DNA from: Lingula anatina
Taxonomy: Eukaryota > Animalia > Brachiopoda
Reading direction: 5' to 3'
NCBI GenBank assembly: GCA_051362555.1
Contig: CM120644.1
Span: forward strand, 5,898,954-5,962,953
Length of the DNA stretch: 64,000 bases
Within the stretch, counting starts at the first letter, position 1. Each line of letters begins with the position of its first letter. The translations under genes were made by a program, and so were the position numbers. Below are positions 1-64,000 of the stretch, piece after piece. The notes beneath the pieces were generated by a model. The model was not told the origin of the DNA. It ran no database searches and was given only the letters and a program-made list of their open reading frames with translations.

Positions 1-171
1 ATTTGTGAGGATGAAGGACAGAGGAGCATTATGTAGTGTAATGGTAATAAGCAACAGTGTTTAGTAGAACATTTTCAGTATGGTCCCAGCAACCTTGAGT
101 AAAGATAAGGCATGGGGTTGATATTATAACATCTCATTAAGGTAGTGTATTTATTTTATTTGATTTTTCAG

Positions 172-1014
172 TTCCATGACTTGGCCCAGGTGATGTGCGA
201 GGCTCTAAAGGGGAAGGGTTACTGGGCAGACTTCATTGACCCTTCCAGTGGGAGACCAGTGAGTGAACTATGAAGTGTTCCTAAGTATAAAGATAATTCT
301 CTCTCTCTCTCTCTTTCTCTCTCCGCATTCAGAACGGTGGACTTACTAGTCCGTGGGTCAAATATGGCGACCTACTAAAAAGTTTGCTGTCTTATCCGCT
401 AATAGACACTGAATAGATTCCCCATGGGGAATATTTGACCCTCTGACTAGTTTGTCCACTGTTCTGAATGAGGCTTCTCTCTCCCTCTGCCTCTCTAGGG
501 GGACTTGGATTTAAAAGGCACATGCTGATGGAATATTTTCAAGGTGAACGCGTGAAAACTACAGTCGAACCTAAGATGAATTTATATAACATGTAGGTTC
601 TGTACTCTGGTCAACTTATTTTGGTACCTTGGTTAGTAAAATAACTTTATTTTATGAATATTTCAGTTAAAACATACCAATTATACATGTGCATTGAATA
701 TTTCTGTCGTATTTTGTTTAAAAATATATATTCAATATTCCGGTCAAATTTTCTTTCAGTACTATGGAGACTTCACCAACGCGACTTTATTCGAGACGGA
801 CGAGCGCTACAAACACTTCGGTTTCGACATTGATGACGCTGGATGCTGTAAGGTGATCTCGCACCCGCTGTGGGGAACCCGGGTTTTCGTGGGATGTCTA
901 TTCACCAACGCCCCCAGTGACGACCCAATACACAAGTCTATGCTGATGGAGCTAAAGACACTGGAAGAGAAAGAGCCCGTGATGGCGCCAGATGAGCCAC
1001 CGGCTAAGACTTAA
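172..1014 (+). CDS. MMADHC: Cobalamin trafficking protein CblD (MMADHC), last two coding exons; gene starts upstream of the window
   Basis: Exon 172-258 (ttttcag|...CCA|gtgagt) encodes [29 protein letters not shown]. Exon 760-1014 (tttcag|) encodes [52 protein letters not shown]...stop. The join is phase 0. [27 protein letters not shown] and LWGT match the MMADHC C-terminus as I know it. Confidence 0.93.
323..473. mobile_element. Small intronic MITE (~150 bp) in a (CT)n tract
   Basis: Left end CCGCATTCAGAACGGTGGACTTACTAGTCCGTGGGTCAAATAT is an imperfect inverted repeat of the right end ATATTTGACCCTCTGACTAGTTTGTCCACTGTTCTGAATGAGG. It shares CCGCATTC and AAATATGGCG with the MITE at 25189-25490. 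Confidence 0.7.
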
Positions 1015-3083
1015 AATATTGAAAAAAAACTGTTGGAAGTTAAAAGCGGACTTTGTATGGTGTTAGGTATTGTGCTAGTTGACATTATGTGGAGCTAAGC
1101 TTAAAGTTTATTTTTGTTGAAATAATTCAACCTTGCATTCCCCTCCTTTTATTTTCAATAATGAAAATTGACTGAAAAATGGGGTGAGGGATAAATAAGC
1201 TTGTAAATGTCCTATGATGATCATAAAAAGTGAATATGAAGTCAAAAAACACTTATTTACAGGACTGAACAGTGACGAAATATCAAAGAGGAGAGTAACA
1301 AAAAGATTTGAAAGGAAAGCCAATCAAACATGTTTAACATATTGTATTGGTATTGTATAAAAAGATTTGCGTTTGACTTTGTCAAATTTCGCTGTTCTTT
1401 CAATCGTTCGCGGAGGCAGGTATGAAATAAATTACAATGACAGATTATTTGACTCTGAACAACAAAGAGATGACGACAGCAAAGTTAAAAAGATCGTCGC
1501 ATCGTCAGGGTTACAGAAAGTGTTCACAATGTTACATTAGCGCTATTTTCTTTTAAATTGCCATCTCGGCGTTGGTACATATAGCTCTATTACATGACAG
1601 GGTGGCAACCAATTTGGGGGGAGGGGGGAGGGGGGGTAACACATGATTATCACTATATATATATATGTGTGTCTGAAAAGACCTAATAATTTAATTGGAT
1701 TTTTGATATGAAATCTTTCTCACCGTATTTATCCAGCTGTGGGGAGGGGGGGGGGGGCAGCGTAATAATTTTACCATATATATTAATAATTCTTTGAGAA
1801 GTTCTGATAATGTACATTGGGTTTTTGATACGAATTTTTTTTCACTGTATTTACCCAGCTTCTACAGCATCTATGGTTTCTCAGCGTATTCGGGCATCTT
1901 TGAAAAATAACCTAGATTTCTGTTCTCTCAAATGATTGGGTTCTATAATTGTGCTAAAATGAGAACATGGATTGTGCCAGAAGCATTTCTTAACGGTTTT
2001 ATCTGAATTAGATATAAGCGGTATCAACTAAGGACAAAATGGAATTCCTAATCTAAATTTTTACATCACACGGTGTACAATAAATCTATGTTCGTTTGTT
2101 ATAATGGTTTTTTTGTGTGATGTTTTGAAATCGCATCATATTTGTCTTTAGAAGAAATGTCCTCAAGTAAGTCGTATTGCGGTTCAAGATGAGTATCGTT
2201 TCTGTATAAAAAAGCAAATTTGATGACTTTCGAATCATTGAACGGATTTCTTGAATAAAACTTATTTAAAAGTGTTTGCGTCTTTTAGAATACATGTTAC
2301 AACTGGTACGATTCGATATGTTTTACGCCGAGATGTACGTGCCTTTATTATTATTATTTGTTGCTCATTTAGAAAATTGGTATCAAAAGATGTTATCTGA
2401 CATTTTTCATGGAATGGAATTATGAGTTCTTAAAAGCCGAATCCAATTGTTCACAGTCCTGTAATAAGTGGTAGCTAAGGCCTACATATTGTATAGTTGG
2501 CTTGAATTGTCATCTTCGTGCTTGGTAATACATAACACCTCGTCTTCATGTGAACGTCGATCTAGTAATGAAAATGCGTTGATGTGATACTTGGATGAAC
2601 GTGATCGCCGTTAGCGTGTTGTGAAACTCCCTTTACACAAGAGCCCAATCAATGTACGCCGTTTGGGAACAGGTGCTTTAATTTTCTAAATGTAACATTG
2701 ATGTCTAGTAGGAAGAGTGGATAAAATTTAATTTCTGGATTCTGTGCACGATCCACAGGATCGAATACTGCTGTTTGCTGGCAGAGGAATCTGTTATCAA
2801 ATACGTGTTTGGTGTTCACCATATGGTTGTTTACGCTGTTGTTCTACTTATTGTTGCCATCATTTCATCTTATTCAATCTCTCAGCCCTGCGACTCATCA
2901 CAATGCACGAAATACACAAAAAAGCATTTTGAAATGAAATGACTATTACATGTTAAAGAAAAACATCAAATTGGCAGTTATCTTAGTTCTGATTCGTTTT
3001 TAAGAATAGATTCCAAGCCATTGCTCAACGACAGAAATTCGATAAGTTTAAAGATGCTTGTGTTAAAACCCCCATAGTCAAAC

Positions 3084-3797
3084 CTAGATATTTTGATACG
3101 TTGCTTTACTTGTGCTATCATCCGGAGCAGCCGGATCCTTGCAGTCTTCAGCTTGCTCAATTCGAATTTCTGGAATATCACTTCGACAAAAAGTGACCTC
3201 AGAGGTTGGGATGTGGACATTGGCGTAGCCGTAGGTCTGAACATTTTGGTACAGCGAGGTGGTTTCTTTTGAGGATTTGGCTGTAGAGGGAAACTCTATG
3301 TATTCCCCTCCCAGGTTTTCAGCGGTCGATTTTGAAGCCACGTCTGGTCCTAAGTCGAGATAAGTATAGGACTCGCTGGACAAATCTAAATACAGCGGAT
3401 CCTGACTGCTGGTCAGGTCCAAGTAAACCGGATGTGTTGTGTTGGCTAAATCCAGATAATCAGGGATAGCGCCCTTGGTTTCAAGACCTGTCGTGTTCAT
3501 AGCGTCGGTGATCATGTTGTCAATAACGGACTTCTTTGGTGACAAATTGTTAAATGCGGGATCATCTCCTGTCTCCAATGAGGTCTTTTTTGTCGCACTA
3601 GCTCTCCGGCGCCTTATAAAAAAGACCACAACAAAGGCAAAGAGGAGGCCCATAGAAATGGCGACAGGGAAACCGACGACGATGGACAGATCCGAGCTAT
3701 TGGCATTGGGCTCCACTGCGGCTAGTGTAGTTGAGGGATAAACGTCGGTAGTGGAAGGGGAGACTGTGATTAAAACAGGACCATCACGGCTTGACAT
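3084..3797 (-). CDS. Single-pass membrane protein with multi-tyrosine (ITAM-like/YxN) cytoplasmic tail, paralog 1 (237 aa)
   Basis: About 36-aa Ser/Thr-rich N-terminus with an NSS sequon, then a hydrophobic segment (LSIVVGFPVAISMGLLFAFVVVFFI) and RRRR. The tail has 4x YLDL, YIEF, YQNV, YANV and YQNI. Clearly homologous to 6432-7202. There is an in-frame TAG shortly upstream of the ATG and a candidate upstream exon with a GTGAGT donor at 4393. Confidence 0.8.
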   Translation of the reverse strand: MSSRDGPVLITVSPSTTDVYPSTTLAAVEPNANSSDLSIVVGFPVAISMGLLFAFVVVFFIRRRRASATKKTSLETGDDPAFNNLSPKKSVIDNMITDAMNTTGLETKGAIPDYLDLANTTHPVYLDLTSSQDPLYLDLSSESYTYLDLGPDVASKSTAENLGGEYIEFPSTAKSSKETTSLYQNVQTYGYANVHIPTSEVTFCRSDIPEIRIEQAEDCKDPAAPDDSTSKATYQNI

Positions 3798-5102
3798 TGC
3801 ACCGTAGCTGTTATCCTAGTTCTAAAGGTACAAATTGTTACATGTAGCTGTGTTTATCTTATTGCTGTTAAATATATATACTTATACTATGCCATCAAAA
3901 ACTGTCATCCCTACTGCATTTATGTTCACTAGTTTAAGGGTACCATGAGATTTATTTTACTTTTACAGAACATCGACTAGGCAACCGATCATCTTGTACA
4001 TTGTCGATAAGTGTAGCTATAGTAGAACTTTGTGCTACATGTACTTAGTGCTACCATTGAAATACCTCAACACTGTTTTTTAAATATGCGGCCCCTAAGT
4101 AAGAGGGATACAATTTTTACCAGCCGGTAACGTAGGAGGGACTTTTGATCAGCCGAACTGAAGAAAAATACTTCGTTTCACGCTTATAAAATATTCATGT
4201 TAAAAAGGCCGAACGACTTTGTCTGCTGTTTAAAAGAAACACACCTACCTCCCGTGCTTGTAGCGTAGAGTTATTGGTCCCATGCATATAACTAAAAGTA
4301 TTAAGTAAGTAATATATGTCAGATTTTGATTCAGATTTCATTCACGTAGTAATTAAAACCCTCATTGCAACAGCTGCATGTGTATACACTCACTTCTGAC
4401 GTAATACAAACTCTTCCCTACTGCCCGTGCTCATAACTAATGCGCCATCTTTCATAATAGTTTTCAAATATCAGTACAAATCAACAATCCTACTGCGAGT
4501 GATGCCAAATGTCCATTAAAACGGCGTCTTTGTATCATAAAAAGCGAAGAGTTGGGTAGGCCGGAAAATGTGAAATGTACTAACTGGTAGACGTGTACAC
4601 TTATAAAGGCGTGTCTTATTGTCTGCACTTGAAAAACTATTACCCAAATATGCCATGAATGTCATTGTTATTAGCAAGGGCATCAGTGTGATCTAGTATT
4701 TGGCGGTGTTTCCGGGAGGGAATATGATATCAATTTATGTAACATGAACCAGAGCAATGCAATCACAAAAGGGTGTTAGATACATTATAAGACCTACAAT
4801 TGACAAGCAGTTATTGTCAAAGTAGCAAATCGGTTTCACATCGTTTTATTGAAATTAAAAAGCTAGCATTTGGTTTTCAGAGAACGAAATATATATGTGC
4901 TTCATATTTGAAGCAAGTGAATTCAGCTTGAAAACCAGAGCAAAATACCTTAGCTTTTATTATATATATAATAAGTTGTAATCCTAATAATTTTACCTGT
5001 AAACAGCACTGAGACGCTAGTGTAGTGCGGTTTTAAGAAATAAATATTATTATTATTATTATTATTAAGATAGCAAAATAAAGCATCTTCACAGTTAACT
5101 TA

Positions 5103-6488
5103 CACACACTGGACAAAAGAAGTGTCACCCCCTACCTCAGAGTAATAAAAGTAGGCAGATCTTGGGTACTTACAATGCCTGGTCTACTTATAATGTGACT
5201 AATGAGTATAAAACCGCTATACCATGGAATTGTATTGTTGGTCTTGTACATGTACAGCAAATCTTATTCCTGTCTTCCTCCAATATGGCAAGATACAGGC
5301 AATTATCTAACGGTTATAGGTGCAAGTTATTAACCTGAAGAGGCGGAATATAAGCAATGTCAGAATATCGATACAATTGAATTGTTCAGTCAGAACCGTG
5401 CAGAGGGTCTGGTCTCGGTATAGAAACACTGGATCAAGAGACAAATTGCCTCTGATGGGTCGTCCAAGAAAAAATACTGGCCGTGAAGACCGACGACTGA
5501 TTTTGATGTCCAGGTTGTCAAAGTTCGACACTGCTTGTCAGTTGACAACACAGTGGAACAATTTCACACATAAGAATGTGTCTGTGAAAATTGCTAGGCG
5601 TCGGTTACATGCTCTGAGAGTGTACAGCAGGGTAGCAAGACTGAAACATCTTATATCGTTACAAAACAGGCAACGTAGAGTAAACTAGGGTCAACAGGAT
5701 CTGGAACTGGACATTTCATGACAATTGGTCCTATATATTTTTTTCTGATGAGTGTCGTTTGGTCTGACCTCTGATGACAGACGGGTAAAATGCTGGCAAA
5801 CTGCTGGTAAAGCATTTGAACCACATGCACTGAATTTTCGAACCCGGAGCAGCATATTCATCATGGTGTTGGACTGCATCAGCATCCATGGCTTGGGCGA
5901 ATTGATAGTGGTTAATGGAAACATGAATCACTAGAAATATATCGATGTTTTGGAGTCAGGCTTGCTACCATCTATTACTAACATGTTTGGTGACAGGAAT
6001 TATTCATTTGTTCACCAGGATGACAATGCTCCTTGTCACAGGCCCAGAGCAGTTGATGATTGGTTTGACCAACAGGACATTCGCAGGGTGATGTGGCCTG
6101 CCCAGAGTCCGGATGCAAACATAATAGAAAATGTGTGGAATGATATGTCAAAACTTTTCACAAATGCCCGTCTAACCAGCAGAGAAACTCTGTTATATTC
6201 AGTGTTTCATGCTTGGGCCAGCATAAGCCCTGAACGCATCAGACAATTACATTAAACCTTGCTTCGTAGACTGGCACCTATTATTAGGTCACGTGGCTAT
6301 GCCACTAAGTACTAATTTTGGACTTGAAACTGCATATTTTGGTAGAATGTATATTTTGTTCTCATTTTGTGATTTTTTGTGAAATTTGATGTTAATAAAA
6401 TGATACCAGGAGCATATCATTCCACAGTCATTTATCTCCCCCATAGTATTGGCTCAGTAGGGGTGACACTTCTTTTGTCCAGTGTGTG
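5103..6488 (+). mobile_element. Tc1-family (DD34E-type) DNA transposon, full length but decayed
   Basis: TIRs CACACACTGGACAAAAGAAGTGTCACCCC at both ends, flanked by TA (5101-5102 and 6489-6490). Transposase remnants run from ATG 5285 to TAA 6315: GRPRK HTH linker, FSDE, QDDNAPCH, WPAQSPDANIIENVW. They are broken by frameshifts and stops (5688, 5934, 6255). Confidence 0.93.
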
Positions 6489-7202
6489 TAGATTGTTTTG
6501 GTAAGTGGCTTCACTGGTACTAGCATCCGGGGCAGCCGGACCCTTGCAGTCTTTAGCTTGTTCAATTCGAATTTCTGGAATATCACTTCGACAAAAAGTG
6601 ACCTCAGAGTTTGGGATGTCGACATTGGCGTAGCCGTGGGGCTGAACATTTTGGTACACCAAGGTGGTTTCTCTTGGGGGTTTGACTGTGGAGGGAAACT
6701 CTATGTATTCCCCTCCAAGGTTTTCAGCGGCCGTTTTTGAAGCCACGTTTGGTCCTAAGTCGAGATAAGTATGGGACTCGCTGGACAAATCTAAATACAG
6801 CGGATCCTGATTGCCGGTCAGGTCCAAGTAAACCGGATGTGTTGTGTTGGCTAAATCCAGATAATCAGGGATAGCGCCCTTGGTTTCAAGACCTGTCGTT
6901 TTCATAGCGTTAGCGATCACTTCGTCATCAATGGACTTCTTTGGTGACAAATTGTTGAATGTGTGATCATCTCCTGTCTCCAATGAGGTCTTTTTTGTCG
7001 CACTAGCTCTTCGGCGCCTTATAACGAAGACCACAACAAAGGCAAAGAGGAGACCCAATAACAATGCGACAGGGACACCGACGACGATGGAGAGAACCGT
7101 GTTATTGGCATTGGGATCGACTGCGGCAATTGTAGATGAGGGGTCAGCTACTGTAGTGGAAGGGGTGTTAGTAATAAGAACTATGGGGTCCATTGTTGCC
7201 AT
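6432..7202 (-). CDS. Single-pass membrane protein with multi-tyrosine tail, paralog 2 (256 aa; last 18 aa derive from the Tc1 end)
   Basis: Same architecture as 3084-3797: S/T-rich N-terminus with an NNT sequon, TM, RRRR, 4x YLDL, YIEF, YQNV, YANV, YQNN. An acceptor tttttacatctag lies just upstream of the ATG. A candidate 5'UTR exon ends at a GTAGGT donor at 7748. Confidence 0.8.
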   Translation of the reverse strand: MATMDPIVLITNTPSTTVADPSSTIAAVDPNANNTVLSIVVGVPVALLLGLLFAFVVVFVIRRRRASATKKTSLETGDDHTFNNLSPKKSIDDEVIANAMKTTGLETKGAIPDYLDLANTTHPVYLDLTGNQDPLYLDLSSESHTYLDLGPNVASKTAAENLGGEYIEFPSTVKPPRETTLVYQNVQPHGYANVDIPNSEVTFCRSDIPEIRIEQAKDCKGPAAPDASTSEATYQNNLHTLDKRSVTPTEPILWGR

Positions 7203-7964
7203 TGCGCTGACCTAGATGTAAAAATACTTAAGGTCAGCTGTATATTTAACTGCATGTACAAACTTGTATATTGGGAAGGAGATGATGCGTAAAACTGCCC
7301 TAAATCATAACTGGAAGACGGGAGGAATCAGTTATGTTAAAATTATGTTGCTGCTTCTATTTCTAGGATTATACTTTCTGAAAAATAATTTTCTTCTTCA
7401 AGCACATTTTCACAAAGTGTACGTATTAGAAAAATCTGAGAGACATTGTCAACTGTTTTAAAACGAGCATCCCAGCCGACACATACAGGCCGTCATCATA
7501 ACGTTACTATAATGTTGTTTATTCACATAAACGTCATGCTAACGTTACAATGTCGTTCTGTGTTTGCTGGGATATCTCCATTGTTATTAAGGATCAGTGA
7601 GTACTTTAATGGAGATGATTTTTATTTATTTATTTTTATTTAAACATTTAAAACTGTTATTACCAACTGATATTTGTCGAATTTCGAGTTAAATTCCATT
7701 CAATTTTTAAAAGATTCCGCCTCTCCTGACAGCTTGCTGCGCACCTACCTCTGACGTGATACAATCTTCAAAACTGCTTCATCTCAAAAACGAAAACACC
7801 AACTCTCATACTTTTTCTCTTTTTGCCGTAACAATTCAACAATGCTTCTAGAAATGATGCCAAATGAATCTTCAAATGTATCTTCGTTACAGAAAAATGG
7901 AGTGTTTCAACAGACAAGAAATGTTCGTAAATATGTACACACGTTCGTTGGTGACCTGTTCTCT

Positions 7965-7971
7965 TTTTATA
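7965..7971 (-). promoter_or_regulatory. Candidate TATA box of paralog 2
   Basis: TATAAAA on the minus strand, upstream of the putative non-coding first exon (~7749-7940). That exon is recognisably similar to 4394-4560 upstream of paralog 1. Confidence 0.35.
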
Positions 7972-8265
7972 GTGTATTTATCATCTCTCTAACGCCGCTG
8001 TAATTGAAATTTTCCATTACATTAATCACATTAATCTGATACACCAGTATTGATTTGGTAAACAGATAGTTAAAGGTTGAAAAAAATGTCCCAATAAACA
8101 TCATTCTTCTCTATATTTTGAGCCCATTTTCCCCTTTCGCCTCATATTCCACTTTTTTTCCTTTTTGCGCCTTACTTTTTTCATTTTTTTTTTCAGAAAC
8201 AAATATTACGCATCAGTTACATTCATGATTCCATTAACAATAACAACATTCTACCTGCACTATTA

Positions 8266-9174
8266 ATGTGTACAGTGTATGGTTCATCGCCCATGATGAA
8301 TGGAACTAAAGAAACAAACGAGCGTAATGACTCGAAAACATCTCAGTCAACGAAAAGACTTCACTCGGAACTCTCAAACTCCAGTGGCGATGAATCTCAA
8401 CTCATTATGCAAGAAATGCTAGAAATCAAAACTGAATTAAAACAAATAATAAAAGACGAGGTGGGCGGAATAAAAGCTATGGTAGACGTGATGGTTAAAG
8501 TCTTGAAAAAAGCCATGGAAAAGCGGTTTTTAGAAATGGAAATGAAATTCGACGTGAGATTCGGAAGACTGAAAGAGGGATACGATCACTTGTCAACTGA
8601 AAACCAACTATTGAAAGAGCAGATTATGGACAATAAAAGAGAAATTACAAGGTTAGCAAAAACAGCAGAGAAAGCTGGCAACATGTCCAAAGAAGCTCAA
8701 ATCAATGCCAACTACAATGAGCAATACTCCCGAAAAAACAACATCAAGATCTACGGAGTGAAAGAGGAGACATGGTCGGCATGTTGTCCAACTGCTACAG
8801 ACGGAAACGGGTGTACGGGTGACCAGTGAAGAGATCGTTGCCGTTCACAGGATACCTGGAAAGCGAGGACAGGAAAGACCAATACTACTGAAAGTTAAGA
8901 ACACTGATGTGAAAGCACGGATTATGAAAAACGTGCAGTACTCAGGAAATCGGGAAAGAATATGAAACTTTCAGACGATGTAACCAAACGTAACATGGAG
9001 CTTTTACACAGACTAAATGAGAGTCAGCTAATAGAACAAGCGTGGTACTTTAACGGGAGCGTCTATGGCAAACCAAAAAACACTGATGACAAAATAAAAT
9101 TCGACATATTTGACATCATTGACGAAAAAATAAAAAAGAAAAACTATAAATTAAATGCAAAAGACTTATTATAA
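8266..9174 (+). pseudogene. LINE ORF1 remnant (frameshifted)
   Basis: ORFs 8266-8829 and 8962-9174 are joined by an intervening frame reading EEIVAVHRIPGKRGQERPILLKV, as is typical of ORF1 in CR1/L2-type elements. Confidence 0.75.
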
Positions 9175-9488
9175 ACTGTACAGGTACATCTTTCTATCTG
9201 ACGATGGTATATAATCAGGACTAAACTGATTATGATGACTTTTGTGTGTAATGTTGTAAGTGAAGCGTTGCATGTGCTTCTGTATATTTATTCATTTTGT
9301 TTCTTATCCACTCTACCAAGCCAGTTCTCATTCGACTGCTTGGCTGTTGCTATATACTATGCACATCCGCTTCCTTTTCCCCCTTTTTTTTCCTCTGACT
9401 ATGAACTTTAGCTTTCCAAAATATAACCTAAGAGGACTGAGGGGAGGGCATGGCTGGGGACGGGGGTACTTGGTGATCATTCACATGA

Positions 9489-12400
9489 ATGGGGATTAGT
9501 TTAGGTCAGTGGAGGGTCGCAATTGGCCATTTTTATTGTGTTATACATAAGCTATCGTCTGGATCATGCAAACTGACACCCGTCACACTTTACCTGATAT
9601 CAAAAGTGATTCTGTTCCTAGTAACTATCATCATCATGCTTGAGATCATTCTACTATCTGGAGATATCCACCCCAACCCAGGGCCGTACTCGATCCCCCT
9701 TACCATACTTTTCTCAAACATAAGGAGTCTTAGCGCGGTCGCTGATGAACGCTTCGAGAGCCTTAAAATAAGAATTAAAAATGCTAAAGCTGACGTAGTT
9801 GGGCTTTGCGAAGCAGGAAACATCTGTAGGATAGATCGGAGTGAAAAGTATAATATCGAAGGCTTTCACGTACCCGTATTTTCTAATAAAGGCCGAGGGC
9901 TTATCTTGTATATGTGCGATGATATAATGTATAAAGAACGAACTGATCTTCAATTGGATGGGTTGGACTGCCTATGGGTGGAGCTGCGAGTGAAGCATAA
10001 AACTCTTCTTTACGGTGTATTCTACAGATCTCCTAATCAATCAGCCCAACAGAGGAACATTTTCATGTCCCTTCTATCCGAATGCCTTGAGAAAACAAGA
10101 CGCTCTCGGCATGACGGAATCATAATAAATGGCGATTTTAATGCTCATAACAGACAATGGTTTCAGAGGGAGGTGATGACGTGCCAGGTCGAATGTTAAG
10201 CGATATATTTAACGAAAATGGCCTTGACCAGTTAATAAATGAGCCAACCCGAATCCAAGGAAGCTCTGTCTCATGTATTGACCTGACTGTGACTGACATT
10301 CCCGGCCTGGTACTAAGATCTGTGGAAGCACCGATTGGACGCACAGACCATGCTACATTAGTGACCTCCATAGACATAACTCTCTGTAAGCATTCACCTT
10401 ACTATAGAACTATATGGAAGTACGACCATGCAAACCCTGAAGGACTAAAAACCGAAATAACCCAGTTCGACTGGGATGGCATGTTTAAACTCGAGTCCGA
10501 TGTCCACCTGCTGACTAAAAAAATTATCGAAACACTTATGTCCATATTTGAAAAACATATCCCAAGAAAACATAGTAAAGTACGTGGCAATGAGAACACA
10601 TGGTACAATGACAAAATTTAACATGAATTAAATAGAAAGAGAAAATTGTACCAACGTATAAAACTTAACCCGTCGCAAGTAAACATCGCAAGCTATGTTG
10701 CCCAAATTAACCTGGTGAAGCAGTAAAAATCTGAAACAAAAGACTCTTATTATAAAAGCCTAATCGAATCACTTGAAGCTAAAACAGATAGTAAGAAACA
10801 ATATTGGCCAACACTGAAAAAACTTCTGGGTAATAAATTCAATCGGTCAACACCAGTGATTGGAAATGTAAATACCGGTAATATTGCTAATTCTGACGAA
10901 GAAAAAGCTGAGGTCTTCCTAAATCACTTTGGCAAAAGCTACCATTCTGATAATCTAACCTGTGATACAAATATTTCTTTCCCACAAAGAACAGATGTTA
11001 TTTTAACCGATCTCGACACAACACCCGAAGAAATAAGCTGTATAATAAATAGCGTGGACTCATCCAAGGCTTACGGACCAGACGGTATAACAGTAAGAAT
11101 GTTAAAATTATGCAGTATTTCCATTGCTTATCCGCTATGCACCCTCTTTAACTTGATACTGCAAACCGGCGTCTTTCCAGACATATAGAAAGAGGCATAT
11201 ATATGCCCAGTGCACAAGAAAGGCAGCAAAACTGACATAGAAAACTATAGACCTATCTCGTTGTTAAGCGTTATATCTAAGGTCCTAGAGCGGATCATAT
11301 ATACGAGAATGATTAGGCATGTTATGGACAATAAACTTCTCTATGACAGACAATCGGGTTTCCTGAGTGGACACAGCACAGAATATCAATTGCTATCGAT
11401 TGATATTCTGATTAGGGACAATTTCAGAAATGGTCTTGATACTAGAGGTATTTTCCTCGATTTTGCTGCTGCATTTGACAGCGTACCTCATAGTCTTTTA
11501 TTGCTGAAACTTATATCCCATGGTTTTAGAGGTAAATTGCACTCTCTTTTGGCCTCTTATCTGAACAATAGGAAAATCAGAGTGCGCATAAACGGTACCC
11601 TTTCAAAGGTCTTCGAGACAAACTTCATCAATACCAGTGTTCCGCAAGGCAGTATACTCGGCCCGCTTCTGTATATAAACGACCTACCTGATGGTCTTAT
11701 CTCACACTGCGTCATATGTGCTGATGATACTTAGATTTTTCTCCCGTCTACCCCGGACAACAGAAAAGCTCATGACATTCTCTAGTCTGATATCTCATAC
11801 CTTGAAGCATGGTCAGTGAAGTGGAAATTATTTTTTAAACCAAAAAAGTGCAATGAAGTGATTTTTACTACGAAAATAGAAAATGTAGGAAAGTACAGTC
11901 CACTTATTCTATGCAACACGGCTATAACACAGAAAAAATACCACAAACACATTGGGTTTATTATTGATCATAAACTTGGCTGTTCCGAGCATATTACGTA
12001 TACTTTAAGCAAGGCCCAAAGTGCACTAAATCCTTTAAAATCGCTTTCTAAGACTTTACGATCTACAGTAAGCATCTTAACATACTTTACAATGCGTACA
12101 TTTCTCCTTTGCTTGATTATTGCGATGTTCTCTATAGCACTGCGTCTCTACATAACCTATCAAAGCTATCCTCCCTCCAGTATCAAGCTGGCCTTAATAT
12201 ACTGGGGGCCCTTCCTGGCTCAAATCGCTGTAAAGTACTGAAACAGCTGAACTGGGTTTCACTAGAGGCACGTAGGAGAAACCATGCGAAAAAAATCATG
12301 TTCAATATCCACAATCAACTAGCACCTTCCAATGTCTCTACCTATTTCATCCCGTTTAGAAATAAATCCATGCTACCACTACGGACAACATCCAAAAGAG

Positions 12401-13641
12401 ACTACATAATTCCCTCTAAATTCACATACAAAGGTCCTGAACACTTTTTGTTGACAAGCTGGGATGAACTTAACACCATTCAAAAAAAAATCTTCCTTCT
12501 GCACCCTCCCTCAAGTATAACCTTAGAAACGAAACCTTCCCAGCAACAATGTCCACCACCCATCTGAAGCTTCCGAGACAAAATGAAACAAGGCAGCAAA
12601 GCTGTCAAATGTACAGACAAAAAGCAGGAAATAACAATGCACAAAATAGGCTACTGTCAAATCTGGTGCAAAAGTACATTATGCTTAACTGCATATTCAA
12701 CATCAAATTTTAATTATGCTCAACAGGTAATACCAATGTAAGTAAAATGTGTAACAAGCATAAGGCTTCAGGCACATGGAACTTCAAAGTCACACCTTGA
12801 AAATGCCAAAATGTAAACAAGACAGCACTGTTCTGCAATGGGTTTATTTCCATTTTTAACACATTTTTAACATAAAACAAAATAAACGTTTTACTGCCAT
12901 TTTTATTAGATCAACTAAGAAAATTGATGAGATGGGAAAAATATCAACAGAAAGGTGTTAAATGTCCAATTTCCTCCATTCTGAGATTCTGAACATAGTG
13001 GATTATTGAATCTGACAATCTGCAATGATATGAGTTTATTTCCATTTTTGACACTTTATTACACAATACACGATAACAAGTTTACCAACTTTTTTACATA
13101 ATCAACTAACAATGTTATAAAGATGCAGGAAATGTCAAACAAACACTTTTATGTATCTTATTAGTTCAATAATGAGACTGTTAACATGCCTAAGAATTAA
13201 ACGGTATTCCACTTATCGTGTTATCGCTGAGTGCACGGCGACGGCGACGACGGCCTACGGCGACGGCGACGGCGACGACAGACGCAGGTGACGGCTATAT
13301 GTACAGACACATCTGTGTCTGTACATAAAAATCCTAAATAAGGCCCGGGTCGATTTGTTATTTAGAGCCCAACTATATGACCATTACTGGACAGCTATGG
13401 CTTCTCCCAACTGTTTATGTGGGAAACTCGAAACTATCCGACATTTTTTCTTTCACTGAAACAAAGGATATATCGTGTTCTCTACGAATCTGTTGAAGAT
13501 ATACTTGGTGTAAATTATGCATATTTCAGAACCCAACTAGATAAGATATCCCTCTTCCTACATGGCCATAAAACACTAACATCTGGACAAAACGACAAAA
13601 TTTTCGAAATAGTGTCGGATTTCTTAATCAAAAATGTCTGA
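9489..13641 (+). pseudogene. LINE ORF2 remnant (2A-like motif, APE, RT, C-terminal Cys/His)
   Basis: Consecutive fragments 9489-10199, 10157-10621, 10856-11188, 11210-11734, 11816-12567 and ~13331-13641. The RT YADD motif reads CADD and is followed almost immediately by a stop. Confidence 0.88.
12587..13330 (-). mobile_element. Helentron-associated non-autonomous element (HINE/DINE-1-like) inserted in LINE ORF2
   Basis: On the minus strand: T-run, sub-terminal ATGTACAGACA with an adjacent inverted copy TGTCTGTACAT, a (CGTCGC)n-type microsatellite, a 3' TGTCTGTACAT, then a stem-loop GACAGC-TTT-GCTGCC and TTGTTT. LINE coding sequence resumes across the insertion (HLKLPRQNE / ILNKARVDLLFRAQLY). 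Confidence 0.7.
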
Positions 13642-13798
13642 ATCTTCTTCCATTTCTGTTCTGGCGCCTACCACTCTCTCCTGATGGCCTATTGCCCCCC
13701 CCCCCCCCCCCCCCCCCCCATAATTACCTTTCCCCCATGCCCTGTCCCTCACTCCCCTCTAATGCCACTCACGTCCTCGCCACTGTCTTTTCCTTGAA

Positions 13799-13834
<36 letters not shown>

Positions 13835-16800
13835 GAGCGCGTCCATGAGAAAGCCAGACAGATCGGTCAGAAGGCGGCAAGGTGGGGGTCAGCATATTTT
13901 AATAATTTTTGGTGTGGTAAACCATCAACATATTAGATATTGTGAGCCACTGGCTTTCTTATTTTGGATCATTAGTTTTAGAGATATGGGGGCAGATCTT
14001 TTATTGTCAATTTTGCCAAAATATAGCATTTTTTAGCTCTTGAAAAGTTATAATTTTAAATATTCTTTTAAAAAATCATGTACATCATAAGGAATTATTT
14101 AGGTAAGCCACATGATAGGTTAAGGAAAGACCTTTAATACCCAGTACAGATTTTTTGAAAAGACACTGTCATGACCACACAAGGTTGATTCTAATAAGGC
14201 ATGTTTTCCGTATGCTTGACCCCCTCCCCTTCTTTAAATGCACACAACTTCTTTTTTGCAGGTTGTATCCATATAATTTTGGTATGTACTGATAGAAAAG
14301 GGTTGAAAAATAAATTTTGTAAAATAAAATCTATGTTAAACCTTGTAAAATTAGAACTATAACAATTTTAAAAAGGGCCTAAAAACGAATATTTTTATAC
14401 TATTTTAAAAATGCTAAACTGTTTCTTCAACTAAATTAATAAGTCAAAACCATGTATAGGTTTGTGAAAAGCCCTTAAAATAATTATGTTTGCCCTGCAG
14501 ACGAACTTATGAAGCGAAAAGACATTTTTTAATTTGTTTATGTTGTGGAAACTAAATGTAAAATAACGATGCTAACTCTGTGACCTATTTTCAACATGGC
14601 GGGTACTAGGATTATCACCGGAGCAACTGTGGAGCAAAGCACATCGTCTTCACAGTGTTAAAACAAAATACTTTCTTAAATTTATGAAGAACACGCACTA
14701 GAGATGCTTAGGTACATCTCAGAAGGATTGGTGTGCACCAGAATATAACAAGAAATGACCATAGCAGCTGGTCGTCCTTAGAAAGTGCATTTTTTGGTTG
14801 AACCACTTCAGACTTATGACTGTTGTCAGGCTTGGGTTCCTCAATATATCTATCTATCTCATCGATTTAGCTCTGGATGTTTGTTGTAAGGTAAGTGATC
14901 AGTGGTGGCATACATATACTAGAATCAGATACACTAAAAACTCAAACCAGTTTAAATAATAAGTTTGAATATTATTCAGTAATAATAATATAAAGAATAT
15001 TAAGCAAATTTAAAAGACGTACTGGTATATTTCAATTCACAGAGTTTTACTTGATTTCTGTTTCATGGTAAACATGTATGCTGAAGAGAATTAACTGTGT
15101 ATCTAACTTATGAAGTATATTTTTGCATTAAATTCTAGGGCTTTGTTACATGTGTTATCATAACACAAACAGTTAAGGACTATACTGAACTTGAAGACAG
15201 CTTCATTAGAAATTTCTTACCCAGAATCAAAGGTATGTAACACACATTCAGGTTCAAGTTTTGGCATTTTAGGGGATGTTACTTGTGCCAGTTTTTTATA
15301 TTTTAGTTTCATATTCACTATGCAGATTTATGTGTGTTTACAATGAAGTTGAATTTAACTGCCTAGCTTTATGTGACTTTGTAACACAGTGTGCTTCAAT
15401 TTTCAAGACTTACATATTACACAGGACACTTGTAACTAAAGGTACTTTAGTAAAATCAGGAAAACTTTGCGGTCCATTATGTTGTTCATGTTGCTTTGCA
15501 AGGGGGTGTGCCTGACAATTAAGCTGATTACAACGACTGAGCCCGAGTATGATACTCCGCTAAGATAGATTGTTCCTGCTACTTTATAGTTTCTATTCTG
15601 AACACAGTAAACCTCTGTTGTTGTAAAGCATTTATTGATGTTATGTCTATTTTTCAGATTTTACATCCTAGGTCTGTATGTGAACCTTGACCTGGACAAT
15701 CTTATAGACAATAATAGAAAAGTCACCTGAAATTGCACAGGCAAATTCATCAGATTCAGATGTGAGCACCAACTTTGTAATGCCTGGAACACTTCCACGG
15801 AGAAGAAAAAAGGTTTACCTTTTTCATTTGTTTCTTTTTCTGTCATGAAATTCTGGTAGCTACAATCATGCATATTTGATTTCCTTTTTTATACCTATGC
15901 AATATGTTTGATCAGAATATTATTTAGTAATTGTTCTTATACAGCAATTAACATGAGCTTAAAATATGTTTAATACATTTTCTTTTGACAGCCTGTCCTG
16001 CCATATTCAGGTAGACGTAGAAGTGGATATCCTGGCAAACCTCTATTGGACTTAGAGCCACCTTGGGTCAATCCCCCATAACAAATGTGCATCTTAGGCT
16101 TGGCAATCTCAATCAGTTTTGTAGGAAAGAAGGATTGTCGCCATTGAATTGACAGATATTGACAATTGACAGTTCAGTCACACTAAACTATAGTGGCATG
16201 TTGCTTCAAGTTACCACACTTATTCTAAGATTGCTGAATTATCATTACTGTAGGAGACCCTGGATCTCTCAACCAGAAGAAGAAACTTGGGGATCAATCA
16301 GTTATAAGATTAAAATCTGCGGAACACTACCCATCACTGTTGTGTTTAGTATATGGAAAATATGACCGTGATATTGGAACCTTGGAGATTCATAACTTGA
16401 TTTCACTCCTGTAAAAAGTAACTGCTTTGTTCTTTTACTGTCCAATTGATAATATAAAAATAAAGTACTCCTTCTGTCATTGTATGTTGCTGACTCTGTT
16501 TTAATTTTCTTTATAGAAAAAGAATATAGATATAAAGATTTCACATGTATTTACAAAGCCTATGAATCATTTGAAAGGAAAAAGAATGGTTGAAAAATGC
16601 AGTATAAATCATTTCAAGTGGATTAATTAGTGTTGCACTTGAGAAAACTGATAAAATGAGACAGTCATTCCCTTTTACCTTTAGATGCTGATGACACTGG
16701 ATATGCACAGTAATAACTTATGAAATGGGGGGGGGGGGGGGGGGGATAACTTGTCACTAGTAATTTAAATGTATTCAGAAGTTGTATGGTTCTGTTTGAA

Positions 16801-17606
16801 AAGAATATTATTTGAGCAATCCTGTGTTACAGATCTCAAAATAAAAAACCTGCAAAAAAGGGGCCTCTTGATTATTTTGAGGAATTGGGGTAACTGTATT
16901 TTGGGACAGATTTGATGGCAGCCATTTTGTATTTATAAAAATTGGATAGATTTGCCCTTATCAAAGCACAGTTTGAATTCCTGGCTGTGAGTCTTTGATT
17001 AAATTTGATTATTGGAAGGTATTATCTCAAAATGTACTGATATCTTGATTTCGGCCGTTTGGTTTTCTGCTAAAATTGCTAAAGTTTGAGGCACTTTTTC
17101 AATATCTTCTGTTGTGTTTAACACACTTTTTAAATGTTGTATGATGAGACCAATATATGCTTAGGATCCCTATTAAATTTTGTGGCTGTCAAGCCTGCAA
17201 AAAGAGAGATATGAATTCTTGAACATTGGTTGGTAGAAAAGTGAGTTTGGGGGGTGGGGTCATAAAAATGGGCGTGGCTCCTTAGTTTGTGGGTTAAACT
17301 GAAATTTAGTAACATATTCTCAATGGCAAATGGCTGGTTTAAATAGGTAAATTTTCAATTAATTTTAAAAAGTCATCAGTTTTGACATATTTGCTTATGA
17401 AGTGGCTTTATTGACCGAAGCTGAAAATCAAGCCAAAAATGGCCAAAACATATAATATCATATTATAATTATATCCAATGATTTCTTTTGGGATTGTTGT
17501 CTTCAATCTTAATATCTCCTATATATGCAACAATATTATGAATTTGGTTGAAATCTGTTGACCCCCACCTTGCCACCCTCTGACTGGTCTTATCATGGAC
17601 ACACAC
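13835..17606. mobile_element. 3.8-kb TIR DNA transposon flanked by TTAA, non-autonomous or decayed
   Basis: Left end TTAA|GAGCGCGTCCATGA...GTCAGAAGGCGGCAAGGTGGGGGTCAGCA. Right end in reverse complement TTAA|GTGTGTGTCCATGA...GTCAGAGGGTGGCAAGGTGGGGGTCAACA. No intact ORF. Superfamily is uncertain (Kolobok/piggyBac-like if the TSD is TTAA). Confidence 0.72.
15460..15607. repeat. Dispersed ~150-bp repeat, also at ~32370-32527 and ~38546-38702
   Basis: The three locations share GGAAAA..T.G.GGTCCAT.ATGTT.TTC.TGTTGCTTTGC.A.GGG...GCTGATTA.A..GACTG.GCC...TTCTATTCTGAACACAG. Confidence 0.7.
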
Positions 17607-18827
17607 TTAAATCTCAAAGGTGAGCAATATAATGCCTAGGCGAATTGCCACCTTAAATTATACTCTATCAATATTTAACCCTCTTGAGAATAAAGATGTT
17701 TAAAAAAAATCAAGAAGAAGGCAACTCGGTTCACCCACTCCTCCCCCCTCCCCCCCCCCCCTCATCTCCCCACCCCAACCCCACAACCCCACCCTGATGC
17801 GTTCTTTGTATATTATTCGTGGATCAAGCGGTCAGTATAGTGGTCAGTAGGCTTACAGTGAGCCTTGGTTCATATGGACATATACGGAAACAACATGGCC
17901 AGAGAGAGGGTTAGCAAATGCTTGCTTAGTGAGCTCTATTTTAATCAATTACGCACAGAGAAAGGATTGTTATGTCTGTATGGTAAAACTAGCAGGGTGA
18001 AACCAGATATATCGATACATCACCGTGTATATGTTAACGCTAATCAAAGTAATGAAAGCAATGTGATATTATTTATGTAACGTAAGTCGAAGATATGCGA
18101 TCAGTTAAGGGGGTTGGTTGTCTACAGGTGTTGGGCACATTATAATGGCTGTCATATGACAAATTAGTTGTTGTCAGGTTTCTTTTATGTAAAATACTTA
18201 TCCTTATATTAGTACAACAAAAATGAAGATTTTTAGAACAAGAACTCCATTTTTGTCGCTTTATTCACCACCAATCGCGCTCCAGCAGATAGGTTTGGCA
18301 AGTTTTGTGGTCGTTTTTTTTGTGTGAGATAGTGATCGGTTTGCGACGTAACTCTGTAACTAAGACAGGTGAAATATGACAATATTAGCGTGGTTGACGA
18401 CAAGGGCATGATCTACAATACGATGCAAGTGGTTTTCTTTAGGAAACGTGAGTCTCTAATTACGCTGTTCCATAAAACATGGACATTGTTTCGCCTCTTT
18501 ACTTATAAAATAAGAAGTAAGCCTCTCATGAAAATTCCATTGCACCAGATTGTAATACTTATTGGTGTAATTAAATAGGCGTTATAGCTATTCAGGCGAG
18601 GAAGATCTGTTTGAAATCGATATTACATTTCTTACCCTAAAACTCTGCTGTTACATCATTACCTCGAATTAACTGGAAATTTTGGGATGCATATCGCCCT
18701 GTTTCTTTCATAATTATTGATATTACCAACTTACTACTGTTTATATTGTTAAATTTGTGAAGCTGGAGGATTGGTAAAGTCAAGGAGAAACAACCAATGC
18801 AAATGTGAAAAAAGGCGTTAATTTATA

Positions 18828-21430
18828 ACCCCGGTGAAGTTGATTCCTGGTTCCTTATTCCTTATTCGGTTACTTATTCAAATGTGAAGTTGGTTACTTA
18901 TTCCCGGTTCCTTATTCGGTTACTTATTCAACTTTTTTATGTTTTTTTATGATTTTGATGCTAGAATACCTGTTTCATCATACTAGCACCCCCTCTTCAT
19001 CTAGATGACACCCTAAAATTGTTAAATATACCAATAAAAACACAAAATATAACCCATTCCTTATTCAAAAGTCCTGGTACTTATTCGGTTACTTATTCCT
19101 TATTCGGTTACTTATTCCTTATTCGGTTACTTATTCAACTTTTTTATGTTTTTTTATGATTTTGATGCTAAAATACCTGTTTCATCATACTAGCACCCCC
19201 TCTTCATCTAGATGACACCCTAAAATTGTTAAATATACCACTAAAAACACAAAATATAACCCATTCCTTATTCAAAAGTCCTGTTACTTATTCGGTTACT
19301 TATTCCTTATTCGGTTACTTATTCAACTTTTTTATGTTGTTTTATGATTTTGATGCTAGAATACCTGTTTCATCATACTAGCACCCCCTCTTCATCTAGA
19401 TGACACCCTAAAATTGTTAAATGTACCACTAAAAACACAAAATATAACCCATTCCTTATTCAAAAGTCCTGTTACTTATTCGGTTACTTATTCCTTATTC
19501 GGTTACTTATTCCTTATTCGGTTACTTATTCAACTTTTTTATGTTGTTTTATGATTTTGATGCTAGAATACCTGTTTCATCATACTAGCACCCCCTCTTC
19601 ATCTAGATGACACCCTAAAATTGTTAAATATACCAATAAAAACGTCAAATCTTTGCTTACATAGGCCTCGTGTCTCTCCCCTGACATAGAGGCCTATAGT
19701 CTGTTTGACGAAAACTTGCCGGGTTGTTTTTTGGGCACCAACTGCTCTCATCCTCAACAGATTTTAATAAACAAATACTTTCTGAATCTTGAGATTACAT
19801 CGTATTAGCAGTATAAGAACTGAGAGTCTAGGATATTTCAAAGTCTAAAGATGACAGGAAGGGAAAATTGCAATACTTGATAACAAACTTATGCCCATAT
19901 TTTCTGCTCAACATGCACTCTCCCATTCAAACTCCAATAAAAGTTGAATTTTGAACTTATGAATACATTCATATAGAGTGTTGCGCTTCTAAAGACAGCA
20001 AGGTTTCGTCAAACAGACTATAGCCTAGTTAATTTAATCATCAACAGGTTTATACTACCTCTCCTTTCATAGTCACCTGCCATCAATTTCCGTTTTAATC
20101 AATAATTAAAACCGGTTTTATGTCTTCCCTTGATTAAATACTGTTTATTTATCAATTTTACTATTGTAACATAGCCTTATTTGCAGTTTATACACTTAAT
20201 TTCTCACACCCTTCTAATTCATCTACTGCTTGTATATTCTTGTCTCTTCAAAATACTGTTAATCAACCTGAAGTTGAATTACAAAGAATTTCCTAAATTC
20301 ATCTCCTTTTGTCTTTTGGATTTTATTGTGGGTTTATAGTTAGTCATGTGGGTGGGGAATCCCCTTTCAAAGCGAGGTTTGGGCTCTGGCGTCATAGTAA
20401 AAATGGGCATCATTGGATTTATATAGTTAGTCTTTAAGTGCTTTTTTGATCTCATATTTTATGGATTTAAATGGGAATCATGTCATAGTGTACCAATCAG
20501 CAGGCAGCAAGTCCACGGATGATCATTGTCACAATGACGTCAGAGCCTAAGCTCCTTGGAAAAAAGTAACCGAATAAGGAATAAGTAACTGAATAAGTAA
20601 CAGGACTTTTGAATAAGGAATGGGTTATATTTTGTGTTTTTATTGGTATATTTAACAATTTAGGGTGTCATCTAGATGAAGAGGGGGTGCTAGTATGATG
20701 AAACAGGTATTTTAGCATCAAAATCATAAAAAAACATAAAAAAGTTGAATAAGTAACCGAATAAGGAATAAGTAACCGAATAAGTAACAGGACTTTTGAA
20801 TAAGGAATGGGTTATATTTTGTGTTTTTATTGGTATATTTAACAATTTAGGGTGTCATCTAGATGAAGAGGGGGTGCTAGTATGATGAAACAGGTATTTT
20901 AGCATCAAAATCATAAAAAAACATAAAAAAGTTGAATAAGTAACCGAATAAGGAATAAGTAACCGAATAAGTACCAGGACTTTTGAATAAGGAATGGGTT
21001 ATATTTTGTGTTTTTGGTGGTATATTTAACAATTTTAGGGCGTCATCTAGATGAAGAGGGGGTGCTAGTATGATGAAACAGGTATTCTAGCATCAAAATC
21101 ATAAAAAAACATAAAAAAGTTGAATAAGTAACCGAATAAGGAATAAGTAACCGAATAAGGAATAAGTAACCGAATAAGTAACAGGACTTTTGAATAAGGA
21201 ATGGGTTATATTTTGTGTTTTTGGTGGTATATTTAACAATTTTAGGGTGTCATCTAGATGAAGAGGGGGTGCTAGTATGATGAAACAGGTATTTTAGCAT
21301 CAAAATCATAAAAAAACATAAAAAAGTTGAATAAGTAACCGAATAAGGAACCGGGAATAAGTAACCAACTTCACATTTGAATAAGTAACCGAATAAGGAA
21401 TAAGGAACCAGGAATCAACTTCACAGGGGT
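18828..21430. mobile_element. Foldback-type element with ~0.8-kb inverted arms made of tandem repeats
   Basis: Ends ACCCC(G/T)GTGAAGTTGATTCCTGGTTCCTTATTCC are inverted and TA-flanked. The left arm (to ~19642) and right arm (from ~20566) each hold about 4 units of 188-207 bp, which differ in copy number of a 19-bp CTTATTCGGTTACTTATTC subrepeat. The ~0.9-kb centre is unique and has no ORF. Confidence 0.88.
19697..20020. mobile_element. MITE nested in the centre of the foldback element
   Basis: TIR TAGTCTGTTTGACGAAA / TTTCGTCAAACAGACTA, with TA on both sides. Confidence 0.7.
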
Positions 21431-21680
21431 TAATTACCATAAGTTTTTTTTTCTCATGCCCCCAAAAAGAGTACTTTTTTACATAACAGTACCAAGTGAA
21501 AAATTAAACATAAATTTATACTGTGATTGACAATTAATATGAAATTAGGGGAAATTGTCCAGAAACACTTTCAGAGTTCATTATTAATCTAAATAGAGGG
21601 TATGCCCACCCCGAGCTTGGATAATGGCCGCCAGTGGCATACTATGAGCTAGAGTTACAGCTCTTTGGATAGTAACTCTA

Positions 21681-21778
21681 GCTTTGTCTACCGGCAGGGG
21701 AGGTGCTTTGTCTACCGGCAGGGGAGGTGCTTTGTCTACCGGCAGGGGAGGTGCTTTGTCTACCGGCAGGGGAGGTGC
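21681..21778. repeat. 24-bp G-rich minisatellite, 4 identical copies
   Basis: (GCTTTGTCTACCGGCAGGGGAGGT)x4, preceded by the hairpin AGCTAGAGTTAC-N13-GTAACTCTAGCT. Confidence 0.9.
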
Positions 21779-22310
21779 AGAAAGGGTTTCTACTTTTTTT
21801 TTTCAATTTTGCATTTGGATCGATGGAATCAATTCCATTTTACTATTGATGTTTGCCTTGCCTTTTCTTTTCTGTCGTTTTCAATCAATGGCACAAGCAT
21901 TAAATATTTGTGACTTGGCTTCAATTGTCCGACAGTGCTTACGTCATGCATGTATAACGCCACCGACAGATTAAAGACGCTTGTATAATGTTACCAGAGA
22001 GCATTAGTGGCACTTGCAGACGTGTATTTAAGATACTTGTTTCGGCACGAGTCGTAAAAATTTGTGGCGCATTTGAGATTTAAAAAAAGAAAAACAAAAC
22101 AAAGGGAAGAGAGCAAGAGAATTCCACCAGTTCTCAGTTGAATTTTCCTTTAGGAGTTTTCGTTCGGCTTGGCTTCACATGCACAAAATCAAGCAACTGG
22201 ATTCCATGACTTACGGCATCTAGCTAGAGGGGAACATTATCTGGATAAACCGCTTGTGACACTGAGAAAACTTTGAGAAGAATCTGTGCGATAAATTGTA
22301 GAAAAAAGAT

Positions 22311-23969
22311 ATGGATCTGTCACACCTAAGTCATCAAAGAAAAACCTCCTACGTAACAGGTAATTAAGAAGTTTTACATGTACAGTGCATGGAGAGATGT
22401 AAGGAATTTTCATTTTATCTTGTTTTGTGCTTTCTATTTTTGTATTTTTTATTTAGTCTTATTCCTTAATGACTTAACTGTCTTCTTTTACATGTTGCCA
22501 TCATGGTGTTCATTTTTAATTGATGTCGCTTGCTTTTTAATTTTACTCATTCATAATTCCTGTTTATTATTCAGCTCCTAAATGAGTAAGTTCGATAATG
22601 TATGTGATGACGGGTACATATTATCAGTATATGGAACAAAATTCAGCAAATGAAGGCTTACTCAACGCACTGTTCTACTCCTTTTCAGGATTAACACTCC
22701 TGCTAACAGCCGTATGGAGTGCACAAGACGTCCATGGCCACGCATTCAGAACATGTAGTGGCAAATTGTTTAAGAACCTAAAGCTAGACTCGTCCCACGT
22801 TCTGTTCACGGCACCAGCGCGGTCTATGGCGGAATGTACACAGAAGTGCCTTGATGAAGAAGATTGTATGTCCGTGCAGTTTTGCCACGATGGCGGGAAG
22901 AAAATGTGTTCTCTGAATAGTCTCACTAGTAATTCCGTGGCCACCATGACGGAAGATACTGCCTGTAGTTTCACTGACTGCGTGAAGGAAGAGGTAATGT
23001 TTGTGATATTCGGAAATACATTTTGATCTGTTTTAATTTTATTGTTCAGATGCATGAGTGCATGATTGTATGCTCGTATATATATATATTGTCTGTTTGT
23101 TTCAAGGTTAAAAAATCTAAAAAAAAAAACACTCTGAATCCTCACTTTCAAATAATGTAAGAACAATTTTGCAACCAATTTCTAAGTTATTGAGAAATTA
23201 TTTTGTGGTACTTAAAATGGCAAGTAATAAAAACGTTATTTTTTATCCCAAATTTTAGCTGATTAATATTAGGATTAAATAGATTATCAAAGTTAAATAA
23301 TTTTTCTAAATGTGGATACAGGAAATTTTATCCTCGTAATGCATTACTTTGCTTCTTGAAACAGTTTTTTTAAACGAATTGAGAGTTGCGGTGCTGATGG
23401 TTGTTGGGGGTGGGGGTGGGGGGTGGGGGTGGGGGGTTGTCCTGGTGTCTTCTACTGGTATTCAGCGACAAGGTTTGACTTATTGCCACAGATCATCGCA
23501 TCCAAAGTAAACATTCACTGAAATCAGTACGTGTGATAATTATGTTTAGTTTAGTTGTACACAATTTTAATATGTTATACTTTAATTTGTCCATCTTCTC
23601 TTTGTCTGTGCATTTTTTCTTTAACTGTTGAATTATTGATGTTATTCGTGTTGTACAGCATACATGCTTGCATTAAAACATTAAACTCAGTTTTTCATAA
23701 TATATATCATAAACTGTTTGTCAGCCTCAACTTTTCCCTTGTATCATCCCAAGTCCAGCCACACTGTTCAAGAGAACAACAAACACAGTTGCTTTACTTT
23801 ACAGGTGTGCGTGGCACATGGAAAATGTGAGAACGGAGGCACCTGCGTGAAAACGATTCCTGATCCCGAAATCTTCCCCGAAGCCGACCCAGCCTACCCG
23901 ACCTTCTCCTGTGACTGTGCCAGCGGCTACGCCGGCACTCGCTGCGAAGTTGTAATACCCCAGGGCTGA
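22311..23969 (+). CDS. Small secreted PAN/apple + EGF-like domain protein (~172 aa, 3 exons)
   Basis: Exons 22311-22359, 22689-22993 and 23805-23969, all GT-AG, phases 1 and 0, total 519 nt. Signal-like GLTLLLTAVWSA, PAN pattern (SMAECTQKCLDEEDCMSVQF...CSLN), EGF pattern (CVAHGKCENGGTC...FSCDCASGYAGTRCE). Confidence 0.8.
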
Positions 23970-25188
23970 TGAAGTGGACGGAGCGGCGGACTTCTCCTGA
24001 AATGAGAACTAAATTAAAACTGAAACATGCAACGATGGAGAATTTAAGACGTGTCTGCTGGATGGATTTCTTTCTTTTTATTTTCTTTTTCAACCGCTCC
24101 CTTATATAAATCAGCCTTGATTTGTTTGCTGCAGAAACTAGTGATGATTAAATAAATTGAGGAAGAGTCGAATGTATCGCCTGAATTAGGTTAGGATTTT
24201 TCGGAAAATTCCAATGCTTAGTTTTTAGAAGCTTTATGATGAGAACTAGACTGCTGCCTGACGTGAAATTTCAGTGGAAGTATCACGTAGTCAAATAAAC
24301 ATTTCAACATTAGATTTTTGTAATTTATAACAATTGACGGAGTCATTATTTATAAAATGGCTTATAAATAAAAATGCACAGTATCTAGAAGCGATGCAAC
24401 TTTCGAAGACTACCTTGCTGCATACATTTAAGTGGAAAGATCGAAAACGAAATAAGCTGTCATTCTTAGACTTCTTTTCCTACATGTAGAAAACGATGGT
24501 TTTGAATGAACATAATAAGTGCATGCACACTCGAAAAATATCGACCTTGGATAAAATCGAAGCTCAGACGCAGTTGATAGTTCAGTTACAAACTTATTGG
24601 AGAAATTGCCAATTGATTGGTTTTGTATTTCCTGTTTATCGACATCCGATCACTGAACAAACCTCAATGATCAATGATTATTGAAATATAATGTTATTGA
24701 TATCAGGTATCGATACGATATATTGATACTCTTAAAAGTCACAAATTGAGCACAATGGAATCAAACTTTGCAATGCACAAGGTATTACGTAACGCATTGT
24801 AAAATGCACAGGTACAAATTTGCTAAAATAATTGCCTCACGTACAGCAGCGATGGGGTTGAGCTCATATTTAACGATGGTTTATATAATTGAATTGTTTA
24901 TCATATCATTTTATGATGGTGGCTGGACTATGGGCCATTTTACTCTTCCAACGTCTAGTCTACAAGAAGATTGGGATGAGAGAAGTGACCTTTTAACTAA
25001 CACTATAGCATGAAATTATGCCGCCGGCAAAAACTCATCTGCATGGATATATAAAATATTCTTTTTGACCCAGTAATACATTTCAAAACCCAAATGCTGA
25101 CCAGAAAGCTGTCGTATTTAATTGTAACTCATGGAAGCAGGATAATTTTTACTAAAACGTGACCTTGGAACATCGTAAATTCAACTTA

Positions 25189-25490
25189 GACCGCATTCAC
25201 ATCGAGTTGAGCCATGGATCTACAAAGTCACGAACTAAATATGGCGGACGCGCATGAAACGAAAACCGCTTAATCTTTTAATTGTCTCTCCGCCTCTCAC
25301 ACGCCTCCCCATGTGTCGTCCCAATGGAGCCGAGATTAAATGACTGTACCCCCGCAGGGACGATGCGTGGGGAGACGTGTGAGAGGCGGAGAGACTATTA
25401 AAAGATTAGGCGGTTTTCCTTTCATGTACGTCCGCCATATTTAGTTCGTGACTTTTTAGATCCATGGCTCAACTCGATGTGAATGCGGTC
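25189..25490. mobile_element. 302-bp palindromic MITE with TTA TSD (PIF/Harbinger-like)
   Basis: TTA|GACCGCATTCACATCGAGTTGAGCCATGGATCTA...TAGATCCATGGCTCAACTCGATGTGAATGCGGTC|TTA. Self-complementary over most of its length. Confidence 0.88.
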
Positions 25491-25792
25491 TTATATATAG
25501 CAATATTGAACGTTATGGAAAAGTGTGGTCGGAAACGACTTGTTACTGCAAAAAGTGCACTAGAGAAGACAAATCAATCAATAGCACGCATTTTTTTCGA
25601 ATTACGCGGGTTTTGATGGAACGTGCACGCATTTTTATACTTACAGGAAATAAGTAGATAAAACAAGTTTGCTTTAGCGATTTTTGTTCATTTTTGTGTT
25701 TCCTGCCTGTCCAGAAGTAAACTTTTTATTCATATTTATACAAACAGATTGTGGTTAAATTTGATCACATAAGTTGCAAAGTTTGATTATAT

Positions 25793-26064
25793 GTTTACCT
25801 CCGCCAAGGAGGTTATGTTTTCACGCCTGTTTGTTTGTTTGTATGTCCGTCTATCCGTCTGTCTGTCTGTCATCAACATAACTCAGAATGTCATGGACCG
25901 ATTTTGATGGAATTTTCAGGAACTGGCAGAGTGGATCAAGGAACAGATGATTAGTTTTTGGTGGTGATCCGGATCAATAATCAATCAATAATCAATAATA
26001 ATAATAATAATAATAAAAATTGATGCCTTAGCGGACGTCTGCGCTCTCGGAGTGCTTTTTTAGT
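25793..26064 (+). mobile_element. Short Helentron-associated (HINE-like) element
   Basis: TTTACCTCCGCCAAGGAGGTTATGTTTTC, then a (GTTT)/(GTCT)/(GTCC) microsatellite, then CCTTAGCGGACGT (inverted sub-terminal repeat), GCGCTCTCGGAGTGC (stem-loop) and TTTTTTAGT. Confidence 0.65.
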
Positions 26065-26658
26065 CCTCAGTCTATCTCTTTGCTTCTTTACACAGCAGGC
26101 TACGTGTGCAGTGTAATAAGATTTTTCATCTGAGTTGAGCTACTTAAAATGGAATTATTTATTCCTATAAGAAGACGCTGCATATTTCGCTAGTATCACT
26201 ACTCGAATGAAGTGTGGGTGATTAATAAAACAGCAATACTGTACAGCATTTTGCCGCAAGTGCCGCACACTGCACAGGTAATTTTCCATTTAAAGTTTTT
26301 TCTAATTTGTTAAATTCCATGATTACATTTGTCTAAATTCAATCATTGAATTTCATTAACAAGTACATTGTCAGTCTTTGTACATATGCAAGTGTAGATG
26401 TAGGTGTATGTCGAAATTCATGTTTATGTGTGCATATGGAGATGTTTAGCTTTGCAGGAGAAATAAAACATGCAGAGCATAGAAATGTAACATTGGGAAA
26501 TGTTTTAACGCCTGCAGTGTAACTTTAAGCATAAGGTGTTAAGAAGTCTCTTTCGGTGCTTTGCTATATTATAAAAAGGACCAAATAAAGAGTGGTTAGT
26601 TATAGGAGAGGGCCGCTTTGTGTTTATGATTCATCTGTTTTATTACTTACATTTAAAA

Positions 26659-26766
<108 letters not shown>

Positions 26767-27671
26767 GATTGAATACAGTTTAGAAACTTGGGTCCATAAG
26801 CACTTGGAATGTTGTTTCTTAAGGTTTTACAGCATGGATGATTTTTAGAAGATTATACGTTGCGCCTTTATCACAACGACTGAACGGTCTGAATACATGA
26901 AGTGGAACTCTATATTCGCTAATTAGAAAGTACCTGTATAATGCATATACAGACCTGACATTAAATATTGAATATTTAATATTGAACTCTAAAAGCCAAG
27001 TGATAATATTAAATTAGGTGAGTCTTGCCTCATCTGACCGCTACCAGGGCTCTCAAACGGCAAGCAATTCATTTTGACAGGTTTCTTAGAGTCTGATCTG
27101 GAATATCATTCCAAGTATGGGTCAGAATTTGTCCAGTTTGTGCAGGTTTGTTGTAGGACCAGTACGTCGTTGATTCGGTGAGTGGTTATTACCCGCAGAT
27201 TGTCTGTATAATTTTAATCTGGTAATTTTGATGGCTGCGACAGCTGTTCAGACCATTGGTTCTGCATGCAATCTGCAAATACAGGTTTTCTGTGTGGTCG
27301 GGCATTTTCATCTTTGTAAAATTAAATTATTTCTGAGGTGCCTTCTTACAAATGGTGGGCAGGTGTTTTCCAAAATATTTCTATATTTGAATGATGTGAA
27401 TTTTTCTTCAGTCAACAGCTAATATTGAGATAGGTTTTACCTCCAATATTTTATATTTGGCGTGATTCAGATTTACATCGACGACTTCAATTGGTGTTTT
27501 GGCTCCAATGAATTCGTTTTCCCTCCTCCCGTCACTCTAGGAGCGACACAAGTCTTGAGGCCTCTTCAGGAACTCTGTGAATACTTACTTGATCACCTTC
27601 AGGCCTACCCAACTACCAGACTCGGCACCGAATGATCCTGAATTCACCGGTAGATCGGACCACACTACCCG

Positions 27672-27842
27672 TTTCAAGGTGTGAGTCAGTACGCATTTCA
27701 CAGTATCATACCCCGAACAGATTTTGAGTGGTGATGCAATGCTTTTCAACGCCGCTGAGAATCGTCACTATCACATCGCGTACTAGGCAAGAGCGGTGTC
27801 GCGTCTGATACTGTGAAATGCGTACTGATACACACCTTGAAA
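27672..27842. mobile_element. ~170-bp MITE
   Basis: TTTCAAGGTGTGAGTCAGTACGCATTTCACAGTATCA is inverted at TGATACTGTGAAATGCGTACTGATACACACCTTGAAA. Confidence 0.75.
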
Positions 27843-29951
27843 ATGACCCTAGGAATGCGTGAATGACTGCTACACTTATATATTTTTTTCATAGCAGGAT
27901 GCACAGTGATTGCAATTTCCTTTGTTTGAGTGTAGCTTATTGGAATGAAATTATTTACTCCTAGGGGGGAACACTGTATATTGCGCTGGTAGCGTTATTT
28001 GTACGTACTGTGGGTAATCGTGTAATAATGATGCACCATTTCCAGGCAATTTCTACTTTTGGTTTTCATAATTTGTTTGATGGTATAGTTGAAATGAGAT
28101 GGATATTAAGGGATGTGTGGCTTATTACATGTAGGTCTGCACCATAGTCACATTTGTTTTTTAATGTTTGTTGTTTTTTTTAATTAAAATAACACCAGTG
28201 AACTCCATGATGATGGTTGCTTAGGAGTGTACACTGTATATGTTAATAAAAATAAACAAACCTATTTTAAATATATTTTCACCATTATCATTACAAGACT
28301 ATTTAAATCAAATTGTCTTGGGAATTGAATGTTTCCGTGCGCAGTGAAGTAACGTAGCTACTGCACATGAATTTGAATAATAGCAAGAATTATATCTACA
28401 CAATGTGACCCCCATAGTCTAAGCAGTTTGGTTACATGCATTATTCTGTTGAGGCGAGAAAACTGAACTTGCTGTTACAATCTGGCTAGCTTAGGTGAGT
28501 TTTAAGCAAATGTATCTCAAATGTTATCTTTTACAATTAATGACAGCTGATGGGTAGGCATCCTCTACGACCCAATGGGTATCAACAAAAATACCGAGTG
28601 GTAATAGGGTAGGCGAGTCTTGGCATGTCGGCTACTTGGCATGTAAATTAAGACACTCAAAATAATACGAGCAAGGAGTAACTACATTTATTGCCTTATT
28701 TTAGTCTCAAACATGCACATAAAACACGGCACGTGTATTGAACTTGTACTGTATTTATTTATTTATTTATTTGTATTGTATTGTACTTGTATTGTACTGA
28801 ATGCCCCGATTTTTGTATACATCGTTGAAAGACTCACTAAATATCATTTAAAGCGGGACATCCATGCGCCTAGCACCTTGACCACACTTTATGGGCGCAT
28901 GTGACACAACCAAAGCCAAGATATGTGGTTAATAGTATGTCACCTTATTTTCAGTGCACTCCTTGACTTTACCTGAGATAAAAATTAAAATGCCACTTAA
29001 TGTACGGTACTTAGGGTAAAAATAAAAGTAGTATACTTAGGGTTCACCCGCCCCGCCCCGCCCCGCCCCGCCCCGCACCCCCTCCCCCCAAACACCACCC
29101 AAAGAGAATCATATCATATTATTTATAAATCAATTTTGGTATCCTTATCTGTTTTGATTGAAAAATGTTGCAAAAAGCTGGGCCAGTAACTGTAACTATC
29201 TTACTTTGAACTCCTATTGTTTCCTGAGTATTCGATGGGTTGGTTATAGATTGGGACCACAGAGCGATGTCTAGTACTGTAAATAACATCGTTTTATAGT
29301 CATGTTAATATTAATGCATTGCTGCCCGGGCGAGTGGTGTCAATTTATTAAACTCCAAATAAGTATTCTTTAATCACGGCTTACATTTTTACGTTAAATA
29401 ATGGAAGTAAATTATTCCATTGATGCATATGTAATGCTTACAATTTATGGTGTGAAGGATGCGAAGTTCACAGCAAGAATGCCTTAGTTGTTGTTCAGTG
29501 ATAAAAAAATAGACAGCGTTACCTGAGCAAGGGAAACAACAATACGTGCTAGGCTGGGGTTATTTAAAATAAAAAAGAAATTATGCTTGTTACAATTACA
29601 AATAAAATTTGTATCTAAAAATACAGCAGCTTGGGGTAACTGACTTTCGTGTGTGTTCGGTCGCACTCAAAACAAGGTGAAAAATTCTTCTGGAAGCCGA
29701 GGCCACACGAAATTAACCCCCGTTCGAGGATGATTATCATTCAGTTAATCTTATTGCATTCAACGAGAGTCCATGAGGAGTTGGAACGATCTAAGAAGAA
29801 CGATATTTTCATTGGGAACGCGCCTGTGTCTAAGCTTTTAGAACAATGTTCGGACTATTCCGTAGTACATGAACGTGACAGCCTGCTACTAATTATAATT
29901 TTATATATAGGTTGTGACTATTTATTATTTCCAGTGACACGACATTTGAAG

Positions 29952-31740
29952 ATGACACAAAAGTTAAGAACAAACCAGTTAGTCGGATTTGTAGTAAGTA
30001 TAATCGTACTGCTACTGATTGTGAGCTACGCCTTACAGCAAAGAAACACTGTATTGGTTGAGGAACAGTTCGATACAAGGAACGTTCAGGTAAAACTGTT
30101 TAAGGAATGATGCATCTTGCTGCCATATTTCATTTGAGCTATAGCTTTTGCTTCAAATTTCAAATAAATAAAAACACGCTTCTCGATCTAGCTAAAAAAA
30201 TAAATAACAAATATGCAAATTTAGTAATTGCCCTTTTCAAAGGGACGAAACAACACATGAAGACATACCTGTACGTAAAAATAAGTAAATACAGTTAACG
30301 AAAAATAGAACTGAGAGAAAGAAATACAGTGACATTTCAAGGATTGCTCAGACAGTTATCCTGTTGCTGCATTAGGATAAGTATCGGTGATCATTGGAAT
30401 AGGGTTGAACCTGTATGTGGAATAATTTTGCTTTTTGCATTTTCTTTGGATGGAATAATTTTGCATTTTCTATTTCGTTCAGGTACACCAATACAACAGA
30501 GCCAGACAGGATCGATTGACCGATGGTAATTTTCAAATGATTTTGTGACAAAATTGAATCACCATCACATAAGCATAAAACTGCATTCTGTTGATGATTT
30601 AAAAGGGGGAGCAGAAGACGTTCGTTCCATAAAATCAACTTTTTCAAAGCACAGAAAAAAATCTAAATAACATCCTAGAAGAGTTCACAAGAAAAATAGA
30701 TAAATAAATAAAATAATAATAAATAAAATCAGTACAGTGACATTGCCGACTCGAAATATATAGAGTACATTACCAGGCAGATGCATTAGTTCTCAACAGG
30801 AAGAAGATGTAATTAACATGAAGTTACATACGTTTTGCTCCCGTTTTCAGCACTGGCAAAGATGGCTCACGCCGGGGAGGATATAGACAGAGTGCATTCC
30901 TTTCCACTCTGTGGTCAAATTTGCAATTTTTCCATGCACAAGAGAAAAGAAGACCCTTTCTTGAGAAAAGACTTTAACTGTAAGGATATGTTTCTCAGAT
31001 TGAAGAATCCGCCCGGGAAAGTTTTCAAGCCGCCCCTGAAGAAGCCACCTCCAGAGCTGCTTTTGGATTTCACACAGAATGGCGGTATGAATTTGAGTTC
31101 TATGTACTTTGATGGCTCACGTCAGGGTCCAAAGGTAACATTTACTCCAAAACAAATCAAAACTCTTCTAACTAATGATAAAGATAAAAACATTGGTTCA
31201 TATGGAGCAGAGAGCAATGGCTTCAAACAGGTTCTCTACAGATACAAAGATCAATTAAAAGAAAAGACAGGGATTGTCATCGGAAGTCAAAGTCCTTGGC
31301 TGGAAGTCATGCTATTAAATCTTGGCGTGAAACACGTGACAACTGTTGATTACAACGCTGTTTTCTTCGACCACCCACAGCTGTCTTTCGAGTTTATGTC
31401 AGATTTAGCGGATAAAATCACCAAGAACCAATCGCTCCTAATGGATTTTGCTGCTTCGTTTTCTTCTTTGGAACACTCTGGCCTTGGTCGCTATGGAGAC
31501 CCCATCAATCCACACGGTGACCTGGAGGCAGCAGCTCAAATATGGTGCATGCTTAAGCCTGGTGCGTTGTTTTATCTGGGTATACCAGTCAATTTTGGCA
31601 CCTCGGAGGGCTCTTTGGTATTTAACGCACACCGTATATATGGAGAAGCTCGGATTGAACAGATCACTGCAAATTATGAGATACTTGAACGCAAGCCGGT
31701 TGGAATGCATGGTGTCTTAGTCTTGAAAAAGACGCTCTGA
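29952..31740 (+). CDS. DUF268-family methyltransferase-like type II membrane protein, copy 1 (3 exons)
   Basis: Exon 29952-30089 (MTQKLRTNQLVGFVVSIIVLLLIVSYAL, signal anchor), exon 30483-30525, exon 30851-31740, all GT-AG and in frame. Motifs GIVIGSQSPWLE, VTTVDY, SFSSLEHSGLGRYGDPINP.GD, CMLKPG and FNAHRIYG are characteristic of DUF268. Confidence 0.85.
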
Positions 31741-33438
31741 TAAAAATAATTTAATAATAATCAAGTAATGGACGAATAAGTGGGTCTACCTAACCCAGGG
31801 GTACAGAAGGAGATGTTTTGGAATATGTCTTAATTTCTGAATTGTCATTTAAGTACATGTACGCTATAATGAAGACATTAAAGTCCGTAAAACGGTTTAA
31901 ATAGATTGGAAATAATAAATCGGCTCGTGTTTGTCCCATAATTTGTTTTATATAGCATCTTGAATCTGTGTTTATCTTTAAAGCAGGTTGAATGGTGTAA
32001 TGTAATTTTACTCGTTTGAATTGAGGTTATTAAAGTGGGAGTATCTCCTCATAGCTGCAGACCGTGTTTGTTGCAGTAGTATCGCTATTTGTATAAATTG
32101 TGGTTTATTATCAGAGTATGTGCCCTACTGATTATGCTATCATACAGCATTCCACCATTTCGCGCCACACAGTATACACGTGAATAGTTATTTTCAATAT
32201 ATAATAAGCACAAAACGGTTTTATAGGCCTATCTACGAATTCAAGGTCTGATAGAAGTTACGTTACTTTCCTCCACATGCATGTTAGTCTGTAAAAAAAG
32301 CTTCAGACGACTTCAGCTGAATTGTCTGACACGCCCATCATATCTTTTAAGCTGTACTTTGTTTAAGTCGGGAAAACTTCGTGGTCCATGATGTTGTTCG
32401 TGTTGCTTTGCGAAGGGGCGTGTCAAACAATTAGGCTGATTATACTGACTGCGCCTTTAACCGGGAATCCCCGACGAGATATTGTAGATCGATCCTGCTA
32501 GTACGATAACTTCTATTCTGAACACAGCCTTAGACACCCGCATGCATCTGTGCACTTATATTTTTTATTCAGTGCAGTAATTTAATTGAAGGCCCTCGAA
32601 GTTTCGGAAAGGATTATTTATGTATACTTCTCTCAAGCTGTTGTCAGCTTCATCTCTTCTCCAGAAATACTCAGTCATAATAGCAGTCATATTAAAGGGA
32701 TGGTAACTGTTCGTTTTGACAAAAAATGAATTTTCCAAGAGTAAACAACAATTTTCCTATACTTACCAATGGTAAATAAATCCATTTCTACATTTAAAGT
32801 TAGTCCCTGTTTTTATTTTTCTAAAAAGTTTGGTTTTATGTTATAATCTCTTAAGAGTTTATTACAGAGCATAGCCATCTATGGAGGTCACGTGGTCTGA
32901 TGACAAACTCAGACATCAGAATAATAGCTATAACTGCCGTTTTTGTGGTAAAACAGAATATAATATATTTCTGTGCATTGTTTACAATGTTTTTAATGTG
33001 AAATATAGATCTCATCGAAGAGTTATTATCCCTTTAAGGGACATGTGTCTACGAGCGCTTGTGTCTTCCACGTACCGCAATTATCTACTGTAGGGGGCGC
33101 AACATGCCTTCAACGAGGTAAAAAATTCTGCTTTGTGGAATATTGCCCCATTTCCCTAATAAGTTTTGCGGTATTGGTCCATATTAATAAGTGGTGAATA
33201 TTTTCTACGTCTCTTACCCTAGATCACGAATCAGGTGCTCCATAGCGTGGTGTCAGAGCTCAAAGAAGGCCGTTCCATCCTCAGCACAGTTTCTTTCTGT
33301 TAAAAAAACCACTGCGTTCCGTTATTATGAATATTTCACAAGGAACGCAGTAGCACATGTATGTGAAAGCCTGCTACTAATTATAATTTTATAATAGGTT
33401 GTGACTATTTATTATTTCCAGTGACACGACATTTGAAG

Positions 33439-35253
33439 ATGACACAAAGATTAAGAACAAACCGGTTAGTAGGATTTGTAGTAAGTATAATCGTACTGCT
33501 ACTGATTCTGCGCTATGCCTTACAGCAAAGAAACACTGTATTGGTTGAGGAACAGTTCGATACAAGGAACGCTCAGGTAAAACTGTTTAGGGTATGATGC
33601 ATCTTGCTGCCATATTTCATTTGAGCTATAGTTTTTGCTTCGAATTTCAAATGAATAAAAACGTGCTTCTCGGTCAAACTAAAAAAAAAAATAATAAAAT
33701 AAAAATATGCAAAATATTTTAGTAATTGCACTGTTCAAAGGGACGAAACTACACATGAACCCATACCTGTATGTAAAAAATAAGTAAATGCAGTTAACGA
33801 AAAATAGAACTGAGAGAAGGAAAGAGAGTGAACCTGTTCGGACAATTATCCTGTTACTGCAATGAGATAAGTAAGATATATATATATAAGGTGATTATTG
33901 CAATAGGGTTGAAATTGTACGTGGAATATTTTAGCATTTTGCATTTTCTGTGGATGGATTGGTTTTGCATTTTCTATTTCGTTAAGGTACACCAATACAG
34001 CAAAGCCAGACAGGATCAATTGACCGATGGTATTTATCAAATCATTTTGTGGAAAAATTGAATCACCATCACATAAGCATAAAGTCGCATTCTGTTGATA
34101 AACTGAACGGGTAGCAGAAGACGCTCATTCCATAAAATCAACTTTTTCAGAGCACAGAAAAATCTAATCAACATCCTAGAAGAGTTCACATAAATAAATA
34201 AATAAATAAATAAATAAAATAATAAAAAAAGTATAAACAGTATAAATCAGTATATTGACATTGGTGACTCGAAATATATGCAGTACATTACCAGATGGAT
34301 AAGTCCTCCACAGAATGAAGATATAATTCACATGAAGTAACATACATTTTTTCCCGTGTTTAGAACTGACAACGATGAATTACACCGGGGAGAATGTAGA
34401 AAGAGTGCATTCCCTCCCACCCTGCGGTCAAATTTGCAATTTTTCCATGCACAAGAGAAAAGAAGATCCTTTCTTGAGAAAAGACTTCAACTGTAAGGAT
34501 ACATTTCTCAGATTGAAGAATCCGCCAGGTAAAGTCTTCAAACCACCCCTGAAAGAGCCGCCACCAGAGCTGTTTCTGGATTTCACACAGAATGGCGGTT
34601 TGAATTTGAGTTCTTTCTACTATGATGACTCACGTCAGGGTCGAAAGGTAACATTTACTCCAAAACAAATTAAAACTCTTCTAACCAAAGATAAAGATGA
34701 AAATATTGGCTCATATGGAGCAGAGAGCAATGGCTTCAAACAGGTTCTCTACAGATACAAAGATCAATTAAAAGAAAAGACAGGGATTGTCATCGGAAGT
34801 CAAAGTCCTTGGCTGGAAGTCATGCTATTAAATCTTGGCGTGAAACACGTGACAACTGTTGATTACAATCCAGTTTTCTTTAACCACCCACAGCTGTCTT
34901 TCGAGTTGATGTCAGATTTAGCGGATAAAATCACCAAGAACCAATCGCTCCTAATGGATTTTGCTGCTTCGTTTTCTTCTTTGATACATTCTGGCCTTGG
35001 TCGCTATGGGGACCCCATCAATCCACACGGTGACCTGGAGGCAGCAGCTCAAATATGGTGCATGCTTAAGCCCGGTGCGTTGTTTTAGCTTGGTATACCA
35101 GTCAGCTTTGGCACTCCGGAGGGCTCTTTGGTATTCAACGCACATCGTATATATGGAGAAGCCCGAATTGAACAGATCACTGCAAATTACGAGATACTCG
35201 AACGCACGAGGGTTGGAGTGCATGGCGTCTTAGTCTTGAAAAAGGCGCTCTGA
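33439..35253 (+). pseudogene. DUF268 copy 2, probable pseudogene or null allele
   Basis: Exons 33439-33576, 33987-34029 and 34364-35253. Premature TAG at 35086-35088 (TAT in copy 1). SSLEHSG is changed to SSLIHSG. The frame stays open to the homologous TGA at 35251-35253. Confidence 0.78.
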
Positions 35254-35845
35254 TAAAAAAGATAATAATAATCAAGTAATGGAAGAATAAGTGGGTCCAC
35301 CTAACCCAGGGGTACAGAAGGAGATCATTTATTTATTTCTGAATTGTCATTTAAATACATGGACGCTATAATGAAGACATTAAAGTCCGTAAAACGGTTT
35401 GAATAGATGGGAAATAATAAATCGGCTCGTGTTTGTCCCATGATTTGTTTTATATAGTATCTTGAATCTGTGTTTATCTTTAAAGCAGGTTGAATGGTGT
35501 TATGTGATTTTACTCGTTTGAACAGAGGTTATTAAAGTTCGAGTACCTTTTTACAGCGGCAGACCCTGTATATATTGCAGTAGTAGTGCTATTTGTATAA
35601 ATTGAGGTTATTAAAGTTGGAGTATCTTCTCATAGCTGCAGACCGTGTATGTTGCAGCAGTATCATACAGTATTACAACATTTCGTGCTACACAGTATAC
35701 AAGTGGATAGTTATTTTCAATATATATAATAAGCACAAAACGGTTTTATAGGAATATCTACGAATTCAAGTCTGATAGAAGTTACGTTACTTTCCTCCAC
35801 ATGCATATTAGCCTGTAAAAAAGTTTCAGACGTCTTCAGCTGAAT

Positions 35846-36718
35846 AAGGTCGCGCGATAAGTTTATTTTCAGTTGCACCCTGGATTACGCACGCTTGCTC
35901 CGCAAGGTGTCGCCTGTGGTGGTGGGGCAGCACAGCCCATATGGATACTGTGGCGAAGGCGACAGGTACTTCCAAACATTTTTCATAACTGTCATTATTC
36001 CTCATTCTATTCACAAATTTGATATTTACGGCAATGGAAAATGTGGCACTGGCAAAAGTGGGTCTTGGTGCGTTGACAGACCGCACAGGTGTCCCCTTTA
36101 ACCACCGCCAGAGAAAAGACCCCAAGCATTAAACAACACAACCTGTAGATATTGGGAATTTGGCGAAAGTTAAGCAACTGAGGCTTTTTTAGATTTGGGC
36201 AGAAATCGAGAGGAATGTACAGTGCCAAACCCTTAAGTTTAAGTCTTTGTCCTTGACACCAGTAACGCACCCCTTAGTCAAGAATCCGAACAAATCAATG
36301 TTGGGCAGGTATGCTATATTTTCTACAGGCGTTTTGTGATTTTATCAACTTGATTGTCAAGTGCCAGACCTTTTGTTCCCAGGTACATGTACTAGTAGCG
36401 AACTTTATCAGATAACAATCTGACACTAACCATGCTGCACTAACAGCGCTGTAAACCCAGTTATCAATGCTGTCATCTTTACCTGTATCTTTACCGGTAT
36501 TATGCCAGTGGTACGTTTGCTACACTTGAGTAAGGAAATATGCTTTGACGCTTATATTTATTTGTAATACGTTAGCATCAACCTGTTAATAAAACTTGGA
36601 AACTTTCAATGTTATAACACAATAACAGTATAATGATGGGAGATGTTATGATTAAATGCTTAGAAGAAATAATAAAAACAGATTATGTGAAATATAAAAT
36701 GAATTGAATTTATTTGGG

Positions 36719-36753
<35 letters not shown>

Positions 36754-38495
36754 TTTCAAACCAATTAATTATCAAACATGAAGCTTATTTTTAGAAACAT
36801 TAACAGATATTACTGCAATATAACCCTGCTGGTACACAGATCTACTGTTCTAAAATGCAAACACCAAGTACCTTTCACACACCACTGATGAAATGTGAAT
36901 AATCATATGTATAAAGTAGTAAAAATATCACAAAATGTGTGTAGGCAAGATATTTCTACAAGTAACCTCATTAATCAGTCAGCTAGGAAACTTCATAAAG
37001 CACTCAATAAATGTAGAAATTTGAGCAAGAGAAATTCTACATACAGGCATGACAGGTTTACCATATATTGCCACCAACCCTTCACTGAATGGGCATAGAA
37101 AGAACAAAGTGAGTCTCCCTCCCATTAAAAATGAATAATAATAAAAAATAAATAAATAAATAACAGATACTGTCATCCTTAATACTGAAAAACAATGGCA
37201 CCTTGCAGCCTTCACTGCCTCACTATTTGCAGACAATGTTCTAGTTACTGTAACTGTGTACTTTTGATGAGGCGTAGACGCAAGAATAACTTCTTTGAAG
37301 TATATTTTGAAGGTCTCTTTTGTCATAAATCTGCCACGTATAACCTGAATGTACATATTGCGATTCACACCGCAGCAGCTTGTCTTAGTAAGGACTCAAC
37401 CAGTTGAAAACCTGTGGCACAGCTTCAGGGACAAGATCACACCATCTACCCTTGCTGTGATGATGGATCTACTAGTACATTATCTATGTCTTGTCCTCCT
37501 AGCTTCTCTAATACCATTTCCCCTGATCTATGCTTACATCAATCTCTACAGCTTTACCAACTGCTACACAGTTTTTACATCTGAAAGTATAAAGCAAAAA
37601 TTGTAATAAAGCACCATCAATTTACTTGTTATATATTGATTTGAGGGCAAGAGAAAAAGGCAGAAATCTCATATCATAATCAAGATAATTGAAAATCAAA
37701 TATGCATAATCAAATAGCTTTAATTGTACATACTACTGATGATTTAATCTTTTAAACTTCAGCATAAATTTTGACTTTCTCTTGTTAAAGAATAGCCACT
37801 TTATCAAAATGTGCTTGAACAAATAATAATAATAATAATAATGATAATAATAAACAACCTGCACACATGATGGAGCATGGAGGTTAATTGCCACAAAATA
37901 AGTTGATTTGTACTTGGTAGCCTGAGAAATAATATCAGGTATTAATTTGAGCAGTAATAATACCACAGAGTTAACAACGACACAAGCATTTGGTGTTATG
38001 TAACAAAATTCATGCATTACTTGCTGTGGCAGTGTCCTCCTCAACCTATCGTGCACCGCAGGTTTTGATTTTCAATGTCATCAAAAATTTTTATTGTTGT
38101 TAGTTTGATCTATGTATCTGCTATTCAGATAATATCGTTTGGAAAATAACTAACTGATTTAATTATGCTTTTGCAACATGAAATTATCATAAACTTTGCC
38201 GGTTCACGTATACACAGTACCTTGCTATCAGTGCTGCTCTTTTCTCCCCAACTCGCCACTGACAGGCTAACCACATCGTTTCAAAACAACGTTGGTATGC
38301 TCCTTTACTTTTGGTGTTGGCAGTTTCGCCCCGGGGACATCGTCTTCGGTTAAAAACAACGTATCGTTTTCACCCATCTTTGCATTGCTCCTGTACAAAA
38401 TGTCCGCTTGCTGCCCCCCCCCCCCCCCCTCAAGGGAAAAATCGTAGCACGTGGGTAGTTACACAAGACCTGTGACGTAAAACGCGCGCAAGGTT
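35846..38495. mobile_element. 2.65-kb insertion, probable decayed DNA transposon with AT TSD
   Basis: The empty site GCTGAATTGTCTGACACG is visible in duplicate unit 1 (~32316-32333). Here it reads GCTGAAT[AAGGTCGCGCG...CGCGCAAGGTT]ATTGTCTGACACG, with short imperfect TIRs. Confidence 0.75.
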
Positions 38496-39234
38496 ATTGT
38501 CTGACACGCCCCTCATATCTTTTAAGCTGTGCTTGGTTTAAGTCGGGAAAAATTCGTGGTCCATGATGTTTTTCATGTTGCTTTGCGAAGGGGCATGCCA
38601 GATAATTAGGCTGATTACAATGACTGCGCCTTTAAGCGGGAATCCCCGATGATATACTGTAGATCGATCCTGCTAGTACGATCATTTCTATTCTGAACAC
38701 AGCCTTAGACACCCGTATACTGTACATCCGTGCACTTAATTTTATTATTCAGTGCCATAATTTATTTGAAAGCCCTCGAAGTTTCGGAAAGGATGATTTA
38801 CGTATATTTCTCTAAAGCTGTTGTCAGTTCATGTCTTCTCCAGAAATACTCAGTCATACATGTAATAGCAGTCATATTAAAGGGATGATAACTGTTCGTT
38901 TTGGCTAAAAAAATTAATTTTCCAGGAGTAAACAACAATTTTCCCATACTTACCAATGGTTAATGAATCCATTTCTACATTCAAATTTAGTCCCTGTTTT
39001 TTTTTTTCTAAAAAGTTTGGTTTTATGTTATAATCTCTTAAGAGATTATTACAGAGCATAGTCGTCTATGGAGGTCACGTCTCTTTCTGTAAAAAAAATA
39101 CTGCGTTCCGTTATTATGAATATTTCACTGCGTTCCTTGTGAAATATTGATAATATCTTCATATTGCAGGCAGTATATATTCATTACACCTGAAGGCTGT
39201 AGAGCTTATTTACATACATCACACCGTTTACACC

Positions 39235-40721
39235 ATGAAAATAAGATTGCCGTCTTTCACTCTCAAGGGCATTTTTGTGACCATCATACTGCTACTGGCT
39301 GTTAGCTTTATGGCTAAAAGGAGTAACACACAAGTGGATCGGAAAGAGGTAGGTGGTATCAACTAATTTTTTTACGGGGGTAATCAGGATGAATCGATTG
39401 TAGAAAACACTGCACTCTTGCAGAGCTTTGTCTTCAAAGTCAACCTGTAAAGTCGTCTTGATCAGTCAGTAATTTAAGTTGTAATGAATGTTGAATTGTA
39501 CGTGAATGGACTGAAGAGTAAACAGTATTTTGCATTTACTTTCTCATTTAGACGTCAGCACCAAGAGTCTCGAACAGAAAAAATCCGGAAAATTCAGGTA
39601 TATATAAGTGATTTCTGATATATTATCTCTCTCTCTCTCTCTCTCTCTCTCTGACACAACAGAAGATTGTACAAACACTGTTCATGTTAGGGGGTGTCGG
39701 GGGGGGGGGGGGGTCCTGGCCCCCTTCAATTTCTGAAAAGATCACAACAATGGTCCCCTTTTGCAATAAGCAATTAAATATATATTTCATATTATATATT
39801 ATATTGATATATTTTATATTTTAAGTTTTGCAGACGAGAACGAACACGGCAGATGATGTCGCCGATGACACTAAATCTACCCCTCCCTGTGGCCAAATTT
39901 GCGACTATTCCATTCGAAAGAAAAGCGGTGATCATATCCTAAGAAAAGATTTCAATTGTCGGGATATATTCTTCAGGCTGAAGCATCCATCTGGACAAAC
40001 TTTCAAGCCACCTTTGAAAAACCCGCCTCCAGAGATGCTTCAAGATTTCACGCAAAATGGCACCTTGAAGTTGCATCTCCGGTACCTTGATGACTCCAAA
40101 AAACGCAATAAAACAAAGTTCACATCAGAAGATATCAAAAAGCTTCTAAAATTGGATAATGATCAAATAAAAATGGGCTCGTATGGAGAAGATAGCGACA
40201 GATTCAAAAAGATCCTCTACAGATACCAAGACGAATTAAAAGACAAGACAGGAATTGTCATAGGAAGTCAAAGTCCTTGGCTAGAAGTCATGCTATTAAA
40301 TCTTGGTGTGAAGCACGTGACAACTGTTGATTACAATCCAGTTTTCTTCGACCACCCACAACTGTCCTTCAAGTTAATGTCAGATACGGCGGACGAAATC
40401 ACCAACGATCCGTCGCGCCGAATGGACTTCGCCGTTTCGTTTTCTTCTTTGGAACACTCTGGCCTAGGTCGGTATGGAGACCCCATCAATCCATATGGCG
40501 ACCTTGAAGCCGCGGCCCAAGTCTGGTGTATGTTGAAGCCTGGTGCGTTGTTTTTGCTAGCAGTGCCCGGACGTCTTGGTAGCTGGGAAGGCACTTTGTA
40601 TTTCAACATGCACCGCGATTATGGTGGAGCTCGTTTAGAACAAATCGCTGCAAACTTTGAAGAACTAGAACGCGGGAAAACAAAAAAGCACATCGCGCTA
40701 GTTTTAAGAAAGCCCGTTTAA
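39235..40721 (+). CDS. DUF268-family methyltransferase-like type II membrane protein, copy 3 (diverged, intact)
   Basis: Exon 39235-39348 (MKIRLPSFTLKGIFVTIILLLAVSFMA...), exon 39552-39597, exon 39826-40721. Same intron phases (0, 1) as copy 1. SSLEHSGLGRYGDP is intact. Confidence 0.85.
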
Positions 40722-41240
40722 ATATTTACTGAGAAGATACTGGCGCTAAGTTTCATATTAGCCTTGCTTTTAAATATTACATAGATTTTCATGTTGATAT
40801 GGGGGCAGACAAACAGCAATGTATATACATAGACTATACTTGGTTTTAAAGGCTGTGGAATAGAAATGAACAGCATATGTTAAATGAGCCAGGCCAAGTG
40901 CTAATTATATGGGCTCGGAGCTCTACCATAAAAAGAGCGTGCGGGGATTTTTTAAAAAGTCAGAAACTGGAGTATCATACTGGATGATACTGATATGCTG
41001 GTATACATACTATTATATTATAAATACGGTGCAGTTCACAATTGGTAATGCACGCTCTAGCAGCTGAAGGGTCTGTCTTAATTTTTTAGTGTTGGGTTGT
41101 GGTCTATCTGTACTATCCAGCTAGAGAGTAAGTCAACAGTCATTTGATAATATGTCGATTGGGCAAGAGATATTCGTAATGTACTTCATTATGGGGTGAC
41201 CAAGTGTAATTTGCAGACCCTTGCCTCTTTCTTCCTTGTA

Positions 41241-41470
41241 CACACAATGGACAATAGAAGTGTCGCCACTACTGGACCAATACTTTGGGGGAGATAAATG
41301 ACTGTGGAATGATATACTCCTGGTATCATTTTATTAACGTCAAATTTCACACAAAAAATGTAGACCAGGCATTATGATTACTCAAGATCTGCCTACTTTG
41401 ATTATTGATTACTTGATTATTATTTGATTAATCTGATTCAGGGGGTGGCACTTCTATTGTCCATTGTGTG
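41241..41470 (-). mobile_element. 230-bp internally deleted derivative (MITE) of the Tc1 family at 5103-6488
   Basis: TA|CACACAATGGACAATAGAAGTGTCGCCAC...GGGGGTGGCACTTCTATTGTCCATTGTGTG|TA. The interior is the reverse complement of ~6370-6460 joined to ~5140-5187. Confidence 0.88.
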
Positions 41471-44400
41471 TACTTGCAGTGACGCTTCCAGAATACTGGT
41501 AAACGACACGGAATTTGCACCTGGGTATCTTTAAGTCATGTTTAGTTTACACATTTTATAACCGGGATTCTTTGTTTTGGAATACATAGACTCAGAAAAT
41601 ACCGCCTGACGTTTATAATACATTTTAAAGACTGTTCCCCAGCAGTCGCGTGGCCAAATTCGGAATCTGACGCATTTTATTTGGTGTAATCCGATGACCA
41701 TACATACATGGGCTTTAATTCGATATGGCGATTATTTCATTCTTGAGATGGTGCGGGTATTTGGGGATGGGGTTGTTACACAATGAAGCTGTTTCAGTTG
41801 ATCTACACATTTGACATTTGAATACATTTAATACATGTATAATGGCATTCAGTTAATACATTTCTGCATTTTTTCGTTCGAATGAATTAGTCGTATAATC
41901 AACTGCTGCTTGGGCTTGTGGTTTTGTTTTAAGGTATGCATCTCATCAACTGGTTTAGATTTGTGTTTAATTGCAAAACAGTCGCCACAAAAATGTTCTT
42001 ATTTAAGGACGGACAGGTGTAAAACACCGAGCTTCGGCTGTGTGTAACTTAGTTGTACTGAGAACTCACATCTCAAGTGAATAGGATGTCTTGAGGTTAT
42101 TGAGGTAAACTAAAAAAAAAAACAATTGTATTTTCTCGGACTGTTCATGAATGATGGGAATATGACAACGAACAGAAAAGAAAGAAAGATAAAAATCAGA
42201 TAATAGAAGATTAAACTTTGATTACATAGTTGAAAATTGATGACTTATTCTATGAACAACGGTGAAATGCTTGGTATTGAAAAGAATGAAATTAGTGTAA
42301 CACGCTGGGGAAAATAACATTTGAGAGTCACCCAAATAACTAACCTAGTGATTAATATAACTATGCTTTAAATCTGATATCTTTTCTTTAAAATCACTTG
42401 TCATTTTCAGTATTCGTTAGCATCTACCGAAAAAAACTTGCTGAGATTCAAAATTGCATATCAAAATTTATAAGTTATTTGCTTCGGAGACAAAAAAATC
42501 ACGGTTAATGTTATTATTGCCATTATTTTCAAAATTTTAAGAAATCGGTTGCAGTTTGGGTATATAAATGGCATTTAATAACTAAAACATTAACACTTCC
42601 GTCTAAACATCTTTCAACGGCATTCCAGCTATCAGACAATGTGTTTATCTGTAGTCTATAAAGTCGCGTGTTTAAACATACATACAGATATAAATCTGTA
42701 CTAATTGTCGACTATTTGTGGGTGTTTTGCCGTTTCAGGTTTAATATTAAAAAAACACAGGAAAAGTCTCAGTGCCTCTTATTAGTCAGTGGTTCTATTT
42801 TTAGTATTTTTATGTCTCAAAGTTTAATGTATAGTATATTACGCAACGTGACTTAAGGATTTTATCATAATGTTATTTTAAGGTGGAAGAATTCGAATAA
42901 CCGTTGTCGGTGAGGGATGTACGACCACAAAGGCCATTGATATTAAGGATATCGTCAAAACTGATGTCACGTTCTCAGATTGTCATTTTGATCAGACAGT
43001 CAAAGTAAATTTCGATTGTATATTTCATGTGCTCTCTGAGGCTTGTAATTCTAATTAAAATGAGTTTCGATCTTCATCTTAACCGATTATAAATAAACTA
43101 AAAATAAATCAATAAATAAGATAAACTATAAATCGTAGAAAAGTATTTTCAAAACCCGTCATGGCACACTCGTGTGTTGTTAGTCTTCATTTACATATAT
43201 TTTCAATCTTTATGCATGAAGTGTTTTCCATATGATGATATGATGTTAAAAAAAAACATACCTTCATTTCGACAAAAAAGCAACTCTCCCTCAAAGCAAC
43301 TCTTATTTTTAGAAGGCGGCTAGGACAACAGTCTGATAGCAGAACGTTCAAGTTGTACCACACTGGGATTTAAATCTGAATTGTGACCTATTAACGTTGG
43401 CATGGGCTATTTAAAGATGTTGTAGGCTATTTTGATAAAGATAATGGCTATAATTGCACTACTTTGTCGACATTCAAATGTTTTGTGACTAACAAATGTT
43501 GAATATTGTCAACCGTAAGGAAGGGCTACTATTCGTGGCATGTTTTTTTCAGTTTCTTCAATTTATGGCGAAAGGTCTGTACTATAGATTAAGAGCTACA
43601 GACAGGCTTTAAATTTCCAACCAATTCCATGGCAAGTTTAAGGAAGCACTCATTTTGAAAAATATTTCATGATCTTTTAGGGCAATAAAGACCTTCATAA
43701 TAGGTTGTGAAAGGAAATATAAACAGTCTTGGTTCAGAGCTACATAACACTGTGTATAACTTCACCATACTCTAGTTTTCCTAGAAACAAAGCGTTTTCT
43801 ACCCGTTCCTATTTAGTGCTGACGTGTTTGCCCAAGTTATTTACGATATCTTTTGATCCTAATTTTTTTCATTGTATTTTATAAATTTAAACATTCAACA
43901 TTAGGCACATGCTCAATCCTTTTAAAAGTAAACAGCTTAAATCTATATGCTATAACGTCATATTTGAAAAGTTTCACAATTTCCAGCTTGCAACTGTTAT
44001 CAGCAACACGAAAATGTACTTTTTGATCATGAAATCAGCCAATAAATCTGAACTCTCTTTGACGTTGATAATATTTTCCATTCTTGCATAATGTGGAATA
44101 GAATGCTCGAACAAATGTATTCCTAACAAAATTATACTTACACTTGCGAACAACTTCCCGACTTTCATTCAATTGATTTAAATTCATTCTGATCACTTGC
44201 GAAGAATGGAATCTGATCATTTTTCTTAACAATACAAAATTATTATTATTATTTATCTATTTGATTTATTTATTCATTTATTATTTATTTTTTTTTTTTT
44301 TGGGGGGGGGGGGGGGGGCGCAGGAGTAAAGTTTTTCTCCGTAATAGTTATTTCTTCTACGCGGAATAAATCAAAGGTGGGTATTCCAGTATATGTTCAT

Positions 44401-45321
44401 TAACTTTAACATTTTGGGTCGGTAGATTTTAAGCATTGCAAAGACAACAATACATGATGTTTATTGGCCCGTGGTTCATCTATTTCCTCATTTTCAATAT
44501 TGTGTCTCACATGTAAAAGCTGTATTAAGGATGCAATTAAATAACAGACATTTACAGTAATTCAGCGGATCTCTTACATCTAGAAAGTACGGTGCACAAG
44601 ATGATGAAATTATTTCGCTGTAGGAAACTGTGGGTGCTTCCTTGTATGACACTGGTGATGGGTTTTTATTGTCAGCTTATATTTGCATGGACGAGGAGGA
44701 GGTAAACATAAAATTGACAAATAAATGCACTACCGCAATTACTCAATAAATTTAAACGGAATCATTAAAGCTAATCTATGGTTTGATGCTAGTTATAGAA
44801 AAGTTTATATTAAATATTTGAAGGAAAATGGGTTGTGTTCTGAATGTTTGGCACTGCGATTAGCAAAAAATCATTAATCTCGAACTTTCAAGTATTATGT
44901 AAAATCTACATTCGGAATTTGTTGTCATTTACCTTAAGCCATTTATCTAACCGTCTGAATCCTTCAATGTCTATACGGTTCCACAGGACCCTAATTAAGG
45001 ACAATCAAAACCAAATAACTCCCCCGAATGTTTTACATATGCCAAGGCTCGTCCTTATATCTAGAGGCATTTTTTTGTCTCGCTTGTAATCTCCGACTGA
45101 CAGATTGACAGATCCGGAATTTAAGACAAGTTGTAATTAAAAGAATGAGGAAAAATATGACATGAATGGGTGTTACGGGGAAGGGGTGGCCTCCTCGCCC
45201 CTCGCGGTTATACATAGTTCACATACCTATCTCTGAGAATGTTTCTTAGTTACATGTACCAGATATCGTTTTATTTAAATGAACATACCTTAACCTTGGA
45301 TACGATTCGATGATTTTAGGA

Positions 45322-45357
<36 letters not shown>

Positions 45358-45551
45358 CGTTTGTTTTTAAGCAAAAATATCCCCCCGCGCGCCTCTTACT
45401 GAAGTGAGAATGCATGTATTTGGGAAGTGCCCATGGTTCTTTTTGTAAGTCTGAGTACATGACACTTCCTTCTATATATATATACTGTATAGAGTTATAT
45501 ATTTTTCTCGATTTATACACACATTTTCTTGAACCTGTCATTATATAGCAA

Positions 45552-45553
<2 letters not shown>

Positions 45554-45594
<41 letters not shown>
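45554..45594. repeat. (TG)n microsatellite
   Basis: About 20 TG units. Confidence 0.9.
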
Positions 45595-45595
<1 letters not shown>

Positions 45596-46854
45596 TTGGG
45601 GGGGGGGAAGTCCTTCGCCTCTTAAGATTTCTGTAAATGAGTTTTATAAACGGTGCTTGTTTCACAAAAAAGAGTTTGTTGCATATTTAGATACTGATGC
45701 CGCCTTTCTTTCTTCTGTTTCTTCTTTTAGAAACCTATTTTCGAAGAACAACGGCAGCATGTGTTGAGCATTGTATTCAAAGTTGAGAAAAATATATGAT
45801 GCTTTACAATGAGTTATTGCGAGTGGTTTGTATGAAAGCAGTTACTTCCTTCATCAATTTAAATGAACGGCAATTTATTGTAACTTATTTCTTTTCTTAA
45901 TAGTCACAACAAATATATTTAGATATTTTCCAAATTTCCCAGTAATCAAAACGCAGTTAACTGCCATGTGAGGTTGATTAAAAGCGGACATTGTACAACA
46001 TTTATCTATGCATGAAAGGTCTTTTAATATATATTTAAATATTTAAAATATTGCAAAATGGGTGCATGATTAAGGTAATTTTGTGAGAGAGTATTTGTTA
46101 CTGAAAAATATAGGTGTGCACATAAAACCAGTTTTCTAAGCAAGATACAAATACCACACATTGAAGAATGCATCAATTACGCACAAGAATTATTCAAAAT
46201 GAAATTCGTTTGGGAATATCAAAAAGCCAACACAGTTTATCCTGAAAGGAAGTCAACAGATGTAAATAAACATCAACTTTGAACATTATTTAGGGTGTCA
46301 AGGAAGAGAGGCAGTGAGGAAGGGGGGGGGGGGGGTAAAAGTGGGTTGGTATTTTAGATAAATTTATCTCGCACTTGTTTTACAGAGACGAGTTTTAATT
46401 GGGGTATTCCGCATGCCTGAGGCGATAGAAGTCACAGTTCCATTGTACATGGCAAGAGCGCTGCTCTTGTATCCAACTATATTGACCCTCCTTTTGAAAT
46501 GAAAAGAGAAAAAGAATATACAGGGGGTCATTAAAAGTGTTAGTTAACCTTTAATTACCATATGAAGCACACCTATCCTCTCTACAATAAGCTTCCTCCT
46601 CCTTCCCCCTCCCCCCCCACCACCTCGTGGTATATGATTGTGTTCCGGGGTGTGCACGTTCACCTCACCGGGATCTTGCTTCATTTTGATATTAAAACCA
46701 TCTGGTTAAGTCCTTAGCTATGCCCCCTTAGAAGATTTACGGCGAGGCCACCGCAGCTATTAAAAACCTACATTATGACTTGTGGCACGTGGTAAACGGA
46801 AGACATAAAATGTGACTTAGTCATAGTTCGCGGCCACCCCCGTCGTAATTTACT

Positions 46855-46862
46855 GTATATAA
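46855..46862 (+). promoter_or_regulatory. Candidate TATA box of TSP1 gene A
   Basis: GTATATAA about 150 bp upstream of ATG 47009. Confidence 0.4.
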
Positions 46863-47008
46863 GTCCACGCTTCATCCAACACCGGTCATTGGGGCTATTT
46901 CTTCACTGAAGAACACGGAAAGTTCAGGAGCTTATTCAGGGGAGCAGTATAAAGAAAGAAGAAAATTAAAAAAGTATTCGATTTTAAAAGACATACTACA
47001 CAACGATC

Positions 47009-48608
47009 ATGTTTCTGACATCAGCTATTCTTCTCACAGCTCTGCAAAGCGCTTTGACAGTACCCGGTAAGTAGTGGGATTTACATTTTTTTATTGAGGT
47101 TTAAAGTTGTGTGTAAAATTTTATGAAGCTAAAATGTGTTTATTTTGGAGAGAGGGAAATCATAACATTCACACTGACAAGAAAAAATGATAAATTCATA
47201 ATTATAATAATGAATGAATAAGTAATGATAAGAAAATATATAATATATAACATAATGAAAATCGATTGTTGCCTTCAGTTTATTACCTGACCTGTAATTA
47301 TTTTTTACTATATCTATTCTCTGACTTAATTCAACTGCTTCAATTTCAGTTCGTCAATGCGACAGAAGCGGTAGACTGGGTCAGTTCATACCCGACGACA
47401 TGAACCCCTGCGTATACTACAGGTGCGAGTACCTGGGCACGCCCTACCAGAGGATGAGCGGCAAGATGTACTGCGAACAGCCCTACGTCGTCCCGCGGTC
47501 CTTTGGTGCCATACGACGGTTCCCAAGCCACAGTAACCCTTGCGTACTCTACAACCCAACACTGGCGTCGAGATGTATACGAGGGGTACAGGCGTGGAGT
47601 AGGTGGAGTAACTGGGGGCAGTGCACGAGGGACTGTGGGGTCGGTACCCAGAGGCGCACACGGGTGTGTCTGGGAGGACAGAGCTGTCCGGGACTCCTGG
47701 TGGAGAGCCGTTTGTGTAATATGCATCCATGTAAGTTGATTCACGTGTTTAGCCTTTTTTAGTTAGGTTCGTGTTCGGATAAGGGTGTATGCTTTTTATT
47801 CATTGTCCACTCAATTCATAGTCACTGACAGACATTTGAGGAACGTATTCATTGGATTGTTGTTGGCATAGCAGCAAAAAAAAAAAATAAATAAATAAAA
47901 TAAATAAATAAATAAAATAAATAAATAAAAAAATAAAAAATTAAAAAATATAATAATAATAATAAATAAATAAATAAATAAATAATATAGATAAATATTT
48001 TTTTTAAGTAGCGGAATAAAAGTCTTTCAAGTGAGACTTTATTTGCTCCAATTTTCCTCTCACGAAATTTGTAACTGCACATGAACCTGTGAATCTTAAA
48101 TACAGATCCAGATGTATTGTTAGTTCTTATCCCCAACTTATCTAACAACGTACCCATTTTGCAAGTCCAATCGTTTCTTTTACCTGTCATGTTATCATCT
48201 CATGTCTGCTCTATCGAGTTGGAATTATACCATGGCCGTCTCATTTAGATTTTATAGGGTCACTATTTCATAACAACTGATATCATATCTCGTGTTACAG
48301 GCTTTGGAGAGACGGTTGTTAAGGATTTTGACATCATGCTACAAGAAGACGACCATGCAACGTCATTCGTCACATCAGACTCGCAAGCGAGTGACGTAGA
48401 CACAACACTGTCCACAACCACCACACAAAAAGAGACTACAAGAACCTCCGCCACATCCATTGCTGAGTCTACGCAAGCTCCTTCTTTTGCTCCCACCGAA
48501 GGCAGTGGTGAAGCGACCGGAAGTGACGACACGTCGACTACCAACAGTGACGTCACACCCACTGACAATCTTACTGTTGTTGGGTCAACCACATCCAGTT
48601 TTCAATAA
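47009..48608 (+). CDS. Secreted protein A: signal peptide + CBM14-like Cys domain + TSP1 + acidic Thr/Ser-rich tail (248 aa)
   Basis: Exon 47009-47066 ([19 protein letters not shown]), exon 47350-47730, exon 48301-48608, phases 1/1, total 747 nt. TSP1 reads [25 protein letters not shown]. The mucin-like tail contains EGSGE. Confidence 0.82.
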
Positions 48609-49404
48609 CAAACTACCAAATGAAACTGTAAATAAGATATTCAGAACGCTTTTTGTACAGGTTATACACATATCTAAATCAGTATTATACCCTAACTATA
48701 TCGGTTAAATAATTTATGAAAAATTTAAAAGGGAGAGCCGTATCGGCTTGTCAGTAAGATTCTGTGCTGATATTCACCGGTGAGAAAAAATATGATTTGG
48801 ATAAATAATCGCAGTTTGAATTGCACAAAGTGTAAGTATTATTTAGCAACCTTTTCTGCACAATCTGTGTTTGAAGAAGAGTGTAAGGTACTCCAGCAGT
48901 TTAGATTTTGTGGTCGTTTTCACAGATGTATTAAGTATAAATAAATTATGAAAGTAATATTGAATTTGCCGTATCGGTGGGTTTTCTGCAGTCTTAACGT
49001 ATCATTCAGTTTCATGTATATTTCATATAAATATCCATGTAAATAAATTATCTATTAATGTATATGAGATGAATATTGTGGTACAGCAAGGATGAAAGAC
49101 TGTTTAAGTTAACATTCCTACACTGAAACCAGGGCAAAAATGTAAATAGTCTACTCAAATGTTTTTACTATGTAATAAAATTAAATGTACAGTTTATATA
49201 TCTTTTTGATAATATCTATCTATCTATCTATCTATTTACATATTCTTCTTTCTTTCTATTGTATGAAATTAGGGCAAAAGGGCTAATATTCTTTTATGTT
49301 CAATAAAATGATACACACAAATTGATGATTTGGTCAGCAGTAAGTGCGATAGTGGTACCAGCCTCGTTGCGTTTTCTTTTCATTATACAATGCGGTGGGC
49401 ATTT

Positions 49405-49451
<47 letters not shown>

Positions 49452-50318
49452 GTTTTAGGTCCGTTTACACACAGTTATGTTTTAAGCGCAGATCTTTTAT
49501 AATTCAGACGTTAATTTCTCAGCCAATTTGCAGCAAAGAGTTGAGATCGATGCTTAAAAAAAGAAAATAATTGCTTCGTTTATCTGAACGAGGTGTTTGA
49601 GTTGCAATGTAGCTTCAAACTTAATACACATGTACATACCAAATGTACATTAGGTATATTTAAATGCTCTTATCGCCCAGGAACGTGACCTCCAATGTAT
49701 CTTTCCTGAAGCTCTGCATAAAGGGTTTGGTTATTATTGAGACGGCTAAATTAATGCGCCATTTTGGTCATAATCAGGAAATATACGCAGTCTCCGTAAC
49801 ACTAAGGGTTAATATCAGGACGTGGTACGCTTGGACACACACAAACATATATAGTCAACATTCGTAATAACTTTTAGCTTATTTGTTTATAGAATTTACG
49901 AAATATCTTTAGAATACCATTTAATACGCAGTTAAATTGTGTGATTTACAAAACACATAAGTATTTTATTATTTATGTATTAGTGTCAAATTTACATAAG
50001 TTCATTCATTTCTTTATATCAACAACGCTGTATTTGAAATAATGATATCCTAAAAACTTTATTTTTGTTTGTAAATGTCAAATATATTTTGGAGTGCACT
50101 TTTGTAACACGAGGAAAGTGATAACACCCTTTTAAAGAATTACACGTAATGTAAACACCTTTATTCTTTTTATTATTTTTAGAATTACAGGTTGTTTGAG
50201 AAACCAGGATCATATTTAAAAAAGGCATTTTGAGTCTTTACAGTTGTAATTTCCATTCGTGTTCCTGTATTTGGACACTGATCCGGACTTCGGCCACATT
50301 CCAAAACGACTTATGGCC

Positions 50319-50438
50319 CTAATCAAAGTCTTTATCCACAAGTTCATTACCTGAAATTGATCGAAACATGTTCATTAAAATTCATTACATCATTTTTCTT
50401 CTCTATCATTTTCAATCTAAAAAATTGCGTTCTTACAT

Positions 50439-50479
<41 letters not shown>

Positions 50480-50484
50480 TGTTG

Positions 50485-50537
<53 letters not shown>

Positions 50538-53500
50538 AAATACTGGAGCAAAGAATATCAGGGGAATAATAAAGCACTGGACTAAACTAAAAAAGCATAA
50601 CTGTGACTCTTCACGTAAGTTGGTACAAGTACTACAACGTACTATGTTAAAAAGCGGAAAATTATACTGACAGTCAATGGAAACGCATCATTAATTTATC
50701 AAATAATATTTTAAGTTCCTTTGGAACATTAGGTGGGGAATATGACCCATTATTCAGTCAAACAAGGTTACTCTCTTATGACCAAACAAGTGCATTTGTA
50801 CTCGTTTATATGGTTGGAATCGATTCTCGGTTAAAAAGTACAAGAAAGTTTTCTGATTCGTTTTCATTGACTGTCAGTATATATAGCGTCATCATCATCA
50901 TCATCATCATCGTTAGTCCTAATAAACAGACGCTGAGTTTCAAACAAACATAAATGCAAAAGGTTATGCGATTTATCGTTTACCACGGAGCTTTGTATAA
51001 ATCAAAGAGATATACAAATATAACTACCAGGGGTACAAGAAGTCATAAGAAAGTCCATCCCATGTAAAACATGAATGTAATACAGGTGGTCGGGCATCCT
51101 GAAAAGCTATAGGTACTAGTTTTATACCGGGCGGGCGTTCGCTTGGAGAATTCTGGTAAACTGTCTCCAAGCGGTTGCAAGCTCGGTGTAACAGGGGCTC
51201 GAAACTTAGGTATCATAGCAAAAGCACAAATCCAAATCACCCTCGCATTAAAAAGAGGCGAAAAAAAGACAAACTTACAATCTCCCTTGTAGCAACGCCT
51301 TCTCTCCCTAAGGTTTCCAGGGCAGTCAAGGGCCGACCCACCCACACAATGGCGCACTCGCCACGTGGTCCCCTCACCGCACGTGACGCTACACCTCCCC
51401 CAATGGCTCCACTCCGTCCACGAGCCGGGCCGCGACCGGTCACATATAGCTAAGCAATTACGGACCTGGCACGGGTAATGGTTATCTGGGATTCTATGAC
51501 CGTAGTGGTGAGGTACCAGATAACACGGGGGACACTCTACGGCACGAGAGCGCAGGTACCTTGTGCCTTGGTATTCGCATTGGTGAAACAAGCATCGGTT
51601 GGAACTGTCCCGCAGAAATTGCGGTATTAGCCGGTGAGGATCGCAAATCCCAACTGAAGTGATATTGCATTGATATACGCACATGTACAACTTAGAAAAT
51701 GTCCTGGACAACTTATCCTGTAAATTGGATATCTAAAAGATTTTACACGTACATGGATGGCTACTTTAGCAGGGATCATTTATTTGTTATTTAAGGACGC
51801 CCTCTCATATTTCAGATTTCATATTTCTGCCCTAGCGATTTTGATTAAAATTGTAAGACAAAATCTTCTTACAATATGAGTAAAAAATATGAAAAAAAAA
51901 TTGGGGGTCTCCACGCTCGTTTTCGAGAGGTGGCGTCCCGAAAAACGCTACGTTTATTACATTGCGTTATATGGGGATTTTGCCAAAATGCCCTTAATTT
52001 TGCTGAAAAATGCAAAAATAAAAAATTCTGCCCTAGCGATTTTAATTTTATGTGGATATGTTATAGACCTTGGTAGACCTCAAAGAAATTTACAAAAAAA
52101 TATGTACCACACCACGCTTGTTTTTGAGCCAGGGCTGCTTGAACATCGATTTTTTATCAAATTTACATAGGAATCAATGGAAATGTCCTAGCAAATTAAG
52201 ATAAATATATTTGTATCATTAGGTTTTTAACTCATACACTTATTATGTTTCCATGAAAATTATATTTATACTTCTCTGCATCAGTTAACCAAATTTCATT
52301 AAATTTGCATATCCCATTCATAATAAATAGATAATCAAATGTTGAAAGTATCAGTTGGATTTCAGTATGCCTCATGGAATGCCGCCATATTGGATTTTTC
52401 ATAGGCTAGGCAGATTGACCAAAAGCATATTATATCAATCTCATGTGACTTATTTTCTTATTCCTTTTTATTTTTATTTCTTTTGTTTCTTTATTTTTCT
52501 TACTCAGCACTAAAATATGCACTTTATGGTGAGATAACTGGATAAATTGTTTCATTTGTATATTAACAATGTATCAATTTCTTACTATGGTAAGTTAGTC
52601 ATATTTCTTCTCTATACAGTACATATTGAAGATGGTGACAAAAATATTCATCTACAGACATCTTTGATTATCAGTTTATTTCTGTTTCATATTATGTTTA
52701 CAACATGCAATCAAATACATATCAATAGCATATAAATATGCATATTAATTTTAAAATTTAAAAAATCATACAATTTTTTATTACTTTTATGCATTTTGTT
52801 ACTCGTGGTTTTTTTGTGTTTGGATTGATTTCACTGAGAAGAAAATAAAGACCATCTAGACTTTCTCTTTGAAGAGCAATTACTAATTCTGATATGTTAA
52901 CTCCGACACCTTTATCTTTTTTCCTACACATGGAGAAATTATTTTTTTACAAACAAGGTTTTCTACAGAATTTGGTAAAGGTTTCACACAGGATTGAGTC
53001 AGTTGACTGGGATAAAATAAAAAAATCAGAAAAAAAGGATTTTCTTCACTTTCATCATTGCAAAAATTAACTAAGTTTTGTAACTCAAGACTATCTTCTA
53101 ATGCATTATGGGCGGAATAATTTCTGTGAAGTAATAAATTTACAAACTAAAGTCGATCAGCTAGATCTCTTGTTTATGATTGGGTAAATTAGGATAAAGT
53201 TGGAATAAAGTACACTTTATCTTCTAAAATATACTGTTTATTTTCCTAGCATCAAAAAAGTATTACATGTATCTGCATAAAAACCCTTGGTCCTCTGTTG
53301 TGTGTTTTATGGTTTTGTCCATTTGCACTTTAACAAAACCATTACAAGAATGACGTCGCAGCACGCCAGGCGGGTGCACACCTGTTGCATCTTTCCTGGA
53401 GAGCTGAAAATCGCACTGTTTGCAGGTCATATTGTTCAACAACATACTTAAATCAACAACAAAACGCCATGCGTCTAATTATTTTAACTTATTGTGAAAG

Positions 53501-54245
53501 AAGAGAATTGTTTTCAGCATACAAATCATGGTAACTTGGCCCTGGGTGATCGGAAACCAATGCTGAAGAAGACAATGTCTTGTTGCACACATCGTAACCA
53601 TGTGACAAATCACCACAATACACTTTGTGGTCAAAATTCAAACCATTGTGACTACTTTCCGTGAGATAAGATCTTGTCACTGCTATACAAGCCTTACTAA
53701 AACGCTCTTTTCCATCCCGTCTTCACGTAATTTCTTACATTGCGGCATTTGTAAACAAAGTCGCAAGTGGGTACTTTACGTCGTAAAAGACCAAGCGTTC
53801 ACTGATACGCAACGCATTGTTGACATATTCGTAGCGATTCGACCAAAATAACATCAAATATTTCATACAGATTTCTTAAAAGGATGAATTTTGTATTTTA
53901 TTGCGTGTTATATTTTCATAATTAGCCGCTATCGCAAAAAAACTACTTATGCGCGAAATCTGCGCAGATCGCAAAAAATGCTAATATGAGAGGACCTCCT
54001 TAAAACAAGCATAACGGAGATATTTGAAGTTTCGTGAATCCTGAAGTATTGTTCACACGATTTAAATGAATAATCAATGATATGCTAATACCAATTAAAA
54101 GTGCCTCCCCCCCCCCAATTTTATTCGTACAACAGAAGTATACACAGGAACATTATACCATATGGAATTAAAATTACTCACCTGGTTCTCCTCTGACAAG
54201 TGCTAGTAATGCAATAAGGGAAAGTAAACAACGGCAAAATTCCAT
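50319..54245 (-). CDS. Secreted protein B: signal peptide + CBM14-like Cys domain + TSP1 + short tail (156 aa)
   Basis: Exon 54245-54182 (MEFCRCLLSLIALLALVRGEP), exon 51653-51279, exon 50350-50319 (CNELVDKDFD*, compare [11 protein letters not shown] in gene A), phases 1/1, total 471 nt. TSP1 reads WTEWSHWGRCSVTCGEGTTWRVRHC. TATAAAA on the minus strand near 54320. Confidence 0.8.
50441..50537. repeat. Compound microsatellite (AAT)n-(TGT)3-(TAT)n, self-complementary
   Basis: An AAT run is followed by its reverse complement, within intron 2 of gene B. Confidence 0.9.
51795..53999 (-). mobile_element. Kolobok-like DNA transposon (TTAA TSD), internally deleted, in intron 1 of gene B
   Basis: TTAA|GGACGCCCTCTCATATT...AATATGAGAGGACCTCC|TTAA. 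A minus-strand remnant at ~53270-53475 (RFVVDLSMLLNNMTCKQCDFQL...CNGFVKVQM) resembles the Cys-rich N-terminus of invertebrate Kolobok/'Mutator-like' transposases (recalled, not searched). Confidence 0.75.
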
Positions 54246-54606
54246 TGCTTTGGTATCAGGGATTTCTCTTCACCGTCGTCAATGAGTTATCTATTCTGGA
54301 CTTTAAAAAGTTACACTTTTTATATGGATAACGTAATGTGTCCGGTTGTTATAAACATTAGGCTACATTAATGTTTCTGGTATCAGTTTTTATGTACCTG
54401 GGATCAAATGAACAATGAACCATTTGTTTAATTAAAGCAATAAAATAATAAGGTCACGTTTCCGATTACATCTGAGCATATTAAGTGTAGACAATTTGTT
54501 ATTCTTCATCTTTACATTTGTAACCGTATTTATATTTTTTATCAATTTTTCTATTAATCAAATATATTTTTTGCATGGATTTTGCATGGATTTTGTACAA
54601 TACTGT

Positions 54607-54653
<47 letters not shown>

Positions 54654-55922
54654 ACCTACCGGTATATCATCTATCGGTCATCCACTTGTTTGCAAATAAC
54701 GCTCATTAGACTAAAACTGCGGGAGATCCATACCATACAAACAAAACCAACATCATTCCAATGAATTGTAGAGTTTATTTCTGTCCCATATAGAAAAAAA
54801 AACTGAGATAAGGGTGTCGAGAAAGATAAGTTAACCCCCCTTTTCCTGATTCCAAATTTCTCATCCCTTAATTCCCCCCATCCCCTGCCGTTCCCGATAA
54901 TTGGAAAGAAACTCAATTTTTGTGAAGAATCTTAATTTTTGTCCACAAACACTCTTTGTGCACATCCAACATGTGGGCTGCAATTTAAGAACATTATTCT
55001 GGTCTTGCTCATTTCCGAGTAGAACATATCTAGGTGATTGGGTACTTTGATCGCGTAGGGACAGGCGCGTGTGTCATTTCTGATTTCCGATTACGCACTA
55101 TACATTTTCCGCCCGAGTGGAGTCGAAAGGGTTGGTCGACTTCCACTAGATATATTTTGAATTCACGCACATGTATTTCCCTCACACATTTTTTTACCAG
55201 GGAATTTTATTAGTTTTACATGAATACATAAACTTGGAAAGGTCTGTGCCAGAATGCGTTGTTGCAAAGGATACCAAGAAGATGCGAAATTTAATGCATC
55301 GCAATTATACTCCACTAACATATAATAGGATATTATTCAGGTTTCAAAACCTAAATCCATAACATCAGTGCGCCTGTTCTTAGGGTTCCAGTTTTCTTAA
55401 AAGGCAAAAATGTATATATTATACTTATTGTTTTCCGTTTGTCATTCTGAATGCTACAGGACTAACGAGAAATGCAAGATCATACCCGCAGCAGAAACGA
55501 ATCTCAAGGTTTGTGCCAGTTGCATTTACAAAAGCACCTTCTAATGAGTAAAAACTATCATGCCTCTTTGCAGTTACTGGTAACACCATCACATCAATGG
55601 TTACCCGTGTGACAATTAACGCCTTTGCACACGGTTCCATACACGACATTGCAATTTGGGTGCTCACATTTATTACATATCTTTTAACCTGTAAACAAAC
55701 CGATGTAATGAAAGTGTGTTCGGTTTCTGAAAACATATTTGATAAAAATTGTTCTCGGTAACATCACACGTCGCGGGTATAAAAATTCTATGAGCATATC
55801 TATCGACTCTTCTACCATAATTAATTATTAAATATAAACCAGAACCACAATATGTCAAAGTAACATGTCAACATATTACATGTTAGCCTTTGAGTCCATG
55901 CTGTCTTGGTGAACATGTATGA

Positions 55923-58900
55923 CTACGATTTTGTCGTCCTCAGTGGACAAAGGTACCGCACCTCGTAATCAAAACAGTGGGACGCATGTACGTCTGGCAT
56001 AGACGTAGGGATCGCTACTGCCGCCAAAACCCCAGGTGGCGCCTGCAACACACCAGGCGGCGCTGCAGCAAAGATGGTTCTGTTCCCTTCTGGAATTATT
56101 TTTGTCGTTGTCGTAGGGCGAGTCGTATCGACAGCACGCGGAGTGGAAGGCGGCTTTGTCGGTTCTGTTGTGGGCAAAGATGGCAAGGGTGGCAACGCTT
56201 GGTCTTTGTGTAAACAGCCTATTCCGCGTGGGTTAACACAGGGGATAGTTAGATTTTGTTTACCCTCTGTCCATGGCATTGCGTCACCGGAAAGGGGATG
56301 CGCAAACCGGCACTCGATTTTCACTGGGACCAGATTCTCACCACAGGGAGGCTTGAAACATAAAAAGGTTCTCTATTTATAAATATTTAATATTTTAGTT
56401 TGATTACACGCACAAATTAGAATACCAAGCGTATGCTTTGAACGGTCTTGGCTTCCTGCAACACCCCTCCCCCCAAAAAAGTGACACTATAAAATTGGGG
56501 CTGGACGATTTCAAATTCAAAAACTAAAGGAAAAATTCAGCAGGAAGATCCCTTTTTCGAGATATCGAACCCGACATTATAGTAAGGTAATAATATTTTT
56601 ATGCAATTCACATAAGAATAACTGATGCAGTACTTGAAAATCTGTTTACTCACCGGTGATATATCTACCTCCCAGTCCCCTTCCCCAGTGGATGGCGAGT
56701 CGCTGTTGATCCAATCTGTCCACACAAAACCTAAATTGAATATATATATATTCAGTGAAACTTCCAGCAAAATGTTTTAGCTGAGTATGGTACATGTATA
56801 AGATATGCCTGATATATACAAACCATATACAGGTTCGCTGATGAAAAAGACTTAAAACAAGTATGTAAACGTTGAGAATTGTGTCAGTTGTTCAAATTAT
56901 ACCAAAGCCCAACACATGCTATTAAAATCTGCAAATAAAAGTATGATTGGTGTCTTGGACCTGTATATTCTACGTTAGGTGCCCTCAGTAGATATTCCTC
57001 AAAACAGATGAATCATATTGCCCCATATACATCAACACAAATCCTAAAGCCATCGGGTGATTTCGTAACTATCAGTCCGGCTGCAAGAGTTACATGTGCC
57101 CGGTATATGTATCACCTATAATTAACTGTGAATGCTGCACCTGCTTACCTTCACAGGGTGGCCCAGAACACTGCCTCTTCTCCACCTTGGACCCCTTACA
57201 CCGGTGCCAGCGCGTGCACTCCCGGGTCTTCCACTGGACCCCCTCCCCGCACGTGGTAGAGCACTCTCCCCACCCACCCCACCGCGTCCACTGGGCAGGG
57301 ATTCTACGACATGTCTTTTTCCCGGTACGTTCTGTACATGGGTTGCGCCTTTGGTATTAAGAAGGAGATTCAATATAATTCCACAATGTCTCAAAGGCAA
57401 AATGATTTAGTTGCAGTTAAATGTCATTTAAATAACATAAGTTAATTAGATATCAGTTTATATTTTTTTGTGATAATTTGAACTTAATTACATTGTACTT
57501 CAATTCAAATTCAGTAATCTGATAGACTTTAAAAAGCCATCTCCTCTCTAACAAATGTGCATTTATATGGAAAAATATTTAATTCTGTACGTATCTTAGC
57601 TACATGGTATGTTACTTTCTTGTTTAAATACCCATTACAACTTTTACCTGTTATCTACAGCAATTTTACTAGTACACGAAAGCCTACCTGCCTAATAACA
57701 GGTCCAGTTCAGGAATCCCCTCACCGTATCCGTCAGGAACCCTGGCCCCGGGCGGACAGCGCCGCATTGTGGGTCGAGTGAGACCGTACCAGTGGTTCGG
57801 ACACTGGTGGAATATACAAATGTCTCGGTCATCCTTCAGGAAACGTCGGCCAGCAACGCACGAACCAACTAAGTGTAATTGATACACAGTGAATGAAATT
57901 TAAACATAAAATTGACTCTTCGTGATTTTAGGATGCTCTTGTCAATCTGCCCAAGTGAAATAAAAGTACTTTATTTACATCTCCTATTTTTTTTTAAATC
58001 TTCATATCTGTCAGGTTTTTCAGGGAGAAAGAGATCATGGTCTGTCACCAGCAGACCCCTGCCAATAATTCAGACACTTTGAGACTGGAAAATTAATTCG
58101 AATTAAGTCAGTATCACCTACATTCCAGCTACTGTCAATGAAAACAATTCGTTTACAAAGATTTGTCCGAGGTACATGATGATTCTAGTTATAAAAGTTA
58201 TACTGTCCACTGTGGCTATGCAGTGTATCATGAAATTAATTGTCATTAAGTTGGTAACAGTTTGCAATAGTCTGACACGCAGTGTTCTACTGGGTTATTA
58301 AGTTCTCGGGAAAAATGCTTGTAATCTTTTAAAAGTACTCCTAAAGCCCTACGATGGCCGTCAAATATAGCCCTCCCCAAGCATTTTCAAGTCCCCTATC
58401 CTGTATCTGAAACTGCCCAAGACTTGTTGGGCAATCTATAAACATGTACATGTATATATATATTTTTTATTGTATTTATATATCTATATTTACCACTTAT
58501 TTATTTACGTATGAATATTAGAGAATGTTTTTTCTGTCATAATGCAAATTAAACATTTCCTCTCCTTTAAGTACTCTTAATAGAGTCATAGTTGATGTTG
58601 TGGTGATATCGAGCTCTACCGTGAATACCAAATGGGCAGTAAAATGTAGTTCATTTCGAACATTAAGTTTTACTTGGCAATTTGTTGCTTGAGTGCCTTA
58701 AATGCCTCCCACAGGAAGACTTCACGATATGAAGTCGGTGCTCACTGTTACCTGGGGTAATTCAGTAGTAGCTCACTAGAGTGCGACCGCTTTATTTCTT
58801 AAGTATTAGCCATTTATCTTGTAATTTCCGAAACTGGCCCAAGATCCTTGTTGAGAATGTTCGACTTTGTTTGAAACAAATATGTTTTCTTTTGTTTTTT

Positions 58901-59584
58901 TTTTTTCAGATCACATGTATCATGCACTAGCACTGAACATATGAAAATGTTTAAGACACGGACAATAAAGTATACTAAAATTCAGGATTATAACGTTATG
59001 CTTATGGAATGATATGTAGGAACGTGACTGCCTCTCATGAAACAATATCGAACAATTACTATTGATTGTGCAAAAGAAGTCTAAAAATTTTTTTTAAAAA
59101 TGAGATATATTACCAATCCCTACAACAAAAAACATGCCCCAAAGCCAGCAATTTCAGTTTAACCATGAAACCTTCGTGAACCTAGATCAATGTGTATCCA
59201 AAGCCGACCTTTTCTCGACAAAAAGAGCTGTCCCCCCCTCCCCGGGTACGGGCTTCATTCATGGGGACGATTTATCTGATCACTACGTAGATCAATCTAA
59301 CTCAGTGGAGAACCTCCCTGAACTCAATCAGATTAACAAGCCTCCTCCTGGCGTTGAGTAAAATAAGAAAAGTTGGTGATTATACAAGAGGAGGCGTGAT
59401 AATCTGTTAATCTGATTGCATTTATAATCAGTGAGAGTCCCGGATTCGCGGATTTGGATCGATCTTCGCAGAACAATAGTTTCAATGGAAATGAGCCCAT
59501 TGCTTGTGATTCAAACTTACCTGGTTCCGACACGACCATAGAAAATATCACCGGAGTCAGCAAAATGCCTCCAATCACGTACAT
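55923..59584 (-). CDS. Secreted protein C: signal peptide + CBM14-like Cys domain + TSP1 + WxxW/CysD-like domain with Pro/Thr insert (316 aa)
   Basis: Exon 59584-59521 (MYVIGGILLTPVIFSMVVSEP), then 57868-57688, 57348-57149 (AAG acceptor), 56730-56654 and 56351-55923; total 951 nt, open frame. TSP1 reads WTRWGGWGECSTTCGEGVQWKTREC. The WxxW domain reads WTDWINSDSP..GEGDWE...C...PVKIECR...C..PRGIGC..KDQ...CFDYEVRYLCP. Confidence 0.8.
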
Positions 59585-60593
59585 AGTTCGACTGTGGTAG
59601 ATATTTAATCCTAAGCCGCTATTTCCAATGTTTTCGAGCGCTTTTAGAATACCCCCACCTGTGGTCCGTGTTCCTCTAGATATCTGTATTGACCAGTTAT
59701 CCCCAATTTTCCGTCTGAGGACAGCTATTCGTTTTTATCCATAGTATTATATATTTACCTGGGCCAGCAAGGTCATTTACATTTTAAATGGCCTCAAAGT
59801 ACGCGTGGATACCACAGGTATGCGCTTAAATCTGTACGTGCCTTTAATTTCGCATTTGGTACCTTTGATTTTGTATTCACTCTTATTTTATTTTGTTGTG
59901 TTTGTTTAATGTTCATTTATAGTTTAATTAATTATAATTATAGTTTAATTAAGTACCTTAAGCAGTTCAGATACAGTGTGCTTACTCTAAGGCAGATATA
60001 CAGTTGGGGTGGGGAAGAGGGATTGGCATATCAAAGCTTACCAAGCACGCGCGAGAACACACACGAACGCCAGCGAGCGCACATACACATACACCAACAC
60101 ACACACACACGCGTATAAATACGTATAATATCTTGCAGCGCGAAACAATTTGATTTTGGTCACGTAATAGCAAATAAAAGTTTTCATTGCCGTAGGTTGA
60201 CAATTTCATTTTACCTAACACCACTAAAAAAAACTTAAATGAAGCCATTGACTTGGCCTGACACGGTATAAGGCATAACTTTGATATATCTTCATTGCCT
60301 CTCTCTTTCTCTCGGTTGGTTTTATCTCGGATCCTAATGTTGTGTAAAGGTAATTGCTCCCAATTCAGCTTCGTATATGTATAAGTGCAGACATTTCCCC
60401 TCAATTTAAGGTGCACCCTATCCAAATTCCCTGACAAAATCACAGAGTATGAACCCATTTACGCGTTCCAATTTTTACAGTCAGAAGTGTCATTCATTGC
60501 AACTCTCACTGTGGGGCATTTAACTTATATGGAATGAATTCATGCAGCAGCACTGTCATATGTCTTACAAGAAATCCCGCAGTGTACCTAACG

Positions 60594-61268
60594 CACCCTG
60601 AGCTTCAGAGATAACTTGCCACTAACCTCTTCACTATAGCCTATCTTCATCGTGTCAAGTTACCTCTGACCACATTCGATAGCCCCCGCCGCCCGCCAAT
60701 CAAATTTAAAGCCCGCAGTCAATGACTCATTGAACGATCTAGCCAATGAACGCGAACGAGTTAAAGCGCGCTTTGTTCAAATCCGGACCAATCAAAGATA
60801 AGGCTGAATATCAGGGACTTGCCGTAACCTGCGGGCAGCACGCAAAATACATCATTCCTCAGTAGATAATGATGCAGGGCCTCCAACTGCTCTGGTTTCA
60901 ATTCCGATATAGTCCCTACTCATATTTTGCAAAGAATCAAGAGATAACTTAACACATTATTTTACGTAGTTACTCGTAGGAGACGCCATGCTTTCTTTGT
61001 GTACGGTTATGCACTCGGAACTACTCGGATGTCTCCGCACTCGACAATAACTTTGTTGTTAGTATGGAGCTTGCGGAATCAGCCGAGGATTGCCGATTGA
61101 CGGTCAACCAATCAGCGTTTTCACCAAACTTTGGTGAAAATTTTGAAACATGGATTCGATTGGCTTATATAAACTAGGTCAAACTATTTTCGTCAGAGGT
61201 AACTTGACACGATGAAGATAGGCTATAGTGAAGAGGTTAGTGGCAAGTTATCTCTGAAGCTCAGGGTG
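60594..61268. mobile_element. 675-bp non-autonomous DNA transposon, 77-bp perfect TIR, 8-bp TSD (hAT/P-like)
   Basis: ACCTAACG|CACCCTGAGCTTCAGAGATAACTTGCCAC...GTGGCAAGTTATCTCTGAAGCTCAGGGTG|ACCTAACG. Confidence 0.92.
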
Positions 61269-63191
61269 ACCTAACGTCACTGCACACATGAACCTGATGA
61301 CACAAAACAATAAATTTGCACATTGAGTCCATATGGCATATGTGCCTACTTTTTCCTTTTTTTTGTATGTTTTTATTTTACTTTATTGATTTTAAATTCG
61401 GTTGTTGTTTTGTTTTTTTTTTTTTTACATTCAGTTCAGAAGAGAAATAATTCTAAATAAAAAAGAGATCAAAAATGCAGTTAGTGTGAGGGTAAAACAG
61501 GGGGCGCTCGTGTCATTATGTTGACATCGCTTTTCAAACAACGTTTTGTCACTCTCGCCCAGAAGTAACAAACGGTCTTTATGAAAAACGGTGGAAAAGG
61601 CAGACTAGAAGTGATTTACCTGGTAAGTTCTGTCACTACTTTTTTGCACTACCTTTATCTCATAAACCATTGCTTGGCCAGCGACTAAAATTAATTGGAC
61701 ATAAATAATAATTTATAATAATAAAATGATAATAAACTTGGGGTTTTGCTGTCTCTAAACTACTTTATCTAATAGTCAGTGGGAAATTATATTATTTTTT
61801 AAACTTTCAGAAATGGAAAGAAAATGGAAATAAAAAGGGAGTCTTTTCTCAATGTTCTTTACAGATGCATATATTTGTACCAAAGATTATGTAACTTAAT
61901 GATCAGGATTCATGCATTTCAAGCAAAGATTTGTAAGTCTTTAGCAATCGTAAGTCTTAAGCAATCGCTCCCGTCGCAACTAAAACAATCACTTAGCTGA
62001 GCCTCTGCCACATATCAACAAACTGTGAAATCGAGTAAAACAGAGAAACAAAAACGACAGAGAAACGTATATGCCTGAGATAGGAAAAATATTTCAAAAT
62101 ATAAAGAGTGGCTTTGAAACCCTCATCAAAGTTTCTTGATCACATGAATAACTGGCTGATAACGTGAAGTGAGGATGATCGGTGATGAAAGGTCAGTGGC
62201 TTTCCTCAAAGGTAATGAAAAAGTCATGATTTTGAAAATCAAGTTACTGTCTTTTTTATTAGCAATACATAAGATGCAACGAAAAGTACATTTCACCATA
62301 AATTATTAGTGTACATACATCTAGCATGTCATGGTTAAGAGGCAAATGTGGCAGTAGGATTACCCATCTGTACCAATAGGTCTGGGGTATCACTGGGGAG
62401 GCATTCTCTTGGATAACATAGTGTCTTTAAGATATGCCGCCACTGTAGCTTTACAATGGATTAAGAAAAATACATACCCGCAGACTGAAAAATCAAACGA
62501 CACTATATACCTGCATGCCTTAATTACATAGATCACCAGTCTGAAACAGATACACGTCTGTTATATATCAAAAGGAAATCCCTCGCCAAAGGATTAATTT
62601 CGCCTGCATGTTTGACTTAAAGCAAATATGAATATCACAAAGGCATGTAATTCTGAAATTGAATCTTCATAATGCCTCTTTTAGTTCGAAAGGTTAACGA
62701 AAGTATTTGGCCCTTGGCATTTACAGCACAGGGTCATGATTTTATTCTCTGGTGTGATGTATTTTGGGTTAACTGTTCCCTCAATTTGTTACTTTTTTCT
62801 GTATAATGATATGTAATTTGATCTTGAAAACCCCCACCACTTTAGCACGGGCGTGAATAGCATAGCAAATAGTATAGGTATGTCTGGCAATCTCAGTTTT
62901 TTTATCTAGTTTTGTAACTTGTTTTGTGTAACTTCTACTGTCAAATTATACGCCCATACATGGGAAAATCATTTTATTTAAAGGTTACTGTATGCATTTG
63001 TAAATTTTCCAAATGCATATTATCTATGTCTACATATTCTGCCAACCTATGAAGCTTTCCCAATACAGACCTTAAAACAACCCCCCCCCCCCAAAAAAAA
63101 AAGTACCTGACGTCGATACCTCCTTCTGAAATATACAGGTACATATAATAGACATGATGTTTTAATGAATGACTAGCCATTTAAAAGAAAA

Positions 63192-63301
63192 TCATAGGTT
63201 TAAAAAGTATCCACGCAGGGGCGGATTGAGGCCGTCTTCTGGGTCTTCCGGAAGTCGCATCGCCGCTATTGTTTTACAAGGAGTTAACTCCTTGGTTTTA
63301 C
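63192..63301 (-). CDS. Possible terminal exon of a gene extending beyond the window
   Basis: attag|GT AAA ACC ... CTA TGA gives (x)KTKELTPCKTIAAMRLPEDPEDGLNPPLRGYFLNL*. It is GC-richer than its flanks, and the phase-1 GT start is like the last exon of gene B. The acceptor is weak. Confidence 0.25.
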
Positions 63302-64000
63302 CTAATCATACATTTTGTTTTTTATGCCCCCCCCCCCCCTCTTTGGGCTTGTTCATAAAGACTGTGCATACATACATATAGTACCTGTAGCAACTCCACA
63401 GTCGACATTTGAAATAACAAAGACTACTCACAACTAAAACGGCCAATTCGTGAACCGCTTTGGCTCTCATCGTGCTCTATAACGTCGCAGGTAAAGTCAA
63501 ACGTAAACTCAGTGTGAAACAAAATAAAAATAACAGCATCTGAAATCATCTAACTAGTAACGTTCCGGGCTGGCTTATCAAATAAAAAAAGGACGTAACT
63601 TGAATTGATTCAGAAGATTTCCCAGTAGAGCACCACTTCATACCACCTGTAAACTGCGTTTAGCAGAACAAAAGGTATCTTCCCGGTGGAATTATTTACC
63701 TAACACATTTTCTTAATATTGGCATCGTTGCGATTGCTTGAATGGAAAGCGAACCAGCTTATACACATTTGGAGGGTTTTTTTTTTTTATAATTCCTTCT
63801 TCTCATGGGGTTGTTAAAACCTTTCCATTGCGCCCTTTACCGTCATAGGTGAAGCCAAACTAAATCTCAGCATAAAACAAACTCATAGTAAAAACATGCA
63901 ACCTATATAGGAACGCTCTGTGTCGGCTTCTCGTGTACATAGCGAACTTCAACAACGTTGATGATAATACCGTGTTTGCGGACTGGCGATGAGCGGGATG

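Follow-up and report, generated by a model that had tools for sequence, protein, structure and literature searches.

Two neighbouring open reading frames (ORFs) on the minus strand of the analyzed window, a 64,000-nucleotide stretch of the Lingula anatina genome, likely encode small single-pass membrane proteins that serve as docking scaffolds, gathering signalling proteins as the adaptors of vertebrate immune cells do. The ORFs are tandem paralogs and lie where a preliminary description had placed them, with copy 1 (P0001, 237 aa) at 3084..3797 and copy 2 (P0002, 256 aa) at 6432..7202. We favor the reading that both are stand-alone, signal-less scaffolds, in which phosphorylated YLDL motifs would dock a tandem-SH2 kinase of the Syk/Shark type and three YxN motifs would dock Grb2; judged from the sequence, its probability is roughly 45%. 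As a motif prediction in one species, the current result is well supported. In the compared literature, transmembrane adaptors are vertebrate leukocyte proteins and invertebrate ITAM proteins are receptors with ectodomains, and a search of titles and abstract openings found no invertebrate TRAP. A lophotrochozoan scaffold with ITAM and YxN motifs but no ectodomain would, if confirmed, represent a convergent origin of a signalling architecture from short motifs, in a gene type that is missed by homology-based annotation. It would also provide a compact construct for asking if ITAMs that overlap, together with trivalent Grb2 sites, are enough to activate Syk and to produce clusters of the LAT type.

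Gene pair and protein layout

The two copies are identical at 186 of 236 residues. Each protein begins with a 37-residue stalk (1-37) that bears one N-glycosylation sequon (N33), followed by a transmembrane (TM) segment at residues 38-61 (3615..3686 in copy 1 and 7020..7091 in copy 2, minus strand), RRRR directly after it, and a tail rich in tyrosine motifs. The TM segment is the single hydrophobic stretch of either ORF, with a best 19-aa Kyte-Doolittle window of 2.64 and 3.09, respectively, at residue 43, while the rest of each protein stays at or below 0.74. A hydrophobicity scan detected no N-terminal hydrophobic signal in either ORF, and D, E, K and R are absent from residues 38-61. Cysteines are confined to positions 204 and 219, with none before residue 204 and hence none in the TM segment. 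These results bear out the layout described earlier, namely a missing signal peptide, a glycosylatable N-terminus of about 36 aa, one TM segment devoid of charged residues, RRRR, no juxtamembrane Cys pair, and a tail with no catalytic domain. Given the predicted two-exon gene model, this short ectodomain, single TM segment and non-enzymatic tail match the layout of a transmembrane adaptor. AlphaFold2, run on a two-row alignment, returned a mean pLDDT of 37.7, in which the TM helix was the sole part above 50; such values are no proof of disorder.

Tyrosine motifs of the tails

In copy 1, four YLDL motifs (Y114, Y125, Y136 and Y146; 3351..3458, minus strand) form three overlapping, ITAM-spaced pairs, and the distal tail (3087..3302, minus strand) contains YIEF at 166, YQNV at 183, YANV at 191, PEIRIE at 209 and YQNI at 234. 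The corresponding array of four YLDL in copy 2 is found at 6756..6863 and its distal tail, with YIEF, YQNV, YANV, PEIRIE and YQNN, at 6492..6707, both on the minus strand. All tyrosine motifs that had been listed were thus located, and at the same residues in both ORFs. The YLDL spacers measure 7, 7 and 6 residues in both copies (Y-to-Y 11, 11 and 10), and Y183, Y191 and Y234 lie in YxN motifs of the Grb2 type in both; YQNV 183 fits the ITIM pattern too. The YLDL spacing conforms to the ITAM pattern Yxx[I/L]x(6-9)Yxx[L/I] (PMC9546547), and all three overlapping pairs fit the narrower Yxx[IL]x6-8Yxx[IL]. The proposed ITAM spacing stands in its relaxed form, but the strict [DE]xx-prefixed consensus is matched by one of the three pairs, the acidic residue being absent in the other two. 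Three of the four YLDL are preceded by a proline at -2, in agreement with the ZAP70 N-SH2 pattern P-x-pY-x-x-hydrophobic (PMC3514216).

To assess the chance of such an arrangement, the copy 2 tail (176 aa) was shuffled 200,000 times. Three ITAM-spaced pairs appeared in none of the shuffled tails and at least one pair in 2,677; three YxN motifs appeared in 2,158, and all eight tyrosines fell inside motifs in four. The four YLDL are not independent of each other, since they probably arose by internal duplication, and ITAM spacing follows automatically from any 11-residue repeat that contains YxxL. PEIRIE 209 fits the calcineurin PxIxIT pattern in both copies; 100,000 shuffles of the tail produced a PxIxIT-like pattern 3,947 times, and most matches to the calcineurin consensus fail to bind (10.1101/632547). 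As a calcineurin site, PEIRIE is a weak lead.

The ITAM spacing would be a by-product of an 11-residue repeat if the same stand-alone scaffold acted downstream of receptor tyrosine kinases, in a role that is not necessarily immune. YLDL would then be a repeated single-SH2 site, resembling either the PLC-gamma site of FGFR tails or a site of the Gab1 type; for the YxN motifs, FRS2 would be the model. The YLDL of Gab1 at Y628 binds SHP2. We regard this alternative as unlikely, yet it has several points in its favor: the absence of the acidic ITAM prefix in two of three pairs, the PxIxIT-like PEIRIE in both copies, which would suit a calcium branch, the occurrence of YLDL at Gab1 Y628 (PMC3637500), and the pYLDL followed by a small residue at FGFR1 Y766 and FGFR3 Y760 together with the four Grb2 YxN sites of FRS2 (PMC3514216). 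However, the linkers diverged fully while the tyrosines kept their distances of 11, 11 and 10, the proline at -2 agrees with the ZAP70 pattern, and no array signal was recorded for PLC-gamma2 SH2 domains with a pYLDL peptide of FGFR3, the listed KD values being >50 µM (N) and 7.5 µM (C) (PMC3514216). The earlier assignment of pYLDL as a PLC-gamma site fits FGFR-type sites, but the FGFR3 peptide failed with the PLC-gamma2 SH2 domains on the array and Gab1 also has YLDL. The ITAM and PLC-gamma roles draw on one set of four YLDL; they may be alternatives to each other.

Selection on the motifs

The tyrosine motifs are under protein-level selection, because across the four repeats the codons for YLDL show 23 pairwise nucleotide differences, all synonymous, and because the two copies differ at 0 of 31 motif positions vs 29 of 144 positions in the rest of the tail (Fisher p = 0.003). 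The residues flanking the four YLDL agree at just 4 of 36 positions. Neutral simulations kept all four YLDL in 0 of 400,000 runs, and all 31 motif positions remained intact in 32 of 20,000. All eight motif tyrosines are common to both copies, and none of the three non-motif tyrosines of copy 1 (Y20, Y144 and Y189) is shared. Between the copies, the YLDL block has zero synonymous differences, which suggests that it was homogenized by gene conversion; with this block removed, the motif test gives p = 0.074. The overall dN/dS is 0.61 (p = 0.046), with 50 or fewer amino acid changes in 113 of 20,000 neutral runs, and that of the non-motif tail is 0.88. Over 236 codons, the copies differ by 89 substitutions but by no indel, in contrast to several indels in the non-coding block; the frame also stayed intact in 1,235 of 20,000 neutral runs. 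The evidence for conservation comes from the two paralogs only (8/8 motif tyrosines), because no ortholog was found.

Predicted upstream exons and gene model

Each copy has its own predicted non-coding upstream exon on the minus strand. That of copy 1 (conserved part, 4394..4511) is followed by a GTGAGT donor at 4393, with candidate acceptors ending at 3822 and 3816, and that of copy 2 (7749..7866) by a GTAGGT donor at 7748, with the acceptor ending at 7212. The two exons are 69% identical over 122 nt, and the homology score of the upstream blocks is 54, with none of 200 control stretches above 34. Both blocks have consensus donors at the matching place and frameshifting indels, in-frame stops precede the donor by 8 and 10 codons, and there is no Met in phase 0; the non-coding first exon expected in the preliminary description is thus probable. 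A TATA-like box is located approximately 210-220 nt above the donor of each copy. The predicted first exons contain five (copy 1) and two (copy 2) upstream ATGs, which counts against the gene model. From the sequence we infer two-exon genes with a probably non-coding first exon.

Two coding variants were weighed. Both upstream exons end in CITSE in phase 0, which raised the idea of a coding micro-exon. This idea was set aside, as the CITSE stretch has only two substitutions, a stop closes the frame 8-10 codons further up, and copy 1 is devoid of a pyrimidine tract there. A Met-initiated 24-aa extension of copy 1 via a phase-2 splice is possible; the added residues would be hydrophilic, and copy 2 offers no equivalent.

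The upstream region also bears on another possibility, in which stalk, TM segment and tail form a final exon, either duplicated or alternative, that belongs to a larger ITAM receptor with ectodomain exons further upstream, as the compared invertebrate ITAM proteins would lead one to expect. Both ORFs have a phase-0 acceptor CTAG shortly before the ATG (3816 and 7212) with a frame open through the acceptor, an S/T-rich stalk ahead of the TM segment is typical for receptors, and the minus strand also carries TSP1 and WxxW exons at 51-57 kb. On the other hand, the homologous upstream block of each copy is closed in frame and accompanied by a TATA-like box, no longer database protein containing this tail was found, and none of 322 minus-strand segments at 7.3-51 kb (44 kb of upstream sequence) matched a Pfam domain; the same stretch holds several plus-strand genes, and short or more distant exons could have escaped this search. 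We therefore consider a receptor exon improbable, and stand-alone genes likely because of the homologous, probably non-coding upstream exons and the lack of a Pfam domain over 44 kb upstream.

Expression, homologs and the transposon in copy 2

RNA data were checked in four of nine listed runs of unspecified tissue (41.4 million records, approximately 6-25 in 100 of each run). None of the four runs contained reads over 2537-4438 and 6975-7608, covering copy 1 and the 5' part of copy 2, or a spliced read across the predicted upstream intron of copy 1; the neighbouring MMADHC intron gathered 340 spliced reads in the same runs. The RNA-seq check proposed earlier hence came out negative for expression in these runs. 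RNA depth in the bin 6341-6974, with a joint 5243-6374 and loose ends at 6490, would at that bin size represent reads from the transposon end.

Exact look-up and a word-index search at near and longer lengths did not find either protein in a collection of 15 billion proteins, which does contain a neighbouring Lingula gene. A phmmer search against 1.84 billion representatives gave no hits at E<=0.001, viral and metagenome contigs contained no homologs, and PDB sequences yielded none either, with a lone hit at E 1.7. The pair is best read as a phosphotyrosine scaffold restricted to its lineage.

The transposon is a decayed Tc1/mariner element (5101..6490, plus strand) with transposase HTH and DDE fragments and arms that form a 31-nt perfect inverted repeat, TA included. 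Its insertion point lies two codons ahead of what used to be the stop of copy 2, so that the last 18 residues and the stop of this copy (6432-6488) are transposon-derived, which had been overlooked before. No AATAAA or ATTAAA was found on the copy 2 strand inside the element, and a decayed LINE lies just upstream. Copy 2 may be weakened, as the insertion would have severed its 3' UTR.

Silence in four of four runs and absence among annotated or assembled proteins would also be expected of remnants, that is, of an adaptor or receptor tail that formerly functioned and is now silent or decaying, with at least copy 2 disabled by the transposon. The dN/dS values of 0.61 overall and 0.88 outside the motifs point the same way, as do the missing polyadenylation-type signals and the LINE. 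However, both frames have stayed intact, with 89 substitutions but no indel between them, in contrast to the non-coding block, every motif is kept in both copies, and the runs come from unspecified tissue and were read in small part. Decay is thus a rather unlikely explanation.

Proposed mechanism

In the favored stand-alone scaffold, the RRRR flank would orient the protein N-out/C-in (type III), with a presumably disordered tail on the inner side. A Src-family kinase near some activated receptor would prime the tail tyrosines, whereupon Syk/Shark would bind adjacent pYLDL pairs and spread phosphorylation to the YxN sites. Cross-linking by Grb2-SOS would then assemble the trivalent tails into clusters, in line with models of LAT, with output to Ras/ERK. 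Lacking both a ligand-binding domain and a charged TM residue, the proteins would act as amplifiers beside a receptor rather than as receptor subunits. Their expression would be restricted or inducible.

YxxPhi sorting signals bind adaptor complexes, and YLDL, YIEF, YQNV and YANV all fit this pattern, but unphosphorylated sorting signals on a trafficking or decoy membrane protein are very improbable, as Asn +2 is kept at three sites, the Grb2 signature, and sorting requires neither eight motifs nor a fixed spacing.

A bolder version of the favored scaffold, which we hold to be doubtful, is a one-chain 'ITAM plus LAT' module built independently by the brachiopod, with Syk/Shark on four pYLDL, Grb2-SOS clustering via three pYxN and calcineurin on PEIRIE. 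If true, kinase recruitment, amplification and calcium feedback would be compressed into one inducible gene, whereas vertebrate lymphocytes use several proteins. Of the earlier proposal that ITAM and LAT functions are combined in one chain, the signal-less single-pass tyrosine scaffold is supported, while the likeness to LAT was overstated.

Comparison with known systems

DAP12, FcR-gamma and CD3-zeta share the short ectodomain and the YxxL-x6-8-YxxL pairs in the tail. They have a charged TM residue and a Cys near the membrane and form disulfide-linked dimers. The Lingula pairs, in contrast, overlap and are joined by three YxN motifs, with neither a charged TM residue nor a membrane-near Cys. 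ITAMs in invertebrate tails are known from Drosophila Draper, oyster CgIgR and Hydractinia Alr. Draper has an ectodomain. CgIgR, which recruits Syk (PMC6994640), and Alr, in some of whose tails ITAMs overlap (PMC9546547), possess Ig-type ectodomains, whereas none was found for the Lingula ORFs by Pfam on the minus strand at 7.3-51 kb.

LAT, a substrate of Syk/ZAP-70, resembles the Lingula proteins in length (233 vs 237 aa), one TM segment and three Grb2 sites. The label 'LAT-like' is justified to this extent, but the 4-aa ectodomain of LAT differs from the 37-aa stalk, its single YLVV PLC-gamma site is replaced by four YLDL, and its palmitoylated juxtamembrane Cys pair CxxC (PMC3342071) has no equivalent. 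The LAT family was not among Pfam hits up to E 0.1. The sequences indicate that the Lingula proteins are not LAT orthologs, and the lack of detectable homology is consistent with the convergence that had been thought probable.

LAX (LAX1) is a closer analogue than LAT in architecture, because it lacks CxxC. LAX and other non-palmitoylated TRAPs combine a short ectodomain, one TM segment and a non-enzymatic tail with several Grb2 YxN motifs (PMC3342071). LAX is unlike the Lingula proteins in its length of approximately 400 aa and its YxxM, and the compared passages describe no stacked YxxL array for it. Sequence similarity between LAX and the Lingula proteins was not detectable. All ESM Atlas scores stayed below 0.9, and as leads only, reflecting architecture and not kinship, its feature scores of 0.82-0.85 brought up vaccinia A36 (OPG164), opalin and SCIMP, which likewise consist of a short N-terminus, one TM segment and an unstructured tail.

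Architecture of the two proteins

Two minus-strand ORFs, at 3084–3797 (copy 1, 237 aa) and 6432–7202 (copy 2, 256 aa), are likely, judging from sequence, to be real, probably selected and lineage-restricted genes, and by analogy their products likely work like a transmembrane adaptor protein (TRAP) with a built-in ITAM array. The copies align colinearly and without gaps (186 of 236 residues identical), and the preliminary description of the pair was accurate; ORF positions, stalk, single TM segment, RRRR, YLDL array, YIEF and three YxN sites were all found. A stalk of 37 aa in both copies, with an N33 sequon and Ser/Thr counts of 12 and 10, is followed by one hydrophobic segment (residues 38–61; 3615–3686 and 7020–7091, minus strand), RRRR, and a tail with YLDL at 114, 125, 136 and 146, YIEF at 166, YQNV at 183, YANV at 191 and YQN at 234. 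A charged TM residue, the criterion of DAP12-type chains, is missing from the pair, as had been claimed. A small-residue zipper, G-x3-A-x3-G-x3-A, is conserved in both TM segments and might support their dimerisation. The TM helix was the sole part predicted by AlphaFold2 with moderate confidence. In a Pfam search of both proteins, every family stayed below its cut-off, and the best match in a search of solved structures reached only E 1.7.

The YLDL motifs do have the ITAM spacing proposed for them. When the copy 2 tail was shuffled 200,000 times, three ITAM-spaced pairs never occurred, three YxN occurred in 2,158 shuffles, and all eight tyrosines fell inside motifs in 4. YQNV 183 matches the ITIM pattern too, and PEIRIE in the tail matches the loose PxIxIT expression, the majority of whose matches are non-binders (10.1101/632547).

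Selection and possible gene conversion

The strongest evidence for selection lies within copy 1, where the four YLDL units show 23 nucleotide differences over six pairwise comparisons, every one synonymous, and the flanking residues agree at only 4 of 36 positions; all four YLDL were retained in 0 of 400,000 neutral simulations. This substitution pattern shows protein-level selection over the long past. Between the copies, none of 31 motif positions changed vs 29 of 144 other positions of the tail (p = 0.003), and all motif positions stayed intact in 32 of 20,000 neutral simulations. Copy 2 lacks the three tyrosines that copy 1 has outside motifs.

The coding exons are 90% identical (3091–3760 vs 6496–7165). 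The YLDL block shows no synonymous difference between copies either, dS is far lower in the tail (about 0.12) than in the stalk (0.63), comparison of the introns gave no significant local match, and identity between the predicted first exons is 69%, which together suggests gene conversion between old duplicates. Given this signal, a motif test without the YLDL block of 0/15 vs 26/123 (p = 0.074), a dN/dS between copies of 0.61 overall (p = 0.046) and 0.88 outside motifs, and an unbroken reading frame in 1,235 of 20,000 neutral runs, selection at the present day is likely but not proven.

Relation to known adaptors and proposed mechanism

Homolog searches of both proteins in sequence databases and in viral and metagenome contigs returned zero relatives, and the ESM Atlas look-alikes (vaccinia A36, opalin and SCIMP; 0.82–0.86) lie beneath the level of evidence. 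A search of literature listings that cover few subscription journals turned up no paper on a TRAP from an invertebrate or on an ITAM protein from Lingula. Under the TRAP definition in PMC3342071, both proteins have the sequence features of the class, whereas everything specific to LAT there (homology, CxxC, YLVV, 4-aa ectodomain) is lacking; the earlier term "LAT-like" goes too far. The nearest analogue is LAX.

We prefer to read the pair as a stand-alone type III scaffold. By the positive-inside rule it would enter the membrane N-out; a Src-family kinase would prime it, the tandem SH2 domains of Syk/Shark would dock on neighbouring pYLDL pairs, the three YxN would then be phosphorylated, and cross-linking by Grb2-SOS would follow, with ERK as output. 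Support from published work is by analogy: overlapping ITAMs in Hydractinia (PMC9546547, also used for the ITAM consensus), ITAM-Syk-ERK signalling in oyster haemocytes (PMC6994640), Syk homologs in molluscs and amphioxus (PMC13344425) and aggregates of trivalent LAT (PMC3291652). ZAP70 N-SH2 favours Pro at −2 (PMC3514216), and three of the four YLDL of the pair carry it. The main rival takes YLDL as a single-SH2 site, being the motif of FGFR1 Y766, a reported PLC-gamma1 binder (PMC3514216), and of Gab1 Y628 (PMC3637500), but a related peptide showed no array binding to PLC-gamma2 in PMC3514216. This analysis yielded no tie of the scaffold genes to immune cells.

Gene model and expression

Acceptor-like AGs precede the ATG on the minus strand at 3822 or 3816 (copy 1) and 7212 (copy 2). 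Some 540–580 nt upstream, two homologous minus-strand blocks (4392–4511 and 7747–7866; 69% over 122 nt, score 54 vs at most 34 in 200 controls) terminate at the same position in GTGAGT (copy 1) or GTAGGT (copy 2). They differ by frameshifting indels and contain upstream ATGs; the frame is closed by stops lying 8 and 10 codons ahead of the donor, and TATA-like boxes lie at 4605 and 7971. The block reads as a predicted first exon without coding sequence, a conserved regulatory element being a possible alternative. In both copies its best-conserved part, just before the donor (4394–4410; 7749–7765), contains the plus-strand sequence TGACGT(A/G)A, which resembles a CRE/ATF site and could be a candidate inducible element. 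Upstream of 7212, 4 of 410 minus-strand stop-free segments of at least 36 aa matched Pfam at E ≤ 0.001 (two TSP1, WxxW and PML_C), all beyond 51 kb, and none of the 322 nearer segments did, in a screen that recovered a plus-strand EGF control and that shorter or unrecognised exons would escape.

The RNA sample comprised four of nine listed runs, from each of which roughly 6 to 25% was read at 92% likeness, 41.4 million records altogether. All four, which carry no tissue label, had zero depth across 2537–4438 and 6975–7608, and no spliced joint among those listed spans the predicted introns; depth in bin 6341–6974 would stem from reads of a transposon end. The public protein collection contains neither copy's protein, though it does contain that of the neighbouring gene. 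Zero depth and the two missing proteins count against broad expression; the genes may instead be expressed in a restricted or inducible way, be missing from the animals sampled, or be silent. At 2712–2939 (plus strand), in the presumed copy 1 3′ UTR, lies a short antisense frame whose hydrophobic stretch resembles a signal; it has no RNA depth and is probably due to chance.

Genomic surroundings

The copy 2 ORF stands as first described, except that its final 18 residues are transposon sequence. A Tc1/mariner element (5101–6490; perfect 31-nt arms at 5101–5131 and 6460–6490, plus transposase fragments) is inserted at a TA two codons ahead of the former stop, and the old 3′ flank, with ~20 nt homologous to the copy 1 flank and two AATAAA, now lies beyond it. 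RNA reads connect 5243 to 6374 inside the element, which suggests internally deleted copies elsewhere. A second end fragment of the family lies at 41239–41356 (92% over 118 nt).

The 3′ part of MMADHC (cblD) occupies 1–2500 on the plus strand (intron 259–759); exon 760–1011 is 100% identical to the Lingula anatina protein (second-best match 74%), which marks the window as brachiopod, and 340 reads in 4 runs support the joint 258–760. The gene is transcribed toward the pair, and its RNA depth, which continues as far as roughly 2.5 kb, converges on copy 1. Immediately upstream of copy 2 is a decayed LINE-like element (8266–12564, plus strand), whose ORF1-like, endonuclease and RT-like pieces are spread over several frames. 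Further upstream follow repeats, a PAN/EGF gene (22598–23966, plus strand; hydrophobic leader, PAN and EGF domains), and three tandem plus-strand DUF268-like ORFs (30862–31740, 34375–35229 and 40035–40721; Pfam assignment made on the first only); two copies of a 2.5-kb unit here share 87% identity, and the second ORF stops early. Paralogous TSP1 exons, on both strands, and a WxxW/mucin exon lie at 47325–47762 (plus) and 51046–51732, 55926–56372 and 57093–57356 (minus), with a Thr-rich exon at 48258–48605 (plus). The isolated minus-strand PML_C match at 52761–52946 (Pfam, E 2e-6) is perhaps a transposon or gene fragment.
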